A DNA stretch of 64,000 nucleotides, from positions 17,770 through 81,769 of the forward strand of contig DAISYU010000001.1 of NCBI GenBank assembly GCA_036825155.1, given 5' to 3'. This document shows, in pieces, positions 1 through 64,000 of this stretch; position 1 is the stretch's first letter, and each line of letters opens with the position of its first letter. This DNA is from Thermodesulfobacteriota bacterium. Its GTDB lineage: Bacteria; Desulfobacterota; Desulfomonilia; UBA1062. Under the pieces are notes generated by a model. It searched no databases. It had not been told where the DNA came from and saw nothing but the letters and a program-made list of their open reading frames with translations. A program made the translations under genes and the position numbers.

Positions 1-310
1 TAGCTCAGGACATGGGTGAGGCGTGAAGTCTATGACCGTTCATCTGGTGGTGTTATTTGTGTCTGAGTCCGGTCTGTTTCCGCTCCCCTGAGCTTGGAAA
101 GCGTCTTTTCATGACCACCTCGTCTTTCCCGCGGCTTGTTGGGCGTAGTTGAAAACGAAGCCTGAAGGCGGGAAACCAGTATAGAGAATGTGTAAGGATT
201 ACAGTGCAGGATTGAATCTCTGCTGTGAGAGGGGTTTCTGTTCCGGTTGCCCGGAATGATCGAATATTACAGGGCTATCTCCCAGAAGACATGTTTCGCT
301 CAATCCCAGG

Positions 311-341
311 CACGCCGCCGGGGATAGGACCCGGCGGCGTG
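311..341. terminator. Perfect 12-bp GC-rich hairpin downstream of the tetR-membrane protein pair
   Basis: CACGCCGCCGGG-gatagga-CCCGGCGGCGTG, about 26 nt past the stop at 368 on the - strand. There is no clear U-tract, so it may be a stability hairpin rather than a canonical intrinsic terminator. Confidence 0.55.
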
Positions 342-367
342 GAAATATCGAAAGGTTTACAAAAATA

Positions 368-1021
368 TCAGTAGTTCCACCCGAAGAAGCCGAAGGCCAG
401 GATATTCATGATGATGGGCACTGAATAGATGAATGCCAGAATGGATATTTTGGCCTTCATGGTCTTGCGGGTTATGACCCAGATGGCACCGCAGAAGAAG
501 TGGAAGTATCCGATCAGGAAGATGAGCCAGACTCCGCCGAAGGAGCGGTACCAGAAGGGATATTCCCAGACAAGGTGTCCGCCGTAGTTCAGCAGGCATT
601 CCACGAAGACGCAGAAGACAGAGTATCCTATGGCCCAGAACAATTTCTCGGGCATGCCGAGGATCTTCTCCGTAGTGCTTTCCGAGAGCGTATAGTAGTA
701 GATAATGCCCACGAGCAGGAACATGAACATGATCTCGATGTTCCATCCCACCATGGTCCTCAAGGCCGTGTCCCCGGGCGTGGTCCAGAAGGCCGAGCGC
801 TGGGTGAAGTGGAGCACCCAGCCGTTCCATGTTTCATTGAAGAAATCGATGCCGAAGATGGTCAGTCCGGCAAACACTGCATCCCAGTTGCCGGTCTGCC
901 TCGCAAGTCGTAACTCTTTGGAATAGACATAGAATACAATCGCCAGCAGAGGGATAATGTACCACTTGACCATGGAAAAGTCCCTGAGTCCATCTAAGGC
1001 CTGTAATGTTGCCTGCGTCAT
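368..1021 (-). CDS. Hypothetical multi-pass membrane protein
   Basis: 217-aa ORF with about 6 hydrophobic segments, GAGG-type RBS before the ATG, 45 nt downstream of tetR in the same orientation. Confidence 0.85.
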   Translation of the reverse strand: MTQATLQALDGLRDFSMVKWYIIPLLAIVFYVYSKELRLARQTGNWDAVFAGLTIFGIDFFNETWNGWVLHFTQRSAFWTTPGDTALRTMVGWNIEIMFMFLLVGIIYYYTLSESTTEKILGMPEKLFWAIGYSVFCVFVECLLNYGGHLVWEYPFWYRSFGGVWLIFLIGYFHFFCGAIWVITRKTMKAKISILAFIYSVPIIMNILAFGFFGWNY

Positions 1022-1066
1022 AAATACCTCCTCTTTCCCCTTGTTATTTCAAACAACTGCAGATAA

Positions 1067-1666
1067 CTATGCGTGTGAGACCTGTTGGTCTCTGCACAAT
1101 CCCCTCAAAATGATCTTCAGCCCTTCATCATACATGCGGACAGACGATATCCCTTCTGATTTCACATAGGTCTTGATAAGAAACATGATATAGATGGAAA
1201 AGAAGAGTTCGGTCGTGTGGTCCACATCCACCGGATAGAAACGTCCCTCCTCGATCCCCTGAACCAGGATGCTCTTGATCAGTTGCATGGCGCCGAAGTT
1301 GATTTCATAAAAGCGGTCTTCTCGTGGAGTGAGGGTGAAGATGTTCGGGTCTTTCATGCAGATGGCACGAAGGTCTTCCTCGCCGGCAAGGTATGCAAAA
1401 GACTCTTTTGCCATGACAGAGAATTTCTCGACCACATCATCTGTTTCGCCAATGGCCCTGGCTACCGAATCACGCCATCGCTCAAGGGCTCTGCTCACGG
1501 TCTTCTCATAGAGATCCCGCTTGTTCTTCACGTAGAAGTAGAGGTTGCTTTTTGTCATGCCGACCTTTTCCGCTACATCCTCCACGGTGGTCTTCTTGTA
1601 TCCGTAGAGGGCAAATAGCTTCAATGCGGCATCAAAGATCTCGTTTTGTTTCTCACCCTTATTCAT
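1067..1666 (-). CDS. TetR/AcrR family transcriptional regulator
   Basis: N-terminal HTH signature IFDAALKLFALYGYKKTTVEDVAEKVGMTKSNLYFYVKNK; 199 aa. Confidence 0.95.
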   Translation of the reverse strand: MNKGEKQNEIFDAALKLFALYGYKKTTVEDVAEKVGMTKSNLYFYVKNKRDLYEKTVSRALERWRDSVARAIGETDDVVEKFSVMAKESFAYLAGEEDLRAICMKDPNIFTLTPREDRFYEINFGAMQLIKSILVQGIEEGRFYPVDVDHTTELFFSIYIMFLIKTYVKSEGISSVRMYDEGLKIILRGLCRDQQVSHA

Positions 1667-1677
1667 GACCTGATTTA

Positions 1678-1706
1678 GACTATTAGAACAAATGAATCAA
1701 ATAGTC
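1678..1706. promoter_or_regulatory. Inverted repeat, likely TetR autoregulatory operator
   Basis: GACTATTAGA-N9-TCAAATAGTC (9/10 symmetric), 12 nt upstream of the tetR start; overlaps a TTGACT -35-like hexamer on the - strand. Confidence 0.6.
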
Positions 1707-2237
1707 AATAAGTATAGATATTAATCAGGGGAGGACTGGAATCGAGGCGCAAAATGGAAATAATCGAGATGTGGGGCGCAAGATCTTTATGTGTAAATGG
1801 AATCCAGTATCCAGAATTCAGAAGCCAGAATAACTAATAGTCAAGATTTGGGGAACAAGAACCCAGGCATCCTGCTTCGCCTTCGGCTATGCAGGACAAG
1901 GGCCGAGCCAGTTAGGTCCAGACCTGAGGCAGTAAAGACAGAAAGCTCAGGATCTCAGTCAGTAGGCAGAAGTGAAGACCCTAAAAACTAATCGGGACTT
2001 GGGGAAGATGAACCCTCTATAAAAAAGAATCCAGACGTGGGTCCGTGATGCAGCGCCTGAAGTGGTGTTAAACCCCTGGATGCCAGGCCGAAGAGCCTTA
2101 AGATCATCCGTTTTGGCCAGGAGCTGAAGAGTATGAAACAAACAAGGCATGAATAATATGATTGTATGAAAATACGCGGAAAATCGGTATACTGTTGCAG
2201 CAGTTTTGATTTTCTATTTTATGACAAGGAGGTGCAC

Positions 2238-3380
2238 ATGGACTTTGAATTGAATGACGAACAGCGTTTGCTCCAGGAGACCGTACAGAAATTTTCGCTC
2301 AAAGAGATCTCCCCGTTTGTGAAGAAGATGGATGAAGAAGAGATCTTTATCGAAGAATTGTGGGACAAAGCTGCAGATGTGGGGTTTGTGGGTATGGGCA
2401 TATCGCCGGAGTATGGTGGTACCCTGAACGACTACCTTTCCTTAGGGATCATGGCCGAAGAGGTGAGTAAGATTGATCCTGGTGTTGCCGTGGTAATCGG
2501 TGCACATTCCGTCCTGTGCGGTGACAATATTGCCCGCAACGGGACACAGGAGCAGAAGGAAAAGTATCTTCCCCTGCTGGCAAGCGGAGAAAGACGGGGC
2601 TGTATGGGTATCACCGAACCAGGTGCCGGCTCTGATGCCATCTCCATCAAGACCAGGGCAAGAAAAGAGGGTCATGAATATATACTCAATGGTACCAAAA
2701 CATTCATCTCCAATGCACCGTTTGCTGATATTGCACTTATCTATGCCACCACTGATCCAAGCCTCGGGATTCAGGGGTTGTGTGCCTTTATTGTCGAGAA
2801 GGATTTCCCCGGCTACCAGGCCGGCAAGAAGTTTTCAAAGATGGGGCTTCGCTCATCACCCACCGGAGAGATCATCCTTGAAGACTGCCGTGTGCCACAG
2901 GAAAATCTGCTCGGAGGTGTTGAGGGAACAGGGCTGAAGATCATGTTCTCGGGGCTCGATATAGAGCGGTTCTTGTGGAGTGCCCAGGCCATAGGCATAG
3001 CTCAGGCAGCTTTTGATGCAGCGCTGAAGTATGCCAAGGAGCGGGAACAGTTTTCCCGGCCCATCTTTCATTTCCAGATGATACAGGACAAACTCGCAAA
3101 TATGCTTGTAGAGATCGAGGCATCGAGGCTCCTTGACTACAAAGGCCTGACCTATTGGGACAGGAGAGATTTCAGGAAAACCAGGATGCTGGCCGCCATG
3201 GTCAAACTTTACGCCTGTGAGATGGTGAACAGGGTCACAGCCGAAGCAGTGCATATTCACGGGGGGTATGGGTATATGAAAGAGTTTCTGGTTGAAAAAT
3301 ATATGCGTGATGCCAAGGTATATGCCATCGGGGCAGGTACGAGCGAGGTGCAGAAACTCATCATTGCCAACTACTTGTGA
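2238..3380 (+). CDS. Acyl-CoA dehydrogenase (short/branched-chain, isovaleryl-CoA DH-like)
   Basis: Motifs GITEPGAGSD, LNGTKTFISN, KMGLRSSPT, IHGGYGY, IGAGTSEVQK. Start placed at ATG 2238 after the AAGGAGG RBS (ORF track starts at 2166). Confidence 0.95.
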   Translation: MDFELNDEQRLLQETVQKFSLKEISPFVKKMDEEEIFIEELWDKAADVGFVGMGISPEYGGTLNDYLSLGIMAEEVSKIDPGVAVVIGAHSVLCGDNIARNGTQEQKEKYLPLLASGERRGCMGITEPGAGSDAISIKTRARKEGHEYILNGTKTFISNAPFADIALIYATTDPSLGIQGLCAFIVEKDFPGYQAGKKFSKMGLRSSPTGEIILEDCRVPQENLLGGVEGTGLKIMFSGLDIERFLWSAQAIGIAQAAFDAALKYAKEREQFSRPIFHFQMIQDKLANMLVEIEASRLLDYKGLTYWDRRDFRKTRMLAAMVKLYACEMVNRVTAEAVHIHGGYGYMKEFLVEKYMRDAKVYAIGAGTSEVQKLIIANYL

Positions 3381-3760
3381 GCTGCCAGGCAGATTCCCGG
3401 TATTGGCTTCACTTGACAGGAAAAGGAGATCAATCTGATTAGTCCCTGAAACGGTAACTTATCTTCTCTCGTACAATTGAGCCAGAGATCTCAAGTGCTG
3501 GATGCTGAGCATCAGTGATTTGGTCGATGAGAGGAGATGTTTTCACTATTAAGGCAGACCTTGATTTCTCCCTGTCTGGAATTATTATTTTAACATTATA
3601 GCCCACTCTTTGTTGCCCCCTTTAACAAGATAATGTCCGGATAAAATCAGCACCCTTTTTTTGTCCGATGAACTGTATAAGGGTGTCTCTGTCTCCCCGA
3701 TGAAATGGATTGTAAAAAGGATCTTGCCGGTAATCTTAATGAGGCAAAAGGAAAATACCC

Positions 3761-3793
3761 TTGACTAGAACATTATTCTAGAATAAAATTCTA
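3761..3793 (+). promoter_or_regulatory. Sigma70 promoter overlapped by tandem TAGAA-N5-TTCTA operators
   Basis: TTGACT(3761-66)-17 nt-TAAAAT(3784-89); palindromes at 3766-3780 and 3779-3793. Confidence 0.75.
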
Positions 3794-3795
3794 AT

Positions 3796-4413
3796 ATGAA
3801 AATAGAGAAAACCCTGTCGACAAAGACCCGCACGCGCAGGGAACTGATTATCCGTGCAGCTCTGGCATGTTTTACCGAGATCGGGTATGCCGCAACAAAC
3901 ATGGCGGATATTCGCAGCAGGTCCGGAGCGAGTACCGGAAGCATCTATCACCATTTCAAGAGCAAGGAACAGCTGGCAAGAGCCGTATACCTTGAGGGGA
4001 TACGTGATTATCAGGAGGGGTTCCTCTCTGCACTGGAGAAGTATGGGGATGCGTCCGAAGCGATCCTTGAGATTATTACCTATCATTTAACCTGGGTGGA
4101 ACAAAACCCCGACTGGTCCCGGTTCCTGTTTCTGATGCGACACGCTGATTTCATGGGGAATGCGCAGGATGAGTTCAACGTACTGAATGCAAACTTCTTT
4201 CGCTGTGTTTCCATGTGGTTTCTGCAGCAGGTAAAAACCGGTTCCATCAGGAGCATGCCAACAGATCTCTCAATAGCCGTTCTCCTTGGGCCATGCCAGG
4301 AATATACGCGGTTGTATATCGACGGAAAGGCATGCACACCACCTGGACAAGCTGCCGGTGAGCTTGCTTTAGCTGCCTGGAATGCCCTGAGGTCGGAGAC
4401 GTCTGTTGAGTGA
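3796..4413 (+). CDS. TetR/AcrR family transcriptional regulator
   Basis: HTH: LIIRAALACFTEIGYAATNMADIRSRSGASTGSIYHHFKSKE; 205 aa. Confidence 0.93.
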   Translation: MKIEKTLSTKTRTRRELIIRAALACFTEIGYAATNMADIRSRSGASTGSIYHHFKSKEQLARAVYLEGIRDYQEGFLSALEKYGDASEAILEIITYHLTWVEQNPDWSRFLFLMRHADFMGNAQDEFNVLNANFFRCVSMWFLQQVKTGSIRSMPTDLSIAVLLGPCQEYTRLYIDGKACTPPGQAAGELALAAWNALRSETSVE

Positions 4414-4462
4414 AACTGGATCTGTAATCAGGAAAAGTATGGCGTTCATATAAGGGGTCATT

Positions 4463-5368
4463 ATGGATGCAACATTACTTAAGAACTGCCAGGAACATAC
4501 GCCGCTTCCCTGGATATATGTGAGGGGTCTTCTGAGACGGCGGACAGGACTGCGGGAGAATGAACAGCTCCCTGTGTTGAAACTCGAACAGCTCCGCGTT
4601 CAGACCGACAAGAAGCACCTGGGAACATATCTCAAAGCATGCGGGCTTTCTCCCGGACCAAGCCTCCCCGTGCTCTATCCCCTTATGGTAACATTCCCGC
4701 TCCATATGAGGATTCTGACCCATCCGGCATTTCCCCTTAAGTATGTGAACATGCTGCAGCTGAGAAACCATGTAGTTCAGTACAGATCCATAGGCATCCA
4801 CGAGAGCATGGATGCTATGTGTGAGATTCTGAACCGGAGAAATGTCATGAAGGGCCTGGAATTTGATCTGTATACCGCATTCAGCTCTGATGGAGAGATC
4901 CTCTGGGAGAACATCAACACCTATTTTTTCCCGGGATCGTACGGTGAACCGGCTGCAGCACTGCCGCGCGTGTCTTTTGAACCTGTTACTAAAGATGCAC
5001 CGGCAATGACCTGGATTATGCCTGCAAAAGGGGGCTTTCGCTTTGCACTGATCTCAGGAGACTATAACGGCATTCACTACTTTGCACCGTATGCACGCAT
5101 GTTCGGGTTCAAGCGTGATTTCGCCCATGGACAGTTTTCGGTTCTTAAGTGCCTTGAACACCTTCCCGAGATATCTGGTGATTACCCGGTAAGAATCGAT
5201 GTGGCCTTGAAAGGACCGGTGTACTATTCCAGCGAGGTGGTGATGAAGTATAACCCATGCCTTACGGGTTACCGCTTTGATCTCTACTGCGGGGACATGA
5301 AAAGGCCATGCATACTCGGCAGTATCAGGAATGTAGAAAAGGGCAGCGGATTGATCTCGGATTTTTAA
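4463..5368 (+). CDS. MaoC-like (double hot-dog) acyl dehydratase / R-specific hydratase
   Basis: Hydratase-2 motif ISGDYNGIH ... FAHG; 301 aa. Confidence 0.8.
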   Translation: MDATLLKNCQEHTPLPWIYVRGLLRRRTGLRENEQLPVLKLEQLRVQTDKKHLGTYLKACGLSPGPSLPVLYPLMVTFPLHMRILTHPAFPLKYVNMLQLRNHVVQYRSIGIHESMDAMCEILNRRNVMKGLEFDLYTAFSSDGEILWENINTYFFPGSYGEPAAALPRVSFEPVTKDAPAMTWIMPAKGGFRFALISGDYNGIHYFAPYARMFGFKRDFAHGQFSVLKCLEHLPEISGDYPVRIDVALKGPVYYSSEVVMKYNPCLTGYRFDLYCGDMKRPCILGSIRNVEKGSGLISDF

Positions 5369-5413
5369 CAAGATCCAAACCATTAGATCGTCGATTCGGG
5401 GAAGGGGGCTGTC

Positions 5414-5938
5414 ATGAAAGGAAAAGAGTCTTTTGAGAAAAAGAAGCTGATCGAGCTTCTGAACAAATGCTGGATGACCCATGACGGGATGTGGTTCTAC
5501 AGCTGTCTGAACGAGTGCGGGATAGTCACGGCGAACAAGCTGAACAAGTCGGCTATTTCTTTGCTGGCCCCCATAGAAGTAGGCAGAATGAAAAGATATT
5601 GCGGCCTGGATAAAGAGAGGATCGAGACATTTGATGAGTTCAAGGAATTCTTTTCCTGTGTAACGGAGTTGTTTGTCCCGGATTTCATGAATGCAGCCAT
5701 GAGTTTCCCGGGCAGGGATATCATGCGCTGGGAGTTCGGGCCGGAGGGATGTTTTGCCTATAAGGGAATGAATACTATCGGGGTTATAAAAGAATATGAC
5801 TGCGGGGTCCTCTACCGGATAGAATGCTGGCTGAAGAATCTGGGGATTCAATACAGGATGGATCCTGAGATTCACACGTGCCTGATGCTGGAAAAAGGCG
5901 CATGCAGCGGTGAATTTGTATTGGACCTGGATGGTTAG
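5414..5938 (+). CDS. DUF6125-like protein (V4R / small-ligand-binding-like, Cys-rich C-terminus)
   Basis: CWMTHDGMWF motif recalled as typical of DUF6125; several Cys in the C-terminal half; same-strand gene 45 nt after the MaoC gene. Confidence 0.6.
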   Translation: MKGKESFEKKKLIELLNKCWMTHDGMWFYSCLNECGIVTANKLNKSAISLLAPIEVGRMKRYCGLDKERIETFDEFKEFFSCVTELFVPDFMNAAMSFPGRDIMRWEFGPEGCFAYKGMNTIGVIKEYDCGVLYRIECWLKNLGIQYRMDPEIHTCLMLEKGACSGEFVLDLDG

Positions 5939-6207
5939 TGCGAAAAGTCCTGGGTTCACGAAAACTGAACTGCCGTACGATTGAAAGAGGTGGTTCTCCC
6001 GAAGGTTTGTCTGTGGATATCCGAGCGCTTTCCGGTCGTGCATTTATAAACAGGGTATTATTTACACGGGACACAATTTTTTGCTGGCTTTCTGCTGGGA
6101 ATACGCTATAAGCCGGATACAGAAATCTTGGCGCCACCTTCAAAGGCATCCATACCCGATCCTTTGTGTGTCTGCGAGATGTTAACTATTAGCAAAGGGG
6201 AATCAGT

Positions 6208-7902
6208 ATGGAACAATTCAGAAATCTGGGTCTGTCAGAGAGTATGCTCCAAACACTCGCAGCAAAGGGATTCAGGGAGCCCACACCCATTCAGAGCGCC
6301 GTCATCCCGTACCTTCTTGATGGGGATCGTGATGTGGTTGCCCAGGCAGAAACCGGTACCGGCAAGACGGCAGCCTTCGGCATTCCCATTATAGAACGCC
6401 TGGACACCCGGGAAAGAGGGGTGAAGGCCCTTGTACTGGTACCCACCAGGGAACTGGCCCTGCAGGTTTCCGAAGAGATCATCTCTCTTACGGGGAGAAA
6501 GAATATCCAGGTTCTGCCTGTCTACGGAGGACAGGGATTCGTGCATCAACTCAGGAGCCTCAAGAAAGGAGTTGACATTGTGGTGGGTACCCCGGGGCGT
6601 CTCCTCGATCATCTCGGCCGCGGCACGCTGAGCTTCGAGGGCATCTCCTTTCTCGTACTCGATGAAGCGGACCAGATGCTTGATATGGGTTTTATCGAGG
6701 ATATCAATGCCATACTCTCACATGTGCCTGCCGGAAGGAGAACGCTGCTCTTTTCCGCCACCATGCCGGCATCTGTCATCACCATTGCCCGGCGTTACAT
6801 GAAGGGCTATGAGACTATCACAATGAATGCCAGGGCCGAGTGCCCACAGCTGACCGAACAGAAATACATCGAGGTGCGCGAGCAGGACAAATTCGAGGCG
6901 CTGTGCCGAATCATCGACATGGAGCCCGGGTTCTACGGTCTGGTCTTCTGCCGTACCAGGGTGGAGACGGCCGATCTTGCTGAAAAACTTGTTGAACGGG
7001 GCTACAGAGCAGAGGGTATCCACGGCGACATCAACCAGTTCGAGCGTGAAAAGATCATGCGCTCCTTCCGTGAAAGGAAGATCACCATCCTTACAGCCAC
7101 CGATGTGGCTGCCAGAGGCATAGACATCAATAATCTCTCTCACGTGATCAACTACGCCCTGCCCCAGGACAGCGATGCCTATGTGCATCGCATCGGCCGT
7201 ACCGGACGGGCAGGCTGCAGGGGGACAGCTATCACCTTCGTCACTTCGCGTGAACACCGCATGCTGGAGGTCATTCGTCACAAGACCGGCAATGCCATGC
7301 GCAGGGGGCACATACCGGGGGTGAGCGAGGTTATTGCAGCCAAGCGTGCCCGGATCAGGGAAGAGATCGAACAGGTGATGAGAAATGACGATTTTGGGAA
7401 CTACTGCGGTCTTGCAGCCGAATTGCTCGAGACAGACGATGCAGGCACTGTCCTGGCGGCATGTCTGCGAAGAGCCTTTGTCGATGAACTGGACCCTGCA
7501 ACATATGGTGAAATCCGACAGATCAATCCGGTCAGCACCCTGACATATACGCAGCTTTTCGTTGCGCGGGGGCGCAAGCACGGGATTACCCCGCAGAAGC
7601 TGGTAAAGCTTATCCGTCAGCACTCCGGGGTGAGTGAAAACCTCCTGAGAGATATCAGGATCTTTGACGATTTCAGCTACATCAGCGCACCCAAGGCAGA
7701 GGCCGAAGAAATCCGGAAGAAGTTCGGAAAGAAACGGGGCCGTCCCATCATCAGCAGGGCTAAGCAGATCAGGACACATTCAGACACGAAAAAAACCCGG
7801 AAGGAAAGGGTCCGGCCGGCCGGAGGCAAACAAAAACAGGGCAAAAGCCGCTCGAGTATCAACCAGGAGCGGCAGGAGAAAAAACGATCAGCTGCATGGT
7901 GA
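6208..7902 (+). CDS. DEAD-box RNA helicase (DeaD/CsdA-like, DbpA-type RNA-binding domain, basic tail)
   Basis: Q motif GFREPTPIQ, AETGTGKT, PTRELA, DEAD, SAT, HRIGRTGRAG; C-terminal RRM-like region and Lys/Arg-rich tail. Confidence 0.96.
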   Translation: MEQFRNLGLSESMLQTLAAKGFREPTPIQSAVIPYLLDGDRDVVAQAETGTGKTAAFGIPIIERLDTRERGVKALVLVPTRELALQVSEEIISLTGRKNIQVLPVYGGQGFVHQLRSLKKGVDIVVGTPGRLLDHLGRGTLSFEGISFLVLDEADQMLDMGFIEDINAILSHVPAGRRTLLFSATMPASVITIARRYMKGYETITMNARAECPQLTEQKYIEVREQDKFEALCRIIDMEPGFYGLVFCRTRVETADLAEKLVERGYRAEGIHGDINQFEREKIMRSFRERKITILTATDVAARGIDINNLSHVINYALPQDSDAYVHRIGRTGRAGCRGTAITFVTSREHRMLEVIRHKTGNAMRRGHIPGVSEVIAAKRARIREEIEQVMRNDDFGNYCGLAAELLETDDAGTVLAACLRRAFVDELDPATYGEIRQINPVSTLTYTQLFVARGRKHGITPQKLVKLIRQHSGVSENLLRDIRIFDDFSYISAPKAEAEEIRKKFGKKRGRPIISRAKQIRTHSDTKKTRKERVRPAGGKQKQGKSRSSINQERQEKKRSAAW

Positions 7903-8495
7903 ATACTTTGTGCATGAAATGTAGTATGAAAAACGTCATGAACATGGATATTGAGGGGGTGGCCAACGTCATCGTGGAACGAAGTGATCGCTGCCGGCAC
8001 ATGAGGATCACTGTCAGCCCGGGATCTGTCAGGGTGTCTGTGCCAAGGGGTGTGTCGCTTGAAGCCGGCAGGGCATTTGCCCTTGCACGACGGCAATGGA
8101 TACAAAAACATGTTGCAAGGATTAAGCAGAGAGAACAGACACACAAGGAACTCCTCCACGATCTGCCCCCGATCACGGATGTGAACGCTGCCAGAGACAA
8201 GATCATCACCCGGTGCGAAGAGCTCTCCCGTAAGACCGGTCTTTCCTATACACGTCTTACCATCCGGAATCAGAAAACCCGCTGGGGCAGCTGCAGTTCT
8301 GCCGGTACCATCAGCCTGAATATCAATCTTACACGATTGCCGGATAAGCTTCTGGACTATGTGATCCTGCATGAACTCGTGCATACCAGGATCAAAGGTC
8401 ACGGAAGAGCATTCTGGGATGAGCTGGATACCTATGTCGGGGATGCAAAGAGCCTGCGACTTGAATTGAGGCAGTACCTCCTCAGGCTTTTGTGA
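7896..8495 (+). CDS. YgjP/DUF45 (M48-like) putative metal-dependent hydrolase
   Basis: QKTRWGSCS and DYVILHELVH (HExxH). The start may be a downstream ATG (7926 or later). Confidence 0.9.
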   Translation: MVNTLCMKCSMKNVMNMDIEGVANVIVERSDRCRHMRITVSPGSVRVSVPRGVSLEAGRAFALARRQWIQKHVARIKQREQTHKELLHDLPPITDVNAARDKIITRCEELSRKTGLSYTRLTIRNQKTRWGSCSSAGTISLNINLTRLPDKLLDYVILHELVHTRIKGHGRAFWDELDTYVGDAKSLRLELRQYLLRLL

Positions 8496-8562
8496 CAGGT
8501 GAAATCATACGGGACTGATCAAAGCGGGGAGATTCCCTTGAGGCGGCCCGCTTCTTTATAAC

Positions 8563-9240
8563 CTATTTCAACGGGGCAGGAGAGAAATCCTCTACCTCAT
8601 AGATGTACTGGCTGATAAGATTGTGAATCTCCAGCTCGAGCCTCGAGAATTCCACGCCGACGATAAGCTCTTTCCGGCTTCTCCTGATATTCTTTATTTT
8701 TCCCAGAACCTCACGGTCGCCTTCTACGCCGGGGAACTTGCACCTCAGGAATATCTCGTCGTCGATCTGAACCGGGGGAAGAGGCTCTCTTCTCGTATTC
8801 AGTATGTGACAACGGCAGCCGTTCTTGCTCACATCGATTATTGCACCATGATTTGTCTTATCCCTGATCGTGATGGTTGCCGGGAATATACTCTCAGCCC
8901 GTTTCTGGGAACGCAGGTCATAGTGTTCAATGATCTTCGGGTATTCCAGAAAGAGCAGTTTCACGGGCTTGGAAATTATTTCGATCAGTTTTGTCTGAAA
9001 ACCATAGACGGTTCCCCGGTAGAGATACCGGACAATGATATCAACCCCGGGAATGAGCTTGTGCTTGACATTGGTGTACTGGGCCGGGATCTTTATGATG
9101 AGGTATTCGTCGATCTCCATGCCCACCAGGACGCTCTGGAGAGGAAATGCAACGCCCTCCATCTTGAGTTGAATGGGGATTCCTATCTCCAGACTAATTC
9201 TCTTGCCGTATTCAAAGAAATCAATGTCCACGCCTTTCAT
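8563..9240 (-). CDS. PilZ-domain c-di-GMP receptor (YcgR/flagellar brake-like)
   Basis: RSQKR (RxxxR) and DVSKNG (DxSxxG) motifs after an N-terminal YcgR-like domain. Confidence 0.88.
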   Translation of the reverse strand: MKGVDIDFFEYGKRISLEIGIPIQLKMEGVAFPLQSVLVGMEIDEYLIIKIPAQYTNVKHKLIPGVDIIVRYLYRGTVYGFQTKLIEIISKPVKLLFLEYPKIIEHYDLRSQKRAESIFPATITIRDKTNHGAIIDVSKNGCRCHILNTRREPLPPVQIDDEIFLRCKFPGVEGDREVLGKIKNIRRSRKELIVGVEFSRLELEIHNLISQYIYEVEDFSPAPLK

Positions 9241-9331
9241 AGATGTTCTCTTATATCGGCAGGAGAACGAAGTATATTAACAGAAAGTTACATCATTATA
9301 GTGCACGTATGATATCGGAGAAGCTCCCGGA

Positions 9332-11173
9332 TCATCCTGCGGCCTTTTTCTTTGCAACGCTCATGGTGTGCCGCTTCTGTGCGGACAGCTGGGTCTTACG
9401 AAGCCTGATGGATTTGGGCGTCACCTCCACCATCTCGTCTTCCCTGATAAACTGCAGTGCCTTCTCCAGCGTCATGGGGGTTATCGGGGAGAGCATGATG
9501 CTGTCGTCCTTGCCTGCAGCCCTCATGTTGGTGAGCTTTTTCATCTTGCAGGGATTGACGTCGATGTCGTTCTCTCGGCTGTGTTCACCAACGATCATCC
9601 CCTCGTACACCTCGTCTCCAGGTATAATGAAGAGCCTGCCCCTGGGTTCGAGATTGAACAGGGCATAGGGTACGGCCACTCCTCTTCGGTCTGAAACGAT
9701 TGAGCCTGTGAAACGGCTCGGGAATTCGCCCCGGTGATCTTCATAGCCCATGAGGTATGAGTTCATGATACCGTTTCCTTTCGTGTCAGTGAGAAATTCA
9801 TCGCGGTAGCCGATCAAGGCCCTGGATGGTATGCTGAACTCGGCTCTCACGCGGCCGGTCCCGTGGTTTATAAGGTTGATCATTCGACCCTTGCGGATAG
9901 AGAGCTTCTGGGTGACTATCCCGAGATAGTCTTCCTCGCAGTCAATAAAGAGGTGTTCGATGGGTTCGAGCACCATGCCGTCACGGTAGCTGAAGATAAC
10001 CTCGGGCCGGCTCACGCACATCTCAAACCCTTCGCGCCGCATGGTCTCGATGATAATCGCGAGCTGAAATTCACCTCTGCCCTTGATAATAACGCAGTCT
10101 TTCTCCGGAGGCACCTCTATCTGGATGGCCACATTGCGGAGCGTTTCCTTTTTGAGACGTTCATATATCCTGGTGGACTGTACATAGGTGCCTTCCCGGC
10201 CCGAAAGGGGAGAATTGTTGGCAGTGATACGCATGGATACGGTGGGTGCATCCACGGTTATGCGCTTCAGTGCCTTTGGGGCCTCCTGGGTACAGATGGT
10301 ATCGCCGATCATCACGTCTTCGATGCCTGCAAGCACCACAATATCACCGGGCTGTGCACATCCGGTCTCCCGGAAAGTCACCCCCTGGTAGCTCTGCAGC
10401 TTGGTGACCCTCAGAGGCATATGCTCCCCATCCGCATCTATGCAGAGCAGTGATTCGTTGGCCAGGACCTGTCCGTGAAAGATCTTGCCGATGGCCAGTC
10501 TCCCGAGGTAGTCACTGTAGTCGAGATCCGCCACCAGCATCTGAAACGGTTCTGCCGGGTCATGTGCCGGCCCCGGGACCTCGGAGAGGATGATATCGAA
10601 GAGGACATGCAGATTGGGGCTTTTCTCCTCGAGGGATTTCATGGCAGTCCCTTCGCGCCCGACGGCATACAGATACGGGAAATCGATCTGCTCATCAGTG
10701 GCGTTCAGATCGATAAAGAGGTCGTATATTTCATTGAGGACCTCCTGGGGTCTGGCATCTTTGCGGTCGATCTTGTTGATGACCACGATGATCTTCAGCT
10801 GAGCCTCCAGTGCCTTTTTCAGGACAAAACGCGTCTGCGGCAGGGGACCTTCGGATGCATCAACCAGAAGTATTGCACCGTCGGCCATGGACAGGGCGCG
10901 TTCCACCTCGCCCCCAAAATCGGCATGTCCGGGGGTGTCGATGATATTGATCTTGACCCCGTGCCAGAAGATGGAGCAGTTTTTGGCAGCGATGGTTATC
11001 CCGCGTTCGCGCTCCAGTTCCATGGTGTCCATGACCCTGGTCTGTATCTCCTGTCCTTCTCGAAATACACCGCTTTGAGAAAACATGGCATCCACAAGGG
11101 TGGTCTTCCCGTGATCGACATGGGCAATGATGGCGACGTTTCTGATGTTCTCGTTTCTAAGGAGTTGCTTCAT
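9332..11173 (-). CDS. typA: Translational GTPase TypA/BipA
   Basis: IAHVDHGKTT, ERERGITI, DTPGHADFGGEVER, NKID, GRGEFQL and TypA C-terminal domain; 613 aa. Confidence 0.98.
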   Translation of the reverse strand: MKQLLRNENIRNVAIIAHVDHGKTTLVDAMFSQSGVFREGQEIQTRVMDTMELERERGITIAAKNCSIFWHGVKINIIDTPGHADFGGEVERALSMADGAILLVDASEGPLPQTRFVLKKALEAQLKIIVVINKIDRKDARPQEVLNEIYDLFIDLNATDEQIDFPYLYAVGREGTAMKSLEEKSPNLHVLFDIILSEVPGPAHDPAEPFQMLVADLDYSDYLGRLAIGKIFHGQVLANESLLCIDADGEHMPLRVTKLQSYQGVTFRETGCAQPGDIVVLAGIEDVMIGDTICTQEAPKALKRITVDAPTVSMRITANNSPLSGREGTYVQSTRIYERLKKETLRNVAIQIEVPPEKDCVIIKGRGEFQLAIIIETMRREGFEMCVSRPEVIFSYRDGMVLEPIEHLFIDCEEDYLGIVTQKLSIRKGRMINLINHGTGRVRAEFSIPSRALIGYRDEFLTDTKGNGIMNSYLMGYEDHRGEFPSRFTGSIVSDRRGVAVPYALFNLEPRGRLFIIPGDEVYEGMIVGEHSRENDIDVNPCKMKKLTNMRAAGKDDSIMLSPITPMTLEKALQFIREDEMVEVTPKSIRLRKTQLSAQKRHTMSVAKKKAAG

Positions 11174-11494
11174 ACGAATCCTTTCTTTGCTGCTGATGCA
11201 TGTCCCAGACAGTGCACAGAGCCATATACCACTCGCAATGGGTTGGCAATATAATTTTAGATGGCATCACGTGATATCGTTTAAGATTCTCTATCTGAAG
11301 AGACATGCCTGCAGAAGAATCTCCCGGAATTGACTGCCACGCAGTCAGTCATGGGTAAGGTCGTCGCAAGATGGGTGCTAATTATTTGAAAATAGGAAAA
11401 GATTATTGATCCTGTTTGCAGTAGTTTTACAATTGACCACCCTGTTTCATGATATGCATACGCAGCCCGTACATCTCGAGGAAGGAGCGCTCGC

Positions 11495-12112
11495 ATGCAG
11501 TATACCGTGTTCGACACCCCATTTGTCAGGACCTTTCTGCGCTGGATCTCTCTGGCATATCTCAGGATATTCGGATGGAGCTGTGAAGGATCTCTGCCCG
11601 ATTTCCCCAAATACGTGGTAATCGCCGCACCACATACTTCAAACTGGGACTTTCCCATCACTATGTTTATGGCCTTTGCACTCAGGACCAAGGTCTACTG
11701 GATGGGCAAAGCATCGCTCTTCAAGCGTCCGTTCGGACCGGTCATGCGATGGCTGGGGGGGATCCCCGTTGACAGGAGCAAATCCAACAATGTGGTTGAG
11801 CAGACCATAGCGGTATTTAACGAACATGAAAATCTGGTCATCGTGGTGCCGCCCGAAGGTACCCGAAACAAGGTGAGCTACTGGAAAACCGGATTCTACC
11901 ATATCGCTCATGGCGCAAATGTCCCCATTGTACTGGGATACATAGACTTTCAGCGCAAGGCGGGCGGTATCGGGCCTGTCGTGATCCCCAGCGGTGATAT
12001 AGAGACCGATATGTACACCATCTGCTCCTTCTATGCAGGTGTTATTGGCAAGTATCCGGAAAAATCGAGTCTGGCTGCCATCGCACCCGAGAGGTATCGA
12101 AAGACAGCCTGA
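11495..12112 (+). CDS. Lysophospholipid/glycerol acyltransferase family protein
   Basis: APHTSNWD (HxxxxD) and PPEGTR motifs. Confidence 0.92.
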   Translation: MQYTVFDTPFVRTFLRWISLAYLRIFGWSCEGSLPDFPKYVVIAAPHTSNWDFPITMFMAFALRTKVYWMGKASLFKRPFGPVMRWLGGIPVDRSKSNNVVEQTIAVFNEHENLVIVVPPEGTRNKVSYWKTGFYHIAHGANVPIVLGYIDFQRKAGGIGPVVIPSGDIETDMYTICSFYAGVIGKYPEKSSLAAIAPERYRKTA

Positions 12113-12267
12113 TCTGCCTTTGTTCAGCAATCGATATCACGGTTCTGATTGAAAGACCGAAGTGGACCTGTGCAATCTCCTGCGCAACAGGGAGAAATAG
12201 CGGCAGGCAGCCAGTATAGAGATAACGGTTTGCCCGTCATGTCAGATAAAACCTGATAACGTATGTG

Positions 12268-12288
12268 CTTCTGTCTGATTGACAGAAG
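12268..12288. promoter_or_regulatory. 8-bp inverted repeat overlapping a TTGACA hexamer (operator or terminator)
   Basis: CTTCTGTC-tgatt-GACAGAAG; TTGACA at 12279-84, followed by TATTTT; about 70 nt upstream of the CoA transferase. Confidence 0.45.
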
Positions 12289-12356
12289 TATTTTACTCGC
12301 CTAAAAATTTGAAATCACGCCATAAATGAAGCCGGCATCCAGGAGACGGGCATCAT

Positions 12357-13691
12357 ATGAATCTGAACCAGACGCAGCAGATAGAAGTAAAGCATTCGGG
12401 TTGGGAACAGGTCTATCAGAGCAGATTCGTTTGTGCTGATGACGCTGTGAAACAGATCAAATCAGGAGACCGGGTCGTTCTCGGCCATGCCTGTGCAGAA
12501 CCCCAGGCCCTGGTAAATGCCCTGCTGAAGAGGGCCCATGAGCTCAGGAACGTGGAGATCATGCACCTGCTAAGCGTAAACGCAGCCCGATACTGCCGGA
12601 AGGAATATCGGAATTCATTCCGGCATAACTCCCTCTTTGTCGGCAGCAGTATCAGAGAGGAAGTCCATGCGGGAGCAGTGGATTTTACCCCCTGTTACTT
12701 TCACGAGGTGCCGAAACTCTTTCGTGACGGGATGATGCCGGTGGATGCAGCTCTCATAACGGTATCACTCCCGGATGAGGATGGACGGGTGAGTCTCGGT
12801 ATATCAGTGGACTACACAAAAGAGGCAGCACTGTGTGCCGGAACCGTTATTGCAGAAGTGAATCCCTGTATGCCCAATACCGGAGCTGGTTCATGCCTGC
12901 GTGTTGAAGACATTGACATGTTCGTGAACAGTGATGCGCCCCTGGCCGAAGTGCCGCATCCCAGGGTAGGGGACACGGAGTTGACCATCGGCAGGTATGC
13001 ATCAAAACTTATTGCAGATGGTGACTGTCTCCAGATAGGGATAGGCGCCATACCCGAAGCAGTGCTGAGCCAACTTATCGACAAGAATGATCTCGGCGTT
13101 CACACCGAGCTGCTGACGGACTCGATCATGCCCTTGGTGGACAGTGGTGTGATAACCTGCAGCAGAAAGAATTTTATGCCCGGCAAGATCATCTCGAACA
13201 TGGCAATGGGCTCTCAGGAATTCTACTCCTGGCTGGACCGTCACCCGATGGTGGAATTCCATCCGGTGGATTTTACTAACGACCCGTTCGTCATTGCTCG
13301 TAACGACAACATGGTGACCATAAATTCGGCCCTTGCCATCGATCTGCTGGGCCAGGTCGCAGCGGATACTATAGGCCCGAAACAGTACAGCGGTGTCGGC
13401 GGGCAGGTGGATTTTGTCCGGGGTGCCGCCCGTTCGAAAGGTGGAAAGAATCTCATCACCCTGCCTGCAACAACGAAGAAGGGGACTGTTTCCCGCATCG
13501 TGTGCACACTCGAGCCGGGCCAGGCTGTCACTACGAGCCGGCATGATGTGGACTATGTTGCAACCGAGTACGGGCTCGTACAGCTGAAGGGGCGAACGCT
13601 CAGGCAGCGAAGCGAGGCTCTTGTCAGCATCGCTGCACCGCAGTTCAGGGATCAACTCCGGGAACAGTGCAAGGAACTCTACGGCTGGTAG
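12357..13691 (+). CDS. Acetyl-CoA hydrolase/transferase family protein (4-hydroxybutyrate CoA-transferase-like)
   Basis: QIGIGAIP, GVHTE (catalytic Glu), SGVGGQVDF, VTTSRHDVDYVATEYG. Confidence 0.93.
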   Translation: MNLNQTQQIEVKHSGWEQVYQSRFVCADDAVKQIKSGDRVVLGHACAEPQALVNALLKRAHELRNVEIMHLLSVNAARYCRKEYRNSFRHNSLFVGSSIREEVHAGAVDFTPCYFHEVPKLFRDGMMPVDAALITVSLPDEDGRVSLGISVDYTKEAALCAGTVIAEVNPCMPNTGAGSCLRVEDIDMFVNSDAPLAEVPHPRVGDTELTIGRYASKLIADGDCLQIGIGAIPEAVLSQLIDKNDLGVHTELLTDSIMPLVDSGVITCSRKNFMPGKIISNMAMGSQEFYSWLDRHPMVEFHPVDFTNDPFVIARNDNMVTINSALAIDLLGQVAADTIGPKQYSGVGGQVDFVRGAARSKGGKNLITLPATTKKGTVSRIVCTLEPGQAVTTSRHDVDYVATEYGLVQLKGRTLRQRSEALVSIAAPQFRDQLREQCKELYGW

Positions 13692-13765
13692 ACAATTCAC
13701 AACGTAAGGAGAGAAGCGGGCACGCTTCACAGTATTGTGTATCTACATGGGACAACGGTGTTTGT

Positions 13766-16402
13766 TTACTGCGATGAAGTGCTGTTGATCGGGATACGGA
13801 CCTTTACCGTGGTGCCTTTCCCCCTTTTGCCGGATATCTGTATATCCCCTCCCCAATCTGAGACACGCTCTTTCATGCCGATGATGCCGAAGGATTTCGG
13901 GTTGGCTATCTCCTCTTTTTCAATACCTTTTCCATTGTCTTTTACCAAGAGATCTATGCTGCCGTCTACCTGATGTAATGAGACAGAGACCCTGGATGCA
14001 TGGGCGTGACGGGTGATGTTCGTCAATGTTTCCTGAAAGATGCGGAAGATGGTGGTGGAGAGTTTCGTACTCTTGAGCGTGATCTCCGGGTCTATCGATA
14101 GTGTGCATACAATACCTGTTCGTTTCTGAAAATCATCTGCCTGCCATTCAATAGCTGCTACCAGGCCGAGTTGATCCAGCAGTGCAGGCCTCAGGTCCAT
14201 GGAGATCCGCCTGACGGATTCCACCGCAAGGTCTATATGATCCGAGATCTGGGAGGTCTTGTCGATCAGATCAGTACTGTCCCGGGGGAGTTTCCGTTTC
14301 AGAAAGGCCACTTCAAGCTTCAGTCCTGTCAGTTCCTGTCCAAGGTCATCGTGGATTTCCCTGGAGATACGGGTTCTCTCCGCCTCCCTGGTTTCCTGAA
14401 GGTTTTTGTACAGGTCTCTGAGCTGTTTCTGGGAATGTTTTAATTGTTCCTCCATGTTCTTGCGGTCGGTGATATCCCTGCTTACGGAGAGGATGCATTC
14501 TTCTCCGCCGAATTCAAACATTTCGGCAGACCACAGCATAGTCAATATGGTGCCCTGTTTTGTGCGGAAGTTCACCTCCTCGTTGCTGATTCCTCCGTGT
14601 TCCCTGATCTTTTGTTTCACAATATCGCGGTCTTCCTTGTGTTCCCATATACCAAGTTCAAGTGAAGAGCGGCCGATGACTTCTTCGATGGAGAACCCGG
14701 AATGTTCCATGAAGGCCTCGTTCACATCTATATAGATGCCGTCCTTGAGCGTGGAGATCGAGATCCAGTCCGGGCTTGCATGGAAGGCCTTGGAGAATTT
14801 CTCCTCGCTCCTGCGAAGCTCCTGTTGAGCCCTTTTCTGTGCCGTCGTATCAGCGATAAAACCTTCCAGTGCCACAAGATCTCCTTGCTGATTAAAGATC
14901 CCGATCCCCTGCTCCCAGACCCATCTTTCACGGCCGTCAGCAGTGATGATGCGATAGTCCATCTGAAAATGTTTTTTCTCTTTCAATCCTGCCTGCACAC
15001 TCTCCCATACCATGTCGCGATCATCCGGGTGTATGACTTCTCCATACGGGATCACCTTGTTGCCGATCAGGTCGTACGGGCTGTATCCGGTCAGAAGATA
15101 GCTCCCCTCGCTGATGAATTCCATGGTCCAGTCCCTGTCGTTTCTGCACCGGTACGCCATACCCGGGAGGTTTCCCATCAGGGTCATCAGTGCCCGCTGA
15201 CGTTCTTCAAGCTCCTGTTCTGCTATCTTGCGCGCAGTCTCGTCACTGTAGACCGCAACGATATCTCCTGAAGGAAGCTTGTAGACAAAATTCTCCCGCC
15301 ACCCCTCGACGTGGGCATCCTTGTACAGGGATATGGGGAAATGCTCTGATTTGCCGGTTTTGTATACCCGTTGAAAGACATCAAACAGGCCGAACTCCTT
15401 GATGGAGGGAAACACCTCGAGTACGCTCTTGCCGAGTACGTCTTCTTTCTTAATATTGTCTATTCTTTCAGCAGCTGTATTGATATCCGCGAATATGAAG
15501 TCGGCTCCGTCGGAAATGGTTTTATACGCAACAATTCCGTTTATGGAGTGCAGAAACATATTGCGGTACTTGGCCTCGGTCTCGATCAGCAGATCTTTTG
15601 CCTTCTTTCGATCGGTTATATCTATGGCCATGGAAAGGATATGCGGTTCGTCCAGATATGTGATGGTCTCTGCTGAAAACAGGAAGGTCCTGAGGTTGCC
15701 GGCAGAATCACGGAGTTCTACCTCGAGATTCCTGACCGAGCCTTTTTTCAGTACAGTCTGAACTACTTTGTCCCGTTGTTCAGGGTGTACCCAGATATTG
15801 TGTTTGAGGAGAGACTTTCCAATAATGTCATCAGCCTTGTATCCGGTAACGTTGTAAAAGGCCTCGTTTGCCTGAATGACTATGCCGTCGGATATTGTGG
15901 TGATGGCAGCCGGGATGGGATTGAAATAGAAACTTTTGTAAAACAGGTCCTGTGCTCTGGCGCGTTCTGAGATATTGAGCATGAGAACAGCCACGGCGAA
16001 GAAACCGATGATTATGATGAGAATGGTCTCAACAACTGCTTCGTATATGTTGACCGGGGTCTTTTCACCTCCCAGGAGAAGATACGGTATATCGATGAGT
16101 TCATTGAGCCATATAACCAGACACAATCCCAGGAATGATACGATTATTGAGATCAGAATATGTCTGGTTCTTTTCAGTTCCTTGTATGCCCCTTTTTGGG
16201 GAATGAACCAGGAAATGGTGAGGAAGCCCACCATTGCGATCAGCACGGTTTCGATGATTGCTTCAAGCCAGTTAACCGGCGATTTCTCGACACCATAAAA
16301 GATTCCGGGGAAATCGATCAGTTCGTCGATCCAGACAAGGGCCATGAGCAGAACAAAGACATATACGAGTTTCATTCGGATTGAAGGATTCGTTTTCTGC
16401 AT
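13766..16402 (-). CDS. Membrane-anchored multi-PAS sensor histidine kinase (HisKA_3/NarX-DegS type)
   Basis: 4 N-terminal TM segments, about 4 PAS repeats, H-box REIHDDLGQ, N-box FRIFQETLTNITRHA, G-boxes DNGKG, FGIIGM and GKGT. Confidence 0.95.
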   Translation of the reverse strand: MQKTNPSIRMKLVYVFVLLMALVWIDELIDFPGIFYGVEKSPVNWLEAIIETVLIAMVGFLTISWFIPQKGAYKELKRTRHILISIIVSFLGLCLVIWLNELIDIPYLLLGGEKTPVNIYEAVVETILIIIIGFFAVAVLMLNISERARAQDLFYKSFYFNPIPAAITTISDGIVIQANEAFYNVTGYKADDIIGKSLLKHNIWVHPEQRDKVVQTVLKKGSVRNLEVELRDSAGNLRTFLFSAETITYLDEPHILSMAIDITDRKKAKDLLIETEAKYRNMFLHSINGIVAYKTISDGADFIFADINTAAERIDNIKKEDVLGKSVLEVFPSIKEFGLFDVFQRVYKTGKSEHFPISLYKDAHVEGWRENFVYKLPSGDIVAVYSDETARKIAEQELEERQRALMTLMGNLPGMAYRCRNDRDWTMEFISEGSYLLTGYSPYDLIGNKVIPYGEVIHPDDRDMVWESVQAGLKEKKHFQMDYRIITADGRERWVWEQGIGIFNQQGDLVALEGFIADTTAQKRAQQELRRSEEKFSKAFHASPDWISISTLKDGIYIDVNEAFMEHSGFSIEEVIGRSSLELGIWEHKEDRDIVKQKIREHGGISNEEVNFRTKQGTILTMLWSAEMFEFGGEECILSVSRDITDRKNMEEQLKHSQKQLRDLYKNLQETREAERTRISREIHDDLGQELTGLKLEVAFLKRKLPRDSTDLIDKTSQISDHIDLAVESVRRISMDLRPALLDQLGLVAAIEWQADDFQKRTGIVCTLSIDPEITLKSTKLSTTIFRIFQETLTNITRHAHASRVSVSLHQVDGSIDLLVKDNGKGIEKEEIANPKSFGIIGMKERVSDWGGDIQISGKRGKGTTVKVRIPINSTSSQ

Positions 16403-16722
16403 ACGTATCTATCCAGTCCCTGTCAGTCAGGTTTTGAACTCTCCCAAATAACACATGAATGAATGAAGGTCAGCACTATGCAAAAATCTCCCTCATGTTT
16501 TAAAATTTCATCATCCCTTTATTAATGGAGTAATGTCGAAACCCCTTGAAATCAATACCATGGAAAAAATGGTATACCTCATCAGTAAATACTGACGGGG
16601 GGACTGCAGCATCATATTGTGACAATCTGCAATTTTCTCAACGCGAAGGCTTGCTTGTACATGGCTTTTTGCTAATATTGAATACAAGCGGTTCAGCAGG
16701 GCATCCATCTGATGAGCCCTGA

Positions 16723-18573
16723 ATGTATGAAATCCACATGAAATATAGTTGGGAGGTTTTTCCGATGAGGAGTGCGGGAAGAAAGAGATCGTTCATAATC
16801 GTCGCTGCTTGTCTCCTGGTCATTGCAATCCTGCCTGTCGGGTGCACCTCTCTGCCTGAGCGCCCTGATTTCACCGGGGAGAAAGACTATGAAGGAGTCA
16901 TCAGGCATCTCAATACCTACATTGCAAAGTCTATGAAAAAGAACAAGGTGATCGGTTTGAGCTTAGCCCTGGTGGACGACCAGGAGATTATCTTTGCAAG
17001 GGGGTTTGGATACGCTGATAAAGAAAACGAGGTGCCTGCCACAAAGAATACCGTCTATCGTGCCGGTTCTATTTCAAAGCTCTTTACCGCAACAGCCGTG
17101 ATGCAGCTCGCTCAATCCGGCATGGTCGATATTGATGTCCCAATCCATAACTATATTCCGGAGTTTTCCATCCAAACGCGCTTTAGTGATGCAGGGGAGA
17201 TAACACCACGGAACATCATGACGCATCATTCAGGACTTCCTTCAGACTATATCAGCGGTATGTTCACGCAGGAGCCGGAGGATCTCGAGCAGTTCCTTCC
17301 CAGGCTGAAAGACGAATACACCGCATTTCCTCCTGATCTTGTCTTCTGCTATTCCAATCTTGGTGTGGGCATCCTGGGTCCCTTGATCGAGAGGATCAGT
17401 AAGAAAGGGTATGTCGATTACATGAATGAGGAAGTGCTTGCGCCCCTGGGTATGATCAATTCATCGTTTGTAAGGCAGTATGATTCCGAAGCGCTCATTG
17501 CTAAAGGGTACTACAAGAAAAAAGAGCAGGAGCAGTATGCGCTGCGCGATATGCCCGCCGGGTCCCTGTATTCGAATGTACTTGATCTGAGCCGTTTCAT
17601 CCAGATGGTCTTTGCGCAGGGCAGGTCAGGGGACCGGCAGATTCTGGCCCCGGAAACACTTCATGAGATGCTCAAGGTACAGAATCGGGGCTGCGCTTTG
17701 GATATGGATTTGAAGACCGGCCTGGCCTGGATGATCGAGGAAGATGGAGGAGTAGGGACCATCATCTCCCACAATGGAGGGATCGGAACATTTTTCAGCA
17801 CTATGTTTGCCGTTCCTGAGCAGAAGATTGCAGCAATCGTGCTCACCAATAGTGCCGAAGGTGCTGTTGTATCCGGTGAGGTATGCATGGAGGCCCTGAA
17901 GTCCCTGTACGAGGCAAAAACCGGCAGGATTGTCCCGGAAAAGAAGATCCGTGCTGCTAAAAGTACACTGGCTGAAGACGAGATGAGACAGTATGAGGGG
18001 CACTATGACACAACCATGGGGTTTGTGTCTGTGAGCGTTGAAGGGAAAAGACTTGTCGTGCATACGGGCGATCGGTTATTTCTCCTGATCCCGCACCACG
18101 ATGGTACCTTCACCGTCAAGTATCTCCTGTTCGGATTCATCCCGATAGAAGTTTCTCCCTTTCAAAAGCTTGGTATTGCATTTGACGATATTGCAGGATA
18201 CCGGGTTGTTACCGCAATAAGGGGAAATGAACGCCTTCTTATGGGTACGCGTATCGAGCCGGTCCCGATACCTGCTGCCTGGCATGACAGACTGGGGAGG
18301 TATGAGAATGCCGGTCATGGGCAGGACGGCATCTATGTGAAGAGTATCGAGCTGCGAAGGGATGATGAATTCCTGTGTGCCGATGTCACCTGCACGCATC
18401 TCGAAGATGATACGATGACCCTGGCACTCATGCCTGTAGGCGAGACCCAGGCAGTCGTGATGGGGCTTGGAAGGAACAGGGGGGAGACATACAACTTCAC
18501 AGGTTCAGGCGATTCGGCGAGACTCCATGTGTACGGATACGATTTCCTGTCTGACCATCAGGATCAGGAGTGA
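16723..18573 (+). CDS. Serine hydrolase (beta-lactamase/PBP-like family), predicted lipoprotein
   Basis: SISK (SxxK), YSN, HNGG; lipobox-like LPVGC after a hydrophobic stretch. True start may be ATG 16765. Confidence 0.88.
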   Translation: MYEIHMKYSWEVFPMRSAGRKRSFIIVAACLLVIAILPVGCTSLPERPDFTGEKDYEGVIRHLNTYIAKSMKKNKVIGLSLALVDDQEIIFARGFGYADKENEVPATKNTVYRAGSISKLFTATAVMQLAQSGMVDIDVPIHNYIPEFSIQTRFSDAGEITPRNIMTHHSGLPSDYISGMFTQEPEDLEQFLPRLKDEYTAFPPDLVFCYSNLGVGILGPLIERISKKGYVDYMNEEVLAPLGMINSSFVRQYDSEALIAKGYYKKKEQEQYALRDMPAGSLYSNVLDLSRFIQMVFAQGRSGDRQILAPETLHEMLKVQNRGCALDMDLKTGLAWMIEEDGGVGTIISHNGGIGTFFSTMFAVPEQKIAAIVLTNSAEGAVVSGEVCMEALKSLYEAKTGRIVPEKKIRAAKSTLAEDEMRQYEGHYDTTMGFVSVSVEGKRLVVHTGDRLFLLIPHHDGTFTVKYLLFGFIPIEVSPFQKLGIAFDDIAGYRVVTAIRGNERLLMGTRIEPVPIPAAWHDRLGRYENAGHGQDGIYVKSIELRRDDEFLCADVTCTHLEDDTMTLALMPVGETQAVVMGLGRNRGETYNFTGSGDSARLHVYGYDFLSDHQDQE

Positions 18574-18718
18574 ATACATAGCGATGGCTTGCGTGTCCCG
18601 AGCTTCTGGTTGACAGAGCAGGCATTCTGAGGAAAAAGAACACTGCAGTCTGAGAATGCACCACTATGATCAGACTGATGCCACATGCAATCGGTAATGA
18701 CCATCATGAGGAGGCTGC

Positions 18719-19597
18719 ATGAACACGGGTATCACCGAAGAGATACGGGAGAAACTCCTGGTCTTTCAGAAGAATGAAATAACGGAATACCATATCTATA
18801 CCAGACTCGCCCAGCGTATAACCTCTGAAGAAAACAGCCGGGTCTTAAAAAAGATCGCCCACGAAGAGCTGCAGCATTACAGGGTGTGGAATTCATACAC
18901 GGGCAAGGATGTACGCCCTGACCGGGTGAAGATATGGTTCTACTATCTGATCAGCATGGTTTTCGGGTTTACCTTCGGTATCAAGCTCATGGAACGAGGC
19001 GAGGATACTGCACAGGACAGTTATCATCAGCTCACCGGTGTTATTGAAGAGGCAGAGGATATCATTCGTGAAGAGAGCGAACATGAGGAGGCGTTGATAC
19101 AGCTGCTCGATGAGGAACGGCTGAGATATACCGGATCCATGGTGCTGGGGCTCAACGATGCACTTGTGGAGTTGACGGGCGCCCTGGCAGGGTTCACCCT
19201 GGCACTCCAGGATACAAAGCTCATAGCCCTGACCGGTTCGATCACGGGTATTGCCGCGGCGCTGTCCATGGCCGCATCAGAGTATCTCTCTACAAAGGCA
19301 GAGGAAACGGATAAAAATCCTCTCAAGGCGTCCACATATACGGGCATAGCGTACATAATGACCGTTCTTGTGCTGATTATGCCGTACCTGATCCTTTCCA
19401 ACTATTATATCTGCCTGGGCCTCACCCTTTCTGCTGCAGTACTGATCATCGCCTTCTTCAATTACTACATCTCTGTGGCAAAGGATCTGCCCTTTACGAG
19501 CCGTTTTGTCGAGATGGCGGGGCTCTCTCTGAGTGTTGCCGGGATCAGTTTCCTCATCGGTTTTCTGATGCGCACTATCCTGGGAGTGGATATTTAA
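18719..19597 (+). CDS. VIT1/CCC1 family transporter with N-terminal ferritin/rubrerythrin-like domain
   Basis: Diiron-type ExxH motifs (EELQH, ESEH) followed by VLGLNDALVE and ALSMAASEYLS VIT1 motifs. Confidence 0.9.
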   Translation: MNTGITEEIREKLLVFQKNEITEYHIYTRLAQRITSEENSRVLKKIAHEELQHYRVWNSYTGKDVRPDRVKIWFYYLISMVFGFTFGIKLMERGEDTAQDSYHQLTGVIEEAEDIIREESEHEEALIQLLDEERLRYTGSMVLGLNDALVELTGALAGFTLALQDTKLIALTGSITGIAAALSMAASEYLSTKAEETDKNPLKASTYTGIAYIMTVLVLIMPYLILSNYYICLGLTLSAAVLIIAFFNYYISVAKDLPFTSRFVEMAGLSLSVAGISFLIGFLMRTILGVDI

Positions 19598-20062
19598 GGT
19601 GCACGGATCAATATCCAAAAAAGGATTGCACTGAGCACGCTTTATCTGTCGGAGTATCTTTCTATTCTGCGGAAGTTTGCGGCACTACCTGCGCTGAGTT
19701 CATTGAGCCTTGCAATATGAGATATAATATTCTATAGATAAACATCCGTTCATGTCTTGGAGTATATGGTTTTTCAGGTTATTCCAGGATAACAAGACAA
19801 GGTGGATGGGCGATATCTACAGTTAAGAGAGATAGTTGTCGGCTTCATTCACTGCAGATTATAGTGCTTAAGCATGAGTTTCGTTGTCAGTGTACTGGTG
19901 TAGAGGTCTTCTCTGGCGGAAGTGTGGCTCCGACGGGATTTGTAGGGCATCCGCCGAAGCATGTACCTGTCTGGATCTGTTCCTGTACGAAGCTCTTGGA
20001 CGACATCAGGTAAGCGAAGCTCACATAGTTATTAAAAAATCGGCAGCAATAGGGGGATTGTA

Positions 20063-21415
20063 ATGTTGAAGGGCATTTTGGACGCAGTTGGTGGATTTGT
20101 GTGGGGTCCGGTGACCATTGTTCTTCTCGTGGGAACCGGTGTTTTTATTACCCTTCTGGTGAAGGTGATCCAGGTTCGCAGGTTTGTCTATGCATGGAAG
20201 CTCATATCCGGCAAGTTCGACAATCCTGAAGACAAAGGGGAGATCACCCATTTCCAGGCGCTGTCTGCGGCGCTCTCGGCAACGATCGGAACCGGTAATA
20301 TTGCGGGCGTCGGTACTGCAGTGGCTCTCGGAGGTCCCGGAGCGATCTTCTGGATGTGGGTCACGGCTGTCTTCGGTATGGGACTCAAATATGCCGAGTG
20401 TCTTCTCTCTCTGAATTTCAGGGTGATTCATGAAGACGGGACCGTAGGCGCGGGGCCCATGTACTACCTTGAACGGGGGTTGGGGCAGAAATGGCTGGGA
20501 GTTCTGTTTGCACTGTTCGCCACCATAGCATCATTCGGGATAGGGAATATGGTGCAGGCAAATTCAGTAGCCGAACCGGTGCTCACCTATTTCGGCGTCC
20601 CGAAAATCGTGACAGGCCTTATCATCGGCGGACTCGTCTTTGCCGTTATTGTCGGCGGCATCAAACGGATCGGACAGGTCGCCAGCAGACTTGTGCCTTT
20701 CATGTCCATCTTTTACGTACTCGGTGCCCTCGTCGTGGTCTTTACGCAGATTGAAGGCGTACCTGCCGCATTTGCCCTTATATTCCACGATGCTTTCACC
20801 GGAACAGCTGCCACAGGAGGATTTGCAGGGGCTGCGGTTGCGCAGGCCATCCGTTTCGGTGTTGCACGGGGTGTATTTTCCAATGAAGCAGGTCTCGGGA
20901 GCGCCCCCATTGCGCACGGTGCTGCACAGACGGAAGAGCCGGTCCGCGAGGGTCTGGTTGCAATGCTTGGTCCGTTCATCGACACCATCGTGATCTGTAC
21001 CATGACAGGACTGGTCATTGTCCTGACCGGTGCATACACCGAGGGACTGACCGGTGCAGACCTGACCGCACGAGGATTCAACATCGGGCTGCCCGGACCC
21101 GGCGGATACATCGTTGCAGTCGGTATCATCTTCTTTGCTTTCTCTACCGCAATCAGCTGGTCTTACTACGGCGATCGCTGTGTCGACTATCTCTTCGGAC
21201 AGAAGATGGTTACCCCGTACCGGATACTCTACTGTATTCTGCTTCCGGTTGGAGCGGCAGTGCAGTTGGAGCTGGTGTGGACCATTTCCGATATCATGAA
21301 TGCACTCATGGCATGGCCGAACCTTATCGGACTGATCTTCTTGAGCCCGTTTATCTTAAAGAAGACAAAGGAATACTTCAGCGACGAGAGCAGGGTATAT
21401 CCGTTTAAGAAGTAA
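20063..21415 (+). CDS. Alanine/glycine:cation symporter (AGCS family)
   Basis: IGTGNIAGV, GGPGAIFWMW, GNMVQANS, RGVFSNEAGLGS, FIDTIVIC. Confidence 0.95.
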   Translation: MLKGILDAVGGFVWGPVTIVLLVGTGVFITLLVKVIQVRRFVYAWKLISGKFDNPEDKGEITHFQALSAALSATIGTGNIAGVGTAVALGGPGAIFWMWVTAVFGMGLKYAECLLSLNFRVIHEDGTVGAGPMYYLERGLGQKWLGVLFALFATIASFGIGNMVQANSVAEPVLTYFGVPKIVTGLIIGGLVFAVIVGGIKRIGQVASRLVPFMSIFYVLGALVVVFTQIEGVPAAFALIFHDAFTGTAATGGFAGAAVAQAIRFGVARGVFSNEAGLGSAPIAHGAAQTEEPVREGLVAMLGPFIDTIVICTMTGLVIVLTGAYTEGLTGADLTARGFNIGLPGPGGYIVAVGIIFFAFSTAISWSYYGDRCVDYLFGQKMVTPYRILYCILLPVGAAVQLELVWTISDIMNALMAWPNLIGLIFLSPFILKKTKEYFSDESRVYPFKK

Positions 21416-21492
21416 AGATATACAAAAGGTTCCATAATCGATACGCCAGTGCGCGCGTGCGACAGCGTTATCGAGATGCCTGCGTAGTACAC

Positions 21493-21523
21493 GAGAGGGG
21501 CTGTTTTTTTAACAGGCCCTCTC
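21493..21523. terminator. Hairpin between convergent AGCS and wtpC genes
   Basis: GAGAGGG-g-CTGTT/ttttt/AACAG-g-CCCTCTC. Confidence 0.55.
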
Positions 21524-21595
21524 TTCATATGACATGAATTCCTGCGGATGCGCTCCAAGCTGTTCAGGCCCGACTCTCAACACGCTGGAGTTGGA

Positions 21596-22633
21596 CTAGA
21601 AGATGTGCACGGCTGATGCCTTGAATGAGATGAAGACTTCCAGGCCTTCTTTGATACCCAATTCTATGAGAGACGACTTGGTAAGCAGTGACTTGAAGAG
21701 TACCCCGCCTGAAATGACATGGATTTCATAGGAAAATCCCTGGTCGATTATTCTGCCCACCGTGCCTTTAAACATGTTCCTCATGCTTGAATCCAGGCAG
21801 GTATGGCTGATGATGATGTCTTCGGGTCTGACAGCCAGGTAGCCGGTAGGGTTGGGATGGGGAGATGGTATCTCGAACGAGAGGTCTTCGACCTGAGCGC
21901 TTTTGCTGGAGAACCGGGCGGAAAAGATATTCTTCATGCCCACGAAATCTGCAACGAAGGTGGATTCCGGGCGGTTGAAGATGTCCTGAATGCACCCGCT
22001 CTGTTCGATCCTTCCCTGGTTCATGATGGCGGCGCGATCCCCCAGCGACAGGGCTTCTGCAAAATCGTGCGTAACCATCAGGAATGTGATGTGGGAAGTC
22101 TCGTGAAGGGTCTTGAGCATGTGACGGATCTCTTCCCTGAAATTGGGGTCCAGGGCGGATAAGGGCTCATCGAGAAGGATCACCTTCGGGCTCACCATCA
22201 ACGCACGGGCAAGGGCGACACGCTGGAGTTCGCCCCCGCTCAGGGTTCCCGGATATCGCTTCAGGAGGTGAGATATATTCAATTGATCGATCAGTCTTGA
22301 AAACCTGTTGCGTGCCGTGTCCTTGTCAATATGGTGAAAATGCACCCCGTAGGTGATATTCTTTTCCACGCTGAGGTGGGGGAACAGGGCATAGTCCTGG
22401 TACACGATACTGATTCCACGCCTCTCGGGAGGCAGTCTTGTGATGTCGTGACCGTCTATGAATATCTTCCCGGACCTGGGAGCGACGAGGCCGACAATCG
22501 CCTCCAAAAGAACAGTCTTTCCCGCACCGGTGGGACCCATGAGTACGAAGAATTCGTTCTTTTTTATCGCGAGGCTGATGTCCTGGAGATGAAATTCTCC
22601 CAGATGAATGTTAAGGCCTTCTGTGCGAATCAT
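21596..22633 (-). CDS. wtpC: Tungstate/molybdate ABC transporter ATPase (WtpC-like, TOBE domain)
   Basis: GPTGAGKT, LSGGE, ILLDEP, C-terminal TOBE-like region; ATG 22633 overlaps the permease stop (ATGA). Confidence 0.9.
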   Translation of the reverse strand: MIRTEGLNIHLGEFHLQDISLAIKKNEFFVLMGPTGAGKTVLLEAIVGLVAPRSGKIFIDGHDITRLPPERRGISIVYQDYALFPHLSVEKNITYGVHFHHIDKDTARNRFSRLIDQLNISHLLKRYPGTLSGGELQRVALARALMVSPKVILLDEPLSALDPNFREEIRHMLKTLHETSHITFLMVTHDFAEALSLGDRAAIMNQGRIEQSGCIQDIFNRPESTFVADFVGMKNIFSARFSSKSAQVEDLSFEIPSPHPNPTGYLAVRPEDIIISHTCLDSSMRNMFKGTVGRIIDQGFSYEIHVISGGVLFKSLLTKSSLIELGIKEGLEVFISFKASAVHIF

Positions 22634-23415
22634 TTTCCGCCTTTCTTGGGCAGTGCCATAAGCCGCAGGATCAGGAACAGCGCGAGGCACAGACAGATAA
22701 GCCATACCGCCACGGGCTGCGAGTATTTCAGACCGTACGCCTCGAAGCGTTCATAGATCATCACAGGGGCGATCATGGGGTGGTAGGCGACAATGACGAC
22801 GGCACCGAACTCGCTGATGGCCCGGGCACAGCACATGATGAATCCCACGAGCATGCTGCGCCAGGCAAGGGGAAAGGTGATCCGGCAGAAGGTGCTGAAC
22901 ATGGATGCCCCGAGACTGCGTGAGACGTTCTCGAGCCTCGGGGATATGCTCTCGAACCCGTCCTTGACCGCATTGATGTAGAACGGCATGCCCACAAAGG
23001 TAAGCACGGTGATAATACCTGTGACACTTCCCATGACCCGGATACCTAACTCATACATGATCTGCCCGAGCCAGTGGTTCTTCCCTGCCACGGACAATAT
23101 GGCGATACCCACCACCGGGTGAGGGATGACTATGGGCAGGTCGATGATGCTCTCAACAAGCCGTTTGCCCGTAAAGTCAGTCCTGGCAAGGATATACGCC
23201 AGGGGGGTTCCGAACAGAAAGGAGATGCCTGCAGCACTCAGTGCCGTGTAGATGCTCAGCCAGATGGAACGGACAACGTCCTTGTCCTGTATGGTTTCAC
23301 CCATCATGGCCAGCGACGGGGCAGTGATCATCTGGATCAGGGGGAGCAGGATAAACGCCATGATCACGACGCCGCACGATATGGTGATCCAGAAGAATGG
23401 TTCTTTTCTCGTCAT
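22630..23415 (-). CDS. wtpB: Tungstate/molybdate ABC transporter permease (WtpB-like)
   Basis: DLPIVIPHPVVGI, ARAISEFGA; start at ATG 23415 or GTG 23454. Confidence 0.9.
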   Translation of the reverse strand: MTRKEPFFWITISCGVVIMAFILLPLIQMITAPSLAMMGETIQDKDVVRSIWLSIYTALSAAGISFLFGTPLAYILARTDFTGKRLVESIIDLPIVIPHPVVGIAILSVAGKNHWLGQIMYELGIRVMGSVTGIITVLTFVGMPFYINAVKDGFESISPRLENVSRSLGASMFSTFCRITFPLAWRSMLVGFIMCCARAISEFGAVVIVAYHPMIAPVMIYERFEAYGLKYSQPVAVWLICLCLALFLILRLMALPKKGGK

Positions 23416-23457
23416 GGAGGTCAGCTGTATTATTCTGATACCTTGAGTAAACACATA

Positions 23458-23485
23458 AAGGCTGCCTGCCGTAACCGGCAGCCTT
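23458..23485 (-). terminator. Intercistronic hairpin between wtpA and wtpB
   Basis: AAGGCTGCC-N10-GGCAGCCTT followed by a short T-run on the - strand; a typical stabiliser/attenuator after a binding-protein gene. Confidence 0.55.
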
Positions 23486-23519
23486 CATGTGTGAAACACT
23501 AAGGTATTGAGCGCCGTGT

Positions 23520-24512
23520 TTAGTTCTTCACCTCAACCAGGGCCTTGAGCGCATCCGGAAGGATGTTTTTCATATCCTCCGAGGGTACCCGTGCCGGAAT
23601 GAACGGCGGCTGCCCCATATCCTTGAGGATCTTGAGCCCGCCCTGCGGGTCCAGCAGATACTGCATGAACGCAATGGCTGCTTCCTGATTGGGGGCGTCT
23701 TTTACGAGTGTCACGCCATAGGTGACGGACTTGCCCTTGATCTCCATGAATGTTCCCGGTTCCTTCCCGGTCACCTTGACCACGGCCTCGGAATAAAGGT
23801 CATCGTACTGGTAGTTGCCCAGGTTGACCTCATCAGGAAGCACGACATATTTCAGCCCATGCTGCACGGCAACCGAGAGGTACTCCCAGGCATAGTCCAT
23901 ATTTCCCGTCTGGAGCAGGGAGATCAGTTCCACTGATTTGGGCCTGACATTTTCCTTGGGACGGTTTGCAATCAACTTGTCGTAAAGTCCCGGGATCTTG
24001 TAGTGCTTTTCCGCGAGCTGCAGGACCATGAGGGAACGGTAGCCGCAGGGATCGAGGTTCGGTTCCGAATGACCCCATACCACGCCCTTTCTCTGCAGGA
24101 TTTCATACCAGTTGTCGGCATTCACCTCTGAGGCGAACTTGCTCTTGTCGGTGTAGCAGAGCACGAGCTGGTTGGTGGCAAAGCGAATATTGAAGGATGC
24201 ATAGTCCGGGATCAGGAGCTTGTCGATAACCTTGTAGTCTGCCGATGCCATGATATCACAGGGTTTCTTCACATCAGTGATCTTGCGGGCACATTTCTGG
24301 GACCCTGCTGCCTCGCGAAGCACGTCAACACCCGGGTATTTTGTCTCAAAGGCCTTTTCCATGGCCTCGAACGGAACCGAGAGGCTTCCTGCGTGGAAGA
24401 TGATGAGCTTGCCCTGAGGTGCCGCAGAACTTGTACCCGGTAGTGACAGCATCATGATGGTCAGCATGGCCAGACAGAGAGACTGTAGAATCAACACGTT
24501 TTTTTTCATCAT
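23520..24512 (-). CDS. wtpA: Tungstate ABC transporter substrate-binding protein (WtpA-type)
   Basis: Signal peptide; [23 protein letters not shown] and YAWEY carry the Asp/Glu metal ligands of WtpA-class binders; 330 aa. Confidence 0.9.
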
Positions 24513-24845
24513 AAATTCCTCCTCTGTGGATATAGGTATCCCTTGTTCTCAATAGCTATTTCTGCAAAGACCAGAATCGTCTGGCTGCGTGTGGCTAGTG
24601 CCACGGAAATTATGTGAAAAAAGATCGTGATGGGCAAATGCGATATTCGAAGGTTAAAGAAAACTGTAACCGTTTGTCCGGCTGTTAAAGGTTTTCATAC
24701 AAAACCTTGCTGTTGCTTTGCTCACATTCAGATCGAGGTGGATACTACGAGAGAGATATTTATTTGTCAATAATTATGTTGATTATCACACAAAAAAAGT
24801 GATTGATTGTCAGGAGGATGTGATCTCTTCAGCTTGATCATGGTT

Positions 24846-27194
24846 CTAAGTCGCCTGGATCAGTCTCTGCCATCGTTCTTGTGACATTATGGCCTCCACG
24901 CCCTTGAGCGTGGCCTGAGCGAGGAGTTGCTGTGCATAATCAGATGCATCGGACATGGACATGCGGACGATGCCCTGCTGCACCCGGGGAAGGAACTGCG
25001 GATCTACGCTGAGCCGGCCCACGCCGATTCCAAGGAAAAACGGTATGTAAGCAGGTTCGTGAGCCATCTCTCCGCATACGGAGACATCCTTTCCCCTGTT
25101 ATGCGCAGCGGCAACGACCTTGGAGAGACCCCGCAGCACGGATGGGTGATGGGCGCAGTAGTATTCGGACACCCTCTGGTTCGTCCGGTCCACGGCAAGC
25201 ATGTACTGGATAAAGTCATTTGTCCCGATAGAGAAAAAGTCGGCTGCATCAGCCAGGTCATCAATGATCTCCAGCACGGACGGGAGTTCCACCATCATGC
25301 CGATCACAGGATTCGCGTTGAAGGGAAGATTTTCCCGTGCAAGGGAATCCATGCAGTCAAAGACCACCTGCCGCGCCTGGTGGAACTGATCGAGGGATGA
25401 TATCATGGGGAACATGATACGGACCTCGGGCAGGGAGGCAGCGGCGCGGAGGATGGCGCGCAGCTGTGTTTCAAAGACATCCCGGTGTCTCAGGGTGAAC
25501 CTGATGGATCTCAGCCCCAGATCGGGATTCGGGTCCGGTTCCGCATCCAGATACGAGAGCACCTTTTCTCCACCCACATCGAGGGTCCGGAAGGTGACAT
25601 CGAGGCCGTTCATCTCATCGAGAAGCCGTTTATAGACCACATATTGTTCAGTCTCGGACGGCAGTGTCGTGCGGATGAGGAAGGGAAACTCAGTCCGATA
25701 GAGCCCTACACCTTCTGCCTTGAGCTTCCGTGCCAGGGGTGCCTCGCTCAGCAGGTTGATATTTGCCATCAAGTGAACCCGCGAGCCGTCAGTGGTTTCA
25801 GTAACGGGCTGCATAGACACGTCCATTTTTTCGGCTGTTTCATGGATGTGGTTTCGTGCCTCAAACTGCCTGACGATATCAGGGGAGGGATTGATATAGA
25901 TGTTTCCCACGTGTGCGTCCATAAGAATTGGTGTGTCTTCTGGCAGGGCCAGGAGGTCATGCTGATCGGACATGACAAGGGGAATGTGCAATGATCGCGA
26001 CAGGATTGAGATATGGGCCGTAATACCCCCTCCCACAAGAATGATACCCTGAATATCGTGAGCAACGAGTCTTATGATGTCCGACGGGTAGAGCTGGTTT
26101 GCGATAACGATGCGCTTGCTGCCGAAATCATCGTCTTTCGCATCTGATGACTTCAGATTCTTAAGGATACGCAGAGCAAGGTCTTCCACATCGTTCGATT
26201 TCTCGCGGATATATCCATGGGAACTCTTTGAGAACAGGTCGATGTAATGATTGGCGACCTGTGACAGTGACAGAACAGGTGCAGTGCCCTGATCGATGAG
26301 GCTCGTCATTTCGCCGACAAAGCTCGGATCCTTGAGCATCATGAAATGCGTGGTGAATATCAGCGAAGCACTCTCCGGGAGCCGCCTGGCGAACTTGGTC
26401 TGCAGCGACTGAAGCTGTTCCGCCGTGGCCTCAACGGCACGCTGAAAGTCAGCCATGGTATAGACAGTATCCTGTTGCGAGGTGTCCTGAAGCAGCGCCC
26501 TGCGGTTTTTCTTGAAAATGGTTGCAGGTGCATAGGCATAGCCGTTGACTGCCACCTGAGCCTTTATCAGTGGAGGAGGTGATGCACTGGGCAGGTCTGG
26601 GAGACTACCATGTTCGTGATGCATTTCCATGAGGAGCCTGGCGTTCTCGATGGAAGAAGCAAGCTGAGACGATACGGCACGCAGGGCCATAACATCGCTC
26701 TCGTTAAAATAGTCGGGTTTCTCGTGTTGAACCACCAGGGCGCCGATCTTGACCGGACCTCTGTGGATCGGGACAACCAGCAATGACTGGAAGCGCTCTT
26801 CATGGGCCTCTTCAAAATACTTGAAACGCGGATTATGATCCGCCCGGCCTTCACAAACCGGGTCCAACCGTTCCACGCAGTACCCCACGAGCCCTTCACC
26901 CAGTTTCATCCTCACCTTGCCCACAGCATCAGGGTTCAATCCCGAGGTTGCCGCCAGGACCAGGTCATCGGCCGCCTCTTCATACAGGTAGATGGAACAC
27001 ACATGGGCATCCAGATAATTTGCCACCATCTCGGAGGCCTGAGCGAGGAAGTTGTCGATGGTATAACTGCCGGTCAGCAGGTTTGTCAGGTCTCCGATAT
27101 CACACAGAAGATTGAGATGATCGTCTTGTGTCCTGTTTTTTCCCATATGTGTGCACTCATCATCTTCTTTAGTTTCTTCTCGGCCGAGAATCAA
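24846..27194 (-). CDS. ptsP: GAF-domain phosphoenolpyruvate-protein phosphotransferase (EI-Ntr-like)
   Basis: N-terminal GAF, phospho-His GGITAHISI, GLYRTEF, RTLDVGGEK, FSIGTNDFIQY, VCGEMA. Confidence 0.93.
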   Translation of the reverse strand: MILGREETKEDDECTHMGKNRTQDDHLNLLCDIGDLTNLLTGSYTIDNFLAQASEMVANYLDAHVCSIYLYEEAADDLVLAATSGLNPDAVGKVRMKLGEGLVGYCVERLDPVCEGRADHNPRFKYFEEAHEERFQSLLVVPIHRGPVKIGALVVQHEKPDYFNESDVMALRAVSSQLASSIENARLLMEMHHEHGSLPDLPSASPPPLIKAQVAVNGYAYAPATIFKKNRRALLQDTSQQDTVYTMADFQRAVEATAEQLQSLQTKFARRLPESASLIFTTHFMMLKDPSFVGEMTSLIDQGTAPVLSLSQVANHYIDLFSKSSHGYIREKSNDVEDLALRILKNLKSSDAKDDDFGSKRIVIANQLYPSDIIRLVAHDIQGIILVGGGITAHISILSRSLHIPLVMSDQHDLLALPEDTPILMDAHVGNIYINPSPDIVRQFEARNHIHETAEKMDVSMQPVTETTDGSRVHLMANINLLSEAPLARKLKAEGVGLYRTEFPFLIRTTLPSETEQYVVYKRLLDEMNGLDVTFRTLDVGGEKVLSYLDAEPDPNPDLGLRSIRFTLRHRDVFETQLRAILRAAASLPEVRIMFPMISSLDQFHQARQVVFDCMDSLARENLPFNANPVIGMMVELPSVLEIIDDLADAADFFSIGTNDFIQYMLAVDRTNQRVSEYYCAHHPSVLRGLSKVVAAAHNRGKDVSVCGEMAHEPAYIPFFLGIGVGRLSVDPQFLPRVQQGIVRMSMSDASDYAQQLLAQATLKGVEAIMSQERWQRLIQAT

Positions 27195-27283
27195 GAACAG
27201 ATATAGATCCAGTGATATCTGCAGGCAGGTTATTGACCTGAGGGTGGAAGAGAGGCATTGTTTTGTTTATATGAACCTCAGAG

Positions 27284-27862
27284 GTGGTGGATATGGGAGA
27301 TTTTCGGGAACTTGTAAAAAGAAGACGCTCGGTGAGAGATTACCGCGATACTGCGGTGGATCTTGACGTAATACGTGACATCATCGCTGATGCCTGCGAG
27401 GCACCCAGTGCGGGTAACCGGCAGCCATGGGGCTTTATTGTTGTAACATCCCGGGACATGATGAAACGGCTTTCCCATGAGAGCAAAAAAAACCTGCTTG
27501 CAGACATGAAGGAACTCAGGTCCCCGATGCTCAGGCTGTACCGGCCCGTCTTGAAGGACGAGAACTTCAATGTGTTCTACAATGCCCCCTGCCTTGTCTA
27601 TATTACCGGGCCCGGGGATGTTCATTCGGTCAATGCAGACTGCTCACTGGCTGCGGCATATTTCATGTTCTCGGCCGCCGAGCGGGGGCTTGGCACCTGC
27701 TGGATCGACCTCGGCTCCCATATCAAAGATGCCGCACTGCGCAAAGAGATCGGACTGCCTGAAGATCATAAGATCGTAGCTACGTTGATCGTCGGCTACC
27801 CCGGGGCTGTCCCGGTTCGACCGCCCAGAAAAGAACCCAGGATTTTAAAGATCATAGAATAG
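27284..27862 (+). CDS. Nitroreductase family flavoprotein
   Basis: RRSVRDY, APSAGNRQPW, GLGTCW; start GTG 27284 or ATG 27293. Confidence 0.92.
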   Translation: MVDMGDFRELVKRRRSVRDYRDTAVDLDVIRDIIADACEAPSAGNRQPWGFIVVTSRDMMKRLSHESKKNLLADMKELRSPMLRLYRPVLKDENFNVFYNAPCLVYITGPGDVHSVNADCSLAAAYFMFSAAERGLGTCWIDLGSHIKDAALRKEIGLPEDHKIVATLIVGYPGAVPVRPPRKEPRILKIIE

Positions 27863-28080
27863 ATTGCCCGCCGGGTGAGGAGTCCCCTTTCAGTGCCTGT
27901 ATTGTTGTGTTTCATGGGGTGTGCCCTGTAAGGCTTCCTGTATGGTATCGATGGTATCTTCAGGATAATGCATCAAAGACCAGGTAATCATTTTCTCATT
28001 GTTTGTAGGAATCCGCCTATTGATAAAAAACTGCTACATGCTATTAATACTCCTTAAACCTCTTGAAAAAGGAGTATATC

Positions 28081-29739
28081 ATGAGCCAGCTCCCGTTAAC
28101 TGCTGGGAATTATTATGAGTATCCATTGATCATCAAGAAGCTTCTCTCTACCCCAATGCGGTATGCCAGAAACCAGGAGATCATATACCGGGACAAAGCA
28201 CGATTCACCTACAGCACTCTCTTCGAGCGGATCAACCGTCTTGCAAGCGGACTCGACGTCCTCGGAGTAAAATCAGGAGACATCGTGGGGCTCATTGATT
28301 ACAATTCGCACCGCTTTTTGGAAAGCTACTTTGCCGTGCCCATGATGGGTGCGACACTGGCCATGTTCAACTGGAGATTCGCCCTCGAGGAATTTGAATA
28401 TACCATAACTCATGCCCGACCAAAGATCCTGATCGTGCACGCAGACTTTGTCCCGCTTCTTGAAAAGATAGAGGATTCGCTCTCGGCAGTGGAAAAGATT
28501 GTGGTGATCGCTGATGATGTGGGCGTGCCCGAGACATCACTGAATATCCGGACGGAATATGAAACGATGCTCGAGGAAGCCTTCAGATCGTACGACTTCA
28601 AGGATCTGGATGAGAACATGACTGCTACCCTTTATTATACGGCAGGGACCACCGGACAGCCCAAAGGCGTGTTTTTTTCCCATCGCCAGATTGTGCTCCA
28701 GACGCTCTCCCTGGCCATTGTCCTGGGTTCGTTTGCATCCAATGTTCATTTCGGCTCGGACGATGTGTTTATGCCACTTACCTCCATGTGGAACGAACAC
28801 GCATGGGGTATGCCTTATCTCGCCACCATGCTGGGGGTAAAACAGGTGTTCTCAGGAAAGTATGATGTGGAAACTGTTCTCAACCTTTTCAAGGAGCACC
28901 GGATCACTTTTTCCGTCTGTATCCCCACGGTTCTCCACATGATCCTTTCTCACCCGTTCTCAGAGGATCTGGACTTTGCCGGGTGCAGGCTCATGGTGGT
29001 CGGCGCACGGCTCGAGAGAGCCCTGGTGAGAGCTGCCATGAAGCGGGGTGTAGAGGTGGTCTCAGCCTTTGGGATGTCGGAGACCTGCCCGCTGATTTCG
29101 GTGGCAAATCCCAAGCCGGATCTCGTCGAAGACGATGTCGAGAAGAAGCTCGATATGGTTACATCCGCCGGATTAGCCGCACCCCTGGTGGAACTGGAAG
29201 TGGTCGATCCGTTGGGACATCCGCACCCCCATGATGGAAATTCTGTCGGTGAGATCGTCATGCGGGCGCCCTGGCTTACCAGGGGATATTATAAAGATCC
29301 AAAGAAATCACGGGATCTCTGGCGGAATGGATGGCTCTACAGCGCCGATCTCGGATATATCGACTCGGAGGGATACCTCCACGTGACCGAACGGGTGAAA
29401 GATATCATCAAGAGCGGAGGTGAGTGGATATCCGCCCTGAAAATCGAGAACCTCGTCAGGAGACATAAAGGCATACAGGATGTGGCCGTGGTGGGTGTTC
29501 CCAATGAGAAATGGGGTGAACGGCCGGTTGTCATCGCTGTGGTGAAACCCGAGTATGCAGATATGGTAACGGAGGAAAAGATCAAGGCATTTATGAAGAA
29601 ATTCGCAGAGACCGGAGAGATACCCAAGTTCTCGCTGCCCGATCGGTATGTCATTGTCGATGAGATCCCCAAGACAGGGGTCAAGAAGATAGATTTCCGG
29701 AAAATAAGAAAGAACTGGGGCACGGATATCGAGTCCTGA
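28081..29739 (+). CDS. Acyl-CoA synthetase / fatty-acid-CoA ligase (AlkK/FadD-like)
   Basis: YTAGTTGQPKG P-loop, FGMSET, ADLG, RVKDIIKSGGEWIS, PKTGVKK; start placed at ATG 28081 after GGAG. Confidence 0.93.
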   Translation: MSQLPLTAGNYYEYPLIIKKLLSTPMRYARNQEIIYRDKARFTYSTLFERINRLASGLDVLGVKSGDIVGLIDYNSHRFLESYFAVPMMGATLAMFNWRFALEEFEYTITHARPKILIVHADFVPLLEKIEDSLSAVEKIVVIADDVGVPETSLNIRTEYETMLEEAFRSYDFKDLDENMTATLYYTAGTTGQPKGVFFSHRQIVLQTLSLAIVLGSFASNVHFGSDDVFMPLTSMWNEHAWGMPYLATMLGVKQVFSGKYDVETVLNLFKEHRITFSVCIPTVLHMILSHPFSEDLDFAGCRLMVVGARLERALVRAAMKRGVEVVSAFGMSETCPLISVANPKPDLVEDDVEKKLDMVTSAGLAAPLVELEVVDPLGHPHPHDGNSVGEIVMRAPWLTRGYYKDPKKSRDLWRNGWLYSADLGYIDSEGYLHVTERVKDIIKSGGEWISALKIENLVRRHKGIQDVAVVGVPNEKWGERPVVIAVVKPEYADMVTEEKIKAFMKKFAETGEIPKFSLPDRYVIVDEIPKTGVKKIDFRKIRKNWGTDIES

Positions 29740-30109
29740 TTCTTTGCCTGACCGGGCTGTCGGACCCTCATCTCGTGTCGGGTTTGAACCCCCGGGACTG
29801 ACATGCGAATACCATCCGTTGCAGGATATACGTACAGGTCATGAATACCTCTATGCTCTGTAGTAGTGCCGTTTATCGGGCTTTCTTGAACATATTTTGC
29901 GCTTGACATCAGATATGCCCATGCATTAGTGATGTCTGATATCTGGGATAAGAAAATATCTGACTTGAATCTTGATTTCACGAAGGACGTATTCGGAAAC
30001 ACTTCACCAAGTCAACCGTTCATTGATGATATCTTCGATCTACAGAAATACAACAATCAGGGTCTTTCAGTTTTGCCAACCGGGAGAACCTGGAACAAGA
30101 GGGGCGTAA

Positions 30110-30310
30110 ATGGCAGAAGGTACGGTAAAATGGTTTAACGAGAAGAAGGGTTTTGGTTTCATCACATCAGATAGTGGGGATGATGTCTTCGTACACCATA
30201 CTTCAATCAATCAGCAGGGTTTCAGAACGCTCGAAGAAGGTCAGCGGGTGACCTTCGAGGTTGTCAGCGGACCAAAGGGCCCTCAGGCGTCAAACGTCAG
30301 CAAAATCTAA
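30110..30310 (+). CDS. csp: Cold-shock protein (CspA family)
   Basis: [15 protein letters not shown] (RNP1), DVFVHHTSI (RNP2); 66 aa. Confidence 0.97.
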
Positions 30311-30318
30311 ATACCAAA

Positions 30319-30349
30319 CAGGGGCGGGTACATTCCGTCCCTGATTTTA
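30319..30349 (+). terminator. Intrinsic terminator after csp
   Basis: CAGGGGCGGG-tacat-TCCGTCCCTG stem with G-U pairs, followed by ATTTTAT. Confidence 0.65.
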
Positions 30350-30447
30350 TCTGAATACTTCACGTTTTTCACGTCCAAGCAGTTTATTGAATAGAACTCG
30401 TCCTCCTCGAATGGGTCTTCAGTATAAAAACGTGCCAGGAGATACGT

Positions 30448-30648
30448 ATGGCGAATAGATCACAGAATACATTTAAGAAAAAGGCACGGGAAGAGGCAAA
30501 GAGGCGAAAGAAGGATGCCAAGGAAGCCCGCAAGCAGGAACGCAAGGATATCAAATCCAGCGAAACACCTGTAGAAGGCGTCGAAGACCCTGATCTTGCC
30601 GGCATCGTACCCGGACCGCAACCCTTGCCCGAGGAGTGGGACGACTGA
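30448..30648 (+). CDS. Small conserved hypothetical protein (basic N-terminus, acidic tail)
   Basis: MANRSQNTFKKKAREEAKRRKK...; AGGAG RBS; 66 aa. Confidence 0.75.
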   Translation: MANRSQNTFKKKAREEAKRRKKDAKEARKQERKDIKSSETPVEGVEDPDLAGIVPGPQPLPEEWDD

Positions 30649-30752
30649 TCCGGGAAGGACTGCCGGGGCTCTATCATAGGGATGACACCTGGAAGAGTTT
30701 CCGGGATTGCCGCTCAGTAGTGCTGTTTCTTTCACCGGAATGAAAGACATAT

Positions 30753-30784
30753 CGGCCGGCTCCCATAGGAACAGGAACCGGCCG
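30753..30784. terminator. Hairpin downstream of hcp
   Basis: CGGCCGGCTCC-N10-GGAACCGGCCG between convergent genes. Confidence 0.5.
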
Positions 30785-30797
30785 TTCCTTGCAAATA

Positions 30798-32432
30798 TCA
30801 GGCCCCTGCCATCATGGCCTGGATATCTGATTGCACATCACCGGTCGGTTTCAAATCAAATTTCTCCACAAGCACCTTTGCCACGCCCGGTGAGAGAAAT
30901 CCCGGCAGCGTGGGGCCGAGTCGGATGCCTTTTACGCCCAGGTAAAGAAGGGCCAGAAGGACAGCGACCGCCTTCTGCTCGTACCATGCAATATCGTATG
31001 AGATGGGCAGGTCATTGATATCTTCGAGGCCGAATACTTCTTTGAGTTTCAGGGCAATCACTGCAAGCGAATACGAGTCATTACACTGCCCGGCATCCAG
31101 AACCCGGGGGATTCCGCCTATATCACCGAGATCGAGTTTGTTGTAGCGGTACTTTGCACATCCGGCGGTCAGGATGACGGTATCTTTACCAAGCGATTGA
31201 GCAACCTCGGTAAAATAGCTGCGGGATTTTTGCCTTCCGTCACATCCTGCCATCACGACAAAACGTTTGATGGCGCCGGACTTGACGGCAGATACCACCT
31301 TGTCGGCAAGCGAGAGTACCTGGTTGTGGGCAAAACCGCCGGTTATCTCCCCCTGTTCGATCTGGGTGGGGGGCTGGCATTTCTTCGCCAGGTCGATGAT
31401 TGCGGAGAAGTCCTTGCTGCCGCCTTCTACCCGGTCAGGGATATGTGCCACCCCAGGATATCCGGCCATACCCGTGGTAAAGATCCTGTCTTTATAAGAA
31501 TCCTTCACCGGGATGATACAGTTCGTGGTCATGAGGATCGGACCATTGAATGAATCGAACTCTTCCGCCTGTTTCCACCATGAACCGCCGTAGTTGCCCG
31601 CGAGGTGGCTGTGCTTCTTGAACATGGGATAGTAGTGGGCCGGAAGCATCTCTCCATGGGTATATACATCGACACCACTTCCGGCTGTCTGCTCGAGGAG
31701 TTCCTCCATGTCCTTGAGATCGTGTCCGGAGATGAGGATGCCGGGGTTGTTTCTCGTCCCGATGCTTACTTTCGTGAGTTCCGGAGAGCCGTAGGCCCCG
31801 GTATTCGCCTTGTCCAGCAATGCCATAGTCTTCACTGCTATCTCGCCGGCCTTCATCACCAGGGTCACCATCTCGTCGGTGCTCAGGTCCTGTGTCGTGG
31901 ATGCCAGTGCTTCCATCATGAAGTCGTGGATCTCGGGATCAACGTGTCCCAGCAGGGCTGCGTGGTCGGCATAAGCGGCGATGCCCTTGATGCCGTAGAT
32001 CAGAAGTTCCCGAAGCGAGCGTACATCGTCATCCCCGGTAGCGAGTACGCCGATGGATTCCGCCTTGGTCAGGTACTCTTCCGGGTCATCGCAGCACCAG
32101 GAGGCAGCATCAGGCATATCACCCGGGAGCGAAGAGGTGCATGCAGCGCGAAGTTCGTCTCGGAGTGCAAGCCCGTCCCTGATGAGTCCGATAATCCTGT
32201 CGTTGTCGAAATTGGCATTGGTGATCGTTGCAAACAGGGCCTTTGTTATAAATTCTCCATACCTTTGGTCCAGGGCTTCCCGGGTCTTTGCCTGAAGCGC
32301 CCAGATTGAAAGGCCTCGCAGTACAAAGACGAGAAGATCCTGAAGCCCTGCAGTATCCGGTGCCTTGCCGCAGACACCCTTGAGGGTACATCCTGAATTC
32401 TTTGCAGTTTCCTGACATTGATAACAGAACAT
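30798..32432 (-). CDS. hcp: Hybrid cluster protein (hydroxylamine/NO reductase)
   Basis: MFCYQCQET...GC...[39 protein letters not shown]. Confidence 0.97.
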
Positions 32433-32686
32433 CTTTTGTCCTCCTACTTATTATTTTGAGCATGCACCGGAATTGACATGGCCCATACAGCTGTTGTCCG
32501 TGAAGCCCGCCAAAGTACATTTAAATGGCATATCCGTGCCGGGAAGAGATGCCCTTGAAGCGTTCTTGAAAGGACTTCATCCCCTGTATAAATAATATGC
32601 TGGTGTATGTGATTGTCCACCCGTCACGTCCATTTCGACCATGCTCATGCATGATGTGTTTGTCTCACAAAGATCAGACGAGGGAA

Positions 32687-32700
32687 TTGACTTAAGTCAA
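32687..32700. promoter_or_regulatory. HcpR/FNR-type operator upstream of hcp
   Basis: Perfect palindrome TTGAC-TTAA-GTCAA matching the TTGAC-N4-GTCAA consensus reported for deltaproteobacterial HcpR; 255 nt upstream of the hcp start. Confidence 0.75.
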
Positions 32701-32888
32701 AAGGGGTTCGTAACGGGCTGAATATTGAAATCTGTTCCTTCTCTGCCCGGATCGGCAGCGAAGCTGTGACAGGGTGATCAAGGGTGGACAGGGTGTGGAT
32801 TTTGCGTGAATTATCAGCTGAAACGCAAAGAGTTTTTTCTCAGAGGATCTCCTGTTTTCGTCCCGGAGAAGAGTGTGTCAGGGGGAAT

Positions 32889-33542
32889 CTACTGGTTGAT
32901 AAGGCCCTTGCTGATGGCGAAAGAGGTCAGTCCTGCTATGCTGTGTATACCCAGTTTGTTCATGAGATTGGCACGATGTTTTTCAGCAGTCCTCACAGAG
33001 ATAGAGAGCATCTGGGCGATCTCCTTGCTCGTGTAACCTTCGGCCACCAGTTTGAGCGTGGTTTTCTCCCTGTTGGTCAGGAGCTTTTTCCAGGGATCAT
33101 GCTCGGGGATATCTTGATTCTCAAGATAGGCATTGATCACCTCTCTCGTTATTCCAGGAGAGACAAAATGGTTTCCGTTCATAACGCTCTTGATCCCTGT
33201 CTCAAGCTCGCTGCGGGATGCACGTTTCAGAACGTACCCGTCTGCACCGACGCGGAAAGACTCTATCAGATGCTCCTCTGTAGAGTGAAAGGTCAGGACG
33301 ACAATCTTAATTGAAGGATACCGTTTTTTGATCAGTCTGATTGCATCGGTGCCCGAGAGCTTTGGCATGGCAAGCCCCGTCAGGATCAGGTCCGGAGAGA
33401 GATTTTCCGCAAGTTCGAGCAGTTCAAAACCGTCGCCGGCATCACCGACAACCTCAAATTCGGGGTACGATCTCAGCAGGGAGCAGAGCCCATCTCTTAC
33501 AACCGTATACTCTTCTGCAACAACGATTCTGGTCTTATTCAT
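32889..33542 (-). CDS. NarL/LuxR family response regulator with atypical receiver
   Basis: REC domain plus LuxR HTH (LTNRE...GYTSKEIA...SVRTAEKHRANLMNKL); the phospho-acceptor position reads DLILTGLAMP. Confidence 0.92.
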   Translation of the reverse strand: MNKTRIVVAEEYTVVRDGLCSLLRSYPEFEVVGDAGDGFELLELAENLSPDLILTGLAMPKLSGTDAIRLIKKRYPSIKIVVLTFHSTEEHLIESFRVGADGYVLKRASRSELETGIKSVMNGNHFVSPGITREVINAYLENQDIPEHDPWKKLLTNREKTTLKLVAEGYTSKEIAQMLSISVRTAEKHRANLMNKLGIHSIAGLTSFAISKGLINQ

Positions 33543-34099
33543 CTCTTGTTTTCCTTGCAGTTTAGTCTACCTATGTCTGTTCCCAATGGCGGAGAGTATT
33601 CTCCGGTTGCAGAAAGTGAGAGATCGGTAGTGTCGATGGGAATGGCCGAGAGTCCCGAAGATGTTCGCGTTTGTCCCTTCATGAGTGAAAGTCCGCCTAC
33701 GATGTCTATTGTATCAGGATATAGATTGCTGCCGTGTTGTGTCAAGCATAAAATGCACAGCCAGGGATAAGAATATAAAAATGGATTGAAATAAATAGAG
33801 ATAACGGTCTGTTGACTTCATGCTAATGGAAATTATATCAATAATAACTTTCACACAGACGGATTATGATAGAGTCGCTACGTAATATCACTTTGCTTTG
33901 TACGTAGCAATCGATTGCAAAATGAGTAGTCCGCTTCATTAAGAAAAGCCTTTCAGAAATCGATCAGGTCCATATATCAAAAAAAGAGGCCATACATATC
34001 CTGGTATGCAGGTCAGGGATACATAAAACATATCTGACATCGTACTTCGAAGACCTGGTGAAATGAAACGCCACGATATTCAACACAAATAAAGATTTC

Positions 34100-34131
34100 A
34101 TCCCCCCGGAACGGGGGGATTTTTTTTATTT
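34100..34131 (+). terminator. Intrinsic terminator with strong + strand U-tract
   Basis: ATCCCCCC-GGAAC-GGGGGGAT followed by TTTTTTTATTT; also 28 nt beyond the - strand HAD stop. Confidence 0.75.
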
Positions 34132-34147
34132 CGGGCCTGGGTGAGAA

Positions 34148-35296
34148 TCAGACCTCTATCTTCCCTTCGACCATGGTCTTGGTAGGTCTGAAGACCTCGA
34201 CACCGAATTTGTCTGCAAGCTCATTGCATTTTTCCACCAGCTTATCGAAACCGATCCCCTTGGCAAGGGCAAACGGTCCGATACCGCCCCCGCCGTTTGC
34301 CATGGCAAGGTCGATATCCTTCGGGTTGTCCACAACTCCTTCTTCGAGCAGTTTCGTGGCCTCGTTTACCTGCAGGGCGATCATGTGTGTCGGATCATAC
34401 TCTGTGGTGGGATTCGATGTGTCGATCTGTGGTCGGCCCGCAGACCAGTCATAGAGTCCCTTTCCGGTCTTCATGCCGAGGAGCCCGGAATTCACGATAT
34501 CCACCAGTGCCTTGGTGGGGGTATAGTCTTTGGACAGGGTCTGTGAGTAATACTTCTGTGTATGGAGCACAATATCAAGGCCCACGTAGTCCAGCAGCTC
34601 AAAGGGGGTCATTGGCATGACGGGCTTGAACGCCGCATCGAACTGTTCGGGTTTCGGGGTGCCCTTGTCCAGGATCCGCTGGAGGAGAAGTCCGGTGGGA
34701 GCATTGACGCGGTTGTAGATAAAGCCCGGCGAGTCCTTTTTGACGATAACGCCTACTTTGTTCATCTTCCGGGCCACTTCAAAGGTTGCCTGCACAGCTG
34801 CATCAGATGATTTGTTCCCGTAGATGACCTCCACGAGCTTCATGAGAACCGCTGGGTTGAAAAAGTGCATTCCCACGACCTGTTCGGGCCGTTTCGTGGC
34901 AGATGCAATCTCGGTGATGCTCATGGTAGATGTATTGCTGGCAAGGATGGCGTGCGGTGGGGCCAGAACATCCAGATCGGCAAAGATTTTCTTCTTAAGG
35001 TCGAGATCTTCCGGTGCCGCTTCAATGACAAGGTCTGCATCCTTGACGGCATCTTTGAGGTCGACGATCGGAATCAGCCTGGCCATAGCTTCGTCGTGCT
35101 GCTGCTGGGTGATCTTACCCTTGCCCAGGAATTTGGCCATAGAGCCTTTGATGGTGTCGAGCCCCTTGTCAACAAAACGCTGCTCGATATCACGCATTGC
35201 CACGGTGTAGCCTGCAAGGATGCCGTTCTGGGCTATTCCGTTTCCCATGGCTCCTGCCCCTATGACTGCAATCTTATGTATATCACTGCCTTTCAT
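34148..35296 (-). CDS. 3-hydroxyacyl-CoA dehydrogenase (extended C-terminal domain)
   Basis: GAGAMGNG, VIEAAPE, ASNTST, GMHFFNP, PGFIYNR, D-x-VGLD; 382 aa. Confidence 0.95.
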   Translation of the reverse strand: MKGSDIHKIAVIGAGAMGNGIAQNGILAGYTVAMRDIEQRFVDKGLDTIKGSMAKFLGKGKITQQQHDEAMARLIPIVDLKDAVKDADLVIEAAPEDLDLKKKIFADLDVLAPPHAILASNTSTMSITEIASATKRPEQVVGMHFFNPAVLMKLVEVIYGNKSSDAAVQATFEVARKMNKVGVIVKKDSPGFIYNRVNAPTGLLLQRILDKGTPKPEQFDAAFKPVMPMTPFELLDYVGLDIVLHTQKYYSQTLSKDYTPTKALVDIVNSGLLGMKTGKGLYDWSAGRPQIDTSNPTTEYDPTHMIALQVNEATKLLEEGVVDNPKDIDLAMANGGGGIGPFALAKGIGFDKLVEKCNELADKFGVEVFRPTKTMVEGKIEV

Positions 35297-35313
35297 ACTC
35301 CCTCCTTCGTATC

Positions 35314-36084
35314 TTATTCACCCTTGAATACAGGCTTCCTCTTCTCCAGAAACGCGGTGAATCCTTCAATGGCATCCTTGGACGAGGCGCACACTTTGCT
35401 CTCTCTGGTCTCCACTTTGAGTCCTTCATCCATGCCATGATCAAGCTGGGCCTGGACAGAACGCACGACCGCCCTCACTGCAAGGGGGGCCTTCTCACTC
35501 AGCACTCCTGCCAGTTCCATGGCCTGAGGCATAAGCTCATCAGGCTCAAAGACTTTGTCCACGAGTCCTGCGGCAAGGGCTTCATCGGGACTGAGGCGTT
35601 TGCTCAGGAGAATGAGTTCCAGTGCCTTGGACCTTCCCAGAAGTCGGGTCATTCTCTGTGTTCCTCCCCAGCCGGGGATAATGCCGAGGTTGAGTTCGGG
35701 ACAGCCTATCTTGGCCCGGTCGCTCGTGGCCATGAACCTGAAGTGGCATGCAAGTGCAAGCTCGCAGCCGCCGCCTAAAGCATGGCCGTTGATGGCCGCA
35801 ATGGTGGGTTTTTCGAAACGGTCAACCTTTGTCCACAATGCCCGGCCCACAGGGCCGACGTCGGGATGACTGATGGCATCTGTTACATCCATACCGGCAC
35901 AGAACGACCTGTCTCCCGCTCCGGTGATGATCAGCACACGGACATCATTATCCGCAGCCAGCTCGTCCAGCGCCTGGTCGATCTCCTGCAGCATGACATA
36001 GCTTACCGCGTTATTCGGTGGGCGGTTGAGCGTGAGAACTGCCGTGCCACCTTCCTTTTTGATGATAAGGGTATCATAATTCAT
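35314..36084 (-). CDS. Enoyl-CoA hydratase / crotonase
   Basis: FCAGMD, ALGGGCELALAC, PELNLGIIPGWGGTQR; 17 nt upstream of the HAD gene. Confidence 0.95.
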   Translation of the reverse strand: MNYDTLIIKKEGGTAVLTLNRPPNNAVSYVMLQEIDQALDELAADNDVRVLIITGAGDRSFCAGMDVTDAISHPDVGPVGRALWTKVDRFEKPTIAAINGHALGGGCELALACHFRFMATSDRAKIGCPELNLGIIPGWGGTQRMTRLLGRSKALELILLSKRLSPDEALAAGLVDKVFEPDELMPQAMELAGVLSEKAPLAVRAVVRSVQAQLDHGMDEGLKVETRESKVCASSKDAIEGFTAFLEKRKPVFKGE

Positions 36085-36357
36085 AGGGCTCCTCCTTTAA
36101 ATCGAGATCATTGATCCAAAACATCACAGCTGCAAATCTTACGATGCGTATCACAGTTTACATCGCAGCAGGATATTTTCAAAGAAGAAATCGAAAATTC
36201 TTGTCGTCTGGCTATGGAAGTGTATTCACACGGAGGGTGAAACATTCTTTGCGAAATGAAAATGGACATATGCCGGCACAGAATCAGGAAAAGGCTTGCG
36301 GACAAACGGGAAATGTTGTCTTAAATAGAAAACATATAAGAGAAGGAAGGGAGTGCT

Positions 36358-36948
36358 ATGAAAATCCGATCTGTATGCAGGATGACAAAGGGAACCATCA
36401 CCCATGTGGCTGCCATGGTCGTCGTTGTACTTCTTCTGGCAGTTGCCGTGGGCGAGACCAATGCAGCAACAGCCAAGGAAATAGATGTCAGTGTGGATGT
36501 GGCGCTGGATAACTTTGTAAAACAGGTGCGGGGAGGAACGGAATTTCTCAACAGCGCCAAAGGGGTACTCGTTTTCCCGAATGTATACAAGGCCGGACTG
36601 TTCTGGCTCGGTGGTGAATATGGCGAAGGTGCCTTACGAATAGGTGGCAGGACAGTGGATTATTACAACACGGTGGCAGGGGCGATCGGACCGCAGCTTG
36701 GTGCGCAGAAAAAGACCCTGATTCTCGTGTTCATGCAGGATGAGGCACTGAATAAATTCCGGAAAGGCGAAGGCTGGGAGATCGGGGTGGACGGATCAGT
36801 GGCCCTGATAAATGTCGGGGTCGGGGAAACCATAGATACCACCACCATCAAGGAACCGATTGTTGCCTTTGTTTTCAATCAACAGGGACTCATGGGCAAT
36901 ATCACGCTTGAAGGGGCCAAGTTCACCAGACTGAAGAAAACGCCTTGA
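36358..36948 (+). CDS. Secreted lipid-binding SYLF/YSC84-domain protein
   Basis: Signal peptide; AKGVLVFP..KAG...GGEYGEG, GPQLG, GWEIGVDGSVA. Confidence 0.88.
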   Translation: MKIRSVCRMTKGTITHVAAMVVVVLLLAVAVGETNAATAKEIDVSVDVALDNFVKQVRGGTEFLNSAKGVLVFPNVYKAGLFWLGGEYGEGALRIGGRTVDYYNTVAGAIGPQLGAQKKTLILVFMQDEALNKFRKGEGWEIGVDGSVALINVGVGETIDTTTIKEPIVAFVFNQQGLMGNITLEGAKFTRLKKTP

Positions 36949-37186
36949 AGAGGCGTCTGCGAAACGAAAAACCACGAGAGCACTAGCGTGTGCTGAACTC
37001 CATCTGTGATCTGAAGGAAATATGTCAGGTATTTTTCCGGATTGAGATGTCCAGGTCCTGCCAGGATCACCGGGATGACTTCAGGATACGGCCAGCTGAT
37101 ATTTTCATCGCGAAATCAGCCTGGCCCGCACTTCTCAGAAGATGAATGCATATTGACATTATTTCACAGCTGCGTTTACATAACAC

Positions 37187-37204
37187 ATATAACTTATGTT
37201 ATAT
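37187..37204. promoter_or_regulatory. Perfect palindrome, candidate repressor operator
   Basis: ATATAAC-TTAT-GTTATAT, 50 nt upstream of ATG 37255 and downstream of TTGACA (37153-58). Confidence 0.5.
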
Positions 37205-37254
37205 AAATATTCGCTGTGTGAATGACATGAAATGAAAGCAAAGAGGAGGGGATA

Positions 37255-38271
37255 ATGGGAGAGCCCGAGTCAAAAAAACTAAGCGTAGGGAAGGTGCTCA
37301 TCATACAGGTTCTTGTAAGTTTCGTTGTTATCGGCATACTGCTGGCAGCGGCCGGTATGCTTGTTTTCCAGGTCATGGGAAAGGACTACAGCCAATTGAC
37401 CGTTATAGGATTCATTGCAACCACCTACCTGGCATTCATCACCTTTCAGCCGGCAGGGACCATTTTTGCCGCCCGTAAAGAGCTCATAGAAGGAAAAGTG
37501 GAACTGACCCCGGAGGATATGAAGGCAGCATGTGAACAGGTAAGGAATCCCTGGCAGCAGACCCTGCCGCTGGGGTTTTTCATTGCACTCCTGAGTACTG
37601 CCGTGGTTGCCGCGATCATTTTCGGCACCGGATGGAAGCCCACGCCTGCCTTCACCGTACTCCTTGCATTACTCTATGTCTTCCCGCACTATTTCATTAC
37701 AAAGCGTTTTCTAGGCCGCGACCTGGCAACAATGGCTGCTGCAGGCCTGGGGTCGAGTCCACCTGTTCCTTTCCTGCGGGGCTATTTCTGGGGTGCATAT
37801 GTTTTTCCCAACCTCATCTTTCAGGGTATTATAAACGGCGCGCTCGGAAACAGGGCGTTCTCCCAGGAAATGCTGAGATCCGCCCGGCATGGCAGTGAGT
37901 ATATCGGCTTAATACCAACTCCAGCCGTAGGGACTGATCTGGCAGTAACGTTCATGTTTGTGTGCAACTTCACGTTTCTTGGGACCATCATGTACGTGAT
38001 CTCGGATATGTATCAGGGCAAATTCACCTATGAGGGGAATGCACGGGGAATTAACGGATTCCTCTACTTTATCATCATGCTGCTGATGGGACTTGGTATC
38101 GGTCTGTTGCATATTTTCAGTCTCCACGCGATGGGGGTGGCGTACATGTCTTTTGCGCAGGCCATGCTGGCCAAGTTCGCCATTGTCTTTGTTGCCGTGT
38201 CTCTTGGGGCCGGTCTGGCCATGGGATGGACAGGGAAACGGGTGAACGATGCAATAGCTGCAACTTTCTGA
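37255..38271 (+). CDS. Hypothetical polytopic membrane protein
   Basis: 338 aa with about 8 hydrophobic segments; GAGGAGG RBS. Confidence 0.85.
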   Translation: MGEPESKKLSVGKVLIIQVLVSFVVIGILLAAAGMLVFQVMGKDYSQLTVIGFIATTYLAFITFQPAGTIFAARKELIEGKVELTPEDMKAACEQVRNPWQQTLPLGFFIALLSTAVVAAIIFGTGWKPTPAFTVLLALLYVFPHYFITKRFLGRDLATMAAAGLGSSPPVPFLRGYFWGAYVFPNLIFQGIINGALGNRAFSQEMLRSARHGSEYIGLIPTPAVGTDLAVTFMFVCNFTFLGTIMYVISDMYQGKFTYEGNARGINGFLYFIIMLLMGLGIGLLHIFSLHAMGVAYMSFAQAMLAKFAIVFVAVSLGAGLAMGWTGKRVNDAIAATF

Positions 38272-38400
38272 CATGATTCCAGTATATTTCTTACAAGGAA
38301 TCGGAGATTTAGGCGATTTATTATCCGGAAATGGTATGATACAGCACAATTGGCTCCTCGTAATGAGCACGCACGAAATACATAAGAAATGGAGTGAATT

Positions 38401-39252
38401 ATGGTAAATCTGCGCAACAGGATTGCTGCCGTTACCGGAGCGGCATCAGGCATCGGGAGGATGCTGGCGGTTTCTCTGGCTGATGAAGGGTGCAATATAG
38501 CAATATCGGATGTGAATGAAGCCGGTCTGGAAGAAACTGCCGGCATGATCAGGGACAAGGGTGTCAAGGTCACAACGCATATTGTGGATGTGTCGGACAG
38601 GGAACAGGTGCTGGGCTATGCCGAAGATGTGGTGAAACAGCATGGCAGTGTACACCTCCTGATCAATAACGCGGGGGTCGTGGTATCGGAGACGATAGAA
38701 GATGTCGGCTATGAGGATTTCGAATGGATCATGGGCATCAACCTGTGGGGTGTCATCTATGGATGCAAGGCATTCCTTCCCTATCTCAAGGAAGCCGGCG
38801 AAGCTCATATCGTTAATATCTCCAGTGTAAACGGGATATTCACCAATCCAACCAATGGTCCGTACTGCACGACCAAATTCGCTGTAAGGGGATTTACCGA
38901 GACCCTGTGTCAGGAGTTGAGAAATACGAGGGTACGGGTGAGTTGTGTCCATCCCGGCGGTATAAAAACGAACATCGTTCGCAATGCCCGTTTTTACAAA
39001 GCGGCAGTTGAGCGCTTGAATCATGAACAAACTTCCCAGGCTTTTGAGAAGTATGTCGCGTTTACAACGGCTGAGAAAGCTGCGCAAAAGATAATCGCCG
39101 GCATCAAGAAAGACAAACACCGGATAATGGTCGGTCCGGATGCATACATCTATGACTGGTTGAAGCGGCTGTTCCCTGTAGGGCTCCAGAAACTGGTTGT
39201 CAGCCTGAATGAGCGGCCACGGCTCATAAAGGGTGCGCGGCGAGGTGCTTGA
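38401..39252 (+). CDS. SDR family oxidoreductase
   Basis: TGAASGIG, NNAG, NISS, YCTTK. Confidence 0.95.
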   Translation: MVNLRNRIAAVTGAASGIGRMLAVSLADEGCNIAISDVNEAGLEETAGMIRDKGVKVTTHIVDVSDREQVLGYAEDVVKQHGSVHLLINNAGVVVSETIEDVGYEDFEWIMGINLWGVIYGCKAFLPYLKEAGEAHIVNISSVNGIFTNPTNGPYCTTKFAVRGFTETLCQELRNTRVRVSCVHPGGIKTNIVRNARFYKAAVERLNHEQTSQAFEKYVAFTTAEKAAQKIIAGIKKDKHRIMVGPDAYIYDWLKRLFPVGLQKLVVSLNERPRLIKGARRGA

Positions 39253-39309
39253 CAGCCTGTTTTTTTGACAGGGAATGGATGCTTCACAGAGCCGTTTGTA
39301 CATCAAGAC

Positions 39310-39339
39310 CGGGCATGGTGCCTCGATGCACCATGCCCG
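39310..39339. terminator. Perfect 12-bp hairpin between convergent SDR and fadL-like genes
   Basis: CGGGCATGGTGC-ctcgat-GCACCATGCCCG. Confidence 0.7.
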
Positions 39340-39352
39340 TTAGTGTATGCAG

Positions 39353-40654
39353 CTAGAACAGCCAGGTCAGGCCGAATTCTAAACTCGTCTCACTCAGCGT
39401 TGATTCAAGCGTCACCGGCTCTGTCATTAAATCAAGTCCTGTTGTGCCTGTCTGGGATATGGTTTCTTCAAATGCCTGCATATATCCGATATTAACCGAG
39501 AAATCATCAGTGACCTGGATGCCGAGCCCGAGAGTCAGGTGCTGCTCTACGATGGCCGGGAATCCGATGATGCGGAAGGTTTCGTAGTAGTAGGTGGGCA
39601 GCGTAGCACCCTGGACAGTTCTGACGCTGTTCGGCAGCACCTGGGCACCAACGGTCTGGAAGGTGCCGTCAAACCCGTCGTGTTCATTGACCGGATTCTT
39701 GCCGTAATTGTATCCTACCCTGAATGTCAGTCTGTCAGTCGGTTTGAACTGCACACCGATCGCATAGACCCACTGGTCGTCCCAGTCGAAGTCCTTGTAT
39801 CCCTTGGCATCCGACCAGTTCAGCCACTTTGCATCGGCCTCTATGACGAGGTTTGCCGGATCGAGGATCGTGTAGGCTACACCGAACCCGATCTGCTGGG
39901 GAGCCTCGAGTTCGAGATCGTCCAGGGCACCGTTCCAGTCAAAATCCGTGATATTCTTGTGCTTGACCGTCTGAGCGGTGATGTAGCTGGTACCAAACGT
40001 GATCTTGTCGGTCAGGGTGTAGATCAGGCCGGCCTGAAGTCCGTACCCATAATTGGGAGAGGATCCGTCTCTGAGGTCCAGATTAGCATAGTCAACATGA
40101 ATCGCCATGCCGAGAGAAAGATTGTCCAGAGCCTGTACTGCCACAGCAGGAGCAAATTTCATGATCTGGAGATTGGTATACTCACCTGCAATGAGGGGGT
40201 TGCCCATGAAAGCGGTCGGGTTATCCAGATCGGTCCCCCGGTAGTCTACACCGAGGCCTGAAACACCATAGGCAGCGATGCCAAACCGCCAGGACGGGAA
40301 GGTGTCATTGATCGGGACCGAAAGACCGATAGCAGGTATGGCATAGACCTTGTCATCGCTGTCTGCCTGAACGATACCTCCGGATGCGGTGATCTGTTTT
40401 GCATCAACCTTGGGCATGAACAGGGTGCCTGCAAAATCAAAGGTGGTGGCGTTGCAGAACGGGGCAAAACACATGCTCGCGGGATTGGCAAAGACCGCAC
40501 TGATGGCATCCTGCGGTGCAGCTACTCCCACTCCGCCCATGGATCGTGCAATGGGGCCGATGGCGATCATGTTATCACCATTCGTAGCTCGTGCAGCAGA
40601 GGTGATGGCCACAATCATGGCCAGAAAGACAAATATCAGTATACTCTTCTTCAC
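39353..40654 (-). CDS. FadL/TodX family outer-membrane hydrophobic-compound channel
   Basis: Signal peptide, ATNGD...RSMGG, NPAS, beta-barrel alternation, terminal Phe (LTWLF). Start at GTG 40654 after AAAGGAGG (ORF track starts at 40777). Confidence 0.9.
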   Translation of the reverse strand: MKKSILIFVFLAMIVAITSAARATNGDNMIAIGPIARSMGGVGVAAPQDAISAVFANPASMCFAPFCNATTFDFAGTLFMPKVDAKQITASGGIVQADSDDKVYAIPAIGLSVPINDTFPSWRFGIAAYGVSGLGVDYRGTDLDNPTAFMGNPLIAGEYTNLQIMKFAPAVAVQALDNLSLGMAIHVDYANLDLRDGSSPNYGYGLQAGLIYTLTDKITFGTSYITAQTVKHKNITDFDWNGALDDLELEAPQQIGFGVAYTILDPANLVIEADAKWLNWSDAKGYKDFDWDDQWVYAIGVQFKPTDRLTFRVGYNYGKNPVNEHDGFDGTFQTVGAQVLPNSVRTVQGATLPTYYYETFRIIGFPAIVEQHLTLGLGIQVTDDFSVNIGYMQAFEETISQTGTTGLDLMTEPVTLESTLSETSLEFGLTWLF

Positions 40655-40736
40655 AAAAGCCTCCTTTCTCACTATCATTTTTATCATCTGCCGGTTGTTA
40701 CCGATTTTTTTGTCAACAGCGCATGATCTGCCCAGT

Positions 40737-41015
40737 CTATTGATGTTGAGCTGGTTTTTTGCCCTGCAGATAGTCAACGAGCGGTCCCGTGACCAGGGGC
40801 ACCACGTCGCCGATCATGTGCGGCATGAGATTGTCCATAATTCTGGGTGTTAGTTCAGGTATCTGTTCCTGAATGTATCTTGGCGGTTTTTTCAGGTGAT
40901 TTATGAGGCTGGGTACGGCACCGATATCATGGGAGTAGAGCAGCCGCTCTATTTCATCGAATGTCACCCGGGATCCAAAGGTCTGTTCGAGAAAGGAACG
41001 CTTTTCTTTGTTCAT
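40737..41015 (-). pseudogene. 92-aa chimeric remnant: N-terminus of a FAD-binding oxidoreductase joined to an unrelated C-terminal tail
   Basis: Strong AGGAGG RBS and ATG at 41015. First ~38 aa (...FGSRVTFDEIERLLYSHDIGAVPSLI) resemble the start of FAD-binding/(Fe-S) oxidoreductases; the remainder (...ELTPRIMDNLMPHMIGDVVPLVTGPLVDYLQGK) resembles a C-terminal tail. Family resemblance is recalled, not searched. Confidence 0.6.
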
Positions 41016-41329
41016 CAAAACCTCCTGATACAATGATATACGTATGAGTATAAGGTCAATAAACTGAATATGGTAGGGGCGGCGGAAAAATATCCAATAA
41101 ATCAAGATTAATAGGCTGATGTGCTGATGGATCGTTTTCTTCCCGAGGATTCAGCAAGTCAGAATCGGACAGGCACAGTCTGTTTACTCTGTTGGAGCCA
41201 GCCTCATGACATACAGGTCATTACCGGGTAACGATACCGGCTCGTGCCGGCTGCCGGTACAATACCCTTCACTGCCCCAGGGTGCTTGACGCACTACGGG
41301 GCCTGTAGTCCACTATCCAAGAGATGTCC

Positions 41330-42700
41330 TCAGATCAAGCCGATCTTTTTCGCTTCGAAGGTCAGCTCGTCCCTGAAATCGGGATGGGAAATGGAGATAA
41401 GCTTTTTCGTTCTCTTTTCGATGCTCTCATACCTCAGATTTACCGCTCCGTATTCAGTAACGATATATTGCACGTCATTTCGTGAGGTGGTAACAATCGT
41501 GCCGGCAGGAAAAGTGGGCACGATCTTGCTGTGGAGCGTCCCTGCCTTGTTGGTATAGGATGATTTCAGGGCAATGATGCTCTTTCCCCCGTTTGATTTC
41601 CTGGCACCGTGTACAAAGTTTACCTGGCCCCCGGAACCGCTGTACTGCTTGGTGCCGATGGATTCGGCAGCAACCTGTCCGGTCAGATCGATCATCAAGG
41701 CGGTGTTGACAGAGATGAGATTGTCATTCATTGCGATGATGTCCGGGTTATTGACCCACCCGATCTCCTTGAAGTAGAAGTCATCATTCCTGTTGATGAA
41801 ATCGTAGAATTCCTGCGTGCCCACTGCAAAGGCGGATACGATCTTCCCCGGCATGAAGGTCTTCTTCGATCCGTTGATGACACCTTTCTTCATCAGCTCC
41901 ATGACAGATGGTGTGACGATCTCGGAATGCATGCCCAGATCATTCTTGTCGAGCAGCAGGTGTCCTATGGCATTGGCAAGACCGCCGAACCCGATCTGGA
42001 TCGTAGCGCCGTCGGGAATAAGGTCGGCGATGTATTCTGCCATGGTCTTCTCGGTTTGAGAGATCGGTATCTCAGGAAGGGCAAATATGGGGGCATGGTT
42101 CTCGATAATATGGTCCACCTCTGATACGTGGATCTTGAAATCATCGCTTGCAAGCCACGGTGTGTTCTGATTCACCTCGGCTACTACCACGTCACTGCGA
42201 CGGATACATTCTTCATTCGGGCAGAATGAGCCGAAGCAGGACCTGTTCATATACCCATCCTCATCGGGCGGCGTCGCCATGAAGGCAACCTTGTCAAAGG
42301 TCTTGCTTCTGGCAATATCAGGGATTTCGGCAAGATGAAGCGGGACATAGTGGGCAATCCCCCATTCCATGCAGACCCGTTCCATGGGGCCGACAAACAT
42401 GGTCTCGATATTAAAGCTCTCTTTATATTCGGGCTTCATGTATTCATAGAGATCCATTGCATATCCCTGGTAAATGGTGACATTCCTCAATTCAGAGGCG
42501 CGCAGGCCGACGGCATTGGCAAATGCCTTGGGGATACCGGTCCCGCCTCCGATAAAGAGCATATCGTCCGATTGTACCCCGGCTGCGGCTTCCTGAGCAG
42601 TGCATAACTTTGCCTGGTACAGTTCCTGCCAGGATGAGAAATCTCTATCTGAGGGCAATTGTCGAGCTGGTGCGGACTGATTTATATGAACATGCGACAT
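41330..42700 (-). CDS. Acetyl-CoA hydrolase/transferase family protein (second 4-hydroxybutyrate CoA-transferase-like paralogue)
   Basis: IQIGFGG, GMHSE, SGSGGQVNF, VTTSRNDVQYIVTEYG. Confidence 0.93.
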   Translation of the reverse strand: MSHVHINQSAPARQLPSDRDFSSWQELYQAKLCTAQEAAAGVQSDDMLFIGGGTGIPKAFANAVGLRASELRNVTIYQGYAMDLYEYMKPEYKESFNIETMFVGPMERVCMEWGIAHYVPLHLAEIPDIARSKTFDKVAFMATPPDEDGYMNRSCFGSFCPNEECIRRSDVVVAEVNQNTPWLASDDFKIHVSEVDHIIENHAPIFALPEIPISQTEKTMAEYIADLIPDGATIQIGFGGLANAIGHLLLDKNDLGMHSEIVTPSVMELMKKGVINGSKKTFMPGKIVSAFAVGTQEFYDFINRNDDFYFKEIGWVNNPDIIAMNDNLISVNTALMIDLTGQVAAESIGTKQYSGSGGQVNFVHGARKSNGGKSIIALKSSYTNKAGTLHSKIVPTFPAGTIVTTSRNDVQYIVTEYGAVNLRYESIEKRTKKLISISHPDFRDELTFEAKKIGLI

Positions 42701-43034
42701 CGTTTCTCTCCATTCGTCGTTGTAGAATACTATCTCCTGATGGCACGAGAGTTATCAGCGGTCATCAGCATGCATGCGCAGGGCATATAACAACCTCGTA
42801 ATATATATGCAACAAGGGAATGCAGTATTCAGTTATAGTGATGATGTAATGAAACAAGTGAGATTTTTTCCATACAGGTGCATGGCAAATCATGTGGAAT
42901 GAAATCGATGATGCCCGAGAACTTGAAAAATCTGTGAGGGAAATAAAAGGTATCGACTAAGACTCTAATTCGAGCTACTATTCGTTTATAATTTATATGT
43001 CTGTGTTGATGATGCAGTTTCAGGAGGTGATTCC

Positions 43035-43874
43035 ATGCCGGGTATAAATGATTTCAGGGATAAGGTGGTGGTCATCACCGGGGCGGGTTCCGGCATCGGC
43101 CGGGCCACTGCGCTTGCCTTTGCAGACGAGGGTGCGGATCTTGTCATTGCGGATGTTCACGAGGACAGGCTCAATGATGCGGCGACAGAGATCAGGCAGA
43201 GGGGAGCGCGGGTGACCACAAGGGCTGTCGATGTTTCGAAAAAGAAACAGGTGAAAGACCTTGCCAGCTTCGTGATCAGTCAAAAGGGCTGTGTGGACAT
43301 CCTCTACAACAATGCAGGCGTTGCTATCGGTGCCGACTTTGAAAGTACGAGTCTCAAGGAGTTCGAGTGGATCTTCTCCATCAACTTCTGGGGGATGCTC
43401 TACGGCATCAAGGCGTTTTTGCCGTATATGATCGAGCGCAGGACCGGCCATATCGTGAATACCTCGAGCGTTGCGGGCCTGTGTGCCACACCGGGGATGT
43501 CGGCCTACTGTTCCACAAAATTCGCCATTGCCGGGCTCGGTGAGTCGCTGCGGGCAGAGCTGAAAAAGTACAATATCGGTGTGAGCACCATCTGTCCCGG
43601 GGTGATCGATACCAGGATAGTGGCCGACGGCTGCCTGCATCTGAAGGACGGCACCCTCGCCACCAATGAGCGGGTCGTGAATTTTTACCGGCGGTTCGGC
43701 TGGCCGCCCGAGCGGGTGGCCAAAGCCGTGCTGAAGGCCGTGAGGAAGAACAGGTCCGTGGTACCGGTGGGGCCCGAGGCGTGGCTCCAGTGGATCGGAA
43801 AACGCCTTTCCCAGAGGAACCATGACGCCACGGTGGAATTTGTGGGCCGGTTTCTTATGAATGGTAAAAGATAA
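43035..43874 (+). CDS. SDR family oxidoreductase
   Basis: TGAGSGIG, NNAG, NTSS, YCSTK. Confidence 0.95.
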   Translation: MPGINDFRDKVVVITGAGSGIGRATALAFADEGADLVIADVHEDRLNDAATEIRQRGARVTTRAVDVSKKKQVKDLASFVISQKGCVDILYNNAGVAIGADFESTSLKEFEWIFSINFWGMLYGIKAFLPYMIERRTGHIVNTSSVAGLCATPGMSAYCSTKFAIAGLGESLRAELKKYNIGVSTICPGVIDTRIVADGCLHLKDGTLATNERVVNFYRRFGWPPERVAKAVLKAVRKNRSVVPVGPEAWLQWIGKRLSQRNHDATVEFVGRFLMNGKR

Positions 43875-43943
43875 CCGGATTTGTCTGGTATTGGCAGAGA
43901 CGTATTTGCGTCTCTTTCGTAAAACTTTTTTGAGGAGGGACCT

Positions 43944-46604
43944 GTGGAGCATTTCAGGATGTATATCGGGGGGGAGTTTGTAGATTCCGTAACGGGCAGG
44001 ACCAGAGAATCCATTGATCCAGGGACCGGGATACCTTTTGCCACTGTCGCATACGGTGATGTGTCGGATGCCGAGGCAGCCATCGATGAGGCGCGCAGGT
44101 CCTTTGACTCGGGGGTATGGAGCGGCCTTGACCAGGAAGAGCGCTCCAGGGTAATCATGGATTTCTCAGACCGGCTGACGAAATATATCGTGAAGATAGC
44201 CTCATACGAATCCATGGACTCGGGAGGTATAATCAACAGGACCGGGGCCGAGGTGATGGGGGCATCCATGACGGCGAGGAACCTGGCCTGGTACGCCGCA
44301 CATGATTTCAAATGGCACGAGGAGGTCCGCGTCCCTGCATCACTGGCAAGCCCGGGGAGAAATTACATACGCAGGGAACCGGTCGGGGTGTGCGCAGGTA
44401 TTATCCCCTGGAACTTTCCCTTCGGCATGGCCATGTGGAAGATACTCCATGCCATTACCATGGGTAATTCCATAGTCTTGAAACCCGCCTCCGATACCCC
44501 TGTCAGTGCACTCATTATTGCCGAGGTGATCGCCGAGAGCAAGATCCCAAAGGGAGTGGTGAACATCGTAACAGGATCAGGAACCGAGGTCGGCGAAGCT
44601 CTTTGCAGGAGTGAAAAGGTCGACAAGATCGCCTTTACCGGCAGCACCGAGGTGGGGAAAAACATCATGAAAATGGGTGCGGACACCATCAAGAAGGTTA
44701 CGCTGGAGCTCGGTGGTAAATCTGCAAATATCATCCTCCCGGATGCCAACATGGAACTCGCCGTGGACGGCGGCCTGTTCGGCACGTTCTTCCATTCAGG
44801 CCAGATCTGCGAATCAGGTACCAGAATACTCGTGCACGAGAATATCTATGAAGAATATGTCGGACGCTTCATAGCAAAGGCTGCTGAGATAAGGATCGGA
44901 TACCAGCTCGATACCGCAACCCAGATGGGGCCCCTGGTCAGCGAAATACAGAGGGCAACTACTGAGAAGTATGTGAAGATCGGTCTCGAGGAAGGGGCCT
45001 GCCTCGCATACGGTGGGAAGAGGCCTGAGGGCGATCAATACGCATCCGGCTTTTATTACATGCCCACGGTTTTCACTGATGTTAACAACAGGATGCGCAT
45101 CGCCCGGGAAGAGATATTCGGCCCGGTGGTGTGTATCATGCCGTTCAAGGATGATGATGAGGCAGTGTCCATTGCCAATGATTCAATCTACGGACTTGCA
45201 GGCGGCGTATTCGGGAACGATATCGGGCGTGCCGAGAGGATTGCGCACAGGATAAAAACCGGGACCATGTGGATCAATGACTACCATTCCTTTGCCGACC
45301 TCATGCCTTTCGGCGGATACAAGCAGAGCGGCATCGGCAGAGAACTCGGCGGATACGGGCTATCGGAATATACGCAGATAAAACGTGTCCATGTGTGTCC
45401 TCATGCGGGTGGAGCCCAGAAGTATACGTTTCCCATCATGTTCGACTATCCTCAACCATCGGATTCATTCGCGTTTGAAGGTCCAACCAGGGTGATCTCA
45501 GGTCCTGACAGCATCATTGCGCTGCAGTATGAGATCAGCAAACTGAATTGCCGTCGTGCCGTTATCATCACGGACAAGGGGATACGTTCTGCAGGTCTTG
45601 TGGACAAGGTGAACAAGGCCCTGGGCAATCTCTGTATCGGGGTGTTTGACGAGGTGGTGGAGGATTCAGGCTACCTGGTGGTGGACAAGGCAGTAGCGTT
45701 CTGCAGAGACGTGGGTGCTGACATCCTCGTGAGCCTCGGAGGCGGGAGTTCCATCGACACAGCAAAGGCTGTGGCAGTAACCATTACAAACGGGGGGAAG
45801 GCTATAGACAACATCTCCATCTACAAACTCGTGGACCCGCTCATGCCGCATATTGCCATACCCACAACCGCCGGTACCGGGAGCGAGGTGAGCAATATCG
45901 CAGTTATCAAGAATGAAGAGATCGGCCGGAAATTCAACATTGCAGAGTTCCCCATCGCGCCGAATGTTGCCATACTCGATCCGCACATGACCGTTGGCCT
46001 TCCCAGGATGCTCACAGCGGCAACAGGAATGGATGCACTCTCCCATGCCATCGACGGAATGTGTTCGATCATGAGAAATCCTGTATGTACCGGCCATGGT
46101 CTGAATGCTATCCGGATGATCGCGAAATACCTGCCCGTTGCTGTGGAAGACGGTCATGACGTGCATGCGAGGATGCAGATGCAGATTGCCGCGGCAACTG
46201 CTGGATGGGCATTTTCCATTCCATCCACCATACTGACACATTCACTCGCCCACTGTATCGGGGCGAAGTACAAGATCCACCACGGTACCCTGTGCGGTCT
46301 TTTCCTGCCTCATGTCATGAGGTTCAATCGTGACTATTGTCTTGATGAGCTGGCAATGGTGGCCGAAGCCATGGGTGTTAATACAAGCACCATGTCAAAG
46401 ATCGATGCCGCAGCCTCATCAGCGGATGCGGTGGCTGATCTGGCAGACAGAATCGGGATTCCGGCCCGGTTGAGTGACCTGAACATAGCTGAGGCAGATC
46501 TTGACATGATCGCCCTGGATGCCATGACAGAGATCCCCACCCTCGCCAATCCACGCAAGTGCAGCCTGGAACTCATAGCAGAGGTTGTCCGGGGGGCATT
46601 TTGA
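43944..46604 (+). CDS. Fusion of NAD-dependent aldehyde dehydrogenase and iron-containing alcohol dehydrogenase
   Basis: ALDH: IPWNFP, FTGST, LELGGKS, GQICES, EEIFGPV, GGYKQSGIGRE. Fe-ADH: GGGSSID, PTTAGTGSE, DALSH, THSLAH, HHG. GTG start after GAGGAGG. Confidence 0.93.
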   Translation: MEHFRMYIGGEFVDSVTGRTRESIDPGTGIPFATVAYGDVSDAEAAIDEARRSFDSGVWSGLDQEERSRVIMDFSDRLTKYIVKIASYESMDSGGIINRTGAEVMGASMTARNLAWYAAHDFKWHEEVRVPASLASPGRNYIRREPVGVCAGIIPWNFPFGMAMWKILHAITMGNSIVLKPASDTPVSALIIAEVIAESKIPKGVVNIVTGSGTEVGEALCRSEKVDKIAFTGSTEVGKNIMKMGADTIKKVTLELGGKSANIILPDANMELAVDGGLFGTFFHSGQICESGTRILVHENIYEEYVGRFIAKAAEIRIGYQLDTATQMGPLVSEIQRATTEKYVKIGLEEGACLAYGGKRPEGDQYASGFYYMPTVFTDVNNRMRIAREEIFGPVVCIMPFKDDDEAVSIANDSIYGLAGGVFGNDIGRAERIAHRIKTGTMWINDYHSFADLMPFGGYKQSGIGRELGGYGLSEYTQIKRVHVCPHAGGAQKYTFPIMFDYPQPSDSFAFEGPTRVISGPDSIIALQYEISKLNCRRAVIITDKGIRSAGLVDKVNKALGNLCIGVFDEVVEDSGYLVVDKAVAFCRDVGADILVSLGGGSSIDTAKAVAVTITNGGKAIDNISIYKLVDPLMPHIAIPTTAGTGSEVSNIAVIKNEEIGRKFNIAEFPIAPNVAILDPHMTVGLPRMLTAATGMDALSHAIDGMCSIMRNPVCTGHGLNAIRMIAKYLPVAVEDGHDVHARMQMQIAAATAGWAFSIPSTILTHSLAHCIGAKYKIHHGTLCGLFLPHVMRFNRDYCLDELAMVAEAMGVNTSTMSKIDAAASSADAVADLADRIGIPARLSDLNIAEADLDMIALDAMTEIPTLANPRKCSLELIAEVVRGAF

Positions 46605-46782
46605 TCATCTCAGTGTTCTCACCCGGATCTGGACACGCTATAAAAAAGGGAGATCGCCCTGGGTGTCATATGAACGCGTAATGATATGCCTGCTGATGAC
46701 AAGCAAAGTTCAAGTATACATAAGTTCTTAAGAATATTTAGATATAGATGCGGAGTGTTTTAATAACTTTTCTGGAGGGAAG

Positions 46783-47829
46783 ATGTCTGAAAAACAGAGC
46801 AAGGTTATGAATGCGAAAGATGCCGTCAGCCGTTTCGTGCATGACGGTGATCATCTGGTTATCGGCAACTATACCGTCGGGACCTGCGCAGAGCTTGCAT
46901 TCGAGATCATCCGTCAGGGAATCAAAGGGCTTACCCTGTATTCCCAGTCAGGGGTTTTTGACGTGGAGGTCCTGGTGGGTGGCGGATGTGTGGACAGATT
47001 GGTTTCCACCTATGTGTATCGTGCAGGAGGGAAAGAAGGGGGTTCTGCGGTTGAGCGTGCAATCAAGGCAGGAACCCTGGAGATGGAGGACTACACGAAT
47101 TTCCAGTACAACGCCCGAATGGAGGCAGGCAAGCATGGGTTCAGCTTCATGCAGGTGCTGGAAGGACCCATGGTGACGGACCTGTTCAAGAAACGCACCT
47201 TTATGGGAGATGACAAGTACAGGGTGATCACGTGCCCGTATACGGGTAAGGATATTCTCACGGTTACGGCTGCAACGCCTGATGTATGTATCGTGCACGT
47301 CCAGCGGGCTGACAGGTTCGGCAACGCTCAGTACTGGGGCGCCCTGGGCAGCGTTGCAGCTGCAGCCCTGGCCAGCAAGCGGATTGTGATCTCGTGCGAG
47401 GAGATTGTGGAGCACGATGTGATCCAGTCCAGTCCCCACCTGACCATCATACCTGCGTATCGCGTCGATGCGGTCGTCGAGGTTCCCTGGGGTGCACATC
47501 CCACAGAGGTGCTCGGCTACTACAACCTGGACCGTCTCATGTATGCGATGTTCTTCATCTCGGACATGACCGGAGACGGACTGAAGGCATGGATGGATGA
47601 ATGGGTGTACGGATGCAGGAACCGGGAAGCCTACATCGATCATTACCTGGAGAAATTCGGCGCGGGAATGCTCAATGACATCAGGGCAAAATCCTACTTT
47701 TCCGCACCGGCGAACTATGGATCGGCATTTACCTCCTGCTGGGACCTTGAAGACAAGGAACGAACCCTGGGTATTACCCTGGAAGAGATGGAGAAGATCC
47801 TGGAAGAAAGGGGGATGCTCTATGGCTAA
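46783..47829 (+). CDS. Two-subunit CoA transferase, alpha subunit (glutaconate CoA-transferase-like)
   Basis: VHDGD, PDVCIVHVQRADRFGNA, VVEVPWGAHP; GGAGG RBS. Confidence 0.88.
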   Translation: MSEKQSKVMNAKDAVSRFVHDGDHLVIGNYTVGTCAELAFEIIRQGIKGLTLYSQSGVFDVEVLVGGGCVDRLVSTYVYRAGGKEGGSAVERAIKAGTLEMEDYTNFQYNARMEAGKHGFSFMQVLEGPMVTDLFKKRTFMGDDKYRVITCPYTGKDILTVTAATPDVCIVHVQRADRFGNAQYWGALGSVAAAALASKRIVISCEEIVEHDVIQSSPHLTIIPAYRVDAVVEVPWGAHPTEVLGYYNLDRLMYAMFFISDMTGDGLKAWMDEWVYGCRNREAYIDHYLEKFGAGMLNDIRAKSYFSAPANYGSAFTSCWDLEDKERTLGITLEEMEKILEERGMLYG

Positions 47830-48646
47830 GAAATACACGCTTGATGAACTGCTGATTATCACCGCTGCACGGGAGATCCATGATTACGAGAACATTATCC
47901 TGGGAGTAGGGCTGCCAACCACTGCAGGGGCACTGGCCAAGGCCATTCACGCACCGCATGCAACACTCATGATGGAATCGGGTATCATAGACTTCGAGCC
48001 GCTGGTTCCACCGAATCATATTGCCGATGCCCATTCATGCAGGGGATTTTCCTATGCCACCGATCTGTTTTCAGCCTTTACCATGACCTACAGGGGATTT
48101 GTGGATGTATGTTTCCTCGGTGTGGCTCAGATTGACAAGTACGGCAACATAAACACCACGGCGATCGGCGACTACTACAAGCCGAAGCTGAGGCTGACGG
48201 GCTCCGGCGGGGCGGCTGATTTCATCTCCTACGCAAGGCGAACCATCCTGACCATGCGTGGTGGGGAATTCGTGGACAAGCTGGACTATTTCACCTCACC
48301 GGGTTACCTCGACGGCGGGGACAGCAGGGAGAGGGCCGGCCTCTTTCCCCCCGGGTCCGGGCCGTCCATGCTGCTGACCACAAAAGGGGTGTTTCGTTTT
48401 GATGAGCAGACAAAGGAGATGTATCTTGCCAGGACACATCCGGGAATGAGTATAGATGACATCAGAAAGGATATCCCCTGGGAGTTGAAGATTGCAGACG
48501 ATGTCTCCACCACTGACAGGCCTACAGATGAGGAGATTACCTTTATCAGGCGGTTCGCTCCCACCGAAGTGGTGGGAAGAAAGCTGATGTTCGAACTCGG
48601 GCTGGCCAATGCCGCCAGGAAAGCCCAGGAAAAGAATAACGGATAG
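47822..48646 (+). CDS. Two-subunit CoA transferase, beta subunit
   Basis: Start MAKKYTLDEL at ATG 47822 overlapping the alpha stop; catalytic-type MESG, LGVAQIDKYGNINTT, GSGGA, FTSPG. Confidence 0.9.
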   Translation: MAKKYTLDELLIITAAREIHDYENIILGVGLPTTAGALAKAIHAPHATLMMESGIIDFEPLVPPNHIADAHSCRGFSYATDLFSAFTMTYRGFVDVCFLGVAQIDKYGNINTTAIGDYYKPKLRLTGSGGAADFISYARRTILTMRGGEFVDKLDYFTSPGYLDGGDSRERAGLFPPGSGPSMLLTTKGVFRFDEQTKEMYLARTHPGMSIDDIRKDIPWELKIADDVSTTDRPTDEEITFIRRFAPTEVVGRKLMFELGLANAARKAQEKNNG

Positions 48647-48958
48647 GTGTGGAGTACCGGGGCCTGATCCTGAGAAAAAGGGCAAAAAAATAGCCAGAAG
48701 AATGTTTCAGATGTAAGGCATAGATTTAGGAAGGCTATGCCCCTTCTTCTGGCGAAAAGGAGGTCTCTCTTTAGAAGAGAGCTTGATAGTATAGTCGAAT
48801 ATTTGTGTTTGAGAGTAAATCAGCGGTTTGATGAAAAACGTGTAGTATTATATTTCTACATAATGTGGTCGTTTGTCTTACTTTTGGCATTGTTTTCATG
48901 TATGGTGAATTATCTAAGGCTTGCGCCTCTGAGGTAATCATGAAAGGAGAATCGTACC

Positions 48959-50020
48959 ATGACGGATATATATGAGCAATTGCGCAGGCGCCTCGATGAA
49001 ATGGCCACGGGATATCCCGCGACCGAAAGCGGTGTGGAGATCAGGCTGCTGAAACAGCTGTTCCGTCCGGAAGATGCCCGGATGTTCCTCTCAATGAGTA
49101 CATACGCACAGACTGCCCGTGAAATTGCGGAGAGGACAGGGACAGATACGGACACCACTGCAGCAGTGCTTGAGGATATGGCGCTTCGAGGGCTTGTATT
49201 CAGAGAACGCACAGAGGGGATGAGCTACTACCGGGCGATCCCTTTTATTGTCGGGATCTATGAGTTTCAGATCAATGCCCTCGATGGGACGATGCTCAAG
49301 AACGTTTCCGAGTACTATCTGTCGGGATTGGGTCAGTCGTTCCACTCCCTGAAGACCCCGCACCTGCGCACGATCCCTATCAACAGGGACCTGGTGTCGA
49401 AGTGGCCTGTTGCAACCTATGACGATGCAGTCTCGATTATTGAGAGAAAAGACCGCATTGCCGTGGCCCCGTGTCTCTGCCGCAAGGCGGTCCGTATGTA
49501 CTCTAAAGGCTGTGACCACCCACTGGAGACCTGTCTTCAGTTTGATACGTTCGCGGATTACTATGTGGACAACTCCATGGCACGCTACATTACCAAGGAT
49601 GAGGCTCGTGCCATCCTTGCCCGCAGCGAGAAAGAGGGCCTGGTTATCCAGACTGCGAATTCCAAAGAGGTGGAGGCCATGTGTTCCTGCTGTTCCTGCT
49701 GCTGCGGCATGCTTATCTCGCTCAAGCTGTTCCCTGCGCCGGCCCGCGAAGTGAAGAGCAACTATGTCTGCACCTCGAATGAAGGTTCGTGCACCCTCTG
49801 CGGTATGTGCGTCAAGCGCTGCCCCGTTGATGCCGTTGAACTTCTTGAAGAACATGCACATACCCATGAAGAACGCTGCATAGGGTGCGGGCTGTGCGTG
49901 AGCACCTGTCCTGCCGAAGCACGAACCCTTACAAGGAAGCCTGAAGAGAAGATCTATACCCCTGCGGATACGTTTTTCGACACCTTTGAACAGATGTGCG
50001 AGGAGCGCGGCAGGGATTAA
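48959..50020 (+). CDS. 4Fe-4S binding protein with N-terminal winged-helix-like region
   Basis: PCLCRK, CSCCSCCC, and two CxxCxxCxxxCP motifs at the C-terminus; 353 aa. Confidence 0.88.
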   Translation: MTDIYEQLRRRLDEMATGYPATESGVEIRLLKQLFRPEDARMFLSMSTYAQTAREIAERTGTDTDTTAAVLEDMALRGLVFRERTEGMSYYRAIPFIVGIYEFQINALDGTMLKNVSEYYLSGLGQSFHSLKTPHLRTIPINRDLVSKWPVATYDDAVSIIERKDRIAVAPCLCRKAVRMYSKGCDHPLETCLQFDTFADYYVDNSMARYITKDEARAILARSEKEGLVIQTANSKEVEAMCSCCSCCCGMLISLKLFPAPAREVKSNYVCTSNEGSCTLCGMCVKRCPVDAVELLEEHAHTHEERCIGCGLCVSTCPAEARTLTRKPEEKIYTPADTFFDTFEQMCEERGRD

Positions 50021-50026
50021 GGCTTA

Positions 50027-50971
50027 CTACGGATGCTTGCTCTCACTGTTTTTCTGCCGGTAGCGGATCAGCCGGAAGAACGAGCCCCAGAACCAGTGGG
50101 TCAGTTTGTGCAGGTGTATGCCGATACCTTGCCCGAAGATGGTCCAGCCCAGTTTGCGATGCCACTTGATGAACAGACCGAAATGGCTGCTGGAGACCTT
50201 GCCCCCTCTGATGTACCAGCATTTGGGTGCGAGCTTCGGTTTCCACTTGCCGGTGATGACCTTCAAGACTTCCAGGGCGGCCAGGCTTACCGCCATCCAT
50301 TCCACAGTACAGATGAGGGCAAGGGGCCGTTTTCCGAGGAAATAATCCCAGAACCAGTCTACACGCCAGTCTCCCGCGGTGATGAAGTTGTATTGCGCAC
50401 ACCGGTACTCCCGGGAATGCACGACCTGTTTCAGCCCGTTGTAGTTGAGCGTGGGCACGCCGAATACATCCTCGATGGTCGGGGTTTCCGGTGTAAAGAC
50501 GCTGATCCATCCGATGGATCCGGACGGCAGGCACAGTACGGCAGGTTTCTCAAGTTTCCTGGCAGCCCGGAAGATGAGGACGCTGTATGAAAGGTCATCC
50601 ACTGCAGGGATCACCACGTCGCATTGCTCGATCAGTTGATCCAGGTCTTCTTCAGTGGGGAGCGTGTGGAACGAGGTAACCTGTGCAGCGGGGTTGATTT
50701 TCAGAATTGTCTCGGACATCAGGGTGATCTTGTTTTCGCCTATCGTATCTGTGAAGCATCCGATCTGACGGTTCATGTCACCGGCCTCGTATATGCCCTG
50801 GCCGGCAAGGATAAAATGTTCAACCCCGCACCGAGACAGCAGTAATGCAAGCGTCTCGCCGGAACCGCTGTCGCCGATGATCAGCACCTTAACAGACCTG
50901 ATACGTTCCTGATCATCCTCGGTGAAGACCCCGTAGTTTCGTTCGAACAGGGCCTTGTACGTCAGGTCCAT
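50027..50971 (-). CDS. ThiF/HesA/MoeB (E1-like) family protein, degenerate nucleotide-binding motifs
   Basis: RNYGVFTE..Q.RI..KVLIIG start; P-loop reads GDSGSG; EAGDMNRQ replaces DxxxxSNxNRQ; Trp-rich C-terminal extension. Confidence 0.85.
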   Translation of the reverse strand: MDLTYKALFERNYGVFTEDDQERIRSVKVLIIGDSGSGETLALLLSRCGVEHFILAGQGIYEAGDMNRQIGCFTDTIGENKITLMSETILKINPAAQVTSFHTLPTEEDLDQLIEQCDVVIPAVDDLSYSVLIFRAARKLEKPAVLCLPSGSIGWISVFTPETPTIEDVFGVPTLNYNGLKQVVHSREYRCAQYNFITAGDWRVDWFWDYFLGKRPLALICTVEWMAVSLAALEVLKVITGKWKPKLAPKCWYIRGGKVSSSHFGLFIKWHRKLGWTIFGQGIGIHLHKLTHWFWGSFFRLIRYRQKNSESKHP

Positions 50972-50993
50972 TGTCCCCCCTCAGGGAATTTCA

Positions 50994-51959
50994 TCAAGGC
51001 TTACTCCCCCTGCGCTCGCGAAAATGCCCCCATGCAATGAACAGTTTCCACCAGATCTCCTGAGCCCACTCCAGTACGGGTGACAACCTGGTCTGAAACA
51101 GGCGCCACATGATCTTCCGCTGCCAGACCAGCAGTGTCTGCAGGTTCAGACCGCCTATGCGGTTGATCCTGATGGCGTTCGCGGTGATATTCCAGTAGCG
51201 AGGCGATACTACCGGCTTCCATTTGCCGCTGAGCACCTTGAGCACCTCGAGCGAGCCGAGCGACGAACACAGCCACACAGAGGGGGCTATATGGGTGGGG
51301 GAAGAATCCTCCTCGATAAAGGAGCGGTAGTAGTCGATCCTCCAGTCGGCAAACGGAACATAGAAGTACGTGCCGAACTTGTATTTTCTGATGGCGAGCA
51401 TTTCCTTGAGCTCTTCATACGATCCCAGTGTGGGTACTCCCTCGATGTCCTCCACCGGTGGACTGTCCGGCATGAGTATGCAGACATTCGCCCAGGTGCC
51501 GGATGGGAATATCAACAGGGCAGGTACCCCCAGTCTCTGGGCCTCCCTGAATACGATTACACTGAATGCAAGATCGTCGGCAGCGGGGAATACCACGTCA
51601 ACCCTGGGAATCAGCTCGGAAATCCTCTCATGGTTCAAGAGCTCGGGATATACCTCCACCTGGGCATCAGGATTGATCTTCATGATCTGCTCTCGTATGA
51701 CCTCGGCCTTGTTTCTGCCCAGCGTGTCGGTAAAACAGGCAATCTGCCGGTTCATGTTGGAGAATCCGTAGTTGTCGAATTCCACCAGAATGAAATTACT
51801 CACCCCTGAACGGGCAAGAACAATAGCGACAGTACCGCCAATGCCGCCGCACCCGATAATGAGGACTTTCGAGGTACGGATACGGTCCTGTTCTTTCTCG
51901 GTGAAGACTCCGTAGTTTCTCAGGAAAAGCTCTTGGTAGCCAGGTAGTATATTCATCAA
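50994..51959 (-). CDS. ThiF/HesA/MoeB (E1-like) adenylyltransferase family protein
   Basis: KVLIIGCGGIG, EFDNYGFSNMNRQ, GRNKAE, AADD; no CxxC zinc sites; Trp-rich C-terminal extension. Confidence 0.9.
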   Translation of the reverse strand: MMNILPGYQELFLRNYGVFTEKEQDRIRTSKVLIIGCGGIGGTVAIVLARSGVSNFILVEFDNYGFSNMNRQIACFTDTLGRNKAEVIREQIMKINPDAQVEVYPELLNHERISELIPRVDVVFPAADDLAFSVIVFREAQRLGVPALLIFPSGTWANVCILMPDSPPVEDIEGVPTLGSYEELKEMLAIRKYKFGTYFYVPFADWRIDYYRSFIEEDSSPTHIAPSVWLCSSLGSLEVLKVLSGKWKPVVSPRYWNITANAIRINRIGGLNLQTLLVWQRKIMWRLFQTRLSPVLEWAQEIWWKLFIAWGHFRERRGSKP

Positions 51960-52603
51960 TCCTTTCTTCTATGATGCAATCTGACAGGCAACAGCCCATG
52001 CACAAGTGTAGACAGGAGACATGCTGCTCCCGCACCGATTGCAACGTAGTATGGTTGCAGAAAATACATGAAGACATCGACGTCCACAGTGTAGTGTATA
52101 ATGCCAAGGCCGACAACCGGCATATCCACCAGGGTGCATGCAAACAGAAGCGATCCGAAGAATCCCGCTGCATAGGCAAGCATGAACAAACCGCTCCACA
52201 TGATGAAGAGCCGCCCCTTTTTCCCGGGCATGGTGCTGCCCCAGAAGGCAAGGAACAGGTATCCGAAAAGAACCACCGGGAGCAGTATGACCGCTATGAT
52301 CGGGGTTTCGATAACATACTTGAAGCCTTCAGGCGGAAGATTGTGGATCAGGATGAAGGGATACGCATCGATGGTATACATCCTGTCGTAGACATCTCCG
52401 CGCCACCAGGGGAAGAAGATGGTGCTGAAAAAGACGATTCCGGCAGCCAGGCCGAAAATATTGTAGATGGTGAATTCACGGAAGTGGCCGGTAAACGTCT
52501 TGAGTATATGCCTCATACCCTGGGGATTTGATTCATCCTGCGCCAGACTCCGGCGCGTTGCATCATCGATGAAGATGTTTTCCAGGATCTTAAGAAATTT
52601 CAT
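51956..52603 (-). CDS. Hypothetical membrane protein (about 4 TM)
   Basis: 215 aa; stop overlaps the ThiF start (ATGA). Confidence 0.8.
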   Translation of the reverse strand: MKFLKILENIFIDDATRRSLAQDESNPQGMRHILKTFTGHFREFTIYNIFGLAAGIVFFSTIFFPWWRGDVYDRMYTIDAYPFILIHNLPPEGFKYVIETPIIAVILLPVVLFGYLFLAFWGSTMPGKKGRLFIMWSGLFMLAYAAGFFGSLLFACTLVDMPVVGLGIIHYTVDVDVFMYFLQPYYVAIGAGAACLLSTLVHGLLPVRLHHRRKD

Positions 52604-52695
52604 ATTGTTCCCTTTATAGGTTCAGCATGCGGAAAAATCAAGACAATCGTCCCGGATTCAGGTGTTGCTGCCGCTGTCTTCTCATCCACAGAGCT

Positions 52696-54030
52696 TCAGC
52701 CGGCCAGCACGGCGTCTACTGCATGTGCGAGCTTCTCCTTCGCGGCTGCGATGACATCAGCATCGGACCAGAGAAAGGCCAGCAGGTCCTCTGCCCGGAT
52801 ATGCGCAAAACACAGCAGCAGGATCGGGCAGATTCCGAGCGTCATGGCCAGGGCCGTCTTCTTCTCCCAGGTGTCATATTCATCCGCTGAGCCTGTGGGC
52901 ACAATGCGAGGTATGCCGGATCCGAACATGCGGTAGAACTCAAGTGAGACAGCTCCGGTATCTGAGCTGTTCGCAGTATCCACTGAAGCTGAATGGTTCG
53001 AGGCAAAGAGATCTATGTGCGAGCAGGCTTCCTCGGTAGGAGTGGTCTGGTCCAGCCCTGCAGCTGCGGCAGACGGGTCGATCCCGTTTTCGATACAGTG
53101 TTTCAGCAGCACAACGGCATCAGCCGGGCGCTTCTTTGACAATGCGGCGAATCCTTCATGGTCCAGCAGGAAGACCCCCTGTTTCTTTCCTGCTTTAAAA
53201 AGACTGTGCGAACCAGCCTGAGGGAACTCGAGATAACTCATGCAGGGAAACGGACAATGGTAGCATGCATGGGCCTTCTTGAAATGTTTCTTGATCAGTT
53301 GAGAAGCGGCCTCGCCGGAACCCATGCTTTTCTGCACCACAAACCGGGGGGTGCTGTACTGGTTCTTCAGTGCCGAAGCCATGGGGCCGCTCATTTCTAT
53401 GGCGTGTTCAGGGAAGCGGATCCCTCCGGCAGCCTTCAATGCAATGGCCCGTATATTCTTCTGCCCGACCGCGCAGCCCAGAGAAGCCTTGTCCAGACTG
53501 CCCCAGAGCCCGGTGGAGAGGCAGGCATGTGCAGAGGAGTTATCCGCGGCATTGCCCGTGAGCAGGACGATCTCGGGACAGTTCCTGCCTCGGGCCAGCA
53601 GCAAGTCTTCCCGCTTGGAAAGATCTCCTGCGAGGGTATCGCCTGGAGTGATCCTGATGGTATTGTCTATCAGCTCGATGATCACGGGGGTCTCGCTGCG
53701 GCCTGTGATCACAAGGAAATCAATCCCCGAGAATTTCAGCTGTGGCCCCGTATTGAGCATGAAGGGGACATGCATCACCTTGTTCCCGTTCGAGTAAAAG
53801 CTTGCCGTCATCAGGCACGATGCCGGGGCAAAACTTCCGGTGAGAGGTCCGGTGCCGAATACCAGAGGGGCGTTGTCTGCATAGCGTTCGAGGAGCACGG
53901 TGCTGAGGCGGACCCCTCCTGTATGCTCGGCGAAGAGTTCAGAGGGAAGATCTATGGTCTCCACTGATGAATTCTCGAGATTCACCAGCGCCATCTTTGC
54001 ATTATAAAAAGGGGTCATGAGTACGTCCAT
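52696..54030 (-). CDS. Degenerate aldehyde:ferredoxin oxidoreductase (AOR) family paralogue
   Basis: AOR N-domain traits (LVFGTGPLTG, GPQLKFSGIDFLVITG, KNIRAI), ACYHCPFPC and LGIC; lacks EYET and DPR. Start at ATG 54030 or coupled ATG 54018. Confidence 0.8.
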   Translation of the reverse strand: MDVLMTPFYNAKMALVNLENSSVETIDLPSELFAEHTGGVRLSTVLLERYADNAPLVFGTGPLTGSFAPASCLMTASFYSNGNKVMHVPFMLNTGPQLKFSGIDFLVITGRSETPVIIELIDNTIRITPGDTLAGDLSKREDLLLARGRNCPEIVLLTGNAADNSSAHACLSTGLWGSLDKASLGCAVGQKNIRAIALKAAGGIRFPEHAIEMSGPMASALKNQYSTPRFVVQKSMGSGEAASQLIKKHFKKAHACYHCPFPCMSYLEFPQAGSHSLFKAGKKQGVFLLDHEGFAALSKKRPADAVVLLKHCIENGIDPSAAAAGLDQTTPTEEACSHIDLFASNHSASVDTANSSDTGAVSLEFYRMFGSGIPRIVPTGSADEYDTWEKKTALAMTLGICPILLLCFAHIRAEDLLAFLWSDADVIAAAKEKLAHAVDAVLAG

Positions 54031-55313
54031 GCTTTGACTTCTCCTGGAATGGTTTTCTGCCAGCGAAAGCGGATCTTTGCGGAGCTGTACGGGCAGGTGT
54101 CCACACAACGCATACACAAGATACACTCGTCCATGGGGATCTTGGGCGCGGTCCCCTCTCTGAGGGCTTCACGGTCGATGATGCCCATGGGGCAGATGTC
54201 GGCGCACTGCATACAGGAAAACTTCTTGCACTGCTTGGCCCCGATCACGATCTTGATCAGGCCTATCTTGGCCGCCAGAGCCAGTACGGCACCCACCGGA
54301 CAGAAGTAGCGGCACCATGACCTGCGCTGTCCCAGTTCAAGGCTTGCGATGGCAGGCACAATGGCAAGTTCTGCTCCCTGCAGCACCCCCGATACCCCGT
54401 ACGACCTGCAGATGCTTCCGATGGGGCATACCGTGCAGAAGGGCTGGAATCCCAGGCCGGCAGCCCCGCCGATCGCTCCGCCAAGGATCCCGTACTTGAT
54501 CATGCGGCTTTTCAGAAATTTCGGCAGGCCGAACTTGGGGACGACAGAGCCCACCAGGTCGAGGAAGAACCCGAAGGGACATACCCATCCGCAGAAGGCC
54601 CTGCCAAGAAGGATAGTCAGTACGATGAGCACGAGGGCAGCACCGGCGCTGGCGAACACGATATGCTTGGTTGCGGCGATATTCTGCAGGGTCCCGGTGG
54701 GACAGGGCAGAGAGACCACCCCTGCCGTGAAATAACAGAACGTGCCCACGAGGACCACCACCAGGAGCAGGAATGAGAGCAGCTGTACCGGCCAGCGCAG
54801 ATATTTGATCCATCCTACGGCCTTACCCCGATAGAAGTGCAGTGCCCCTTCAGGACAATGTTTGACGCACAGGGGGTCACCCTCGCACAGGTCGCATTTT
54901 CTGATCTTGCCGGTCACCGGTTCCACCATCGGGGCCGATTCAGGACAGGCAAGGGTGCAGATCCCGCATTCCACACAGAACAGGCGCCTGATGCGCACGA
55001 TTCCTTCATCGTCCTTGTCGATCGCGCGGGTAGGGCAGGCTTCCAGGCAGAGGGGTTCTCTGCAGTGCAGACACAGGGCCGCAAAGTTCTTGCCTTCCTC
55101 TTCGTTGCGCAGGACCTTTATGCTTGACGACGCCGGCGCCACTTTGTCCACATTCCGGTTGGAACAGACCATCTCGCAGGTCGAACACCCGGTACATTTT
55201 GAGGGATTGAATACAATGACCGGCGGATGTCTGGGCAGTTTCTTCTTGGCAGGCAACGGTCTTAAGTCCTTGATATCTATATATTCAACTTGTTTCTGGG
55301 CAGCTTCGGGCAT
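54015..55313 (-). CDS. Fusion of a 4x[4Fe-4S] ferredoxin (DmsB/CooF-like) and a NapH/MauN-like membrane polyferredoxin
   Basis: CTGCSTCEMVC, CLHCREPLCLEACP, CVECGICTLACP, CDLCEGDPLCVKHCP; then TM helices with CGWVCPFG, CTVCPIG, CRYFCPVG, and two C-terminal clusters. Confidence 0.88.
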   Translation of the reverse strand: MPEAAQKQVEYIDIKDLRPLPAKKKLPRHPPVIVFNPSKCTGCSTCEMVCSNRNVDKVAPASSSIKVLRNEEEGKNFAALCLHCREPLCLEACPTRAIDKDDEGIVRIRRLFCVECGICTLACPESAPMVEPVTGKIRKCDLCEGDPLCVKHCPEGALHFYRGKAVGWIKYLRWPVQLLSFLLLVVVLVGTFCYFTAGVVSLPCPTGTLQNIAATKHIVFASAGAALVLIVLTILLGRAFCGWVCPFGFFLDLVGSVVPKFGLPKFLKSRMIKYGILGGAIGGAAGLGFQPFCTVCPIGSICRSYGVSGVLQGAELAIVPAIASLELGQRRSWCRYFCPVGAVLALAAKIGLIKIVIGAKQCKKFSCMQCADICPMGIIDREALREGTAPKIPMDECILCMRCVDTCPYSSAKIRFRWQKTIPGEVKAWTYS

Positions 55314-55330
55314 CCCTCTCCCCTTTCTCT

Positions 55331-55786
55331 TTACGCATTCCTCAGCAGATATACTTTACGCCTGCAGGCGGGACACATTTCAAGGTATCCCTTGGGTTCA
55401 TCCTTGAGTCGCTCGGTGATAAAGTCCATGACGTGCAGTGCAGCGAAGAGTTCACCGCAGCAGGTGCAGGTGCGGATATCCTTGACCGTTCCCTGCTGGA
55501 TGGCCAGTTGTCTGAGTCCTTTTATGAGATCGCGGTCACTCACCCCTGCAGGGCATACGTCGGTGCCGGCATTGCACTCGGTGCAGTACCAGATGTATTC
55601 GTCGGCAAGGATATCCTCTCCCATCATGACCTTCTTGATCACCCCGCGCGGTGACATCTCGATGGAAAAATTCGGGTACATCTCTGCCATGGGGCACACT
55701 GCCACGCAGCGGCCGCACTCCACACAGCTGTGCGCACCGGAGGCAGTCATGATATCTCTAATCTCTTTTGCACTCTTCATCTTCAT
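55331..55786 (-). CDS. HdrC-like 4Fe-4S protein with C-terminal CxxC...CxxC
   Basis: CVECGRCVAVCP, CTECNAGTDVCP, CTCC...CPAC; ATG 55786 overlaps the fdhA stop (ATGA). Confidence 0.85.
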   Translation of the reverse strand: MKMKSAKEIRDIMTASGAHSCVECGRCVAVCPMAEMYPNFSIEMSPRGVIKKVMMGEDILADEYIWYCTECNAGTDVCPAGVSDRDLIKGLRQLAIQQGTVKDIRTCTCCGELFAALHVMDFITERLKDEPKGYLEMCPACRRKVYLLRNA

Positions 55787-57813
55787 TCCTTCTCCATACG
55801 AGCAGCACATGCCTTGAATTCCGGTATCTTCGAGATCGGATCGAGTTCCTCGATGGTCAGTGCGTTGGCCGGTGCCTCTCTGAAGTGGAACGGTGCAAAG
55901 ATCGACCCTTTCCTGACCCGGGAGGTGATCTTCGCATTCGTGCTGATGGATCCCCTGCGTGTACTCACCCTGATGGCGTCACCGTCTCTGATACCCAATG
56001 AATGTGCATCCGCAGGACTGATCTCCACAAAGGGCTTGTCCACCTCTCGGTGAAGGAAATGCGATCGCCTGGTCATTGTGCCGGTATGATAGTGAGAGAA
56101 CATACGGCCGGTAATGAGCGTATACGGATACGTTTCGTCTGGCATTTCTTTGGGCGGCGTATAGCCCGGGACAACAAAGAGTCCCTTTCCGCGTGAGAAT
56201 CTGCCTTCATGGAGAAAGCGGGTACCGGGATGTGTGTCTTCCGGACAGGGCCATTGCAGACCGGCGCTTCCCAGTCTGTCGAAATGCACACCACCCATAA
56301 TCGGGGTGAGTGACGCGACCTCATCCATTACCTCGCCGGGGTCGGCATATGGGTAATCAAGTCCCAGCGCCTTTCCCATCATGCACAGGATGGTGAAGTC
56401 GTCCCTGGCGTCTCCCGGTGGTTCGACGGCCTTGCGGAGCAGCTGGATCCTCCGCTCGGTATTGGTAAAGGTGCCGGTCTTCTCCGCGTAACATGCACCC
56501 GGCAGCACCAGGTCGGCGAGTTTGGCGGTCTCGGTCAGGAAGATATCCTGCACGATCAGGAAATCGAGTTTGTGCAGGGAGTCGATCACATGACTCTGGT
56601 TCGGATCGGACAAAACAGGATTCTCCGCCATAATGTACAGTGCGCGGATCTTCTTTCCGGCCGAGCCAATGATCTCCGTGACAGTCATGCCGGGGGTAGG
56701 TGAGAGTTCCCTGCCCCAGGCATCCTCGAACTTCCTGAGGATATTCGCATCGGCAACGGTCTGGTACCCGGGGTAGACATTGGGAAGCGCCCCGAGGTCG
56801 CACGCCCCCTGCACATTGTTCTGCCCCCTCAAGGGGCAGATACCCGAGTGCGGTTTGCCGACATGTCCGCACAGCATGGCAAGATTGCATATGGCAAATA
56901 CGTTGGCAGTGCCGCAGGCATGCTGGGTGATTCCCATACAGAATACAATGGATGCTTCCTGCGCGCGGGAATATATCTCTGAAACCCGCGCGATCTCTTC
57001 GGCTGCAATCCCTGATTCATCACTGGCCTCCTCGACGCTCCACCCTGAAAGGTATGCATCCAGCGCATCAAAGGCCTCGGTCCTCTCATTGATGAAATCA
57101 CGAGCCTCCAGGCCCTGGTCGAGAATGTACCGCATCATGCCGTTTATCAGCGGGATGTCGGTGCCGGAGTTGATCTGGAGATGGATGTCGGCGTTGGCAG
57201 CCACCTCGGTTCTCCTGGGATCCACCACGATCAGTGTCGCCCCGTGATCTTTGGCCTTGTAGATCTCGCCCATGATGATGGGGTGGGTTTCCGCAGCGTT
57301 GGAACCGAAGATGATGATACACTCAGCCCCGGTGAAATCGCTGATGGAGTTTGTCATGGCACCGCTGCCCAGGGCCTGCGCCATGGCAGCTGCCGTGGGA
57401 CCGTGACAGAGCCGTGCACAGTGGTCGACATTGTTGGTCTTGAACCCGGCTCTGATCAGTTTCTGGAACAGGTAATTCTCCTCATTGGTGCACTTTGCGG
57501 AGCTCAGTCCGGCAACGGCGTCCGGACCGTAGCTCTCGGCTGCTTCCTTGAGCTTCTTCGCAGCGAGATCGATTGCCTCCTCCCACGATATTTCCTGAAA
57601 CTCTCCGTTCTTCTTGAGCAGGGGCCGGGTGAGCCTGTCCGGATGATGGATAAATTCGTGGGCTGCCCAGCCTTTGATGCACAAGGTACCTTTGGCTACG
57701 GGATGTTTCCTGTCAGGCAGGGTCCTGATGGCCTTGCCGTCTTCAACCTGCAGGATAAACCCGCACCCGGTGCCGCAATAAGGACAGATCGTCTTTACAA
57801 AATCACGTTTCAT
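55783..57813 (-). CDS. fdhA: Cytoplasmic formate dehydrogenase alpha subunit (FdhF-type, Cys-ligated Mo/W-bis-PGD)
   Basis: TICPYCGTGC, SSAKCTNEENY, HCARLCHGPT (Cys, not Sec), PLRGQNNVQGACD, HYHTGTMTRR; no Tat signal. Confidence 0.95.
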   Translation of the reverse strand: MKRDFVKTICPYCGTGCGFILQVEDGKAIRTLPDRKHPVAKGTLCIKGWAAHEFIHHPDRLTRPLLKKNGEFQEISWEEAIDLAAKKLKEAAESYGPDAVAGLSSAKCTNEENYLFQKLIRAGFKTNNVDHCARLCHGPTAAAMAQALGSGAMTNSISDFTGAECIIIFGSNAAETHPIIMGEIYKAKDHGATLIVVDPRRTEVAANADIHLQINSGTDIPLINGMMRYILDQGLEARDFINERTEAFDALDAYLSGWSVEEASDESGIAAEEIARVSEIYSRAQEASIVFCMGITQHACGTANVFAICNLAMLCGHVGKPHSGICPLRGQNNVQGACDLGALPNVYPGYQTVADANILRKFEDAWGRELSPTPGMTVTEIIGSAGKKIRALYIMAENPVLSDPNQSHVIDSLHKLDFLIVQDIFLTETAKLADLVLPGACYAEKTGTFTNTERRIQLLRKAVEPPGDARDDFTILCMMGKALGLDYPYADPGEVMDEVASLTPIMGGVHFDRLGSAGLQWPCPEDTHPGTRFLHEGRFSRGKGLFVVPGYTPPKEMPDETYPYTLITGRMFSHYHTGTMTRRSHFLHREVDKPFVEISPADAHSLGIRDGDAIRVSTRRGSISTNAKITSRVRKGSIFAPFHFREAPANALTIEELDPISKIPEFKACAARMEKE

Positions 57814-58657
57814 GGTTCACCTTCAATGAATCCAGCCACCCGGGCTCCATGAGGGGCGGGCACGGCTCGATAGTCAGATCGCTGAGCACCGGAGAGAGCC
57901 GCTCCAAATCTGTTCCGGCTTCATATCCGTAATTGTTTGCCAGGGTTTCACGCATGGCAACCTGCAGAAGCATCAGGGGAATATTGACCGGGCAGGCATC
58001 CGTACATCCGCCGCAGGCAACGCACGTATCAGACAGGTGAAATGCCCTGATAAGGTGGTAGGACACCATATCCGCAGGGATCTCGCCGCGTCTGACCCAC
58101 AGATCGTCTTCCAGTTTACAGGGTTCACATACACAGATCGGACACGAATTTCTGCATCCGTAGCATTTGATACACCTGCTGAGTTCGGCCGCCCAGTGCT
58201 GCATCCGTGTGCCTGGATCGTCCGAAAGAAACATTCTTGCCCGTTCATCTTCGCGGGGATCAAATCCCTCTGACTTCTCACCCAGGGCGATCGAGGCAGG
58301 GTAGGGTTTTGTACACAGGCATATTCGAGCCTGCTCGGCACTGCAGGCCAGTCCTATGACATGCAGGCGTGCAGGGTCGAACTGGTTGCGCTTGGAAAGT
58401 TCATTCAAGGCCCGTTCATCACAGCCCCGGCAGATGATGCCCAGCCGGTAGTCTTGTGGGGACGAGCGCAGGATGTTCATGGCCAGCTTGGCAAGCAGCC
58501 ATTTGGGCTCAAGTTCCAGCATACCGGTCTCCGCGGCAACCTCGAAGACATACGGATAGGGTTCGTCTTCCACCCGTGCCAGAGCCAGCACCCCGTCAAC
58601 CAGGCCTTCTTCGAGTGCGTTTTTGGCCTTGAGCCGTGCATCTTCTACTAGACTCAC
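57803..58657 (-). CDS. FdhB/FlxC-like 4Fe-4S subunit
   Basis: CRGCDERA, IGLAC, CIKCYGCRNSCP, CVACGGCTDACP; GTGA-coupled to mvhD. Confidence 0.85.
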   Translation of the reverse strand: MSLVEDARLKAKNALEEGLVDGVLALARVEDEPYPYVFEVAAETGMLELEPKWLLAKLAMNILRSSPQDYRLGIICRGCDERALNELSKRNQFDPARLHVIGLACSAEQARICLCTKPYPASIALGEKSEGFDPREDERARMFLSDDPGTRMQHWAAELSRCIKCYGCRNSCPICVCEPCKLEDDLWVRRGEIPADMVSYHLIRAFHLSDTCVACGGCTDACPVNIPLMLLQVAMRETLANNYGYEAGTDLERLSPVLSDLTIEPCPPLMEPGWLDSLKVNHET

Positions 58658-59142
58658 GTATCACCTCTTCTGTAATCGTTCATATTTGACCGTGACCATG
58701 CCTGAACCGGCGGCAGATCCTGAAGCCTGCGATAAAACTCCCCGATGACATCTGCAAACTGATGGTGTTCATGGGCGGTGCCGAAGCTGGTGAAGAGGCG
58801 TCGGGAATCAATCCCCACCGTATCCAGCAGCGGTCTCAAGAGTTCAAGCCTTTTGGCTGCACGGTGGTTGGCGTTATTGTAGCGGCAGCCGCCCAGGTGG
58901 CAGCCCATCACCGCTACACCGTCTATTCCCGAGGAAAAAGCCCTGATGACCGCGTCAGCCTCGACACGTGAGGCACATTCCACCGGGATGACCCGGAAAT
59001 TCACGGGAAGCTGTACCTTGTTCTTTCCTGCCGCATCTGCACCGATAAGCGCGCACCACTTACAGGCAAATACCACTACCTTTGGTGCTGCGTTGTGTCG
59101 GGTGCTCTCGGCATGATCACTCAGCAGTATCTCTTGTGTCAT
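58654..59142 (-). CDS. mvhD: MvhD/FlxD-like [2Fe-2S] subunit
   Basis: FACKWC...GADAAG, VECASRV, GCHLGGCRY. Confidence 0.92.
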   Translation of the reverse strand: MTQEILLSDHAESTRHNAAPKVVVFACKWCALIGADAAGKNKVQLPVNFRVIPVECASRVEADAVIRAFSSGIDGVAVMGCHLGGCRYNNANHRAAKRLELLRPLLDTVGIDSRRLFTSFGTAHEHHQFADVIGEFYRRLQDLPPVQAWSRSNMNDYRRGDT

Positions 59143-59155
59143 AGCGCACCTTCTC

Positions 59156-60862
59156 TCAACTAAAAGCAGCTTTCAGCATCTCTCCGATGAGGAGAGCGTT
59201 TTGTTCCGGCAGCTGGATCGAACCGTTGGGACAGACCGAAACGCAGCTCCCGCAACCGGTACAGCGCATCTGACTGACTGTGCTCTTGTATGCTCCCTGA
59301 TCCGCCTCCAGGCTGCAGGCATCATAGGGGCAGATGGCCACGCAGTTTCCGCACCCGGTACATGCCTGCCGGTCCACCAGGGCCAGGGAAAATTTACGTT
59401 CCTTAAACTGGCTGATTTGTGTGGCCGTGAGCTGATCAGTGTTCAGCAGGGCAAAGGCCTTCATTGCGGCCGCTTCACCCTGCAGGATCGCTGTGCGGGC
59501 CAGCACCGGCCACCTGGCGGACCCGCAGACCAGCACACCGTCTTTGGTAGTCTCCAGGGGATGCATCAGAGAGCGCACCTCGTAGAAACCATGTATATCA
59601 CGATTGAGGTCGAACAGTTCAGCCACTCTGGCGGCATCGTCATGCGGGATCAGCGGAGAGCTGAGCACCACCAGTTCGGCATCAATTCGCCGTTCTCTGC
59701 CGGTGATGACATCATAAACCCTGATTTCCTCCACCTGTTCGGCGCCGAGGATCCCCGGGGGTGTGTCCTGATCGTACCGGACGAACCGGACGCCCGCCTC
59801 CATTGCCTTGCGGTAATAGTCCTCCAGAACACTGCCGGGGCACATGATATCCCGGTGGAGTATCGTCACCTCAGCATCCGGGTTTTCCTCCAGGAGCTGT
59901 ATTGCCTGCTTCAGGGACACCGGGCAGCAGATAGCCGAACAGTACGGTCTGTCGGCATCACGTACGCCCACGCACTGGATGAAGACAGCGGAGGTGACCT
60001 TCATGCCGGGGCCCTTGAAACTCCGTTCGAGCTCGATGCCGGTGATAACCCCCTTGAGCTCCTTGTACCGGTATAACGATCCCGGCAGGTTGACCCGTGC
60101 ACCGGTTGCTATGATGACCGCCCCGACATTGATGCTCTTGACATCACTACCGGATGTGAACTCGACGGTGAAATCGCCTGCAGACCCTCGCACAGCGGAA
60201 ATTCGACTGCCGGGATAGTAGCGAACCAGGGGGGAGTTGCCCACTGTGTACAGGAAAGCCTCCACATGTTGTGGGGTTCCGTCGGTTTCAGGGGCAATCT
60301 TCTTGATCAGGTTCAGCAGGCCACCCGGGGTCTTGGCCCGGTCCAGGAGGTGTACCGTAATCCCCAGCTTCACCAGGGAAGCGGCAGCGGAGATCCCTGC
60401 AGGTCCTGCCCCGATAACGAGCACTTCCTGCTTCGGTTCGATCGTCAGATCTTCAGAATAGTTACGCTGCACCAGTGCGGCGATACCCATATTTATGAGA
60501 TCACCGGCTTTTTTTGTGGCTGAGGCGGGGTCATCACGGTGTATCCAGGCACATCCCTCGCGGAGATCCACCAGTTCTATATGTTTCGGATCAATGCCTC
60601 TTTTCTGAAGCCCGGTGATTATCGCATCACCCCTGGCCAGGAAGGAACAGGCCCCCAGCAGAACCCTGGATTCCGGTGAAAGGGGGATGCGCTTGGCCAG
60701 CTCATCGATATTCTCTTCAAGACAGAGAGACTTTACCTTTTCACACGATACGATCCGGGGATGATGCTCGAGTCCCTTGCGGATTGATTCAAGATCGACA
60801 ACATCGGAGATCTCACCGTAACACTCGCAGAGAAAGCACCTGGTTTGTTTGTTGTCTTCCAC
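59156..60862 (-). CDS. HdrA-like FAD/Fe-S flavoprotein (QmoB-like architecture without fused MvhD)
   Basis: N-terminal HdrA domain (CFLCEC, GACS, LREGCAWIH), GAGPAG, FIQCVG...CSAICC, two C-terminal clusters; GTG start overlaps the upstream TAG. Confidence 0.9.
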   Translation of the reverse strand: MEDNKQTRCFLCECYGEISDVVDLESIRKGLEHHPRIVSCEKVKSLCLEENIDELAKRIPLSPESRVLLGACSFLARGDAIITGLQKRGIDPKHIELVDLREGCAWIHRDDPASATKKAGDLINMGIAALVQRNYSEDLTIEPKQEVLVIGAGPAGISAAASLVKLGITVHLLDRAKTPGGLLNLIKKIAPETDGTPQHVEAFLYTVGNSPLVRYYPGSRISAVRGSAGDFTVEFTSGSDVKSINVGAVIIATGARVNLPGSLYRYKELKGVITGIELERSFKGPGMKVTSAVFIQCVGVRDADRPYCSAICCPVSLKQAIQLLEENPDAEVTILHRDIMCPGSVLEDYYRKAMEAGVRFVRYDQDTPPGILGAEQVEEIRVYDVITGRERRIDAELVVLSSPLIPHDDAARVAELFDLNRDIHGFYEVRSLMHPLETTKDGVLVCGSARWPVLARTAILQGEAAAMKAFALLNTDQLTATQISQFKERKFSLALVDRQACTGCGNCVAICPYDACSLEADQGAYKSTVSQMRCTGCGSCVSVCPNGSIQLPEQNALLIGEMLKAAFS

Positions 60863-62085
60863 TATTGTTCCTCCCCCACATGCACCCGAAGCGCAGCCGA
60901 TGATGCCTGGACAACAGATGCCTCGACATCCATTGGTTCACGGCAGAATCCGCAGGACTTTATAGTTGGACTGATACCGCTGAGCAGCCCCTCGGTATCG
61001 AGTATGGGACTGTACCCGGAGTCCTTTGATTTTGCCAGGGACGGCTGCAGTGCCCCGTTGAGCACCACCATGTCGAACTTCCTGATCTGCCGTGACTGGG
61101 TTATGGTATTCTCATATTTTACGGCGATCCCGTCTTCGTCAGGCATGGGATAAATAAGTCCCGGTCTTCCCCTGAGGAGCTCAATGGACGAACCGCCTAT
61201 CTCCCTTAGATAGTACTCATAGTAGTGTCTGCCCTCGGCACGCATGTCAGTGAAGAAGATGACGCATTGCACCTGCGGATTGCGCCGCTTTACCCACTGG
61301 GCCTGTTTGAGGGCATGCATGCAGCAGACCGCCGAACAGTAGGGAAAGAGTCTCAGGTCCCTGGCTCCGGCGCATTGGATGAATGCGATGCTTGCAGGCT
61401 GCTTGTTGTCTTGCTTTTTAACAACGGTTCCCCGGTTGAGGCCGGACTCGGCAGTCCATTCTTCGAACTGCAGGGAACTCATGATATCGGGATGGGTCCC
61501 GTAGCCGTATTCCTCGAGGGGTGAGATGTCGTAGTCCTGAAATCCGGTGGCCCAGATCACGTCCCGGGCAAGGATCTCGCTTGAAGCGGCTTTTCTGTTA
61601 ATATCAATGGCGGAGGTGGGACATACATCCACACACTTACCACAGAGGGTACATTTTTCTCTATAAATATAGTATGATGGCGGGTATGCATGTGCACCCA
61701 GGGTGCTGATGGCATCGACGCCGCATGCGGGCACACACCTTCCACATGAGATACACCGGTTCTCGTCGATATACCGGGGGTGTTCATCCACGACCACCTT
61801 CAAGGCCCCGTCGGTCTTGGTGATGGTGTTGATCTCGGCGCAGGTATGTACGGTGATCAGAGGGTTCAGCATACAGTTGCGTACTTCGGTCCAGAGAGGA
61901 CAGAAGGCACAGTGATCCGTGGGATAGAGCTTGTCAAGGGCTGATACCTGTCCACCCAGGGCAGGGCCTTTCTCCACCAGATGCACGGCGGTCCCTGCTC
62001 TTGCCAGATCAAGGGATGCCGTGATCCCGGCGACTCCACCGCCGATGACAATGACTGGTTTCATGTGAGGGGGCTTGGCAGACAT
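60862..62085 (-). CDS. HdrA-like FAD/Fe-S flavoprotein (short form with inserted ferredoxin domain)
   Basis: GGGVAG, LDKLYPTDHCAFCP, two inserted CxxCxxCxxxC, FIQCAG...CSAVCC; 407 aa. Confidence 0.9.
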   Translation of the reverse strand: MSAKPPHMKPVIVIGGGVAGITASLDLARAGTAVHLVEKGPALGGQVSALDKLYPTDHCAFCPLWTEVRNCMLNPLITVHTCAEINTITKTDGALKVVVDEHPRYIDENRCISCGRCVPACGVDAISTLGAHAYPPSYYIYREKCTLCGKCVDVCPTSAIDINRKAASSEILARDVIWATGFQDYDISPLEEYGYGTHPDIMSSLQFEEWTAESGLNRGTVVKKQDNKQPASIAFIQCAGARDLRLFPYCSAVCCMHALKQAQWVKRRNPQVQCVIFFTDMRAEGRHYYEYYLREIGGSSIELLRGRPGLIYPMPDEDGIAVKYENTITQSRQIRKFDMVVLNGALQPSLAKSKDSGYSPILDTEGLLSGISPTIKSCGFCREPMDVEASVVQASSAALRVHVGEEQ

Positions 62086-62096
62086 GGGTGCTCCTC

Positions 62097-62786
62097 TTAC
62101 TTATTGATCAGGCCATAGTGACTGGCCAGCTTCCTGATCCTGCTTCCCAGCCACTCCCCGAAACTCGGCGGCGGGAAATCATAGGGGCCGACATTATCCT
62201 CTTGTTTAAGAGCAAGGATCTTTTCGGAAGGTTGAAAGCGTTTGACCTTGTCGTAATATACCACGATCGATTTTGGATCGGTGGGGCAGCGGGTAAAACA
62301 TGCGCCGCAGCCGATGCACTTGTCCTCGATGACTACGGGATTCTTCCGGTCCTCCAGTTCAATAGCGTCATACTTGCATGCCTTGTAGCAGTTACGGCAA
62401 CGACGCTTGTTGGTCCAGGCGAGACAGGTGTCCCGGTTGATGACCGCGTTGCCGATGTCAAGGTCCTCTTTGGCAACCTTCTTGATCGCACCGGTGGGGC
62501 AGGTCCTGATGCATTCCATGCACAGGATGCACTTGCGCCAGTCCAGTACAGGGGTGCCGAGATTGGGGATGCCGTCAAAGATCGAGGCCGGAGACAGAGC
62601 GTCTGCAGGGCAGACGTCAATGCAGCGGTAGCAGCGGGTACAGTGTTTGAGGAACTCCGCTTCCACGAGTGAAGCAGGAGGCCGGGGCAGCGCCTTTGCC
62701 CCGCTGACCTTGAACACGGTAAAGACCGCACCAGAGGCCACGCCACTGATCAGAATTTTCATAAAGTTCCTGCGCGAGTTCTCCAT
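62097..62786 (-). CDS. NapG/MauM-like ferredoxin with twin-arginine signal
   Basis: SRRNFMK, LPRPPAS...EFLKHCTRCYRC, four Cys clusters. Confidence 0.85.
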   Translation of the reverse strand: MENSRRNFMKILISGVASGAVFTVFKVSGAKALPRPPASLVEAEFLKHCTRCYRCIDVCPADALSPASIFDGIPNLGTPVLDWRKCILCMECIRTCPTGAIKKVAKEDLDIGNAVINRDTCLAWTNKRRCRNCYKACKYDAIELEDRKNPVVIEDKCIGCGACFTRCPTDPKSIVVYYDKVKRFQPSEKILALKQEDNVGPYDFPPPSFGEWLGSRIRKLASHYGLINK

Positions 62787-62831
62787 CGTGGTTCTCCAGG
62801 TTCACTTCCAGAGTATGCAGTTCTACATAGG

Positions 62832-62860
62832 AATATAATTGGTTAGTTGCATTCAGTAAA
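62832..62860 (-). promoter_or_regulatory. Candidate internal sigma70 promoter for the napG-like to thiF block
   Basis: On the - strand TTTACT-17 nt-TATATT, about 45 nt upstream of ATG 62786. Confidence 0.45.
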
Positions 62861-62886
62861 GAGGGGGCTTGAAAAAAGCCCCCTCT
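62860..62886 (-). terminator. Hairpin after the AOR gene
   Basis: AGAGGGGGCTT-gaaaa-AAGCCCCCTCT (11-bp stem) 15 nt after the AOR stop, with a short U-tract. Confidence 0.65.
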
Positions 62887-62900
62887 GATATCAGCCGTTG

Positions 62901-64000
62901 TTAGGCCTTTCTTGCTGCCTGCATATCTTTGATTGTGTAATCCAGACCGAGATTCTTGAGGGTATCGTCGGTTGGAATACCATTGTCATCCCAGCCGAAG
63001 TAGTCGAAGACATCTTTCTGCATCTTCTTGACTTCCTCTTCCGGGAAAACAGCATCCTTCTTCGGGCCCTCTGGAAGTTTCTCGTTCTTGAGCCGCCAGG
63101 GCAGTGTATCGTCCTTGGCACGGACGCCTTCACGCACCTGGAAGCAGCGCTCCAGCGTCATGATGCGTTTGGACGTGGTCCAGTACTCTTCGTCGGTCAT
63201 GTTCCAGCCGCACAGCGGGTTGAGCATTGCGATGAAGACCCCTGGTGTTTCCTTGCCCCACGGGTAGCCACCCACGAATGAGCACATGGTGAGCGAGTTG
63301 ATCATGGTCCAGCGTGCCAGTGTTTCCGCGGAGGTTCCCTCATGGTGGTCGCCGCCGCAGGTACCCAGGGCATAGCTGAATGCACGTGCCTTGTCACCAC
63401 GAGGATCGTGCGCTGCGACTTCCTTGCCTTTGACATGCACGGCCCACTTATAGGAATCCTTGCCGATCTCCTCGGACATCTTCTTGACGCCCTTGGCCAG
63501 CAGTTTTCCTGCACCTTCCTGATAAGCGATCTTCCTGATCATCTCGACAGAGGCATCGCCATTGCCGAACTCCAGGTTGATGCCGTCCAGGTCCTTGGGT
63601 GTCAGAACGCCGCGCTGGACACACTCCATGGCGAAGGCCAGACAGCCGCCGGTGGAGATGGAGTCGAGCCCCAGGGCATCGGTCAGCTCGATGCAGGCCA
63701 TCATGTCGTCAAAGTTGGAGAATCCGAGGTTGGAACCCAGCAGTCCGCCGGTTTCATATTCAGGCCCCTCAGCGATCAGGCCGTCATATTTACCGCCGCG
63801 GATGACACCGGTTTTCATGCAGTGTACCGGGCAGTGGTTACAGGCGGTATGCTTTTTCCAGAATTTCCTGTTGGCCTCTTCTGCGCCGAGTTCAATGATG
63901 TCCGGCCACCAGGTGGTCTGGAAGTTCTTGGTGATGAGAGAACCGGTGCCGTAATGCTTAAGCTCCAGCAGTCCACCGGTACCCCAGCGCTTGATGCCCT
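62901..64000 (-). CDS. aor: Tungsten aldehyde:ferredoxin oxidoreductase (AOR family), 5'-truncated by the window edge
   Basis: Frame open to the window end (GIKRWGTG...); TACNHCPVHC, GPEYET, GLDSIS, HDPR, GGDH, LTMC, YFGWDDNGIP. Confidence 0.92.
   Translation of the reverse strand, partial: GIKRWGTGGLLELKHYGTGSLITKNFQTTWWPDIIELGAEEANRKFWKKHTACNHCPVHCMKTGVIRGGKYDGLIAEGPEYETGGLLGSNLGFSNFDDMMACIELTDALGLDSISTGGCLAFAMECVQRGVLTPKDLDGINLEFGNGDASVEMIRKIAYQEGAGKLLAKGVKKMSEEIGKDSYKWAVHVKGKEVAAHDPRGDKARAFSYALGTCGGDHHEGTSAETLARWTMINSLTMCSFVGGYPWGKETPGVFIAMLNPLCGWNMTDEEYWTTSKRIMTLERCFQVREGVRAKDDTLPWRLKNEKLPEGPKKDAVFPEEEVKKMQKDVFDYFGWDDNGIPTDDTLKNLGLDYTIKDMQAARKA

Follow-up and report, generated by a model that had tools for sequence, protein, structure and literature searches.

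We analysed a window of 64,000 nt from a Thermodesulfobacteriota bacterium (GCA_036825155.1, DAISYU010000001.1, positions 17,770–81,769) and found on its minus strand, as an earlier sequence-only reading had described, one ORF (54015–55313) with an ATG start that encodes a fusion protein of 432 aa. This ORF belongs to an operon in which the genes are separated by fewer than 20 nt or overlap over most of its length, and which encodes, in order, a Tat-signal ferredoxin, a tungsten AOR, a Tat-signal NapG-like protein, two HdrA-like proteins, MvhD, an FdhB-like protein, FdhA, an HdrC-like protein, the fusion protein and, usually, a trimmed AOR-fold protein. The features are as follows (positions in the window):

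52696–54030, minus strand: trimmed AOR-fold protein of 444 aa, with a 16-nt overlap between its start and the fusion stop; AFOR_N is its sole Pfam match
54015–55313, minus strand: fusion protein with four-cluster ferredoxin, NapH-like four-helix membrane and two-cluster domains (ORF, Pfam, NCBIfam, 33 conserved Cys)
54069–54251, minus strand: C-terminal two-[4Fe-4S] domain of the fusion protein, residues 355–415 (Fer4_7, Fer4_10; aligns to the C-terminal end of E. coli NapH)
54330–54812, minus strand: NapH-like membrane domain of the fusion protein, residues 168–328, four helices (NapH alignment, AlphaFold2, hydropathy, K+R)
54828–55220, minus strand: AorA/WorS/DmsB-type domain of the fusion protein, residues 32–162, four [4Fe-4S] motifs with 16 conserved Cys (PDB and Foldseek matches)
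55331–55786, minus strand: HdrC-like protein of 151 aa with two clusters, the next gene upstream of the fusion (matches to Fer4_8 and to HdrC/QmoC models, none reaching its cut-off)
55783–57813, minus strand: formate dehydrogenase alpha (FdhA), cytoplasmic, Cys type (TIGR01591, 830 bits versus 666; CARLCHG; no Tat signal)
57803–58657, minus strand: FdhB-like Fe-S protein, equivalent to the C-terminal half of methanogen FdhB (9t1s_M, 6.6e-32; 7bkb_E, 3e-30)
58654–59142, minus strand: MvhD-like [2Fe-2S] protein (FlpD, 2.3e-38)
59156–60862, minus strand: HdrA-like flavoprotein, 568 aa, with N-terminal, FAD and C-terminal ferredoxin domains (HdrA2, 4.5e-94; 8rvu_a, 1.3e-62)
60862–62085, minus strand: HdrA-like flavoprotein, 407 aa, with an FAD domain and an inserted two-cluster ferredoxin (HdrA2, 1.1e-88, model positions 139–496)
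62097–62786, minus strand: NapG-like four-cluster ferredoxin with the Tat signal SRRNFMK...AKA, predicted periplasmic (NapG models below cut-off)
62901–64000, minus strand: 3' part of a full-length AOR/WorL (AFOR_C, 6.8e-86), 603 aa in full, with its 5' part beyond the window
Just past the window end, directly upstream of WorL: WorS, a Tat-signal four-cluster ferredoxin of 235 aa (TRRGFLKGAG...AKA)

Occurrence of the fusion gene and its operon

The fusion was found as a single ORF in at least 114 protein clusters at 90% identity and in 80 Desulfobacterota species genomes. Complete genomes are among these, for example Desulforapulum autotrophicum HRM2, Desulfosarcina alkanivorans and D. widdelii. 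This conservation as one ORF in complete genomes and more than 110 protein clusters rules out the frameshift or assembly artefact against which the sequence-only reading had proposed a check, and the fusion protein is a real, widely conserved membrane protein. The same reading had asked whether the architecture is common in nap, nos or mau operons; it is indeed common, but never in such operons, and no nap, mau or nos catalytic genes were found in the window cluster or in 80 related loci.

We compared the gene neighbourhoods of the 46 loci in which the sequence upstream of the fusion extends to 9.5 kb or more. The genes for the AOR, the NapG-like protein, both HdrA-like proteins and the HdrC-like protein were present in all of them (46/46), and those for MvhD, the FdhB-like protein and FdhA in 45, 43 and 42, respectively. 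The HdrC-like gene lies directly upstream of the fusion in 59 of 76 loci. The same gene order extends from Desulfomonilia to Desulfovibrionales at 48–90% identity, and the operon is nearly unchanged in at least five Desulfobacterota orders; in some lineages, FdhA and the AOR-fold protein are absent or relocated. The only relevant literature that we found on this gene cluster was the 2009 HRM2 genome paper, in which the locus is drawn with no function given, the 2026 WOR classification (PMC13328260) and general surveys of NapH-like proteins.

Domains of the fusion protein

Across 114 aligned homologues, 33 Cys of the fusion protein are conserved, and the overall architecture claimed earlier (four Cys clusters, a NapH-like transmembrane domain and terminal clusters) was confirmed by Pfam, NCBIfam and this alignment. 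Sixteen of these Cys form the four ferredoxin motifs of the N-terminal domain (C40/43/46/50, C81/84/89/93, C113/116/119/123 and C140/143/149/153), where Fer4_11 exceeds its cut-off at residues 77–160 and DmsB, PadI and YdhY-type models match residues 32–162. The closest solved relative is AorA (8c0z_C; E = 1e-29 by sequence, 39% identity in the fold match), followed by the WOR5 small subunit (6x6u_B, 6x1o_B) and the Fe-S subunit of bifurcating WOR (9mqx_E), with BamC (4z3w_E) matching at 2.9e-08; Foldseek agrees with this ranking, again placing 8c0z_C first. The four Cys motifs thus lie in an AorA/WorS fold, in agreement with the earlier assignment of this domain to the AOR small-subunit type. 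Because it lacks a signal peptide, the domain is predicted to be cytoplasmic.

As had been proposed, the C-terminal part resembles NapH. The NapH model NF007013 covers residues 187–420 (model positions 49–282 of 286), two Fer4_5 stretches were detected by Pfam (best, 225–264) and dicluster matches span residues 355–409. The curated NapH/MauN cut-offs were missed, however (NF007013, 114.9 bits versus 234; TIGR02163, 108.5 versus 213), as were the curated family cut-offs for all NapG and HdrC matches in the operon. In the AlphaFold2 model, which has a moderate pLDDT of 68, membrane helices lie at residues 168–191, 217–235, 265–286 and 307–327; family-averaged hydropathy and loop K+R counts agree with these four helices, about as many as had been expected. 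The resulting inside-outside topology is consistent with that published for E. coli NapH (Brondijk et al. 2004). No solved structure for the NapH-like part was retrieved by sequence search of the PDB or by fold search.

The membrane part carries two CX3CP motifs on the predicted cytoplasmic side (C241/C245-P and C334/C338-P, four conserved Cys), followed by the two C-terminal cluster motifs (C362/367/370/374 and C397/400/403/407, eight conserved Cys), so that the four helices, the CX3CP pair and the two [4Fe-4S] motifs characteristic of NapH/MauN proteins are all present. Of the three CxxxCP motifs and the LPCP motif reported by the sequence-only reading, LPCP was retained (C204), but the third CxxxCP is in fact a CxxCP (FCTVCP, C293-x2-C296-P). 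These residues belong to a set of five extra invariant Cys (C193, C204, C293, C296 and C302) on the predicted periplasmic face. Their motif also occurs in stand-alone NapH relatives, and the loop bearing C293, C296 and C302 was modelled with a pLDDT below 50. With respect to genomic context, the fusion has a NapG-like partner, as do NapH/MauN proteins, whereas the accompanying nitrate reductase, methylamine dehydrogenase or N2O reductase is absent.

Predicted periplasmic and cytoplasmic partners

The product of 62097–62786, earlier identified as NapG, proved to be a NapG-like Tat protein that is 32% identical to E. coli NapG and accompanies the fusion in 46/46 loci, with twin arginines in every orthologue with a complete N-terminus. 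The full-length AOR/WorL matches PDB 1aor at 1.2e-97. A possible in-frame stop in this gene at the window end was ruled out, since no stop interrupts the correct frame before the window end and the copies in related loci L001 and L002 are intact; the full WorL gene and the upstream WorS gene were seen in related loci L001–L003. The twin-arginine motif of WorS is kept in 13/13 orthologues with a complete N-terminus, whereas AOR/WorL, which has no signal peptide, lacks a Tat signal in 0/53 exceptions, as does FdhA. A Tat-signal WorS beside a signal-less AOR suggests that the AOR is likely periplasmic through hitch-hiker export. It had been stated that the operon contains no periplasmic terminal reductase, but this Tat-signal WorS is encoded directly upstream of the full-length AOR, just outside the window. 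From these predicted signals and the gene neighbourhood, the full-length AOR is likely the periplasmic partner of the NapG/NapH-like pair.

A Tat-signal WorS beside WorL, with further membrane-linked subunits, corresponds to the layout that defines Class V WORs (Tat/TM WorS beside WorL). In the published classification, these enzymes are membrane-associated and periplasmic, as exemplified by E. coli YdhYVWXUT and C. somerae WOR41, and clade 41 comprises YdhV-like WorL; their physiological function and substrates are unassigned, and one characterised member showed no aldehyde oxidation (PMC13328260), so that the periplasmic substrate here may not be an aldehyde. In pairwise comparisons, WorL scored 331 bits against P. 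furiosus AOR (1aor), 181 against BamB and 135 against E. coli YdhV. A class II benzoyl-CoA reductase (Bam) cluster was also considered, since it likewise combines an AOR with HdrA and MvhD, and was ruled out by the much higher score of WorL against the classical AOR than against BamB, by the Tat signal of WorS and by the absence of the NuoEFG-like and HdrB-like (CCG-domain) Bam subunits.

On the cytoplasmic side, FdhA exceeds the equivalog cut-off of TIGR01591 and contains the (Sec/Cys)-His motif, with CARLCHG at residue 132. The HdrA flavoproteins, MvhD and HdrC that together mark an HdrABC-MvhD system are all represented, the HdrC-like protein matching HdrC models at 1e-13 to 1e-16 and the qmoC model at 7e-9. 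All Hdr equivalog matches are below cut-off, which indicates relatives and not orthologues. No HdrB/CCG domain was detected by Pfam in any cluster protein, nor in the whole 21-kb locus.

The trimmed AOR-fold protein retains invariant C256/C259/C263/C401, the four Cys that bind [4Fe-4S] in AORs, and its AlphaFold2 model (pLDDT 92) has the whole AOR fold by Foldseek (TMq 0.74, 16–19% identity); a profile comparison directed at pterin binding aligned the N-terminal domain only. Since this is the only domain recognisable by sequence, the protein may be non-catalytic. Its gene directly follows the fusion in 61 of 69 loci, and the claim that an AOR-fold gene stands beside the fusion therefore holds. 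The 'cytoplasmic AOR-family module' of the sequence-only reading did not fare as well: the cytoplasmic protein is this trimmed form, and it is absent in 8/69 loci (Desulfosarcina-type, Syntrophobacter), where the fused ferredoxin domain is nevertheless kept. Docking the AOR-fold protein thus cannot be the sole role of the fused domain.

Interpretation and comparison with known systems

The domain architecture, conserved Cys, Tat signals and gene neighbourhood led us to infer a single complex, and we consider it somewhat probable that the fusion protein conducts electrons across the membrane and so links a periplasmic arm of WOR and NapG to a cytoplasmic Fdh-MvhD-HdrA-HdrC module without HdrB. 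The N-terminal four-cluster and C-terminal two-cluster domains would face the cytoplasm, with the NapH-like four helices crossing the membrane. At the periplasmic side, the fusion would pair with the Tat-exported NapG-like ferredoxin, which in turn would contact the Tat-exported tungsten AOR (the 603-aa WorL with WorS). At the cytoplasmic side, its ferredoxin domains would connect to the HdrC-like protein and through it to the two HdrA-like flavoproteins, MvhD, the FdhB-like protein and FdhA. In composition, this module matches the formate-dependent bifurcating Hdr complex of methanogens minus HdrB. The fusion may therefore occupy the place of HdrB, or that of the QmoC membrane domain in Qmo, and may provide the path that ties one of the HdrA flavin branches to the membrane or periplasm.

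The route could involve menaquinone, which is the assumption made for NapH, or a direct path along Fe-S clusters, in which case the five extra periplasm-side Cys may hold an additional cluster. As to direction, we favour oxidation of an aldehyde in the periplasm with electrons fed to the cytoplasm, given the very low potential of the acid/aldehyde couple. It counts against the model, however, that a bifurcating flavoprotein is not obviously needed if the AOR oxidises aldehydes at about -580 mV. A more far-reaching version, in which the extra Cys bind a further Fe-S cluster and form with the CX3CP site a quinone-free membrane wire, would make this the first HdrA-type bifurcating machine with a periplasmic catalytic arm, its Tat-exported tungsten AOR coupled directly to cytoplasmic formate/CO2 and ferredoxin chemistry; we regard this version as doubtful.

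Other explanations account for parts of the same data. The fused AorA-like domain might dock the cytoplasmic AOR-fold protein (52696–54030) and be wired to menaquinone via the NapH-like domain, with NapG repurposed and no periplasmic enzyme involved. AorA-type domains are the usual partners of AOR large subunits, the AOR-fold gene shares an overlap with the fusion gene and is its downstream neighbour in most loci (61/69), and its product has the full AOR fold with the [4Fe-4S] ligands. However, the operon encodes a Tat-signal WorS beside a full-length AOR, the fused domain persists in the 8/69 loci that lack the AOR-fold protein, and this possibly non-catalytic protein, with its N-terminal domain alone recognisable, diverges much faster than the fusion (about 35% versus about 65% identity), all of which makes this explanation rather unlikely.

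NapG and NapH homology would also be accounted for by a NapGH-type quinol dehydrogenase that oxidises menaquinol and passes electrons outward via NapG to a periplasmic WOR reducing a fairly high-potential substrate, the cytoplasmic Fe-S domains serving only redox balancing, as proposed for NapF/NapH. The unassigned substrates of Class V WORs and the member without aldehyde oxidation (PMC13328260) are compatible with this idea, but the AOR here is far nearer to true aldehyde oxidoreductases than to YdhV (331 versus 135 bits), menaquinol is thermodynamically too weak to reduce an acid (established redox potentials), and both the HdrA, MvhD and HdrC linkage and the extra four-cluster domain would be left unexplained; we therefore consider it quite improbable. 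It is very improbable that the fusion is only a Qmo-like membrane/quinone anchor of HdrA-HdrA-MvhD-HdrC(-Fdh), with the WOR and NapG forming a separate system that shares the operon. Two HdrA-like proteins, MvhD and an HdrC-like protein with a qmoC match (7e-9) beside a membrane Fe-S protein do mirror the domain content of QmoABC, whereas the NapG-like and NapH-like proteins are homologous to a known interacting pair and occur with the WOR in 46/46 loci, and a contact in the periplasm is also suggested by the extra conserved Cys on that side of the membrane domain. No genome with the Hdr-like part and the fusion but without NapG and the WOR was seen among the loci examined.

Sulfate reducers and syntrophs live near the thermodynamic limit and rely on membrane complexes that move electrons among the periplasm, the quinone pool and the cytoplasm. 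To our knowledge, the known sets (Qmo, Dsr, Hmc, Tmc, Qrc and Rnf) contain no NapGH-type module. The operon is a novel arrangement of modules already known: a tungsten AOR with predicted export, a NapGH-like module to which a polyferredoxin is fused and an Fdh-MvhD-HdrA-HdrC set without HdrB have not earlier been described together. If the products act as one complex, it would provide a physiological role for Class V tungsten enzymes and show what can replace HdrB as the partner of bacterial HdrA-type bifurcation. It would also allow one to ask whether electron transfer by NapH-like proteins runs via quinone or straight through the membrane. Such work is feasible in Desulforapulum autotrophicum HRM2, which is cultured and completely sequenced.

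NapH-like proteins have been viewed as modular transmembrane electron-transfer units (PMC8238504). The fusion aligns over its NapH-like part with the whole length of E. coli NapH, including the four helices, the two cytoplasmic CX3CP motifs and the two C-terminal [4Fe-4S] motifs, but scores at about half the curated cut-offs of the NapH/MauN/NosH family, possesses five periplasmic-loop Cys at sites where E. coli NapH has none and, compared with NapH of E. coli and Wolinella, has an added N-terminal four-cluster domain. As in NapH/NapG systems, the partner gene encodes a Tat-signal four-cluster NapG homologue; here, however, nap, nos and mau genes are lacking near the fusion, and the proposed periplasmic enzyme is a tungsten AOR and not nitrate reductase. 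The N-terminal 130 residues share the four-cluster fold and motifs of AorA, WorS and BamC (8c0z_C, 6x6u_B, 9mqx_E, 4z3w_E), which are free subunits, whereas in this operon the domain forms part of a membrane protein, the adjoining AOR-fold gene encodes the trimmed 444-aa form and the full-length AOR of the operon has a separate Tat-signal WorS of its own.

As in the methanogen FdhAB-MvhD-HdrABC complexes (7bkb, 8rvu, 9t1s), FdhA, FdhB-like, MvhD, HdrA-like and HdrC-like proteins are encoded together, and each has a match among the subunits of known structure. In contrast to those complexes, HdrB and with it the heterodisulfide site are missing, HdrA is split over two genes, FdhB is cut to its C-terminal half, and the HdrC-like gene is followed by the membrane fusion and not by HdrB. 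The QmoC membrane domain is thought to interact with menaquinone. In domain content, QmoABC likewise ties two HdrA-like, MvhD-like and HdrC-like modules to a membrane domain, but the membrane part of QmoC is of the haem-b HdrE type fused to an HdrC-like part, whereas that of the fusion is of the haem-free NapH type with a periplasmic NapG partner. Finally, the operon resembles Class V WORs in its WorL with a Tat-signal WorS, its extra membrane subunits and its predicted periplasmic orientation, and differs in that its WorL is nearer to classical AORs than to YdhV and that a NapGH-type membrane partner with Hdr/Fdh modules takes the place of a YdhU-type cytochrome b.

A fused ferredoxin and NapH-like protein

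The gene was found where the sequence-only reading had placed it:

54015-55313, minus strand: ORF with an ATG start, encoding the 432-aa fusion protein

Pfam matches in this protein were a Fer4_11 region with four clusters, Fer4_5 (NapH-type) in two stretches, and dicluster hits at the C terminus. Among the NCBIfam models, residues 32–162 matched the DmsB, PadI and YdhY types, and residues 187–420 matched positions 49–282 of the 286-position NapH model, in all cases with scores below the curated cut-offs. An alignment of 114 full-length homologues revealed 33 conserved cysteines: 16 in the four ferredoxin motifs of the N-terminal domain, those of two CX3CP motifs (C241/C245-P and C334/C338-P), eight in two C-terminal cluster motifs, and five others (C193, C204, C293, C296 and C302). 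Two of the three CxxxCP motifs proposed earlier were therefore retained, the third being CxxCP (FCTVCP), and the proposed LPCP motif was located at C204. Four helices were predicted (168–191, 217–235, 265–286 and 307–327), and the K + R counts of the loops assigned the N and C termini, together with the loop between helices 2 and 3, to the cytoplasmic side, which is the topology of E. coli NapH as outlined by Brondijk et al. (2004).

In a database search, over 110 clusters of proteins 400–490 aa long combined the two domain types; they belong to Desulfomonilia, Desulfobacterales, Syntrophales, Syntrophobacterales and Desulfovibrionales. The fusion was also present in the complete genomes of Desulfosarcina alkanivorans, D. 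widdelii and Desulforapulum autotrophicum HRM2. These clusters and complete genomes, carrying both halves, rule out an assembly artefact as the origin of the fusion. A scan of species-representative genomes yielded 250 relatives; among the best 80, which were retained and include these complete genomes, the match covered both halves wherever a contig end did not truncate the locus. The fusion is common in Desulfobacterota, uncharacterized and experimentally tractable.

Relatives of the two halves

Among solved structures, AorA of Aromatoleum aromaticum came out as nearest to the N-terminal domain, which bears out the earlier 'AOR-type' label; the WOR5 and bifurcating-WOR small subunits ranked next, together with BamC. 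For the NapH-like domain, no solved structure was found by sequence or fold search. The NapH-like label also held, since E. coli NapH aligns at, and shares, the pair of CX3CP motifs and the two terminal clusters. However, it has no cysteine at fusion positions C193, C204, C293, C296 and C302, which the predicted topology puts on the external side of the membrane.

When the NapH-like half alone was used as a query against 1.8 billion representatives, the fused family at 50% identity amounted to essentially one full-length representative, and the nearest relatives were stand-alone proteins of 235–356 aa (36–44% identity). The motif CxxCPxGxxC was present in 18 of the 25 top relatives and in 27 of 149 overall. 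Because the nearest stand-alone relatives mostly carry this motif, we consider the fusion a member of an 'extra-cysteine' NapH-like branch, a subfamily that seems to be undescribed. By the same search, the N-terminal extension with its four clusters is specific to this AOR/NapG/Hdr-like/Fdh operon. Within the representative library, proteins P0243–P0261 are stand-alone NapH-like proteins (235–356 aa) with the outer-face motifs xCPxGxLQ and CxxCPxGxxC, whereas classical NapH has neither. Some relatives carry N-terminal ferredoxin domains (P0283 and P0317), a fused glutamate-synthase-like domain (P0258) or a NapG-NapH fusion (P0366).

The operon and its products

The minus-strand operon of the fusion gene is tightly packed, with most adjacent genes overlapping or separated by <20 nt. 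Contigs identical to the window run past its end and reveal the entire operon, in the following order:

Genes 1-3: 235-aa Fer4_11 protein; 603-aa AOR; 229-aa NapG-like protein
Genes 4-6: HdrA-like protein, 407 aa; HdrA-like protein, 568 aa; MvhD
Genes 7-9: 284-aa Fe-S protein; FdhA; HdrC-like protein
Genes 10-11: fusion protein; 444-aa protein (AFOR_N as the sole Pfam match)

The same eleven genes occur in identical order in HRM2. Neighbor counts were drawn from the best 80 of the 250 relatives, and 46 of these loci had at least 9.5 kb upstream. Among the 46, the AOR, NapG-like, both HdrA-like and HdrC-like genes were each present in all (46/46), followed by MvhD (45/46), the 284-aa protein (43/46) and FdhA (42/46). 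The HdrC-like gene was directly upstream of the fusion gene in 59 of 76 loci, and the 444-aa gene directly downstream in 61 of 69. The FdhA gene is relocated to after the fusion gene in Syntrophobacter, and is absent or displaced in Desulfovibrio and Mailhella. In three Syntrophobacter loci (L063, L065 and L066), the FdhA homologue just downstream of the fusion gene comprises two adjacent in-frame ORFs (160–197 aa and 541 aa), which fits a selenocysteine TGA; the FdhA of the window has a cysteine at this site (CARLCHG). At L003:1156-2413 (GCA_035396385.1), the AOR was called as two fragments of 117 and 267 aa; in L001 and L002, the remaining sequence of which is identical, the gene is intact (603 aa), and the split in this MAG is likely a local assembly or frameshift error. 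One start site was also reconsidered:

55331-55810, minus strand: HdrC-like gene, 159 aa from the mechanical ORF start at 55810

Public annotations start this gene at 55786 (151 aa), overlapping the FdhA stop by 4 nt, which fits translational coupling better than 55810.

The 603-aa protein (WorL; 1.2e-97 against 1aor) is, on sequence grounds, a genuine AOR-family large subunit. The 235-aa protein (WorS), encoded upstream of it, begins with a canonical twin-arginine signal, MEKDEKNVGKIMKKETTRRGFLKGAGTAAGVAVAAAAVGGVRPAAAKA, and the motif was kept in 13 of 13 orthologues with complete N-termini; it was found in none of 53 AOR orthologues. The NapG-like protein (N-terminus MENSRRNFMK...AKA) has twin arginines in all orthologues with a complete N-terminus. 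Its presence in all 46 loci with sufficient upstream sequence and its 32% identity to E. coli NapG support the proposed NapG partnership. In contrast, one important claim, that this NapG lacks a periplasmic enzyme in the operon, is contradicted by the Tat-signal WorS directly upstream of the AOR; the operon probably does encode such an enzyme, the AOR itself.

FdhA scored 830 bits against a formate dehydrogenase equivalog cut-off of 666; its active-site motif is of the Cys-His kind, and it lacks a Tat signal. The 284-aa and 568-aa proteins matched the FdhB C-terminal half (6.6e-32) and HdrA (1.3e-62), respectively, of solved methanogen Fdh-Hdr complexes, and a Pfam CCG (HdrB) domain was absent from all cluster proteins. 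The AlphaFold2 model of the 444-aa protein (pLDDT 92) superposed on entire AOR structures (TMq 0.74) at just 16–19% identity, and the protein retains the four cysteines that ligate the [4Fe-4S] cluster in AORs.

Three further regions flank the operon:

43944-48646, plus strand: 886-aa AdhE-type aldehyde/alcohol dehydrogenase and two CoA-transferase subunits, adjoining the operon in the window
48959-50020, plus strand: 353-aa protein, divergent from the operon side
50027-52603, minus strand: 215-aa multi-pass membrane protein plus a pair of ThiF/MoeB-like E1 genes (320 and 314 aa), adjoining the operon on its downstream side

The AdhE-type and CoA-transferase genes, which are not beside the operon in HRM2, hint at alcohol and aldehyde metabolism nearby. 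The 353-aa protein, which has a faint MarR-like N-terminal match and ends in a ferredoxin domain for two [4Fe-4S] clusters (motifs CCSCCCG and CxxCxxCxxxCP), is a candidate redox-sensing regulator. The 215-aa protein had no Pfam match. This trio, with a possible role in cofactor (pterin) sulfur chemistry, recurs near the cluster in L039, L054 and L055 in the opposite orientation, and a lone ThiF-like gene comes after the cluster at several loci from Desulfovibrio, Mailhella and Syntrophobacter.

A putative transmembrane redox machine

The 2009 HRM2 genome paper drew the locus (hdrA3, Aor5, 'Fe/S cluster protein') and gave no function. A 2026 classification recognizes Class V WORs by their association with the membrane and a WorS that bears a Tat signal, with hosts including Desulfovibrio and Syntrophobacter and a function stated as unknown (PMC13328260). 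WorL resembles classical AORs more closely than YdhV, which bears on its membership of the YdhV-like clade 41 in the 92-clade tree of that classification. Published work portrays NapH-like proteins as modular units for electron transfer across the membrane (PMC8238504). Our literature search found no description of the fusion, its extra cysteines or its pairing with an Hdr/Fdh module, and the finding is assembled from known modules.

The simplest reading of these conserved genes is a single redox machine that spans the membrane. WorL and WorS, co-exported via the WorS Tat signal, would lie outside the cell with the NapG-like ferredoxin, and the NapH-like domain of the fusion would form the in-membrane part. 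The cytoplasmic part would comprise both Fe-S domains of the fusion, the HdrC-like protein, the pair of HdrA-like flavoproteins, MvhD, FdhA and the FdhB-like protein, usually joined by the trimmed AOR-fold protein of 444 aa. Through the fusion, one branch of the HdrA chemistry would be connected to the membrane and from there, via NapG, to the periplasmic tungsten enzyme. Beyond architecture, signals and synteny this reading is inference, as regards assembly into one complex, the way electrons flow and a possible part for menaquinone. A weakness is that an aldehyde-oxidizing AOR delivers electrons at such low potential that bifurcation seems needless. One purified Class V WOR showed no aldehyde oxidation (PMC13328260), and the periplasmic substrate may be other than an aldehyde.

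The methanogen formate-dependent Hdr complex has the composition of the cytoplasmic set of the operon plus HdrB, and QmoABC is alike by domain content, although its haem-b membrane part is replaced here by a NapH-type part. Because the cytoplasmic set resembles both QmoABC and an Hdr complex without HdrB, we propose that the fusion substitutes for HdrB or for the membrane domain of QmoC.

Follow-up and report, generated by a model that had tools for sequence, protein, structure and literature searches.

Introduction

[quoted passage not shown] In Class II-V WORs the large subunit, WorL, forms a module with the polyferredoxin WorS, and in Class V WorS carries a Tat signal and/or a TM domain (PMC13328260). 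NapH, a membrane protein to which part of the locus described here is related, has four TM helices and two cytoplasmic Fe-S clusters and functions in quinol oxidation (PMC9012536). A 2026 census of the AOR/WOR family requires both InterPro domains for membership (PMC13328260). Here we describe a short relative of WorL, termed AOR', that keeps the cluster ligands of the family and has lost most of the residues associated with its cofactor. We found no description of the AOR' family or of its operon in the literature, of which our coverage of subscription journals was poor, so that absence is not proof.

Results

AOR' closes a ten-gene operon

The window (the whole stretch of 64,000 nucleotides that was analysed) contains the following genes, with the evidence for each assignment in brackets.

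50027..52603, minus strand: downstream neighbours of AOR', namely a 215-aa multi-TM protein (51956-52603) and tandem ThiF-family proteins (50994-51959 and 50027-50971) (Pfam ThiF)
52696..54030, minus strand: AOR', a short AOR/WorL-like protein of 444 aa (ORF and translation, AFOR_N only, AF2, Foldseek, family alignment, dN/dS)
54015..55313, minus strand: proposed direct partner of AOR', in which a four-cluster polyferredoxin of the WorS/AorA type is fused to a membrane domain of the NapH type (NCBIfam, TM helices, Cys motifs, PDB matches)
55331..55810, minus strand: HdrC-like 2x[4Fe-4S] protein (NCBIfam HdrC 1.6e-16, QmoC 7e-9)
55783..57813, minus strand: formate dehydrogenase alpha subunit FdhA (Mo/W-bisPGD), Cys-type (TIGR01591, 830 bits against a cut-off of 666; Pfam Molybdopterin domains)
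57803..58657, minus strand: Fe-S protein of 284 aa with two CX2CX2CX3C motifs, upstream of FdhA (motifs; conserved operon position)
58654..59142, minus strand: MvhD/FlpD-like protein (Pfam FlpD 2.3e-38)
59156..60862, minus strand: HdrA-like flavoprotein of 568 aa (NCBIfam HdrA2 4.5e-94; Pfam)
60862..62085, minus strand: second, shorter HdrA-like (QmoA-like) FAD/Fe-S protein of 407 aa (NCBIfam HdrA2 1.1e-88)
62097..62786, minus strand: four-cluster NapG-like polyferredoxin that carries a twin-arginine signal, SRRNFMK...AKA|LPRPP (NF007012 NapG 6.8e-26, below cut-off)
62901..64000, minus strand: intact AOR/WorL, WOR5-like (AFOR_C 5.9e-100; best PDB match WOR5, 7e-49)

The operon thus runs in the order intact AOR, Tat NapG-like ferredoxin, HdrA-like protein, HdrA, MvhD, Fe-S protein, FdhA, HdrC-like protein, WorS-NapH fusion and AOR'. 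The same ten genes, closed by AOR', are found in identical order at about 30 loci, counting those with enough upstream DNA, and in a large group of uncultured Syntrophales almost every member has the operon. The intact AOR runs past the right end of the window (62901..>64000), so that the visible part is limited to its C-terminal 365 aa (orthologues have 603-607 aa); its motifs CNHCPVHC, EYET, DPRG, GGDHH and LTMC are present. The NapG-like ferredoxin that adjoins it is not WorS-like, and the Tat-like N-terminus of this protein is kept in 32 of 34 orthologues. The true start of the HdrC-like gene is likely near 55780, which would give a protein of 149 aa (149-153 aa in orthologues), and the 284-aa Fe-S protein, for which there was no NCBIfam match, is presumed to be an FdhB-like electron-transfer subunit. 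No protein of the operon matched the CCG domains of HdrB.

Downstream of AOR', the multi-TM and ThiF genes follow only at three loci (L086-L088) and, inverted, at one other (L011), and they are absent from about 40 other loci; they are probably a separate, lineage-specific unit. A functional link between the ThiF genes and AOR' was considered and rejected, as they are conserved only in the closest relatives and in the one inverted case. Some published clusters were also considered and set aside. Hdr-Ifo or IfoAB is not a suitable name for the AOR' cluster, since the papers show Hdr-Ifo to be the DVU2399-2404 Flox-Hdr cassette, which is unrelated to AOR', and the paper on the ORM2 benzene 'Magic' cluster has no AOR or ThiF content. 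A class II benzoyl-CoA reductase (BamB-I) was rejected despite the HdrA/MvhD flavour of the operon, because the intact AOR resembles WOR5 and not BamB and there are no homologues of BamGHI; for AOR' itself BamB was only a mid-ranking structural match in Foldseek.

AOR' starts with the ATG at 54030, preceded by AGGAG at 54045-54041, and in the ORF translation of the window its frame is intact and open for 444 codons. The AOR' start and the TGA (54017-54015) that ends the polyferredoxin-NapH ORF upstream share 16 nt, and the corresponding overlap is 4 nt at 45 of 53 loci. A sequence-only reading of this DNA had described an intact frame of about 440 aa, shorter than a typical AOR and coupled to the ferredoxin fusion; this description was borne out on each point, AOR' being about 160 aa shorter than real AORs.

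AOR' has a trimmed AOR fold with all four cluster ligands

AOR' is made up of an intact domain 1 (residues 1-207), a trimmed domain 2 (about 208-345) and the stub of a domain 3 (about 360-444). It has the N-terminal AOR domain of WorL proteins: in Pfam, AFOR_N (PF02730/IPR013983) is matched at residues 12-199 with an E value of 3e-27 (3.1e-27; 96 bits against a cut-off of 29.8), and with the family profile domain 1 is homologous to PfAOR at E 5e-27. The best NCBIfam match of the N-domain is the YdhV-type model PRK09849 (1.1e-18, 67 bits against a cut-off of 868). Domains 2 and 3 of WorL are not present in full. AFOR_C (PF01314/IPR001203) is reduced to a sub-threshold remnant (13.5-15.2 bits against the Pfam cut-off of 27) that spans only profile positions 57-129 of 385, the C-terminal half has about 236 aa as against about 395 aa in real AORs, and domain 3 has about 85 aa as against 188 aa. 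Because the published census requires both InterPro domains (PMC13328260), AOR' is not visible to surveys of this kind.

The AF2 model of AOR' has a pLDDT of 92.3 and a pTM of 0.93. When it was searched with Foldseek, the only significant PDB matches were AOR-family chains, aligned over the whole length at TMq 0.60-0.72 (9g7j 0.72, 1aor 0.68, BamB 0.62), and domains 2 and 3 appeared as a trimmed remnant of the AOR fold. Structure prediction, which had been suggested earlier as a check, therefore gives a confident AOR-type fold that matches AOR structures alone.

The cysteines that bind the [4Fe-4S] cluster in PfAOR were located as follows.

53242..53265, minus strand: CYHCPFPC (C256, C259 and C263), equivalent to the PfAOR ligands Cys288/291/295 (aligned to CYACPIGC of 1aor)
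52828..52842, minus strand: TLGIC (Thr397-Cys401), in which C401 (the Cys of LGIC, codon 52830-52828) is by motif position the fourth cluster ligand, PfAOR Cys494

It can be seen that AOR' has the four-Cys ligand set of WorL (PfAOR 288, 291, 295 and 494). All four cysteines are invariant in an alignment of 119 family members, as is P402, and of 190 short homologues 176 have both CxxCxxxC and G.CP.

Residues of the pterin site are largely replaced or deleted

In 1995 Chan and colleagues reportedly assigned pterin- and phosphate-anchoring roles to Arg76, Arg182, Asp338, Asp489 and the Gly-rich loops of PfAOR; among the pterin-site residues considered here, only Asn93 and Ala183 are confirmed by a paper that we consulted. 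We drew up the losses in AOR', in PfAOR numbering, from a profile alignment to P. furiosus AOR and from hhalign, which in comparison with true AORs covers residues 1-274 of AOR', the C-terminal 170 residues being unaligned by profile methods. Neither the anchoring set nor the second-shell catalytic set (Thr243, Glu313, Tyr427 and His448) of WorL is retained. Arg76 is replaced by Leu73 or Cys72, the SGG loop around Asn93 by P89-F-M, and Asp338 by Ile313, at a position that is hydrophobic (Ile/Leu) throughout the family. Asp489, in the pterin-binding DxxGLC motif, is apparently replaced by Met396; this equivalence, like those of His448 and Lys450, is given by motif register alone and not by HMMER or hhalign alignment. 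The segment that bears Thr243 is deleted. In the shortened domain 3 we found no conserved residue to match His448 or Tyr427, a weaker result in that its basis is an absence of alignment (Tyr427 is unmapped). The DPR/GDH region is largely deleted, the distance from GIDP to LGIC being about 80 aa as against about 150 aa in PfAOR. In the Gly-rich segment, GRGGVGAVMGSKNLK has become DKASLGCAVGQKNIR, in which the glycines are lost and the basic residue is kept (Arg182 to Lys181), and the Gly-rich (phosphate) loops are eroded in general. Glu311-Tyr312-Glu313 fall on a variable, non-conserved Lys-rich loop at about residues 277-283 of AOR'.

Some of the site does persist: a Lys or Arg at position 181 for Arg182, its invariant neighbour Asp180, Gly316-x-Asp318 (the Gly-Leu-Asp of the first pterin motif) and an invariant GPLTG. 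The sequence-only reading had called AOR' a cofactor-less protein that keeps only the Fe-S ligands. Its observations, made by comparison with the intact AOR of the window, on the retained CxxCxxxC and distal Cys, on the loss of DPR and GDH and on the eroded Gly-rich segment agree with ours. EYET is indeed gone, but its proposed counterpart LLDHEG is slightly out of register, since it aligns with PfAOR Leu318-Gly323, some seven residues past the EYE position. The wider claim stands in so far as signature residues are replaced or deleted around invariant cluster ligands, but it has to accommodate the retention of Lys181, Gly-Leu-Asp and GPLTG. We infer from sequence and predicted fold that AOR' is probably without a tungsten cofactor.

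A possible objection is that a pyranopterin (W, Mo or metal-free, perhaps single) still sits in a remodelled pocket of AOR', which would then be the catalytic subunit of a WOR that is membrane-bound, resembles Class V and acts on a substrate other than an aldehyde. Domain 1, the seat of the pterins in AORs, is after all full length, with GPLTG, K99, D104 and KN(L/I)K conserved, and the basic residue 181 and the Gly-Leu-Asp motif are retained. BamB is catalytic despite lacking the aldehyde second-shell residues (PMC12096430), and a partner WorS with TM helices is the defining trait of Class V WORs (PMC13328260). However, Arg76 and Asp338 have given way to hydrophobic residues (apparently Asp489 too, on motif register alone), the Gly-rich phosphate loops have gone, deletions have removed the Thr243 segment and most of the DPR/GDH region, the His448 position is unaligned, and some 85 aa of domain 3 are left. 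AOR' also evolves two to four times faster than the catalytic subunits of the same operon, and a related subfamily (L058) lacks even the Fe-S ligands. We consider this reading unlikely.

The family has polar residues of its own, His87, Asp180 and Asp290-His291, which are at least 90% conserved, are not AOR-family residues and map near the old cofactor site, where they might provide a new site for a ligand or a metal instead of only filling the cavity. If they made up a new active site together with the [4Fe-4S] cluster, AOR' might replace the missing HdrB as the site of high-potential substrate reduction. The operon has HdrA, an HdrA-like protein, MvhD and an HdrC-like protein without a CCG-domain HdrB, and AOR' and the NapH fusion occupy the place where HdrB would follow HdrC. 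Against this, no extra conserved Cys or redox-active motif lies beside the cluster (Cys312 is conserved in ordinary AORs too), the NapH module already offers an obvious high-potential acceptor in quinone, and the omega of AOR' is the highest in the operon. We regard a new active site as distinctly improbable.

The likely partner of AOR' is a WorS domain fused to NapH

As in the WorL-WorS modules, AOR' has an adjacent gene for a WorS/AorA-type polyferredoxin. The WorS domain of the fusion covers residues ~30-170 and should be cytoplasmic; the fusion has no Tat motif. The best PDB matches of the N-domain are the small subunits of AOR enzymes: AorA (8c0z_C, 3e-30), WOR5-S (2e-21), 9mqx_E, the WorS of a bifurcating AOR (1e-20), and BamC (4e-9). 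The NapH domain matches NCBIfam NF007013 at 3.5e-33 (115 bits against a cut-off of 234) and has the hallmarks of NapH, with four TM helices (182-200, 218-236, 240-258 and 340-358), two CX3CP motifs (C241GWVCP and C334RYFCP) and two C-terminal [4Fe-4S] motifs at 367 and 397.

The earlier suggestion of an AOR/AOR' heterodimer is not upheld by this arrangement. Gene order and homology indicate that AOR' likely binds the WorS/AorA-type polyferredoxin domain of the NapH fusion, encoded immediately upstream and translationally coupled to it, and not the intact AOR. The same arrangement bears on the suggestion that AOR' is a maturation factor or cofactor chaperone that holds tungstopterin or apo-enzyme for the intact AOR. 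AOR and AOR' do share one operon at about 30 loci, ThiF-family genes adjoin AOR' in the source lineage, and thiF/worX genes near WORs are thought to serve pterin synthesis (PMC13328260). However, about 40 of 45 loci have no ThiF genes, translational coupling links AOR' to the membrane ferredoxin and not to the AOR, which sits eight genes away, the pterin-anchoring residues are lost, and invariant Fe-S ligands would not be expected in a chaperone. This part of the sequence-only reading fits poorly, and we think a chaperone role highly unlikely.

AOR' is under purifying selection

The AOR' family comprises proteins of 410-475 aa from about 60 species-level MAGs, mostly Syntrophales. Full-length homologues number more than 100, and 17 columns are invariant in 119 sequences that are 30-99% identical. 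JGI annotates AOR'-type genes as 'aldehyde:ferredoxin oxidoreductase'.

Comparison of orthologues, which the sequence-only reading had proposed, gave a dN/dS of 0.21-0.25 (dS 0.23-0.70) that is much the same in each of the three regions and indicates purifying selection. Four orthologues align gap-free without frameshifts or stops. The omega of AOR' is the operon maximum (0.05-0.07 for the NapH fusion, 0.055-0.08 for FdhA and 0.10 for the intact AOR), and its protein identity is the operon minimum, at 31-47% as against 45-89% for the other genes at the same loci. Both values fit a protein that has shed catalytic constraints. The idea that AOR' is a decaying or truncated AOR gene without function, for which the absence of most of AFOR_C and the fastest evolution in the operon might speak, is effectively refuted by this uniform omega, the unbroken orthologues, the invariant columns, the confidently predicted compact fold and the conserved position and overlap, and the earlier view that the gene is not decaying is confirmed. 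A recent tandem duplication of the operon AOR was likewise rejected, because the N-domain of AOR' scores better against generic or unrelated AORs.

In the distant L058 subfamily the Cys ligands have been lost too, and the gene is still preceded by one for a reduced BamC/WorS-type ferredoxin. This points to a scaffold role that is independent of the cluster.

Discussion

On balance, we think that AOR' is a pterin-free relic of WorL that serves as a scaffold for the WorS-type ferredoxin domain in a membrane quinol module of the NapH type, and that maybe feeds electrons to this domain. It would descend from a WorL large subunit that lost the W-bis-pyranopterin site and kept the [4Fe-4S] cluster alone. 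Made in 1:1 coupling with the WorS-NapH fusion, it would most likely bind the WorS polyferredoxin as WorL binds WorS in real enzymes, and its role would be structural, with the ferredoxin wire held and stabilised on the cytoplasmic face of the membrane. The cluster of AOR' may then be an off-pathway branch, or the site where the soluble HdrA/MvhD/HdrC/FdhA part docks and its electrons enter. With the residues of the site replaced or deleted and the Fe-S ligands invariant, a pseudo-enzyme that acts as a structural subunit or electron relay, as had been proposed from the sequence, is the best reading of AOR'.

A more ambitious proposal, possible but rather doubtful in our view, is that AOR' and WorS-NapH form an adaptor that joins a soluble flavin-based bifurcating or confurcating module to the membrane quinone pool, the operon as a whole encoding a hitherto unrecognised menaquinol-linked formate/aldehyde redox supercomplex. 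The soluble module would consist of HdrA, the HdrA-like protein, MvhD, HdrC, FdhAB and the AOR with its Tat-exported NapG-like ferredoxin. Through the shrinking of its domains 2 and 3, what was once a terminal catalytic subunit would have become a through-relay, whose exposed [4Fe-4S] cluster may take electrons from, or pass them to, the Hdr module. If so, such a supercomplex could run reverse electron transport in uncultured Syntrophales.

If AOR' is the pterin-free relic that we favour, this would make it the first relic subunit described for the AOR/WOR family, every known member of which carries a W- or Mo-bis-metallopterin according to a 2025 review (PMC12096430), and it would help to show how the polyferredoxin wires of WorS are held and connected. 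It also flags an uncharacterised ten-gene Hdr/Fdh/AOR/NapGH-like operon of uncultured Syntrophales, which bears on the question of syntrophic energy conservation, namely how membrane quinol is coupled to low-potential formate/aldehyde chemistry. In metabolic reconstructions, AOR'-type genes should not be taken as evidence of a capacity to oxidise aldehydes.

Comparison with known systems

The closest known proteins are WorL/AorB, such as P. furiosus AOR (1AOR), Clostridium autoethanogenum AOR (9G7J) and Aromatoleum aromaticum AorB (8C0Z). AOR' has the same overall fold (TMq up to 0.72) and shares with them the homologous domain 1, the four [4Fe-4S] Cys ligands and a gene position directly after a WorS/AorA-type polyferredoxin. 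It differs in being about 160 aa shorter with AFOR_C below threshold, in having no conserved equivalent of Thr243, Glu313 or His448 (Tyr427 being unmapped), and in the replacement or deletion of Arg76, Asp338 and, by motif register, Asp489.

Class V WORs (Escherichia coli YdhV/YdhY and Cetobacterium somerae WOR41) resemble the AOR' locus in combining a WorL-type protein with a WorS that has membrane-association features, here the fusion to a four-TM NapH; in the presence of a Tat-signal polyferredoxin, found elsewhere in the AOR' operon; and in the YdhV-type model that best matches the N-domain. However, the Class V WorL (clade 41, YdhV-like) is full-length and binds Mo/W-bis-MPT, whereas AOR' is not full length, and its clade is judged by best NCBIfam match only. 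The WorS of the AOR' operon, moreover, is fused to NapH, lacks a Tat motif and is expected on the cytoplasmic side, whereas the Tat signal is on the separate NapG-like protein that adjoins the intact AOR.

With NapGH the operon shares the NapH hallmarks of the C-terminal half of the fusion and a NapG-like Tat polyferredoxin, although both the NapG and the NapH matches are below the NCBIfam equivalog cut-offs. It differs in lacking NapAB and NapC and in having NapH fused to WorS and partnered with AOR'. The putative formate-linked bifurcating HdrA-MvhD-FdhAB clusters of Desulfobacterota and the Hdr-Flox or 'Hdr-Ifo' clusters have in common with it the clustering of HdrA, MvhD, an HdrC-like protein and FdhA; the AOR' operon lacks HdrB and the Flox/Ifo subunits and adds an AOR, the NapGH-like module and AOR'.

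The C-terminal domain of NuoG/Nqo3 in complex I, QrcB in the Qrc menaquinone reductase and ActB in alternative complex III are cofactor-less relics of Mo/W-bisPGD catalytic subunits. Like them, AOR' appears to be a former pterin-containing catalytic subunit kept as a structural or Fe-S subunit in a membrane-linked electron-transfer complex. These proteins belong to the DMSO reductase family, which is unrelated to the AOR superfamily, and the likeness is one of evolutionary logic and not of homology. If our reading is correct, a cluster-only WorL relic would extend the theme of the 'fossil catalytic subunit', so far represented by these Mo-bisPGD proteins, to the tungsten AOR superfamily.

Predicted fold of AOR′ and probable loss of the cofactor site

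AOR′, the short AOR-like protein, is encoded by one uninterrupted reading frame:

52696..54030, minus strand: AOR′, 444 codons

Its ATG (at 54030) has AGGAG 10 nt upstream and overlaps the preceding ORF, which ends with TGA at 54017-54015, by 16 nt. The intact frame and all the motifs quoted in the sequence-only reading were found; the AOR used there for comparison is real (62901..>64000, minus strand; AFOR_C, 6e-100; nearest relative P. furiosus WOR5) but truncated by the right edge of the window, which leaves no more than the last 365 residues. Pfam recognised the AOR N-terminal domain PF02730 alone in AOR′ (residues 12-199, E 3e-27), and at E ≤ 10 the AOR domain 2+3 model gave 13.5-15.2 bits, below the cut-off of 27, spanning profile positions 57-129 of 385 only.

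AlphaFold2 with the family alignment gave a model of AOR′ (pLDDT 92.3, pTM 0.93) for which Foldseek found in the PDB only AOR-family chains, aligned along the whole protein (TMq 0.72 for 9G7J, E 4e-21; 0.71 for 9MQX; 0.68 for 1AOR; 0.62 for BamB); the first match after these had an E value of 0.1. Domain sizes were read from secondary structure, and AOR features were mapped by aligning the family profile to 1AOR (P. furiosus AOR, PfAOR) and by hhalign against ten true AORs. According to the paper of 1995 on the PfAOR structure, Arg76, Arg182, Asp338 and Asp489 reportedly anchor the pterins and their phosphates.

Table. AOR features (PfAOR numbering) in AOR′
Domain 1: complete in PfAOR; complete in AOR′ (1-207)
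Domain 2: 207 residues in PfAOR; about 138 in AOR′
Domain 3: 188 residues in PfAOR; about 85 in AOR′
Cys288/291/295: kept, C256/259/263
Cys337: kept, C312
Gly341-Leu-Asp343: kept, G316-I-D318
Arg182: kept, K181 (K or R family-wide)
Lys103, Asp108: kept, K99, D104
KNLK motif: kept
Arg76: lost, L73 or C72; basic residue at this position nowhere in the family
Conserved SPLTG and SGG loops around Asn93: lost, variable sequence and H87-V-P89-F-M
Segment of about 30 residues with Thr243: deleted
Glu311-Tyr312-Glu313: lost, opposite a variable Lys-rich loop
Asp338: lost, hydrophobic
Gly of GRGGVG: lost, D-K-A-(G/S)-L-(A/G)

The AOR′ stretch for DPR and GGDH (His448) is about 70 residues shorter than in PfAOR and is not alignable, and by motif register Asp489 of DxxGLC corresponds to Met396. 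It had been proposed that EYET became LLDHEG; the loss of EYET stands, but the register was slightly out, as the Lys-rich loop in the table indicates. In AORs, Thr243, Glu313, Tyr427 and His448 form the conserved second shell, whereas Asn93 and Ala183 bind Mg2+ through their carbonyls (PMC12096430; PMC13328260). Judged from these residues, AOR′ is very unlikely to have a bis-pterin site. A remodelled pterin site acting on a new substrate, for which BamB offers a precedent and with which the retained Lys181, GLD and GPLTG would agree, is also unlikely.

A WorS-NapH fusion is the probable partner of AOR′

AOR′ is the last of ten genes that run in the window from 64000 down to 52696 and recur in the same order in about 30 loci whose upstream flanks are long enough:

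Gene 1: 62901..>64000, minus strand, intact AOR
Gene 2: 62097..62786, minus strand, 229-aa polyferredoxin, NapG-like
Gene 3: 407-aa HdrA-like protein
Gene 4: 568-aa HdrA
Gene 5: MvhD/FlpD
Gene 6: 284-aa Fe-S protein
Gene 7: 55783..57813, minus strand, FdhA, passing the TIGR01591 (Fdh-alpha equivalog) cut-off
Gene 8: HdrC-like protein
Gene 9: 432-aa WorS-NapH fusion protein
Gene 10: AOR′

FdhA has Cys (NVDHCARLCHGPT) where E. coli FdhF has selenocysteine. In three Desulfobacterales and Desulfovibrionaceae MAGs (L037, L066 and L071) the same gene set has FdhA relocated directly after AOR′, and their AOR′ shares only 24-33% identity with that of the window. We found no description of the AOR′ family or the operon in the literature, of which subscription journals were incompletely covered; the family is outside the scope of two recent AOR/WOR family overviews.

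The C-terminal half of the fusion is NapH-like, with four TM helices, two CX3CP motifs and two [4Fe-4S] motifs. The first 170 residues of the fusion have their best PDB matches among the small subunits to which AOR large subunits bind: AorA (8C0Z_C, 3e-30), WOR5-S (2e-21), WorS of the bifurcating AOR 9MQX (1e-20) and BamC (4e-9). Of 53 loci, 45 have a 4-nt overlap (ATGA) between the stop of the fusion and the AOR′ start. Since the fusion lacks a Tat motif and the termini of NapH are on the cytoplasmic side (PMC9012536), the operon's sole WorS-type domain is predicted to be cytoplasmic, membrane-tethered and translationally coupled to AOR′. The likely partner of AOR′ is therefore this fusion and not the intact AOR, with which a heterodimer had been suggested.

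The ferredoxin adjoining the intact AOR is NapG-like and not WorS-type. Its twin-arginine signal, which reads SRRNFMK...AKA|LPRPP in the window, is conserved in 32 of 34 orthologues. The signal-less intact AOR might be exported together with this ferredoxin, like a Class V WOR; alternatively, the ferredoxin alone may lie on the periplasmic side, opposite the NapH domain.

Despite two HdrA-like proteins, MvhD and an HdrC-like protein (55331..62085, minus strand), the operon has no CCG-domain HdrB; the fusion and AOR′ occupy the place after HdrC where HdrB would be expected. That AOR′ carries a new cluster-based active site in place of HdrB, for which the family-specific H87, D180 and D290-H291 could be cited, seems to us quite improbable.

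AOR′ represents an old family under purifying selection

A search of 5.8 billion proteins gave 152 matches to AOR′; the best 120 of these are nearly all full-length (408-475 aa, 31-99% identity; one 343-aa fragment) and all have PF02730 as sole domain. Scanned exhaustively with HMMER, 1.84 billion 50%-identity representatives yielded 45 clusters at E ≤ 1e-30, and about 95 short clusters (380-500 aa) preceded the first ordinary 600-aa AORs. AOR′ represents an old separate lineage rather than a recent paralogue of the operon's AOR. When each species is represented by one genome, the family is present in about 60 MAGs and no isolates, nearly all labelled Syntrophales, Syntrophaceae or 'Deltaproteobacteria', with a few Desulfovibrionaceae or Desulfobacterales. 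Its members are annotated 'AOR N-terminal domain-containing protein' or 'hypothetical' by NCBI and 'aldehyde:ferredoxin oxidoreductase' by JGI.

Among 119 aligned members 17 columns are invariant, including C256, C259, C263, C401-P402 and G61-P-L-T-G65, and 176 of 190 short homologues keep both CxxCxxxC and G.CP. The invariant Cys ligands, together with the lost pterin-binding residues and the coupling to a membrane subunit, argue against the cofactor chaperone offered earlier as one option; we consider this role highly doubtful. The downstream ThiF genes are limited to the nearest relatives.

After AOR′ (50027..52603, minus strand) lie a 215-aa multi-TM protein without a Pfam match and two tandem ThiF-family (PRK08223-like) genes; no ThiS/MoaD-like small ORF was seen. 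The same genes follow AOR′ in the three closest relatives (L086-L088) and are inverted in L011, while about 40 other loci lack them. A gene convergent with the ThiF genes (48959..50020, plus strand) encodes a possible redox-sensing regulator of 353 aa, in which a MarR/TrmB-like winged helix occurs together with a CSCCSCCCG motif and two [4Fe-4S] motifs. A bifunctional AdhE (886 aa, aldehyde and Fe-alcohol dehydrogenase), followed by two CoA-transferase subunits (43944..48646, plus strand), places aldehyde-linked metabolism near the AOR operon.

Against three orthologues (90, 83 and 77% identity; unsaturated, dS 0.23-0.70) dN/dS was 0.21-0.25, evenly across domain 1 and the remnants of domains 2 and 3, and the four genes aligned without gaps. 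Purifying selection on AOR′ is clear, so that neither relaxed selection nor frameshifts are seen and, as the sequence-only reading held, a decaying gene can be dismissed with near certainty. AOR′ is nevertheless the least constrained gene of the operon (NapH fusion 0.05-0.07, FdhA 0.055-0.08, intact AOR 0.10, HdrA 0.13-0.18), and its long-range identity is the lowest (31-47% versus 45-89% for the other operon genes).

A proposed role for AOR′

On balance we think it somewhat likely that AOR′ is a WorL relic that scaffolds the WorS domain of the NapH fusion. It would bind this domain in the way that AorB binds AorA, keeping the four-cluster WorS wire folded and in position, while its own [4Fe-4S] cluster would be a side branch, or a port for electrons between the soluble Hdr/Fdh module and the NapH quinol site. 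Release from catalytic constraints would account for the higher dN/dS, a retained cluster for the invariant cysteines and 1:1 assembly for the conserved coupling. In substance, the earlier idea of a selected pseudo-enzyme with a structural or relay role was right. Roles beyond those considered here take up the remaining probability.

A distant short AOR-like protein at another locus (L058, 9624..11329, plus strand) lacks all four Fe-S cysteines (CYNTPYAT for CxxCxxxC, IFGIHP for LGxCP), yet its gene directly follows, and overlaps, that of a 126-aa reduced BamC/WorS-type ferredoxin, which suggests that scaffolding is the more basic role. Neighbours at that locus are glycine-reductase-like genes, acetate kinase and multihaem cytochromes. 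The closest analogies to AOR′ are NuoG, QrcB and ActB, which are cofactor-less relics of the Mo-bisPGD family.
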